From assembly GCA_002794465.1 (NCBI GenBank), contig MTSL01000178.1:95451-127450 (forward strand): 32,000 nt of DNA, given 5' to 3'. Position numbers and translations under genes: made by a program. Positions 1 to 32,000 of this stretch are shown in pieces. Positions within the stretch are counted from its first letter, which is position 1. Every line of letters begins with the position of its first letter. This stretch comes from Paramicrosporidium saccamoebae KSL3. Its lineage: Eukaryota; Fungi; Cryptomycota. The notes beneath the pieces are model-generated. The model saw only the letters and a list, made by a program, of their open reading frames with translations. It did not search any database and was not told the origin of the DNA.

Positions 1-2
1 AT

Positions 3-3000
3 GGGATGAGAAATTTGAGGATCTGCGAGGATGAGGCCTCGTATGGGCTGCTACCGCTCTTTCTTGGATCAGTATCTCTCTCATTCCAAGTACTACGACT
101 TGTCACAAGTACTAATTATATTAGAAAAGGGATGATATTACCCCTGAGGAGGTTCGGGAGCTGTTGAAACTTTGTAAGACTGTTGCCGTCAAAGTTGTCT
201 CTCCCGAAGACGTCAACTTTAGAGACTTTTCCATCGAGGCCCTACAGGATATTTTTGTCACATTGCCTGAATCGGCAAAGACTCTCATAGATCCGGTGCC
301 TACAATTGATTTTGCGTTGCGATCAGCTTTCGTTTGCTCAACCAATGCCATGGCCAAGACACCTAACGCCCCATGTGCCGTCATTACAGAGATAGCCACA
401 GCGATCACAGGGTTAGCCCATTCAGTTCTAGTCACGTCAGAAACGCGAATTGCAGAATACGATTCCTTGTTAGAAACTAATGAGTTTAAGGAATTGATCA
501 CGGCTGTCCATGAACGTATAAAATCCACGTGCAACGTTGATTTACTTGACTCGGTCGCTCGACTATTGATGGAATTCAAATTGGCTGCAGCAATGAAAAG
601 TTCAACGACTAGCAAAAATCGTGATACAATTCTAGCCCCAGTTATAGGACCGCTCCTTCAAAAGGTACGAGATCCTTGCACATTCTTAACCAATCTCAGG
701 TGTGGGACTTGATCCTAAGCGGAGAGTCCAATCCTATGACGATATCGTTGCTTCTATGCTCGCTCTATTCATATCATCCATGGGACATTGATAGCTTTTT
801 TTCTCGAAAGGTCAGCACTGGTAATATCGAAACGAGGTGTGTCGCAGTTCGTCAAGTTGCAGATGTATGGTCTCAATCAGGTATGGCTATTATATTTTCC
901 TCACTTCCTAAATAGTTGAGCTTTCACAATGCCCGGCATCATTTCTTCCGACAACCGTGACCGTATTGATGGAACTTTTAGAAGATCCTGTGCCGGAGAT
1001 TTCCAGGACGGCGTCTAATTGGTTTATTAAATCCGCGAACCACCTCCCAAGGTATTCTTGATTGTGTCCGTCCTTTATCATTAAGAATCATTGAGCCTCT
1101 TTTTCGACTGTTGATAGAAGTCCTGACAAACATCGAAGAGCCTTCAATGACATTTGTTCCATTCTATTCAAAGCCTTTCAACGCCGATCAGATTCACTAT
1201 TGCTTTCAACAGTTAAACGCCATGATCGAAATCGGTGGCTTAGCGGTTGCAGATTCCATGAATAATCTTTGCCTAAATCCAGGTTTACTAAATGATCTTC
1301 TGGCAAAGATTCCATCCAAGTACCGATTTTGCGACAGTAATCAAGGTACTTTCCCCGCACAACTGCTTTCATTCCTAGGAACCTCTTTAATTCTTTCTCT
1401 GTTGCTAATTTCCTTGCCGTACTCTTTTCTGCACGATCGATTGATATTTTTAGTTATTGCTGTGCGGAGAACCTTGAGAACGTCGGCGAAGATCTTCGGC
1501 GAAAGGTAGAATTGATCCAATTATCCTCTCAAAAACTCGTTGTGTCTGTCATCCAATGCTACGATAAGCCCGATATGAAGAATTTGAACTGCATTTATGA
1601 CATATTTTTGGAGAAGCTTCAGTATATGGTGCAAATTTCCTCGCACAAAGGCGAGGCGCTCACAGTAAAGATTGTGGAAGTTGTCCTTGCAAAAATGGCA
1701 AAATATCATGCCGAAAATGGAGATCTATTACCTGGTAGCTACCATTTACACTCCTAATCAGTAGATCCTTCATTCTTGACTGGAATTGTATCACAAATTC
1801 TGGCGGTAATTGACAGTCCCGAGGTTCTCTTGGCATGGACTGAATTTCTATGCTCCACAGATCTATACTTTGATGACGCCTATTCAAAGCTTGTGGGTCC
1901 TGCTTGTCAAGTATTGATCCAACGAATCCGAGAGGACATTAGTACGCAGAAACGAAATCACGAAGAGGACGGGTTTACTGTGGCAATCATGACTGCAGTC
2001 ACTGACATCATGTCGCGTGCTGCATTTTCGGACTCGGGAAAAATAGCCATATCAGCATTGTCCATACAAGGCACAAAGACAAAGTCTACTTGGGCTGGAG
2101 GCCTGCCACGCCATCCAAGTTTTGACAAAGGGATCGCCGAGCTCAGACTTAACTCAGTGACCTCCCTCATTCCATTTCTGCTCATAGAAGTTTGCCATCT
2201 TGTAGATCAAATCGGTAGTGCAGAAGCACGCCAAAATAGCCGGTTGATGCTTTTGTGCGAAAGAATATACTTGTCCAGTCCGTCAACCACACTGTATTCA
2301 GTTATCGATTATGTTAGTGGGCGGAATGAAGTACTAAGTGACACCAAGTTTATAATTGATACTCCTCTGGAAAAATTATTCAACACAAGTACTGGTCCAT
2401 TTCGCGAAGATCTAATGAGAAACCTGTCAATTTTCATGCGCGGAATCCGTGATGCGAAAACTGATCCTTATTCTAAATTGTACTGCAATTTTTTATTATT
2501 TCTAATATGCACAGATCTTTTGAGGCATTTTTCACACTGCTATATTTTTGTGCACAGAGCACAAATGACGCCGAAAAGTCGGCTGAGATCCTGTCCATTT
2601 TGACACAAGCCTCTCGTGACGTCATTGGCAATGTTGCAAGATTTCGATCTAGCATCCCTATAATATTGGCGGCCTACGTTCAAGTGCTAGAGGGACCCTT
2701 CTTCGAAGCATCGGCCGACAGCCGCAAAAATTATCGGGAATCCATAGTACTCGATCCGAAGTGATTTTATTTGTAGGACACCTTTTATCGAATCCTGGAG
2801 ATATCGATTAGTTTAGCAGCCAAGTCAAATGATGTCGGTATGTGGTCCAGCATCCAACCTGCGGAAGGAGAAGTCACACTAGACTCTGTAGCATCAATCT
2901 CAAAAGACAAGCCTTCAGGAAAAGTATTCACATATAATACTGCTCTAAAATTAGGCTTTTGGTGCAGTCATTTGGTTGATTATCCCGAAAATGGAAAAAA

Positions 3001-4154
3001 TATTGGACACTGACAAGTTGCAGCCAATCCTCTCATCGATTCTTAGTCAGATCCTGCTACCAAATCTCAAATCCGCGTTCAGGTACTGTACAATTTCAAA
3101 ATTTACTCTTAGATTTCAAGCTCTTGGGGCGTTGGCTACAATCGGCTTGCGAAGCATCTGTGTGCAATGTACGCTTTCCAAATACTGGAAGCGAGAATTT
3201 TGGGATTCCGTGTTCTTAGATCAGCAATTTTTTTCTTGCAACCAAGAGACGCTTCAGGATTTTGTTGTAGAGATGAAAACGCTTTTACAATCCGACTCGG
3301 AAAAAATTTCCGAGCTGCTTGGTATCATCTAATGTATGTATGTTAATGTTTAGCAAAAATACCATCCTCTGGTAGTTCTAACTTGTTTTTGTCACGCGAG
3401 ATGGAATCCTTGAATCGAGCAACTATGATAAGAAGGCTTGGGTTTGTGGCATTTTGTGCAGATGTTGAGACTTTAAAGTCCAGCATGCCTATCATACAAG
3501 AAAAAATTGTCGACATTTTACGTCTTGGGGCGGGTATTAGCTCATCAGAGGTGTCTACCCGGTGCATTATTTGTGCTAATTTTATAGATTTATATTCTTC
3601 TCAGAATTCTCTTGTTCCGTCTAGGCGACGAAATGCCGAGCACACTGTGGCCAGTTGTTGTCACAGACATTGTTGCTCTATATCGGAATGTGCTGAACAT
3701 TCCGAACCCGTCAAGTCTCCCACATGCTCAACTCATGACAGTTGCACAGGCCAGTAAGCTGGTTGATCTTGTTGTTATTTCTGGCTATGCTACCCCATTA
3801 TTGTAATATGTGCGGCAATTTTTTAATAGTAGGTATTTTTGGGTCTTATTTGGAAATGATACAACGCACAGCACGGATGTCTTGAAAACAAGAAACTTGT
3901 TCCGGCGCATAAACGAGAAGTTTGCTTGGGACAAGGAAATCATACCAGACGAAGCACACCAGATGTTAAAAATGCGAAAACCCTTAATTCCCGCTGGTCC
4001 TATCACTAGCTTGTATGATTTGGAAAATTATTTCTGTTTTGTGCAAAATAGATTACACGAGGGAGAGGCATTTAGTGTTGCCATTGATTCGACCGATTTA
4101 AAATCCAGGTTTCTACATGATTTTACTGAGACGATCACATCGTCTGGTGACTAG
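3..4154 (+). CDS. DOP1: Dopey/Dop1 family endosome-Golgi trafficking protein, 5'-partial (about 1240 aa in window)
   Basis: Exons join into one open frame through 13 GT-AG introns: 90-124, 665-699, 881-915, 1052-1085, 1419-1453, 1735-1761, 2480-2514, 2747-2776, 2924-2954, 3083-3112 (in-frame, tentative), 3322-3353, 3551-3587, 3803-3829 or 3832. The spliced protein has Dopey-like segments (LMELLEDPVPEISRTASNWF...LPRIIEPLFRLL; LFLSREMESLNRATMIRRLGFVAF...IQEKIVDILRL...EIYILLRILLFRL...STLWPVVVTDI...SKLVDLVV) recognisable against the human DOPEY C-terminus. Confidence 0.85.
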
Positions 4155-4178
4155 TTTAGATTGCTTTATAAAATTATA

Positions 4179-5576
4179 CTATTCGTACCCTTCGACTTTC
4201 ATATCATTCAGGCCGAACTCCTCATTCTGTTCAAACGTGCGCTCATATTCCTCGACAACCATCATGGGATCTTCGTCCGGCGCATATATATTTTGCAAGT
4301 AGCTATTGCCCATCGGATCATCCAAAATGACCGTACATAGAAGCTGAAGTTCACAAATCTTGTCAATATTTTTCAGTAAGCTGTCGAAAACCGATTTTTT
4401 TTCAGGCAATGCGGAATCTCCAGAGGCGAATGGGACTTTGTCATTGAGCTCCTTACGGACTTGCCTCAGTAGCCCTTCGAGAGTAGTAAAGCGTCCACCC
4501 AATGCACCGGTTGTTAAATGAAGATCAATTTCTGGTATTTCCAGAGTGCAGGTTTCGGATTTGAGAATATCTCGATTGAGATCTTCTTCTGACCTAAGTT
4601 TCAACGTAATTCTACGACCACGCAGAGCCATGGCTCCGCTACTCTTCACCTCGTTTGACTTATAGCCACAATAGTCGCACGTTGTGGCCATAATAATAAC
4701 TTCGCGAAAATGGGGAATCTCGATGAGATGCATCCTAGTTTCACACGGCGATGAGCACGAACTACAATTAGTTTGGAAGCAATACACTGAGTCTGGCACA
4801 AGATTGTCATTGTCATCTTCACCTTCCACGTTATTTTGAGCCGAAAACCCCATTAACGTAAGCTGTTCAGAAGTTTGCTTGTAATGAAGAGTTTTGATTT
4901 TCGGATCCGTTTTAGGGGCGCATCTAAGAATCAGCATTGGTTTTGAGATATTTGATACAAGTTTTCTATATAGCTGTTCCCTGAAGGGTCGTCAACGACA
5001 AAAGAGCATTTCATCTTGTTGCTCACGATATCCTCGAGCTTGGCAATAACTACCTCCAATTTTTCATGCGATTCTGAATCGGAAACCTATGTATCAGCAA
5101 TACACGCGCGTAGCAGATTTACTTTGCGTGAATCTTGCCCATCTCTTAGATCAGCTATAATGCGCCGAATTATTCCCTCCACAGTGTTGAGATATCCTTT
5201 TTGATGACTTGCGGGCACTTCTAGCATGGCTTCTTCGATGCTGACGCTTGCATGCTCTGATACAACTACCTGTCGATTCAAGTCTTCCAAAGAAGTTATT
5301 AGGCAAGTCTGCTTAATCCCTTTATCTGCGATCGCTGTAGCCGATTGAACATTATTGTTGCTGAATCCACAATGGGGGCATTCAAAGGCGGCGATTACTA
5401 TGTCGCGGAAGTGGGGGATTCTAGTAAGCAAGAAACGAGAAACGCCCTGCCATATTAAGCCAGAGTCGTAAAACTACCTTCTCCCTGCACTGCATACACA
5501 AGCTCTCTACCTCTACGACATTTTGCTCCGGGGAAATGTCCTCGAATATCGGCCTGTGTTCTTCCGGGTGTCCCAT
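4179..5576 (-). CDS. ZPR1: Zinc finger protein ZPR1 (eEF1A chaperone), 431 aa
   Basis: Exons 5478-5576, 5123-5446, 4959-5086, 4179-4923 (introns of 31, 36, 35 nt). Two ZPR1 modules: ESLCMQC...LLTRIPHFRDIVIAAFECPHCG and CSSC...IPHFREVIIMATTCDYCGYKSNEVK, each ending in DDPxGNSY. Confidence 0.96.
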
Positions 5577-5890
5577 TGTTTTCGATAATCCCTGGTTGAG
5601 TTGCCAAATATAGATGTGGGGAGTATGGGCATTTACAAAAGTACAAACCTCCCCATTCCATAGCCTTATACATAAAATCCGGCGGATGTTAGACAAAATA
5701 ACCGTATGCGCTCAATCGGTTTGGAAGCTCACCGGGCGCTGCCATCTATTTTCCTCCCTTGGAGTGTTTCTAAAGATATAATATCAGTGAACTCAGTTTG
5801 ATGCAAGTTCTCCCTGAATTAGGTCAATTTATTCATCAGGTACTTAGAAAGAATATACATTTGAGGTCATATAGAAGGTGCATAAACATT

Positions 5891-7125
5891 ATGCGTATTG
5901 GACCAATCAAACCTGCGCAAAGACAAGGGTCGAGAGGAATAGCGCAGCCAAAGAGTATGACGAACCGAAATAAGACTACAGCTATTCCTATACCAATTTC
6001 TGACCCTCCGTCGCATATTCCCACCGTCCTTCCCACCTCAAGCAGACCAAAGCAACGTCTAGAACCCACCAGGACGACAAAAAAGTCGCAGAAACTTGTG
6101 GTATTTCCTGATGCTGAAGTGGAAGAAGAGCAAGTTGATGAAAACTGTATTCAGATTGTATCTGATGAAGAATTCCCGTTCACTTCGAACGCTCCACAGT
6201 CAGACGAAAATCTTCGACGAGTTACGGCATATTTGACGGCCGAGTACTTTTTATTGGGAGAATTTTATTTTATAGATCATTCCGGCTGAAGGATCTTCGA
6301 GACCACTGTCTCAAGATGAATTTAACAGGGTCGGTTGATATCAAAAGATTTGACGAGGTCCTCTATTCGCCATATTTTATTGATAAAGAAAAGAGCGAGC
6401 TGGCCGGAAAGCTGGAGGATGCCGTTGCTTCTGATGCGCCTATCGGGGAAATCTTTGTCTTTGATTATGGAGTTGTCGTGATTTGGGGGCTAGATGAGGA
6501 AGATGAGAAGAAGGCCCTACATAGACTCCAACCTTACGAAACCGACAGGCTAAGTCCTGATGATGTGGAACTGGAAAGCTTTTCGTTCTGTCACAATCCC
6601 GACAAGCCTGCGCGTCTATTTAATGACATTATCAATCTACGGACCGGCCATCACCTGGTAAAACTGACTATTTCTCATGCATTGGCACAGTCAGTGAAGT
6701 TGGCGTATTTTGAGGAACTTATCGAGAATACAATTTTACATACGAAGAACATTCCTTATGAACTATCGTCCACTGGGACTATCAAAATGTCCAGACAGGA
6801 TATTAATAGGCAGATTGGAGAACTTTTTGCCATGCGTATGAATGTTAATCTGATTTCTAACGTTTTGGACACTCCTGAGCTGTTTTGGTCATTTCCAACG
6901 CTAGCACCACTATATCGCGCGGTCCGCGGATATCTAGAGATTTCACAGCGTGTCGAAGTTCTTAACCAAAGATGCGCCGTTCTTTCAGATATGCTTGACA
7001 TGCTCCGCGACCATGCTAACATCATGCACGGCGAGACTCTGGAATGGATCGTAATCGTACTAATTGCTATAGAAATCTTTATTGGGATTGCCAAAGGCCT
7101 GGGAGACGTTCTATATAGTAGATAG
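5891..7125 (+). CDS. RMD1: RMD1/Sif2-family (DUF155) protein, about 400 aa
   Basis: Intron 6244-6275 joins the two ORFs (RVTAYLTAE|SFRL). Family motifs: EIFVFDYGVVVIWG, SHALAQSVKL, LDTPELFW, YLEISQRVEVLNQR, LEWIVIVLI. The start is uncertain (ATG 5891 used; upstream in-frame ATG at 5798). RMD1 versus RMD8 paralog not resolved. Confidence 0.85.
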
Positions 7126-7194
7126 ATAGTGCACTAAGAATAAATAAAGCATGATGATGATTGCAGGCATGTGGATATTTATACAGATTGTTAA

Positions 7195-10172
7195 TTAGTT
7201 AGTGCTTGTCCTCGGACGAGGAGGAAGAGGAGGGCTGCCATCGGCATCTTTCAAGTCGATCAGATCAAAGCTAGACTCGAGGGTAGCGCTGTAGGGCTCA
7301 GGATCGGAAAGCCTACGGGATAAGCGCAAACTCAGACACGACTTACTCATCTAGGTAGGTTGCGCTCGAAGACAGCCTAATCTCTGCTCGTAATTTGCTC
7401 TCCCGGGCTCGATCGACCTTGAAAATGGGGACTTCGAATACGCCCTTCACAGGCTTGTGATCGGAAATGTCAATTTCTGATCTGTCGTAGAACATGCATC
7501 GTATCTATTCCGAAATTAAAACACGCGCAGGACAAAATTACATCGTCTCCTTTAAACAGAATTCGGTCGGTCCACGATGGGACCCGCATTTTTTCGCTAC
7601 AATATCAATATATGAAAGAAGGAATACCTCGAGTCGTATATGTTTGTTCCAAGATCGTACTTGTAACTAGGTGCAAAATTAAGCTCCCCTTCTTGAAAGT
7701 CCTGGAACACTAGCTTCTCCTTCATTCGCACGGTTAATTGATCATGCTCCCTCAATATGCTGTAGTTCTTCTCAACAATATGCTCCCGGACATGCTCTCG
7801 ATCCATATCGATCCTGTAATTCATGTCACCAAACCAGAAAACGACGTCATGGGCCAGAATGTCCCTCCCGCCGCTCATTTGCAGTTCATTGAGAGCGAAA
7901 ATTTGATCCCGGTCGCGCTCCGCTGCATTGTTTTGCCCAGCTGTAAAGTGGGAAGATACAAAGCAGAGGCTAGAGTTGAACACATCCATTCTAACTGCAA
8001 CACTTCCCTTGTTCCCAGCCATCCCACCCATACCAGTCTTTTTACTGGCAATTTCCACAGCACGGACTGCATCCAAAAAATCCGACCTGATAAAGACGCA
8101 AATTGTGGTGCCTACCAGCTGGTGAGATACGAGGAGCGAGAACGGAGTCTTTGAATGGCGGTCATTCAAATACTTTAAAATAAAGCCTTCCCACATGATT
8201 CTGCGTTCTGGATCCACGGACATGATCTGTGTAGCATTTAGCTGAACGATTTCCTGAAACCCGATCGCCACTATATGAGGAGGAGCAACGCCTATGAGGA
8301 TGAACAAAGTTACAAGCAGTATACCTTTGGGGACGGAAATGAGTGGAGAATAGTCTTCACCAGACAGAGGGATAGCAGCGTTTGTATTCCAAGTTAGAAC
8401 TTGCACAATTAGTTGCTCGCGATCACAGTATTCCTTTTTGCGTCTCTCGAGCTCTCCTTCAACGGCATCGCGCGATGGAGAATAAATGATCACCGGAGAT
8501 AACTCTGCAGTTTTCCCTAGCAATACGTCGATGGCACGCTGTCGTACTTTTTCGGAAAAGTTGTTCGAATAGAATCGTTTGGCATTGTTTTTAAAGTCCT
8601 CAAACAGGCTAGAGAATGTAAACTTGCCTAGTCGCCCGTAGCTTGACTTGATTGCATTAGATCCAGTATATATTCTACTTAACTGGTCTCCATTTGATGA
8701 CCATAGTTCAGACAAAGAGTTTTGGAACAAGTATGCATCATAGGTATTGCCAGAGCCAAGCAAATATGTTCTCACAAAGAGATCCACAGTCCTTTTGACA
8801 ATGTAATTTTGCACAATATTTGTCCTGTCTAAGCAGTCCAGACAATTGACTCTAAAGATTCCCTTTTGTTCTCGAACAATCGTTCCCGCAGGATCCATCA
8901 CAAAATACCCAAACACCTGAAGATCCCGGCCAATGAGGTGAAAAAGTGACTCTAGTCTTTCAAAGTTGCTGTTTTTGCACACTGCGTAAACATCAAAGGT
9001 TGTTTGACTGAGAGCCCCAACGTCCGGATACTTTCGTACATGAAAATCAAAGGCATTGGATAGAACATGTTCCGCTTGTCCCTCTTTTTGATTCAGCAGA
9101 TCAACAACATGGACGAGGCCATACGAGTCCTTGAGATTTGTGAAATGCCTATCGAATGCGGGCTGCGTTGCAGGTGGGGTGCGTGTTAGCTGGATGCGGG
9201 GGAATCCAAGCTGGAAACCCTGTTGATCCCAAAAGATGGGCACTGTCCCGCGAATAATTAGATGAGAGAATGTAAAATCTGGATGAGCAAACAGAGTCTC
9301 TGTCTCGACAAAATTAGAAACATTTCCATCGTCGTCAATGCCACGGGAACGATACCTTGTACCTGCCCTCTTGCAGCTAATTCGAGAGAATACGGCAAAG
9401 GCCGCCCGATTTTGCCCAAACATAAATTCCTGGATATCGGCGAAACCCTCGAAGCAGGCCACAAAGATACCTCCAGTCTGGATGGCCCTTTTTTCCGAAC
9501 CAAGTAGTGAGGCAGAAAATTTCATGATGGGCTTCATTAGAAATCGGTTCCAGAAGAACGAGCGCTCACAACTTGTCCAAGCGAAAGGATGCCCTAATTT
9601 GACAGTCTTCTGCAAGCTTTTAGTAGAGTCCCAATCGTATCCAAAGTAAAAGTAGCCTTCGGACAAAAAGACTGACAATTCTGCACATGGATGTTCGCCA
9701 TAAGCCTGACGTACTCCTCGACGTGCGTGCCCATGGTCCTCCAAGGGAAGACTTGCCGTCGAGGATGCATAGCTTGTTAAATCATCGTATTTTGACGAAG
9801 TGATGGACACAAAGTCGACCTCGTCTATCCTATATAGCATTCTTCCAACCACACTCCCGACTGCCGTCACTCTAGTAATTATACATATAAAGTCCTCTTT
9901 CAAATTAGTTACAGTCGACAATGGGCTGTACCTGAATCTACACGAATGATTCCGAGACATCCGAAAATGGGCCGCTCAACTAGTCTTTCATAGAGGGATA
10001 CATCGAGAGTGGCCGTGGCGACCAAGTCTACTTTGCACGCTGTAGTGACCTTCCCAGCTTGTCCAATCGACGAAAATGACACTGCTAGTGTTCGGCCAGT
10101 CTTTGAAGGGCCGCTGGGACAGATTACAATCCTCCGAAACGGGCCCCTCTCTAATAACAGTTCAGATTCCAT
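7195..10172 (-). CDS. Synaptojanin-like polyphosphoinositide phosphatase (Sac1 + 5-phosphatase; INP52/INP53-like), about 935 aa
   Basis: Introns 9897-9931, 8292-8324 (in-frame, tentative), 7597-7627, 7505-7541, 7313-7346. Sac1 catalytic RVNCLDCLDRTN; 5-phosphatase motifs WFGDMNYRI, PSYKYD...RVPSWTDRIL, SDHKPV; proline-rich tail PPLPPRP before TAA 7195-7197. The first exon and last three exons are not joined in the ORF track. Confidence 0.93.
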
Positions 10173-10357
10173 GGTGTGACGAGGCCCGGCTGTCGATGGA
10201 ATGGGCTACCTATTGGTCTATTAGTTAAGCGACCGCTCTGACATGTTCTTTGTGGAGATGACTATTTGAAAATTATACATTGATCCTAAACCTCGAGATG
10301 GGATTGCATCTTACTAAAATTGTGCACGAGGTCGGGGCTGCGGCGCGTTTTCACCGA

Positions 10358-11362
10358 ATGGATAGTGCTACGACCAGCCAGTCGCTCGAAGATACCGGTA
10401 AATTCCAAGTGGTAACGCTTAGTGCTTAACCATGTAGTTGTACATAATCCAGGCACAGTGCTTGTTGGAATATTTGCCGCGGTTGTCGTGTTTCAGTATG
10501 GTCTGCTATTGTGGAAGCGCAAGCACCCTAACACGTATCTGTTGACTTCCCTGTTTCTACTGTGGGTTTTCCCCCTATTCATCGCCATTAATAACTCTTT
10601 TTGGAGATTTACAATTGTTTGGCTGATATACTCGGCGACGAACTACCGTGTCATAAGAGCCGCTAGCCAGCCAAAACTAGACCCCAAGACCCCTAGATTT
10701 GTGTATCGGTTCTATCGAGGATTATTCAATGTCACTATGGGCATTGCTGCATTCGGATACGGGCTATTCCTAGTGAATGCTTTCATATTTCCCACTGCAA
10801 CAATGATCGATCTGAGCATTACGTTGGTGTTCTATGGCCTTTATTTTGGAGTGTTGAGCAGAGATTTGGTGGAATATGGGGCAGATCGCATGGCTACCAC
10901 GATTGGCGTACGTCTTTTCACTCTCTTCATTTCTTAGTATTACAGCAAAGAAGGTTTTCCCACAAAACATTTGCAGGCGAACATATGCGCCGTTTGTGGG
11001 GACAGCGTCTGTAGTCTACTAAACGTCCCAACGCCTGCATCTCCAAGCCAAGCGACGCCACTCCTTAGTCCAGAAAATGCAGACTACTTGTTCCTCAACT
11101 GCAACCATGCCGTCCATCTCCTGTGTTTGCATGGCTGGTGCCTCATTGGAAAGAAGGACACCTGCCCTTATTGCAAAGAGAGGGTTGATCTCGGCCTTAT
11201 ACAAACAAATCCGTACACTAAGCTCATGCATTAATAATGATTAGATGGAGAGATCCCGAGTTTGTTTATGGAAAATTGCTTGATCTGGTGCGATACATGG
11301 TCGTATGGCAACCGCTTCTAGCCTTTTTTATACACATTGTTATAACAGTAATAAAGAACTGA
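10358..11362 (+). CDS. RNF121/RNF175-like multi-pass membrane RING E3 ligase, 300 aa
   Basis: Exons 10358-10397, 10438-10907, 10938-11212, 11245-11362. LYFGVLSRD...MATTIG|YYSKEGFPTKHL...CAVCG...LNCNHAVHLLCLHGWCLIGKKDTCPYCKERVDL...NP|WRDPEFVYGKLLDLVRYMVVWQP follows the RNF121 pattern. Confidence 0.92.
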
Positions 11363-12091
11363 TTATTCGTGGCCAGGAGAGATCTCTTTCCGTTGTAATT
11401 CCTCGGCAATTTTGTGCGCGGTATAGTCTTCATATTCAAACCGGACAGTTGGGGCCACTCGAAGAGATAATTTCCGAGCAAGCTGGTACTTGATCGTTGC
11501 ACTGGTAGCAGCAAGTGCAGCTTCCAAATTTTTACGGTACAAACGATAGTCGTCCTGGTCGTCAATGGTCCAGCGGATGACACAATATTGGTAATCGGAG
11601 CTTTGTTCCACTCGGCTTACCCTCCATACTGGCAAACGAATATAAGGGTCTTTGACGTCAGTGCTCAGGATTCCGACAATTTCACTGTATATGCGCTCTC
11701 TGGTACGGGCCATACGGACGGAAATCTGGGCACATTTTTTTTCTTCAGCTCGAATCTGTGGTCGCGGTCGGAGCCTTTTGCTTCTGGACGGCAATTCCGC
11801 AACCGTTCCGTCCACAAGTTTCACACGCCTACTCTCAACTAACGCATCGTCTAGTAGTTTTTGGCGCTGCAGGCGCGGTATAGAACGAATGATATGGTCC
11901 GGGACAAACTGTCCGCAGGCGTCGGGGCTTTGAGACTTTTCTGCTGAACGGACGTCAACAATCCCGACGGACGGCTTCTCTCGAAGGACGATAAGTCTGG
12001 CAGCTATATTCAAGCCGGGAAGCGAGCTTGCAAAACGGAAATAATGATGAAGGGAAAAGTCCCAGACATGTTGGTTCGGAAACCGGAGCAT
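11363..12091 (-). CDS. RBFA: Ribosome-binding factor A (RbfA)-like protein, probably mitochondrial, 242 aa
   Basis: The C-terminal half (RMARTRERIYSEIVGILSTDVKDP...VSRVEQSSDYQYCVIRW...IKYQLARKLSLRVAPTVRFEYE) matches the RbfA KH-fold pattern (R..RV...I..E...IL...KDP; V..S.D; L.LR..P.L.F..D). There is a long N-terminal extension beginning MLRF. Confidence 0.78.
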   Translation of the reverse strand: MLRFPNQHVWDFSLHHYFRFASSLPGLNIAARLIVLREKPSVGIVDVRSAEKSQSPDACGQFVPDHIIRSIPRLQRQKLLDDALVESRRVKLVDGTVAELPSRSKRLRPRPQIRAEEKKCAQISVRMARTRERIYSEIVGILSTDVKDPYIRLPVWRVSRVEQSSDYQYCVIRWTIDDQDDYRLYRKNLEAALAATSATIKYQLARKLSLRVAPTVRFEYEDYTAHKIAEELQRKEISPGHE

Positions 12092-12173
12092 CCTAAAAAG
12101 GAAAGTCAGATTAAGCCATCGACTGCCTGGGTCTAAAACTTTTTACGAGCCAGCAGGCTTTTCTCGAGTTGCG

Positions 12174-14768
12174 ATGGCTGAAGTCAATATTGAGCGACAG
12201 GTTCGTGCAGTGCTAGGTACTGGAGCGCGACGGATGTAAATGACCGTAGAATCCTTGCAAACGCAATCCCCGAAGCAGGCTCTGAACATTTGTGAAAAAT
12301 ATCTCAAGAAGAATGCCCGCTCTACCCAATTGCTTGCCATAAAGGCGCTTCTTCTCGTTTATATGGGCAAGGATAGTCAAGGATTAGAACTTGCGTACGA
12401 ACTCATAGCCCAGAAGCCAACTGACTTGATTACGCTCGGTAACCTTGATAAGGTGCTTGTGACCGCCAATGACTGTACAGGCAATGCAGTGCTTTAGTTT
12501 GTAGATAAGGCTTCTGTTGTCATGTTTGAAGAAGCGTTTCGCATTGTCCCGACTGAAGACATTGGTTCATTGTGGTTCTTTAGCGTCCTTCGTACGCCAG
12601 AGAGCAGATCTCTGTTTCCCATTGCGTTAAAGTTGCACACCATGTTTAAAGGAATGAGATATCTCTTTTGGGCTATTCTAGCTCTTCATATCCAAAACCG
12701 TTCGCCCACAGCTAGCGGGAAGAGTGAATTAGAAGCAGAAAAGTCGATGAAGCTTGCCGAGAAGATGATAATCAAAGCATTCTCCACAGACAAGGTCAAC
12801 CAGCGAAGTTTAGAAGAGTTGCTCCTCTTGATTGTCACCCTTCAGACTACTGAAAATCATGCTGATGCTCTGAGTATCCTCGATTCCGCTACCGGGATAT
12901 CCTTCCCCAATCTTGATGAACGCGAGATTATCCGCGCTGATCTCCTGGAAAAGAGTGGCAAATGGGAGGAAGCCATTGAACATTTACAAGAGATCCTCCT
13001 GCGCCGCGGGATATTTGATTGGACCGCATGGAAGCTTTACGTAAAAGCGGCCGATAACAGCGTAGCACGTTCCGATCTTGTGAAAGGGATGCATGATTTT
13101 ATTCCAAAGTTGGAAAAGCAGAGCGATAAGAGGAGTCTGATGTTGGCTAAAATTGATGCGGGTATTGTCTTCAAATCAGACTTCTGTAACGAAGAGTCCT
13201 TGGTTAATTACATTCTCGAATACATTGAAGAATTCCGAGACAGAGGTTGCTGCGTGCCGGATATGCAACATACTTCTGCCTCGTTGCCAGTCTCGGTTCT
13301 TGAAGTGTTGGTTGAAAGGTGCCTTGCCAAATGTGCATCGAGCGCAGAATTGCTAGAAATTACGTGGCATCAGCTGGAGAGGATTTTCCACTTGCGGTTG
13401 CTCAGTAAGACAGAGGGCGTGGGTGCTCCATTTGACCCCGATTCAAAGATTTCAATCCTCGAAACGGTATTACCCAAAACGACAGGATCGTCGGAAGTAT
13501 TGGCAACGGGATGGCTCCATCTAGCCACATTGCACGTTGACCGTGATGCTGAGGGAGATTTATTAAAGGCTGCAATGTATGGAACTAAAGCGATGAATGC
13601 AGCACCGGATAATTTTTCTGCCAAACTCTTCCTAATTCTTGTATATCTCAAGCTCGGCTCCGTTACCCTCGCTCTAGATCTCTTTAGATCGCTTGATGTC
13701 AAGCAGCTGCAACTTGATACTTTGGCTTATATCATATCCGATCATTTGTTGGAGCTTGGAGATCTGGAGCATGCAGAGCTCTTCTTCCATGAGTCATTCT
13801 TCATCTATGACGAAAATCGCACTCAATCATGGTCGCTCATTGCCGAAGCGTTTAGTCGGGGGAGCTTCTCCAACGTGCCCGAATTTTACGAATTTGCACG
13901 TCGTTTAGAATATTCACTTCAAGCGGTTGCATGCATCTGCGGAACTATTAGAACGGAACTCTTGACCAAGGATCTGGAGATAGTCGCTTCCTACCTTGAA
14001 GGCCTGAAACCCGATGACCTCTTATTTGGAGACGAATTTATGCTAAATTTAAGCGACAATCGTGATCGAGACGTAGTGGACTTTGTCGATCATGCGGGAG
14101 TAGTAAAGAGCAAGATTTTAAACCAGCTCCCTACTTTCGGACGCACCTCCATTCTCATCTACACTTTTATTCCAATTCTCTTACGGGGGCTTTTATTTGA
14201 TGATGCCAATCAACTGGATTTGCTGGTGAAAAAGTTTATTGAGAATCAAGCAAAGATAGAGTCACACCCCGTTAGTGCTGCTGAGGCCACTCGTCTGTCA
14301 TTTGTACAGTCCTTGATTACTGTCGTGACAAATTATATCGAGTCTGAAAAAGATGCAAAGGTCATGATAGATGGTCTCAATGAACTCTTGTCAACCAAGC
14401 AAGTAGTTCAGTCTGCGATTGCTCCAAGTTATGAGAGTATATCCGCCATTGAGTGGGAACTGGAACGCAGCCATTGGATTGTCTTGACTGTAGGATTCTT
14501 GATAAAAGGCAAGCCACTGGTCAAAAACAGAAAGTTGGCTAAGAATATCGCGAACGAGTTGCTTGGAAATTTGGAGGATCAGTCATCGTCGCACTTGGCA
14601 GCACTCGGGGAATTAACGACAAACCTCTCAGGTCAAGAGTGCCCCGTTCAGGATTGCGACGAGGTCTGGTCAGCACTCACTCAATCCTTTAAACATTCTA
14701 TAACGGCATTCCTCAAGATATGCGGAAACACTGGATCGCTTCTCAGCTGTATTCGTAATTACGACTAA
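12174..14768 (+). CDS. NAA25: NatB N-acetyltransferase auxiliary subunit NAA25/Mdm20, 843 aa
   Basis: Introns 12217-12249 and 12475-12504. The spliced N-terminus MAEVNIERQVRAVLESLQTQSPKQALNICEKYLKK resembles NAA25. Further motifs: KLFLILVYLKLG...FRSLDVKQLQLDTLAY and AFSRGSFSNVPEFYEFARRLEYS. Confidence 0.9.
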
Positions 14769-14908
14769 ACCGGCCCCGAAGACACCCGGGCCGTAGAAAA
14801 AACTAAAGGGCAAAGAATAAACATCTTTGAATGTGAGGTTTATAAAGACCCTTTATCCCTGGCCCCTAGTTATATTATCTTACGATATAGTTTCGCATTA
14901 TTATTCTG

Positions 14909-16649
14909 ATGACATTTGTCAAGAAAATTGCTCCACACATAAAGAGGTTATCCAAACCTATCAGGTATATTTTCTTCAGAGTCTTTCCTTGTAGCGCCGT
15001 CTGCTTCCTAAGTGCTGTTATCTACATATTCCTACTACCCAGGCGCGAGCTTTCCTATCGGACTTATATCTCTGAGAGTGCACTTATGCCGGACTATGTA
15101 CTGTTATGCTGGTGGGTGCTCATTGTACTCAGGCATTTGGGCACTTTACAGAGGATTTTTATGAGGAGATGAAGAAAATTGCGGGCGAACTGGGAGAGAT
15201 GACTACTGCATCCGAGGCGATCAACGTAATCTTGGGGCATCTCAAAGACTCTTGCAGTCAGGTTGGAGTCCACGACCAGACCACTCCGTATGGAATACTG
15301 TCACCAGAGAGGGCGGATGGAACAGAGGGAATGGTGTTCATGGCTCCATTCCGCACTGCTTCTGGAACCGTTAACAAGTGCGGCATTGCTTACGTCCTTG
15401 CTGCAGCAAAGCAGTATAAAAAGTTCAAGTTTTGGTCACGGAATTTTGTAATCTTATTCCCTGGGATCGGAATGTCCACTGAAGGTAAAGTGTTCTCTGC
15501 AGTGGAGAAATGGTTGGAGGCTTACCACAAGATTAAGCCGGGAATATCTCTGTCGTCTGGAGCACTGCAAACTGGATTGTCCATTGAACTCGAAGGCGAT
15601 CAGTGCTCTATGCCATTTGGCGATCCCGAAGTCTACCTCGAAGGTCCAGATGGCTTACTGCCTAATCTTGATGTTGTGAATTCTCTCGTAATGATTGAAC
15701 GTCACCGAGGGGGAACTTTGAGACTCTTCCCGAAAGACAGTTTTTGGTACACGTTATGGTCGAGGATCAGCAATAATTATATTCGCGGAGTTGTTCACGC
15801 TGCATCCATGCTGGTTCGACAAGCCAGTGGGTACCCTGCTTTTTGCCATGGACCAATGCTTAAATATCGAATCGATATTCTTACACTCGGGTTTAGGCAA
15901 ATGCCCCGTGAAGGGTCATCTGAATATATCAACAAGAATCTCTTTGAGTATCCTCAGCATCTTGCTTAACACATTTTAGGATTGTGGAGATTACGTTCCG
16001 AAGTTTGAGTAACTTGCTTGAGCACATTCACCACTCATTCTTTTTCTACCTGCTGACAGATAACGACCGTTATGTTTCCATCATGAACTATATTGCCATT
16101 GGAGTCTTGCCTATCGCTGGATTGCTTGTCTGCTTTTTTTCCCGAGCTTCGCGTGGATCAGTGTTGGCGAGCTTTGCAATGTTTTTCCTGACCGCTAGCA
16201 TCAATGCCGCGGCTGTGTGCGGCTTTTCGTTCTCAAACAAATCGCCATTAATGCTCATTTTACCCACAATCTTGCTTATCCTCTTTATCAGACGGGTTGC
16301 ACCAAAGGCTGGAATTAATTCGTCCATTTGTCTGATTGCTGCCGTCTCTCTTACGGCTCAGATCTTCTTAAACTTTGGCCTTGCTGTCGTTTTGGGACTT
16401 TGCTATGGGCCAATACTCGCTTTTGCCGGCCGATCGCCAGCATGGGCAGCATTTTGTGCCCTCTGTAGCCCGTTGATGATTTTCACCATCCTCTACGCAT
16501 CTGGAAATCCATGGGCATCATTTTTGGCTGACCGACTCATGACATGGAATGCGGGCCTTCCATTTATCCTGTGGCAACCGCTAGTTCTCCTGGCCTGCGC
16601 AGGAGACGACGCTTCTCCAACAAATATTCGACACGAAAAACAAGAATAA
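14909..16649 (+). CDS. GAA1: GPI transamidase component Gaa1/GPAA1, about 547-557 aa
   Basis: Introns 15098-15132 and 15948-15979, plus tentative in-frame 14965-14994. Motifs RTYISESALMP, PERADGTEGMVF, EGPDGLLPNLDVVN, FRSLSNLLEHIHHSFFFYLL, and a hydrophobic multi-TM C-terminus. Confidence 0.92.
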
Positions 16650-16891
16650 ACTTTTAAAAAACATGGATATTCAGCCTGTAAGAGAAGAGCCACCTTTTAA
16701 ACAACATTGACTTCAGACCGTGAGAGAAGAATCAACTTTTAAACAACACGCATGTTCAGCATGCAAAACGAGAATCAACAAATAACATGGATATTCAGCT
16801 TGCAAAACGAGAATTAACAAATAACATGGATATTCAACGCATACAAAACAGGAATAAACTTTATTTTCTAAACAGCACGGATATATAGCAC
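16637..16891. repeat. Degenerate minisatellite, 6 units of 39-47 bp, between the convergent GAA1 and LSM6 stops
   Basis: Units start at 16637, 16680, 16722, 16765, 16804 and 16845; consensus approximately AAAACRAGAATMAAC(TTTT)AAANAACATGGATATTCAGC. Units 4 and 5 are nearly identical. Confidence 0.85.
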
Positions 16892-17152
16892 TATAACAGT
16901 TAGCCAGAGAACAGTTCATGTACCATTATTGCCACGAATGAAGGCATCGCCATAAGTTCTATGACGTACCCCATCAATCCACTCCTCAGCCTGTTCTAGG
17001 GCAATATTCATATATCCATCCAAGCAGACGAGTCTTCCTTGATATTCTGCCCCCGAGTTTAGGCGAACTAGAACAGCTTGGCCGATAACTTGCTTGAGAA
17101 AATCGCCGGGACTGCGCAAGACTTGACTAAATGGCTTCTTAGTCTCAGACAT
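16868..17152 (-). CDS. LSM6: U6 snRNA-associated Sm-like protein LSm6, 83 aa
   Basis: SPGDFLKQVIG...VRLNSGAEYQGRLVCLDGYMNIALEQ...YGDAFIRGNN. Intron 16891-16923 restores the conserved GNN|VLYI end. Confidence 0.96.
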
Positions 17153-17174
17153 TACGAATATATGGGGTATTTCT

Positions 17175-18121
17175 TTATTCGTCAACAAATGGAGCCACCA
17201 TGAATTCTAGAAATGCAGTTTCGTTTGAGATCGGCACCATCATTTGTAAGGACAACAGGCCGGTTGGACCGACCCTTAATGAGCATTTGCATGCACTTGA
17301 AAGTCCACGAAGTGCCCCTTTCAGAAATAGTGTTGGATATGTGAATGAAATGGGCTCAAGACACGAAAATGCCTCAACTCGATCTGCCTCGGTGGAGAGT
17401 GTAACCTGCACTGTTCTTATGTGATCTTGGCTGGTTAGCGTGACTACGTTTAAGGACGGGTCGGCCTCGATGGTGAATCTAGTATGTTCTGAAAATTGAA
17501 CGAGGCATTCTCTTAAAAGAGCCGCCTAAATCATCAATCAGGGCTCTCTAAGATACTTTGCAAATTATTTTTGTAGAGATTTCTGTCAATTTTACGTTGG
17601 GGAAGGATGGCAACGCTATTGTTGCTAACTGACACTCCACTTGGAGATTCGTTGAGGTTTCGCCCGATCTACATAGATTCGGATAGGCTCACAACGGACA
17701 GTACCGAAACGAGGCTCTGTCAAATGCGCTGCTCCATTCCAAGCTATACGTAGAGAGGGGGTCTTGTCCACGCTTTCCCAAACCGGTCGGCGTCTTACAG
17801 AACTCCAAGACTTGCAGCAGCTGCTGCATCGGAAGTACAAAAACCCGAGAGTCGTCCTCTTCCTGTGTATCGCTGTCATCGGGGCATCTCCAATGCCAAC
17901 CTTTGAAGGCAGACCGTGGGAGATACAAGTGCGACTGGAGTGTCTTATGATGGTCGGTGGACAACTTTAAGCCTTCGTCACTTGGCACAAACAGCACTGA
18001 TGGATTCTAATTCAGTTTAGCAGTGACTAATCCCCTTTACCTGATGACTTTCATGATGCAGAGCTTTGATTAACGCAACCAGTTTACTCTCCAAGGTCCC
18101 CTCGATTCTCAGAGACGCCAT
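17175..18121 (-). CDS. RAD1: 9-1-1 checkpoint clamp subunit Rad1 (Rad17/Rec1 family), 281 aa
   Basis: Exons 18041-18121, 17705-18006, 17557-17668, 17175-17525 (introns of 34, 36, 31 nt). The C-terminus ALRGLSSACKCSLRVGPTGLLSLQMMV...AFLEFMVAP matches Rad1 (KAL..SCKVSIR....G.LSLQ.M...F.E). EGLKLSTDHHKTLQSHLYL fits the N-terminal PCNA-like fold. Confidence 0.85.
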
Positions 18122-18234
18122 TGGCGCAAAGACAAATGTTTTATTTTAATACCATGTTACGTGGTAGGAAGTGGAGGCCCCTTTATCGGAAATCTTGCTC
18201 CGCTATATATTAGCTCTAATACATGCGTGCCATT

Positions 18235-19062
18235 TTATGCAACTCCAAGGTTTAAAAGCGTGCTCTGCCCGCCTGGGAGATATGAAACATTCTTGGCCGT
18301 GCTCAGGCTAGCAGCAACTTCTTTGGCCGCTTCGATGCGACGCAGCTCCACAATCCCAGTCCCTGACTTTTCCATTGCATCTGACAGAATCTTGGCTGCA
18401 TGAGCCTCTGCCTGTGCTCTGATAATGGCCGCACTCTTTTCATGCTCGCTCTTCTCGACGATGAAGCGAGCACGCTCTGCATCTTGCTGGGCCACTTGTT
18501 TAGCTTCTACTGCTCGTGTAAAGTCGGGCCCAAATGTGAGATGGGTTAGGGAGACGTCTTCCAAACGAATATTAAATTCCATTGCACGCTTCAACAGTTC
18601 TTCGCGGATGCGCGCTGATACGACCTCGCGTTGAGTTATAAGTTCGCTGGCATCAAATTGAGCAACGGTGGCTTTCAACACTTCATTACCAATGGATGGC
18701 AGTACACGTTCATCATAGTCGGGTCCCAATCGGGAATAAATAGTTGGAAGCTTTTCAATATCCGGTCGATGGAGCACGCGCAGTGTCAGTGATACAGTCT
18801 GCATATCTTTGCTGCCTGTAGTGGTCGTGATGATACGTGGGCGAGTGCGAATGTCATAAATAATGGCTCGCTGAAGCCACGGGATTACAAAGTGCATTCC
18901 CTCCCCGACAACTGTCTGCTTCACACCAGCCAGACGGTCAAAAATGACTGCACGCTGACCACCATCAACGCTGTATATACTAGAAGACATGATAGACGCA
19001 CCAATACCCACTGGAACTGCCCACTTGACCAAACGCTCGAATAGTGCGGATTGAAACGACAT
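18235..19062 (-). CDS. PHB1: Prohibitin 1 (mitochondrial inner membrane), 275 aa
   Basis: [84 protein letters not shown]. True start taken at MSFQ (19062). The ORF extension to 19422 is antisense to the next gene. Confidence 0.96.
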
Positions 19063-19093
19063 GGAATCACTCTGCCAGGGCAGGGCTGGAACG

Positions 19094-19531
19094 ATGGGTG
19101 ACCATGAAAAGTGGGAGGCGGTCCTTTTGAAAGACGAAGAACGTAAGAAAGGTAAAGCAGAGCCTGTGGACAAGAGGTCACTGTACGAACGCTTGCAAGA
19201 ACAAAAAGAGAAAGAAGACGCAGAGTACATGGAGAGATTAAAGGGAACGAACAAGACTGCGGCCCTTGTTGAGGAAGATGTTTTATATTTGGAAGAGATT
19301 GAGATGAGAAAGAGGAACCGCGAAAGACAACTTGAAGAGGAGGAACAGAATTTGGTGAAGGAATTCAAGAAACAAAGGCAGGACAAGTTCAATCCTGTTT
19401 CCGATGTCATCTTCGATCCCACTGTTGATCAGGAGAGGAAGAACAGTAGTTTAAAGGAAAAGAGGCAAGACTTAGGGATCGCTCCCAAAAAGAGACTGGA
19501 TTTAGGGATCGTACCGAAAAGGAAAACCTGA
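19094..19531 (+). CDS. FAM192A/NIP30 (PSME3IP1)-like nuclear protein, about 145 aa
   Basis: [18 protein letters not shown]...[14 protein letters not shown]...[11 protein letters not shown] matches the NIP30 N-terminal domain ([10 protein letters not shown]...LDEDE..FL). Start taken at ATG 19094; the in-frame ATG at 19061 overlaps the PHB1 start codon. Confidence 0.8.
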
Positions 19532-19580
19532 TTTAGGGATCGTATCGAAAAATAGAGACTGGATTTGGGGGGTTACACCG
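19457..19580 (+). repeat. Four-unit 30-33 bp tandem repeat straddling the stop of the NIP30-like gene
   Basis: Core GA(C/T)TTAGGGATCG recurs at about 19469, 19499 and 19530, with a degenerate fourth copy at about 19562. The first two units encode [10 protein letters not shown] and [10 protein letters not shown]. Confidence 0.85.
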
Positions 19581-19807
19581 AACAAGAAAGCGTCCTAGGT
19601 TAGCTGTGTAGAGAAAAGGAACTTGTTGGACAATATCTGTTTGCGATTGATGGCTCCAATCCTAAATGCCACCTCATAAAATATCCCTAACAAATTACGG
19701 CAGCGCCATCAGAGTTAATTAAATAACTAGTTCCCAAACTGACCTTTTAAGCCCAATTCTAGGCTAGCATTATAATCACAGCAATATTTTTACTAGTCAA
19801 TCCAATT

Positions 19808-21913
<2,106 letters not shown>

Positions 21914-22262
21914 AGCGTCCTGCACTGTCTGTTGGCTCTCTGAGCTTGCTATATGAGTGGTTGGCCCGGTTCGTTTATTTTTCTAAAAATTGACACACCT
22001 CAGCAACACCAATCAAGCGAGTCTGAGTTGCTATGCGTTAGTTCGTGACCAATTAAAGTTTAATACGACCATCATATATCCTAAAGAATAGAGGGAGGAT
22101 GGGGCGGGGTTAAGAGTTGAGAGTAGGATTGAGAGGTGTGAGGTGACAGGATATACATGTAAAGATTTTTATATCTACGGACAGTCTCAACGCAAAATTA
22201 ACTACAACCTCTCCCTCTTCCGCTGAAATTCTACTTATACTTATTATGCTTATTATACAATA

Positions 22263-24089
22263 TTACACACCATAAGCAAAGATTCTTTCCTCATGACGTT
22301 TTTTCTGCATGACAGCGCCAGGCCTAATTCGGGCAGCTTCATGCGACAAAAATTCAGGCGGAATTACAGACTTTGGTGCTTTTTGTACAATTACACGGAG
22401 TTCAAAATATAATTCCGAGTCGTCCTGTGTTAGGAACGTTATGGCAGTTCCCATTTTCCCCATCCGGCCAGTACGACCGATGCGATGAATGTAATCTTCA
22501 ATAGACTTGGCCATGTCGTAGTTTACGACAAGCGACACATTTTTAATGTCAATGCCGCGACCGGCGACGTCTGTGGCAATCAAAATATCTCGGCCATTCT
22601 TCTTAAATTGTGAAATTGCAACTTCACGCTGCTCCTGATTCTTGCCGCCGTGGAGAGCTACGCAGCGATGTCCAAGAATCTCCAGCCGACGGCTGAGAAA
22701 GTCTACAGTCTTCTTTTGATTCACAAAAATAATAATTGGGGGCTCATACTCCCCAGAGTTTAAAATATCCAAAAGACAACGATCCTTGTCGCTCTCTTTC
22801 AACATTACAAGCTTCTGGGTTACAGTGTCAGCAGCTTGTCCAGCCTGGCCAACAGTGATGGTGCCCGGCCTCTTCAAGTAACCCCGAGCCAGCTTCTCCA
22901 CGGCAGATGGCATAGTAGCAGAAAACATGGTAGTCTGTCTAAATTTGCCGTGGCTCAGATACTTTGCAGGGTTCTCAGCTGCCTCCGAGTCTGGCTTTGA
23001 CATGTTTGACGGTAAGCATTGCAAAATGAACTGTAGATCCTCTTCAAAGTTCAGGTCAATCATTCGATCAGCCTCGTCCAAGACAATACCAAAACACTGA
23101 TTTAACGCAAGGACATGCTGTTCCAGGCAATCTCGTAATCTACCAGGTGTTGCAATGACAATTTCTGCACCTTGTCTCATATGGACGCTCTGTTCTGCCA
23201 TAGAGTGTCCTCCAACTATGGCAACACACCGGAGACCTAGAGGCCGGCAAAACCTTTTCGTTTCACTCTCAATTTGTAGCGCCAGCTCACGCGTCGGCGC
23301 CAGCACCAACCCATAAGGGCCGTTTAGCATGTTTGCCTCATTTAAGGGGGGAAGCCGTAGGATTTGGCAGATCATGGGAAGAACAAATGCAGCAGTCTTA
23401 CCACTTCCTGTCTCTGCAATGCCAATCAGATCTCTCCCAGACATGATCACAGGGATCGCCTGTCTTTGTATAGGAGTTGGATCATCGTAACCAATCGACT
23501 GCAAAACATCATGGAGCTTCCTAGGAAACGGAGCCTCAGACCAATAGCGAAGGGGATTGGGCATTTGTCCTCCTGTGGTGGAAATGTTAAAATCTTCCTT
23601 AATGATACGCCAATCACGGTCCTGCATCTCATCCAGCGTCTTCTCTGCCCAGTGTCTATCGTCAAATCGGTCACCATGACCATTCCCAGTCATCATTTCA
23701 ATTTCGTTTCCAAAGGCGTCCACTGTCTTGATTACAGACGACTTTGGCGTACTTTTGCGGGGCATGTCTTGGACGGCGTAATTCTTCAAAGTGTCATCTG
23801 CAGTGTCCCAATCAAAGTTTACCTGCCTCTCACCGCGACGCACCTTCCGGTCCGTCTTTTTCTCATTCCCCAAGTATCTTTCTCTCACAATGTTCCTATC
23901 AGCCTGCGACAGTGCTGCGGGATTTATCATGTCTTCCTTCATTCCACTTTCCGTGTGCTGGAGCTTGCTGGACTCTGTGGTTTTTGCAATGTTTTGTCTC
24001 TCTTCCCTTGATAGAAACTTTGGCTTGTAACTAAGAGTATCGTCCTCTGCCCGCCTCTTTAAGAGTTCTCTCCTGACAGAAGGATCCAT
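22263..24089 (-). CDS. PRP28: U5 snRNP DEAD-box helicase Prp28/DDX23, 608 aa
   Basis: DDRHWAEKTLDEMQDRDWRIIKEDFNI, AETGSGKT, LDEADRM, FSAT, HRIGRTGR. Intronless. Confidence 0.96.
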   Translation of the reverse strand: MDPSVRRELLKRRAEDDTLSYKPKFLSREERQNIAKTTESSKLQHTESGMKEDMINPAALSQADRNIVRERYLGNEKKTDRKVRRGERQVNFDWDTADDTLKNYAVQDMPRKSTPKSSVIKTVDAFGNEIEMMTGNGHGDRFDDRHWAEKTLDEMQDRDWRIIKEDFNISTTGGQMPNPLRYWSEAPFPRKLHDVLQSIGYDDPTPIQRQAIPVIMSGRDLIGIAETGSGKTAAFVLPMICQILRLPPLNEANMLNGPYGLVLAPTRELALQIESETKRFCRPLGLRCVAIVGGHSMAEQSVHMRQGAEIVIATPGRLRDCLEQHVLALNQCFGIVLDEADRMIDLNFEEDLQFILQCLPSNMSKPDSEAAENPAKYLSHGKFRQTTMFSATMPSAVEKLARGYLKRPGTITVGQAGQAADTVTQKLVMLKESDKDRCLLDILNSGEYEPPIIIFVNQKKTVDFLSRRLEILGHRCVALHGGKNQEQREVAISQFKKNGRDILIATDVAGRGIDIKNVSLVVNYDMAKSIEDYIHRIGRTGRMGKMGTAITFLTQDDSELYFELRVIVQKAPKSVIPPEFLSHEAARIRPGAVMQKKRHEERIFAYGV

Positions 24090-24118
24090 TCTGCAAGACC
24101 ACGGTATCGCAGCCCTGT

Positions 24119-25123
24119 ATGACGACCGACCCTAGTCCCGCTGCTACTGCTCCTATTCCCAGTCCCCTTCAGGCCCATATCGACGAGATTTATGAATACT
24201 TGAACGACTCAAAGGCTGATGTACGCAGGATGGCCGTTGAGCTTTTGGCCGGTCTTTCGGTCGACCAGCCGGATGCCCTCGTTATACTGAACAGCGACCC
24301 TGCAAAATACGTTTCCCGTCTCTTTTCAAAGCTCTCGGATCAGCCTGTCATTGCTGCCTTAGCCTGGGATGCACTTACAAATTTTGCAAGTGACAAAGAG
24401 GTCGCTCTTTACTTGCTTGACAAGCACCTGGAGCGAATCCTTGCTTGTGTGCGCTCTCGTGAACTGGTTTTTTCCGAGGCTGCCACAAAACTGCTCTCGA
24501 ACCTCACAAAATATGCCGACACGCGGCCCGCACTGGCAACACCGCTTCTAGCCGATCTGATTCATATTTATTTGGCCGGCATCCGACACAATCCAAACTG
24601 TGACTATGCTTTTCTGGCAAGTTGCTTTGCCGATCTGACAAATATCCGCGAATGTCGCATATTTTTCCTTGAAGACCTAAGTCGTCTCAATAGTATTCTC
24701 CAGGACCTTCACTCGAAATCTGTAATACGACGTGGCGGCGTTGCATCCATAATCCGAAACTGCCTTTTTGAGACTGACTACCATGCTGCAATTCTGGAGA
24801 AGGAGATTGAAGACGACTTTATCATCACGACACTGGCGGGACGTCTCTTGGATTCGCGCTCAAAGCTCGATGGAGAGGAGAGGGACAAGTTACCAGTTGA
24901 ACTTCAGCTGCTTGACAAGCTCGAGGCCGAGTCGGACATTGCTGTGAGGTCCATCGTTGTGGAATGTCTCATTATTCTGGGCACCACAAGGGAAGGCCGT
25001 GACACGATCCGTGCCAAGGAAATTTACCCAATCCTTCGGGAGTGGCACATTTTAGAGGAGAATTACGACATGAAGGAGCTTATTGAGAAACTTGTTGAGC
25101 TCTTAATCCGAGACGAGGCCTGA
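24119..25123 (+). CDS. HGH1: Hgh1/FAM203 eEF2 chaperone, 334 aa
   Basis: IRRGGVASIIRNCLFE, KLPVELQLL, VECLIILGTTREGRDTIRAKEIYPILREWH. Confidence 0.92.
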   Translation: MTTDPSPAATAPIPSPLQAHIDEIYEYLNDSKADVRRMAVELLAGLSVDQPDALVILNSDPAKYVSRLFSKLSDQPVIAALAWDALTNFASDKEVALYLLDKHLERILACVRSRELVFSEAATKLLSNLTKYADTRPALATPLLADLIHIYLAGIRHNPNCDYAFLASCFADLTNIRECRIFFLEDLSRLNSILQDLHSKSVIRRGGVASIIRNCLFETDYHAAILEKEIEDDFIITTLAGRLLDSRSKLDGEERDKLPVELQLLDKLEAESDIAVRSIVVECLIILGTTREGRDTIRAKEIYPILREWHILEENYDMKELIEKLVELLIRDEA

Positions 25124-25331
25124 GCGCAACGGGCCGGGATGATTTACCTAGTGTGAATTGGGGTTTGACTAATGGAATGAGTTTTGGTTAGAGACAAGCC
25201 GTGATTAAACAAAGACTTGATAAAATTTAGTGGCTTTATAGGATGGGTAAATTGATGTATGAATGAATGGGCGGGTGGGATGCAACGTATTCGCAATCTT
25301 AAATGAATCATTGCAAGATACTACTTTATTA

Positions 25332-25596
25332 GAGTATTTGGCACATAGGCCGTCACCCCCCAATAACCTGAATTCTAGGATCGCACCATCAGGATTACCA
25401 GCCATAGGTGGATGCTGTCGCGTAGTGGGGATAATACCACGGACTTTGTCAGGCGGGGAGAGAAGAGAAGAGAATTTATTCAGTCAATCCAACAACCCAT
25501 TTATAGTCTCACAAATAACATAATCCTCAAATGGTAAAGATCTCATTATTCTTGATCGATTGTTCTGGTTGTCCTTCTCCAAACTGGGAAGCTATT
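25332..25596. repeat. Dispersed repeat copy A (inverted relative to copy B at about 29.3-29.7 kb)
   Basis: The reverse complement of 25415-25462 matches 29570-29617 at 40 of 48 nt. Similarity is clear over 25415-25500 and patchier out to the stated edges, which are approximate. Confidence 0.8.
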
Positions 25597-25700
25597 TCCA
25601 AACACCCAACTAGTCAGTCTTCTACGTCACAGATGCTGTCATCTAACAGAGCCTCTATTACAAACCTCGCAACTCTGATAACTAATACTCTTTTTATTGG

Positions 25701-26385
25701 CTAACAAAAGCGAATGTACACGTAGATAAAGACAAGGAGGACTGCGCCGATAATGATGAACGCGCCGTATGTCCTCCAAAGCATCATCAAGTTCAATTTT
25801 TTTGTATCTCTTAAATACCGGCGGCTTTCCGCACTCAAGTTACTCGATAAAAGGCTCATATTTTCCAATTTGGAGCCTCTCTCTAAAACGTCGTTGATGC
25901 TCGTCGTCATAATCTTGGTGACATCCACCAATTCTTCCTGCAGGCGATCCAAGTTTTGTCTTGCGCGCACATCCTGGTATGACCGTTTTGTCTTTTGGAT
26001 AACCGTATCAAATTTGATAAAGGCGTAGGGCCGGGCCGCAGAATCAACCATGCCACCGAACTGAGTGGAGAATTCTTTTTGAAGGTCACTGAGGAGGGAG
26101 AATGCCAATTTTTTTGGATAAAGGCGGTCACAAAGGCCAATGTAGCCAACACCATCGCTGACAGCAACATGAAAGGTAAATTGTCCTGCTTCTATAGACG
26201 TCATCGGGTCTGTGACGCTTCCCAGCGTCTTTAGTATTGACTTTGTCTTATTCTTGTGGTCAGGAAAGTCTCGGTCAAGCTAAAAGTATAAGTACAGACA
26301 CACTGGCTGGCACCTCTTCTTCGTCCATTGAAGCGGCCAGCGGAAGTCCATCATGGACTCGGGCTATCATCACGGAACGTACCAT
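25701..26385 (-). CDS. SEC22: ER-Golgi R-SNARE Sec22 (longin + SNARE + TM), 216 aa
   Basis: Exon 1 26314-26385 (MVRSVMIARVHDGLPLAASMDEEE), intron 26280-26313 (GTGCCA...TTTTAG), exon 2 25701-26279 with YPKKLAFSLL, ARPYAFIKFD, NLDRLQEELVDVTKIMTTSINDVLERG and a terminal TM. Confidence 0.95.
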
Positions 26386-26439
26386 TTCTTTAAAAATAAA
26401 ACTATTTGTTTAGCGAGTTTAAAGAAAGTGGTTGGCGGC

Positions 26440-28988
26440 ATGCCGGTTCCCAAAAGCGTGCTATCGTACCCGAGCGAAGCAGAGGCTTTCATTGATGCGG
26501 ACAGCTTCAGACAGACACCCGAGAAAATTCCATACCGTGAAATTGCAAACGTTTGCATTTACGATGCTGATGTACTTACTGGACGTAGTTTGCTAGATTC
26601 TGTAGGGCAATCAAGCCAATCTTTTCCAGATAGCTCAAACTGGCCCTTTTCATTTGGTGGGCGTTGCTCCCAAGGAAGAATGTATCATATAATTATTCTC
26701 CTTTTACTCGTGTAGATGTCCACCAAGGGTATCGGCACAAGTATGTATCGATCGAGCCAATTATCGAGTACATGTTTGAATATCCGTACGGTAAAGATGC
26801 AGTGGTGTGGTTGCGCAGCGACGCTGCGTTTTATCGTATCACTTCAATCTCTGAAGAGTACCGGGTATTGTGGAAGCCTGTCCGAGAGGGAGCTGATATT
26901 GTCGGACATGCTGTGAACACTCTGCTGAATATCGCAGTTACTAGGGATATCAGAGTTGTGCTTGAGCGCATTTGTAAACTATCCAAACAACCGCTTCATA
27001 GCGTTATAAGACTCATTTCAAAGCATCGACAACTTGTTCAGAAAGAACTACATTCACAAGAAAGCAGGAGGATCCCAAAATTTCGATTTATCAAGGCACT
27101 GAGTACCGAAAAATCCTGGACTTTGGCAATAGAGAAGGCTTGCCAAGATGTTTTATTAGCGTCTCATGGGTTAGAGTCTGAGACCGAAAGTCCGATCAAA
27201 TCTAAACTCGATACATCAAGTCCCATACCAATAGCAAAGAGACCGAGAGGGTTTAATGGCGCCATTCCATTGTCAATTGAAGAGATTGAGCCGTCGAGTG
27301 CTACGCAACCCCTCGCGCCTCTTTTAAAAGGTGCGATGGAAATGGCCCACCGGAGGGCATCTCGGTCAATTTTACCTATACACGTTGAATCGATAGAGTT
27401 ACCACAACTCTATGACTTGGAGACTAAATGTCCCTTTTGTGGGATCACCGTCGCTCGTACTGGAAACACGAGTGTTGTAGAGCGCATGGTTTGGCACTTG
27501 GATTCAATGCATCCTGTGCAGGTTCGGAAAGATTTAGCAAAAAAGAACAATTCTTTAAGAGGTGCAATGAAAGCCAACTGTCCCGTTCTTCGTGACGCCC
27601 TAGTTTGGCCCGATCGCCAGATTATTGAACAGATTCGAAAGCGAGATGAAATTTGCAACCTTCAGTGGAAAGTTTCAGGGATTGTAGATATTACAATACA
27701 CCCGACAAACACTTGTACACTCAGCGATGAGAATCACTCTCTCGCTATTGAAAATGAATCCCCAATCACCACGAGCCGTGCTAAGAAGAGCGACCCTTTA
27801 ATCACTTTGAATGATGCTACTGAAAGCGAGTCTGTCAGCAGCACAACTTGTGCGAGAAAGAATGTGCCCTTGATCATTACAGATTGTGCTACTGACAGCG
27901 AGACTCTAATCGCCACAAATCGTGCTAGTAGGGATGAGCCTTTAATCATTGTGGATTGTGCTACTGAAGATGAGTCTCTAAGAGCCACGAGTCGCGTTAG
28001 GAAGAACGAGCCCGTGATCGTTATAGATCGTGCTAGGAGGAACGAGCCTTTGATCACTATGGATCGCGCTAGGAAAGACGAGTCGTTGATCATTACGGAT
28101 AGCGTTAGGGAGGACAAGCCTTTGACCATTACGAGTCGTGCTAGGAAGGACGAGCCTTTGGTCATTACGGATGATGCTGCTGAAAATGAATCTCCAATTG
28201 CCATGGATGATGCTGCTGAAAATGAATCTCCAATTGCCATGGATCATGCCGCTGAAGATGAGTTTCAAATCACTACAGGTTGTGCTTCTGCTGTCGATAA
28301 CAAATTGCTGATAACTATTGACGACGCTCAAACTGCCGAGAACAGAAATTCAATACCTAGAAGCAAACTTTTGACTATTGAAGCGCAGGCTATTGGCATC
28401 AAAGGAAAAGTTCAGCTTAGTGATCAAGAAGCTGCCGCTCTCATTGTCTCGGCCATGGAGCGCATGGTGGGAAAATCTATCACAGATACTCTACAGGAAC
28501 ATTCTGCAACGCATTCTCAACCCAGCGCAAAAAGAAGTTTTGCCGATACACACGAGTTATACAATCGTACACGCCGCAAATCTTTACAAAGTGCTGCTGA
28601 TTTGGAGAATCATGTCTATTATGACGCTTCATGTCCGCCAAAAAGAGTATCAGGACAAGTTGTAGCCCGAAAGCCTGTACCGGTGATATCGTATAATTAT
28701 GAGAATCAGTCCCAGGAGTCTTTAAAGCGGCCATCTCTCCAGGCACAGACTGACGTAAATACTATTACCGTGCAGCATCAATGTTTACAGAACCCATTGC
28801 TATCCAATACCCAGCAGGCTTGGGATCGTTCCTTAACTACCGATAGTGCATTAAAGCCCTTGGAGACTGCCTCGCAAGGAGCAAATTCTGAAAGGCGAGA
28901 AAAAACAGCCACAAGGCCGTACTCATTCAGCCAAGGTGGGTCTCCGGCCAAGCCGTCATGTAAAGAAACAGATGTGCAATCGCGATGA
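26440..28988 (+). CDS. RFTS (DNMT1 replication-foci-targeting) domain + C2H2-like zinc finger + 12-aa repeat protein, 826 aa; Raf2/Dos2-like architecture
   Basis: Exons 26440-26571, 26606-26681, 26716-28988 (two 34-nt introns). The spliced N-terminus (IPYREIANVCIYDADGNQANL...FHLVG...VSIEPIIEYMFEY...AVVWLRSDAAFYRITSISEEYRVLWKPVREGA) fits the DNMT1-RFD pattern. CPFC-x18-HLDSMH at 27429-27512. No methyltransferase motifs seen. Domain call is by recall, not by HMM search. Confidence 0.75.
27750..28325 (+). repeat. Coding 36-bp (12-aa) tandem repeat, about 16 degenerate units
   Basis: RARKDEPLVITD-type and DAAENESPIAMD-type units. Exact 36-bp duplication at 28169-28204 and 28205-28240. Confidence 0.9.
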
Positions 28989-29326
28989 TGGATGGCTATT
29001 GTTGGAGATGCCAGGTCAACCGTTACTGGTAATGTTTTTGTTAAACACTATCCGCTTATGATTGCAAACCCTGATAGCTACCCTACAATCCGGTGTGTTG
29101 AGGGTGGTAGTCCACAACGGCGCCTTTAATAAAGATAAACTCTCGCTAACCAATGCTTTTCCATGCCCTCAGTGTCGCAAAGCCCGTAATTGGCGCGCCA
29201 AATTGTGGTGTGATATAGAGGGTTTCTCAGTTGGATAGTTGTGTGATAGAAAGGTGGACCGATCAGCTGAGTATTTGTGTGATAGAGCGTGAGATATGGT
29301 GAGCCAACTCGCTATTTTTAAGGCCC

Positions 29327-29691
29327 AATAGCTTCCATTGGGCGCTACGATCTGATGGTGAGTCTTGCCCCATAAATGTGGACGATATTTAATAAAATGA
29401 GCTCTCGCTTGAAGTGTCACGATAAGGAGTTCCTGTACGTAGGCTGTTGTATCACCACGGGATAGAGTGGGTCGATTAGCTGGGTATTTGGGGACTATTC
29501 CGTTTCCTTCTCGTCTGATATAGGTCGTTGGATTAACAGCGAACAGATTTTTATATCGCTTCAGCTCGTCTCCTCCCGCCTGACAAAGCACGTGGCATTT
29601 TCTCCGCTACGCGACAGAGAGGCAGTATAATCACGGGCCAGGGGTTCGAATCATAATAGGGGGCCTTGCTATTATCCATGCACAAATATTC
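29327..29691. repeat. Dispersed repeat copy B (inverted relative to copy A)
   Basis: Core 29570-29617 (CTCCTCCCGCCTGACAAAGCACGTGGCATTTTCTCCGCTACGCGACAG). Additional matching patches at 29520-29550, about 29480-29500, 29327-29336 and 29678-29691. Confidence 0.8.
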
Positions 29692-29855
29692 ATCGTGTAT
29701 AATGTTTTCTTTTCCATTACAATAAGACTTTTACGATTCCTGTGCCAAACAATGTTTGTCAAGACTCATTGGACGAGGCATTGACTCTATTGTTTTGATT
29801 GGCTAGAACATTCCAACAGTCTCTAGAAAAGATCCCCTGAAAGAGACAACGCTGC

Positions 29856-31970
29856 ATGAGTGGCGATTTGCCCCCATCCAGAGTCCCAGCAGGACAGCCC
29901 CCCATATCACTGCGCCTCATGAGTAGTCCCCCTCTGGCAGCCTCTGCCACAGCTTTTATAAACGAAGACTCAATCAGGAGCTCTCGTCTTGTCAATGGAC
30001 AAAGCCAGAATTTTAGCAGGGCCAATGCGGACACAGAGGAGGGCAATACAGCGTTTGAAGAGACCGTACAACCATCGGGTGCGATCCCCCTGGGCAAGCC
30101 TGCTTCTTTTTTGGACAGTTTTCAAGCCCCCAGTGAATTTGGGATGGACAATTCGTCAAATTCCCCAGTATACAGGCATCTATATGACCGTGAGTACTCT
30201 AGCACTTCCGATGAGCCGCAGTTGCAGGAGCCCCTCAACAGCAACGAGACAGCCATGATTGTGCAGAACCCAGCGTACGAGCAGGCGCAGTTGCTGCTGG
30301 TTTCGCTTCTGGAGAACTTTTGCGCTTTGTACGACAGGAATCCGGACAAGAATCGACGTTTGTTTATGGCTGTTTGTCGCCAACTTTGGAATATGGGCAT
30401 TCTTTCCTCTGAGGACTTTTTCAGCCGGAGTGAGCAACTCCGAGGTGTTTACAAAGAGGCTTTCCGCACACTGGTGCTTCAGGCTATCCAAGGGATTGAG
30501 GCCAATGAGACCGACAATCGCTATTTGGCCGACGATTTTGAAGATTCTGAGGCTGATTCTGGAGCAAAGTCTCTTAGTGGCTACTCTAGCCGCAACTCTT
30601 CGTTTATGAGTGGTACCTTTGAGGTAAAGCCTGTGCGCTCACGTTTGGAGACTGAATTTCGGGACCTGGATCCAATTGGCCGTGGTGGTTTCGCACAAGT
30701 GTTTCGAGGGGAGCACCGAATTGACCACTGCAAATATGCATTCAAGCGGATTGAATTTAAATCCAAGACTTCAGAGTCATATGAAAAAATAATACGAGAA
30801 ATCAAGTCCTTGGCGCATCTTGAGCATCCCAACATTGTTAGATATCATGGTGCTTGGGTGGAGGAAAAGGCTCTACTAACTAAAGAATGCCCGAAATCGG
30901 CAGATAAAATTGATACTACATCGTTTAGGGTTGAAGAATCGGTCCCATCTGAGGCTGGAATTAGCATTCCAATTTACAACGATGCGCAGCAGTTTGAAAT
31001 GGAAATGTCACTTGGATATTACATGATCATCCAGATGGAACTGTGCCAGTTTACCCTCGCAGATTGGTTAGAGCAACGCAATCTTTTAATTTGCCATTCG
31101 AATCCTTGGAAGCCGGAATATTCGCAAAAAACCTGCCGATCACGTATTCCGGCAGATTGCATGGCCACATTGTTGGGCGCCAACACTTGGGACATTAATC
31201 AAACGGAGAATAACCGTATTTTCAAGTGCATCGTAAAGGCCCTTCAACATATCCATGCCAAAGGCATTATCCATCGCGATCTGAAACCAGGAAATATTTT
31301 ATTCCAGGTCGATGGGGATTCTTTCATTCCCAAGATTGGTGATTTTGGACTGGCAGCGGATATGGGAATGCCTAACAGTGTGCAACAGTCGGAGGAGAGT
31401 ACTCCAACTAGAATCGACTCGGCCACGGCCGGAAAGTCACCTTCGCCATCAGTTTCGCGATCAACAAGGACAACTGGACTAGGAACGTGCACATATGCTG
31501 CACCTGAACAGATCCGTGGTGACGACGCAAGTTACAATGAAAAGGTCGATATTTTCAGTCTGGGAATAATCCTGTTTGAGCTATATTGTCCCTTTGCCAC
31601 TCGTATGGAGCGTCACAACGTTCTCGAAGACCTGAAGAAGGGGATTATATCAGCCTCTTTTATGAAACGTTGGCCTAAGGAGGCCACGTTTATCTGGTCT
31701 TGTATTTCTGAAAATGCCGATACGCGCCCCTCTGCGGAGCAGATATTTGAAAGTGAAATCTTTGAACAAGATCCAGATGAGACCATTGAGAGGCTTTCCA
31801 AAGAGAATTCTACTCTCAAACGCCTCTTGGAGGCTGAACGTGAAAAGGTTAGATGTTTGGAAAGTAGCCTTGTGCAGTCGATTGACAAGGTGACGCAACT
31901 TCAAGACAAGATTATTGAAGGAGCTTCCCTGGAGATTAGAAGTCTGGGCATTAGCTCAACCGCGGATTGA
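29856..31970 (+). CDS. HRI: Heme-regulated-inhibitor-type eIF2alpha kinase (EIF2AK1 / Hri1-Hri2-like), 704 aa
   Basis: N-terminal QLLLVSLLENFCALYDRNPDKNRRLFMAVCRQLWNMGIL matches the HRI-specific helical region. Kinase motifs: IGRGGFAQV, YAFKRI, REIKSLAHLEHPNIVRYHGAW, kinase insert, IQMELC, IHRDLKPGNI, KIGDFGLA, GLGTCTYAAPEQ. C-terminal coiled coil. Confidence 0.88.
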   Translation: MSGDLPPSRVPAGQPPISLRLMSSPPLAASATAFINEDSIRSSRLVNGQSQNFSRANADTEEGNTAFEETVQPSGAIPLGKPASFLDSFQAPSEFGMDNSSNSPVYRHLYDREYSSTSDEPQLQEPLNSNETAMIVQNPAYEQAQLLLVSLLENFCALYDRNPDKNRRLFMAVCRQLWNMGILSSEDFFSRSEQLRGVYKEAFRTLVLQAIQGIEANETDNRYLADDFEDSEADSGAKSLSGYSSRNSSFMSGTFEVKPVRSRLETEFRDLDPIGRGGFAQVFRGEHRIDHCKYAFKRIEFKSKTSESYEKIIREIKSLAHLEHPNIVRYHGAWVEEKALLTKECPKSADKIDTTSFRVEESVPSEAGISIPIYNDAQQFEMEMSLGYYMIIQMELCQFTLADWLEQRNLLICHSNPWKPEYSQKTCRSRIPADCMATLLGANTWDINQTENNRIFKCIVKALQHIHAKGIIHRDLKPGNILFQVDGDSFIPKIGDFGLAADMGMPNSVQQSEESTPTRIDSATAGKSPSPSVSRSTRTTGLGTCTYAAPEQIRGDDASYNEKVDIFSLGIILFELYCPFATRMERHNVLEDLKKGIISASFMKRWPKEATFIWSCISENADTRPSAEQIFESEIFEQDPDETIERLSKENSTLKRLLEAEREKVRCLESSLVQSIDKVTQLQDKIIEGASLEIRSLGISSTAD

Positions 31971-32000
31971 GAATTGGGAGTTGAGAATTGAGAATTGAGA
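31967..32000 (+). repeat. Heptamer microsatellite (TTGAGAA)n, running off the window edge
   Basis: TTGAGAA TTGGGAG TTGAGAA TTGAGAA TTGAGA; the first unit contains the kinase TGA stop. Confidence 0.8.

Follow-up and report, generated by a model that had tools for sequence, protein, structure and literature searches.

A spliced gene of Paramicrosporidium saccamoebae encodes a stand-alone RFTS and zinc finger protein with a Raf2-like layout

Background

Raf2, also known as Dos2, Clr7 or Cmc2, is a protein of 636 aa in the Clr4-Rik1-Cul4 complex of S. pombe, and fission yeast depends on it for both H3K9 methylation and H3K14 ubiquitylation. Raf2 and its ascomycete orthologues have been described as proteins with an RFTS domain at the N-terminus plus a C2H2 finger of atypical type, and with no methyltransferase (White et al. 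2014, PMC4121317). The RFTS domain of Raf2 is required for Cul4 binding and for H3K9 methylation, and RFTS-only proteins have so far been described only in Ascomycota (PMC4121317). Raf2 counts as an accessory subunit specific to CLRC (bioRxiv 10.1101/2025.08.28.672867), and its mechanism was still called unknown in 2026 (PMC13079825). The other carriers of the domain relevant here are DNMT1, MET1 and DIM-2, in which it accompanies CXXC, BAH and C5-methyltransferase domains.

Here we describe PSACC_02856, a gene located in a stretch of 32,000 nucleotides (the window) from Paramicrosporidium saccamoebae (Rozellomycota). It is a real, functional spliced nuclear gene for a non-catalytic protein with a complete DNMT1-type RFTS domain, a C2H2-type finger and a disordered tail. 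By analogy we consider it moderately probable that its product works in the manner of Raf2/Dos2, as an adaptor and not as an enzyme. The literature on Paramicrosporidium was searched for DNMT1, H3K9, Clr4 and related topics, and nothing relevant was found.

Results and discussion

Gene structure and the public model

The initial annotation had claimed that two introns join three frames into a protein of 826 aa. We recovered the same structure on the plus strand, as removal of two GT..AG introns of 34 nt each gives a CDS of 2481 nt that stays in frame and encodes 826 aa and a stop. In exon 1 (26440..26571, aa 1-44) lie both the start codon and IPYREIANVCIYDAD, the motif of the first RFTS strand. 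Matching starts were found in two orthologues with reconstructed 5' exons, MLTKIRSYPAEQDVF in L002 and MGLTLDASLPDEEAAF in L006, and the in-frame ATG at 26353 is disfavoured as a start since it would overlap exon 1 of the Sec22-like gene on the opposite strand. Intron 1 (26572..26605, phase 0, GTACTT...CTGTAG) has the same position and phase in the two orthologous loci, with lengths of 43 nt (L002) and 31 nt (L006), and once it is removed the match to Pfam RFD widens and covers positions 4-127 of the profile.

Exon 2 (26606..26681, aa 45-69 plus 1 nt) encodes GNQANLFQIAQTGPFHLVGVAPKEE and has a length of exactly 76 nt in all three species (window, L002 and L006). The exon-2 peptide GNQANLFQIAQTGPFHLVG matches the conserved G..V.L..I.R.GPF..G of those relatives that are read in a single frame at this place; the GPF motif is kept in P0005, P0014, P0017, P0021, P0028 and P0032, and reads GPL in P0020. 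Intron 2 (26682..26715, phase 1, GTATCA...GTGTAG) holds an in-frame stop and interrupts the same codon (t|at = Tyr70) in L002 (34 nt) and L006 (30 nt), with conserved exon flanks. Exon 3 (26716..28988, aa 70-826; ORF 26664..28988) continues to the annotated stop.

Further, candidates of an ultra-short intron class (GTA..YAG, 27-34 nt) occur across the window, and a Pfam Gaa1 match of 218 bits, which spans the junction, is obtained only if an intron of 32 nt at 15948-15979 is spliced out. This short-intron class, along with the conserved position, phase and exon-2 length and the conserved exon-2 peptide, makes introns 1 and 2 better than chance. The GFAT intron was uninformative as a short/long calibration, as its 33-nt and 51-nt versions are both in frame and fall in a variable loop, and a multi-exon gene at ~1300-4200 was dropped as an additional intron test because its assembly did not keep frame. 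Neither the genome paper (PMC5701793) nor the microsporidian intron paper (PMC6349667) contains intron-length statistics for P. saccamoebae.

The gene had been presented as hidden, which is overstated since it is already annotated as PSACC_02856 ("hypothetical protein", 831 aa); what is missing from the public model is the correct splicing. In the deposited model intron 1 is left in as coding sequence, a different intron of 53 nt (26663-26715, donor GTTGCT) is taken out, and residues 45-74 are mis-modelled. The Pfam DNMT1-RFD score of this model is 22.7 bits over profile positions 60-127, which rises to 29.2 bits for the spliced 826-aa protein. The N-terminus of the public model is therefore wrong, and its C-terminus is probably wrong as well. 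The faulty model hides half of the RFTS domain, and the protein is thus left without any recorded Pfam domain; this is a case where the annotation of the P. saccamoebae genome misses ultra-short introns.

Candidate 3' exons

Beyond the annotated stop the gene probably has two further, unannotated exons, which on sequence evidence would encode the C-terminal zinc ribbon of the family. Candidate intron 3 (28919..28971) has a consensus-like GTACTC donor and an acceptor at 28965 (47 nt) or 28971 (53 nt), with 28940-28971 (32 nt) as an alternative. No other GT..AG pairs connect the main frame with the CWRC frame, and these versions would skip the annotated stop at 28986-28988; if the intron is real, exon 3 probably ends at 28918 or 28939. 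Candidate exon 4 (28972..29021) would then provide the first half of the ribbon, CAIAMMDGYCWRCQVN, and candidate exon 5 (29135..29238) the second half, (H)KLSLTNAFPCPQCRKARNWRAKLWCDIEGFSVG, followed by a stop.

When the C-termini of relatives were run by tblastn against a database of 801 nt, exon 4 was matched by P0033 (E 0.002) and P0029 (E 0.008), and exon 5 by P0002 (E 0.004) and P0019 (E 0.016). Candidate intron 4 (29022..29134, 113 nt, GTTACT..ATAAAG; alternative 29029-29102, 74 nt) gives CWRC-x13-CPQC, where the spacing in the family is x8-x17. The x13 model ranks first against a small ribbon profile, although weakly (~1 bit), which is not proof. Residues 809-839 of the extended model are collinear with residues 926-954 of P0002, while the zinc ribbon is absent in the orthologue P0003. 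The N-terminal splicing of the 826-aa product holds, and its end at residue 826 probably falls short of the true C-terminus.

The RFTS domain

The RFTS domain extends over 26512..27182 (about aa 25-225), split by introns 1 and 2, and consists of a beta-rich N-lobe and a helical C-lobe. With Pfam PF12047 (DNMT1-RFD), for which the gathering threshold is 22 bits, the whole spliced protein scored 29.2 bits and its N-terminal 221 aa 32.1 bits, over profile positions 3/4-127 of 144. The assignment of an RFTS domain to the N-terminus is thereby corroborated, and the motifs listed for it are present, except that the gap between Y-R and E-Y is six residues in VWLRSDAAFYRITSISEEYRVLWKPV and not five. 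The same profile matched 19 of the 25 sequences scanned, these being the exon-3 fragment of the window and 24 relatives (18 matched).

The structural predictions agree with the profile. It should be noted that the AF2 and Foldseek model of the window protein covers the exon-3 part, and that the full RFTS domain with its N-lobe was modelled in the orthologue P0017. The exon-3 translation reached pLDDT >90 at aa 80-220. DNMT1/MET1 RFTS structures made up 11 of its 13 top Foldseek matches (probability 0.99-1.0), and for full-length P0017 all 16 top matches were RFTS domains (E 4e-8, TM 0.61, ~210-220 columns); sequence identity over the two sets of matches is only 14-21%. The best fold matches include DNMT1 RFTS structures with bound ubiquitin and with bound ubiquitylated H3. 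Structure prediction and Foldseek had been proposed as a check, and they gave the RFTS fold, with top matches nearly all from the RFTS domains of DNMT1, MET1 and DIM2. A family profile run against the PDB also found the MET1 RFTS domain (E 0.0018). In the deep family alignment W101, A107, Y109, Y118, G133 and Q184 are invariant, along with the finger ligands.

The zinc finger and the missing methyltransferase

Classical C2H2 fingers read C-x2-4-C-x12-H-x3-5-H and adopt a beta-beta-alpha fold. The finger of the window protein, located at 27429..27512 (CPFCGITVARTGNTSVVERMVWHLDSMH), reads C308-x2-C311-x18-H330-x4-H335, and an alignment of 20 sequences shows no variation at its two C, the P and the first H. 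It is predicted by AF2 as beta-beta-alpha with pLDDT ~90, the family profile detects solved C2H2 fingers in the PDB at E 0.009-0.07, and in P0010 and P0016 the ligands are spaced classically (x12/x3). Because of the 18-residue spacer, and since Pfam zf-C2H2 gave no match in the window protein, we call the finger an atypical C2H2, though fold and ligands fit. About 30 residues past the finger lies a W-P motif (W367-P368, 27606..27611), which is a majority column in two family alignments.

Pfam found neither DNA_methylase nor BAH at E<=1 in the window protein, and none in 24 relatives. The FxGxG, PCQ and ENV motifs are absent from the window protein, and no ORF of the window of at least 150 aa contains a paired FxGxG/PCQ. 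In DNMT1 the zinc module that follows the RFTS domain is a CXXC domain, and no such domain was detected by Pfam in the window protein. No methyltransferase was found in the transcript or nearby, where the neighbouring genes encode a Sec22-like SNARE and an HRI-type kinase. In these respects the initial annotation was right: it had reported the finger followed by low-complexity repeats, which we find downstream as 36/72-nt tandem repeats, the lack of BAH, FxGxG and PCQ, and a protein that stands alone without continuation into a methyltransferase.

Relatives and gene neighbourhood

An exhaustive HMMER (phmmer) search of 1.84 billion representatives, with the deposited protein P0001 as query, gave 34 proteins at E<=0.001. 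These were the query itself, 25 relatives matched over the RFTS-to-finger region, and 8 proteins matched over the repeat region only, which we take as unrelated. All the relatives are metagenome or read-archive proteins, and the core residues are conserved across about 25 of them. Word-indexed searches, whether with the whole protein, its N-terminal 389 aa or the family profile, found nothing beyond the protein itself and P0032; as the 389-aa query missed even its own record, these results say nothing about absence.

Genes from the neighbourhood HRI kinase / RFTS gene / Sec22 / DUF383-384 / DEAD helicase / GFAT recur on all six contigs of relatives that were examined, with the fullest runs in L005, L006 and L008. 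Judging from this common neighbourhood, the relatives seem to represent a single orthologous gene within a single clade, and the RFTS gene is kept as a positional orthologue among related, mostly uncultured organisms. Upstream and divergent lies the Sec22-like longin SNARE gene (25701..26385, minus strand; Pfam Longin and Synaptobrevin), which adjoins the RFTS gene also in L005, L006, L008 and a JGI contig. The HRI-type eIF2-alpha kinase gene is found downstream (29856..31970, plus strand; Pfam HRI2_3H and Pkinase); it adjoins the RFTS gene in L002, L005 and L008, and is ~7 kb off on the same contig in L007. A tRNA scan of the window detected none.

Three of the orthologues (P0018, P0019 and P0024) carry a full zf-CHY domain, with Pfam scores of 52-54 bits against a cut-off of 31.3. 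CHY zinc fingers are typical of RCHY1/Pirh2 E3 ligases; the window protein is without CHY. Pfam detected no RING in the orthologues, while P0024 shows a RING-H2-like Cys/His pattern by eye. The CHY fingers may be seen as an independent hint that the family is connected to ubiquitin ligases.

Comparison with Raf2 and DNMT1

An N-terminal RFTS domain, then an atypical C2H2 finger, the lack of a methyltransferase and a fungal host are common to the window protein and Raf2. The proposed Raf2/Dos2-like layout is hence present in all three of its parts and matches the published description (PMC4121317). Compared with Raf2 as published, the window family may differ by the W-P motif, the C-terminal CW.C...C..C zinc ribbon, the 'PIDLT'-type motifs (a tandem array in P. 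saccamoebae) and the CHY finger of the three orthologues, and its Rozellomycota host is far outside the Ascomycota where the Raf2 orthologues were described. The exhaustive HMMER search detected no pairwise sequence link to Raf2; none of the 34 proteins has the length of Raf2, and the family profile matched no Raf2 chain in the PDB. A mapping of Raf2 I98/S100/E104 onto the window protein by way of the DNMT1 motif was considered and rejected.

We suggest that the product of PSACC_02856 may act as an adaptor like the fission-yeast protein. The RFTS domain would then be a protein-interaction module which docks on a ubiquitin-ligase scaffold (Cul4 in Raf2) and/or on ubiquitylated H3 tails, as in DNMT1, and the finger and the tail motifs could add contacts to chromatin or partners, e.g. 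SUMO or HP1. In this way the product would link histone ubiquitylation with heterochromatin marked by H3K9 methylation, and the lineage in which it does so may be without DNA methylation. The role as a CLRC-like silencing adaptor is one that we infer by analogy with Raf2.

A somewhat unlikely explanation is that the gene is an independently 'decapitated' DNMT1 or DIM-2, where the RFTS domain was kept as a free reader of ubiquitylated, perhaps H3K9-methylated, H3 outside Cul4-Clr4, and the finger was gained separately. The best sequence and fold matches are indeed the RFTS domains of DNMT1, MET1 and DIM2, including the complexes with ubiquitin and ubiquitylated H3, and the exhaustive search recovered no Raf2-like protein; however, the only RFTS structures in the PDB are from the DNMT1 family, which would give these top matches either way. 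Further, it is for the fungal Raf2 group, and not for DNMT1, that an RFTS domain with a C2H2 finger has been published as the hallmark (PMC4121317), and the expected CXXC domain is not detected in the window protein. The window protein has the same fold and Pfam family (PF12047) as the RFTS domains of DNMT1, MET1 and DIM-2, but their CXXC, BAH and C5-methyltransferase domains are missing from it, and unlike in those enzymes the domain heads a mostly disordered protein. As no Raf2-like protein is among the 34 matches, a common origin with Raf2 and an independent loss of the catalytic half of DNMT1 are both possible. A conserved RFTS and C2H2 protein in Rozellomycota and their uncultured relatives would mean that the architecture dates from the base of Fungi, or that RFTS was freed from DNMT1 twice.

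Tandem repeats and tail motifs

The 36/72-nt tandem repeats detected by TRF (27815..28261) encode some 8-10 copies of (R/K)(K/R)(D/N)E-P-L-I-I-T-D, followed by acidic/Ser-rich residues. Judged from their sequence, the repeat cores resemble SUMO-interaction motifs or, equally, HP1-binding PxVxL motifs, and a SUMO-interaction-like pattern ([VIL][VIL]x[VIL] core with acidic/Ser flanks) occurs eight times in the window protein. P0002 and P0003, the closest orthologues, have no such array, which hence cannot be essential to the core function. Of 24 family members, counting the window protein, which has no such motif, 10 carry a single 'PIDLT'-type motif where 0.86 in total was expected from shuffles, and over the family these motifs are ~13-fold enriched.

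With these motifs, the ribbon and the CHY orthologues at hand, one could also speculate on a reader that evolved in rozellids and short-branch microsporidians independently of Raf2, which we regard as unlikely. It would combine a DNMT1-derived RFTS domain reading ubiquitylated H3 with the C2H2 finger, the SUMO/HP1 motifs and the ribbon, and in some species have its own CHY-RING ligase. If true, organisms that lost DNA methylation would have in it a self-contained circuit for heterochromatin which both reads and writes ubiquitin.

We find it quite improbable that the protein is instead a SUMO/ubiquitin-pathway adaptor at replication forks or in DNA repair, where RFTS would bring it to replication foci, the motif array would bind poly-SUMO and the CHY(/RING) orthologues would be SUMO-targeted ligases. 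The eight hydrophobic-core-plus-acid motifs, the 'PIDLT' enrichment and the CHY fingers in orthologues are consistent with such a role, and for Raf2 itself, binding to DNA polymerase epsilon (Cdc20) and to Mms19 has been reported (PMC4121317). Against this, short linear motifs are weak as evidence and the array is missing in the closest orthologues, Pfam finds no RING in P0024, and the data fit roles in replication and heterochromatin alike.

Finally, the zinc-ribbon pieces in two shifted frames past a stop could come from frameshift decay or assembly errors, but it is highly improbable that the gene is a remnant in decay, or an artefact of GT..AG pairs picked to fit the frame; for the N-terminal 826 aa this is largely refuted already, given the exon-intron structure conserved in three species, the long open frame, core residues kept in ~25 orthologues, the conserved synteny and a fold predicted with high confidence.

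Alongside the Raf2-like adaptor reading that we prefer, the candidate 3' zinc-ribbon exons and the CHY zinc fingers of three orthologues are new here, and the invariant residues of the RFTS domain and the finger give a short list for testing.

Gene model of PSACC_02856

The spliced protein is 96% identical to a database entry, the 831 aa hypothetical protein PSACC_02856, which is located on contig MTSL01000178.1 of assembly GCA_002794465.1. The species, Paramicrosporidium saccamoebae, is placed in Rozellomycota, Fungi, bearing out the initial annotation of the host as an early-diverging, fungus-like genome. The two introns proposed there (26572-26605 and 26682-26715) are each 34 nt long and run from GT to AG, and their excision gives an in-frame CDS of 2481 nt encoding 826 aa. 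The described N-terminal motifs and the C-x2-C-x18-H-x4-H pattern were also recovered, except that the spacer from Y-R to E-Y is x6 and not x5. The deposited model departs from the 826 aa reading at residues 45-74 only, where intron 1 is left in and the only intron excised is one of 53 nt (26663-26715) with the donor GTTGCT.

Introns 1 and 2 are real, and four independent lines agree on this, the first being the class of ultra-short introns in the window (last section). The Pfam DNMT1-RFD score rises from 22.7 bits (profile 60-127) for the deposited model to 29.2 bits for the two-intron model, with 32.1 bits for the N-terminal fragment of the latter, and the match then stretches over both junctions (profile positions 3/4-127). 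In the alignment, the exon 1 and exon 2 peptides match the ...LP.R.L..V.IY...G..V.L..I.R.GPF.A.G... of the relatives in which a single frame spans this region (P0005, P0014, P0017, P0020, P0021, P0028 and P0032), and the deposited read-through version VLTGRSLLDSVGQSSQSFPDSSNWPFSFGG has no counterpart in these. Both introns recur at identical codon positions and phases in L002 and L006, orthologous and syntenic loci taken from public read archives, where they measure 43/34 nt and 31/30 nt, respectively. The intron sequences themselves have diverged among the three species, whereas exon 2 measures 76 nt in each. Many relatives begin within the RFTS at their residue 2-3; for the closest orthologues P0002 and P0003, encoded at L002 and L006, the loci indicate that this is because the ORF callers overlooked the same 5' introns.

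RFTS domain and zinc finger

The RFTS domain proposed for the spliced N-terminus was confirmed by the Pfam RFD match, by profile matches to MET1 and DNMT1 and by its predicted fold, and covers residues ~25-225. A family profile matched the Arabidopsis MET1 RFTS in PDB with E 0.0018, along with the mammalian DNMT1 RFTS. An AlphaFold model of the exon 3 part only, based on a 25-sequence alignment, reached pLDDT >90 at residues 80-220, and Foldseek matched it almost exclusively to DNMT1/MET1 RFTS domains (probability 0.99-1.0). When the complete RFTS was modelled in the positional orthologue P0017, the best 16 matches were all RFTS domains of DNMT1, MET1 and DIM2 (E down to 4e-8, TM 0.61 across ~210-220 columns). 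The DNMT1 RFTS binds ubiquitin and ubiquitylated H3, and solved complexes with these ligands (5wvo, 5ydr, 6pzv) were among the best fold matches.

The zinc finger comprises residues 308-335, and its C, P, C and first H are invariant across the family alignment. Two orthologues carry the classical C-x2-C-x12-H-x3-H spacing, the finger is predicted to be beta-beta-alpha (pLDDT ~90), and the family profile matches solved C2H2 fingers in PDB.

The suggestion that the RFTS stands alone, without a methyltransferase, also holds. Pfam detected no DNA-methylase, BAH or CXXC domain in the protein, which has no FxGxG, PCQ or ENV motif either, and paired FxGxG/PCQ motifs were found in no long ORF of the window. 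The flanking genes encode a Sec22-like SNARE (upstream, on the opposite strand) and an HRI-type eIF2-alpha kinase (downstream).

Family and synteny

Searching 1.84 billion representative proteins exhaustively with HMMER (E<=0.001) gave 34 matches: the query itself, 25 over the RFTS-to-finger region (best E 2.5e-42) and 8 on the repeat region only, which we take as unrelated. No DNMT1 or Raf2 candidate was seen among the 34. All 10 relatives looked up, originating from Logan, JGI and unannotated NCBI assemblies, lacked an informative name ("hypothetical protein" or none). A Pfam scan of the window exon 3 fragment and 24 relatives detected RFD in 19 of the 25 sequences, zf-CHY in 3 and a methyltransferase in none.

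The neighbourhood of the gene (HRI kinase, RFTS gene, Sec22, DUF383/384, DEAD helicase and GFAT) recurs in all six contigs examined (L002, L005, L006, L007, L008 and one JGI contig), extending with Band_7, Rad1, LSM and Gaa1 in the longer L005 and L006. This strongly conserved microsynteny argues that the relatives examined all come from a single orthologous gene within one clade. About ten genes (Gaa1, LSM, Rad1, Band_7, FAM192A, GFAT, DEAD helicase, DUF383/384, Sec22, RFTS gene and HRI kinase) form a block that is shared, with some inversions, between window positions 16440-32000 and L002, L005, L006, L007 and L008. The contigs that carry it trace to six separate public datasets (read sets or metagenomes) and presumably derive from uncultured relatives of Paramicrosporidium.

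A W-P motif ~30 residues past the finger is common to the family. A 'PIDLT'-type tail motif is present in 10 of 24 members, against 0.86 total expected occurrences; the 24 include the window protein, which lacks it. Three orthologues, P0018, P0019 and P0024 (the last at L007 8001-10760), have an inserted CHY zinc finger (52-54 bits). P0024 also displays a RING-H2-like Cys/His pattern not called by Pfam. The orthologue P0032 (L004 5753-8041) has a 25-30 residue insertion, RLDGWKHAPCVFAQPQFIIHAIYGNPQG, in the RFTS helical lobe that is found in no other member; the ORF caller may have translated an unspliced intron here.

Probable 3' extension and tandem repeats

About half of the members carry a zinc ribbon, CW.C-x8-17-C..C, at the extreme C-terminus, which is missing from the window protein both as first read and as deposited. 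Just 3' of the annotated stop (28986-28988) two further frames give ...DGYCWRCQVNRY and ...KLSLTNAFPCPQCRKARNW...*, and both pieces were matched by tblastn of the relatives' C-termini (E 0.002-0.016, 801 nt database). Two GT..AG introns on the forward strand can link them to the main frame: candidate intron 3 at 28919-28965/28971 (with a consensus-like donor, GTACTC) or 28940-28971, and candidate intron 4 at 29022-29134, which yields CWRC-x13-CPQC, inside the family spacing range, though other acceptors are possible. With both pieces included, the model comes to 854-861 aa and its ribbon can be aligned collinearly with the one in P0002; P0003 has none. PSACC_02856 probably extends into 3' exons encoding this ribbon, the alternative being that the downstream frames reflect frameshift decay instead of introns.

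At 27815-28261 the gene contains DNA repeats (36/72 nt). The encoded unit, present in 8-10 copies, has a basic stretch, then P-L-I-I-T-D, then acidic or serine residues. Such cores are compatible with putative SUMO-interaction motifs and HP1-binding PxVxL motifs alike. Since the closest orthologues lack the array, it is a species-level elaboration. A 168 aa antisense ORF (27734-28240, reverse strand) lies wholly within the repeats and is most likely a by-product of their composition, not a gene.

Possible relation to Raf2

The protein encoded by PSACC_02856 combines an RFTS with a C2H2 finger, is conserved and has no catalytic domain. The CHY finger is a typical feature of RCHY1/Pirh2 ligases, and the CHY fusion in three orthologues is hence a further hint of a ubiquitin-ligase link. 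The layout is like that of Raf2/Dos2 (RFTS + C2H2, no methyltransferase), as Raf2 is described in the literature, and we suggest that the protein is probably an adaptor of this type. The same architecture defines Raf2 and its ascomycete orthologues, and methyltransferase-free RFTS proteins are fungus-specific (White et al. 2014, PMC4121317); H3K14ub is written by CLRC itself (PMC13079825, PMC12916305). The chief alternative is a DNMT1 that was truncated independently and reads ubiquitylated H3 as a free protein; it would fit the DNMT1-like fold matches, and we regard it as less likely. The stand-alone RFTS + C2H2 class is already known; PSACC_02856 adds a deep-branching member to it, with extra modules and a corrected gene model. 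In the literature searched, no protein of this kind is mentioned for Paramicrosporidium or Rozellomycota, and an Encephalitozoon study found neither a DNMT1 nor a Raf2 homologue (PMC10158259). PSACC_02856 should be useful to researchers on Raf2, the mechanism of which is still open.

Ultra-short introns in the window

Scanning the window for short GT..AG segments linking long open frames revealed an intron class of 27-34 nt with a GTA[CT] start and a YAG end, at 10908-10937, 12475-12504, 15948-15979 and 21199-21231, with further candidates at 1735-1761, 2747-2776, 3322-3353 and 3803-3829. The 32 nt intron 15948-15979 is needed to fuse two ORFs into a Gaa1 protein, and a 218-bit Pfam match crosses the junction. 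Such introns seem to be missed or misplaced in deposited gene models. At 12439-16649 (forward strand) the public annotation appears to merge two genes into a 1280 aa product that has both a NatB_MDM20 and a Gaa1 domain. Taken as separate genes, NatB requires the 30 nt intron 12475-12504 and Gaa1 that at 15948-15979. For GFAT a 51 nt intron is deposited, and a 33 nt alternative with a GACTAAT branch-like site fits too. The region 1300-4200 (forward strand) resembles a multi-exon gene with several introns of ~30 nt.
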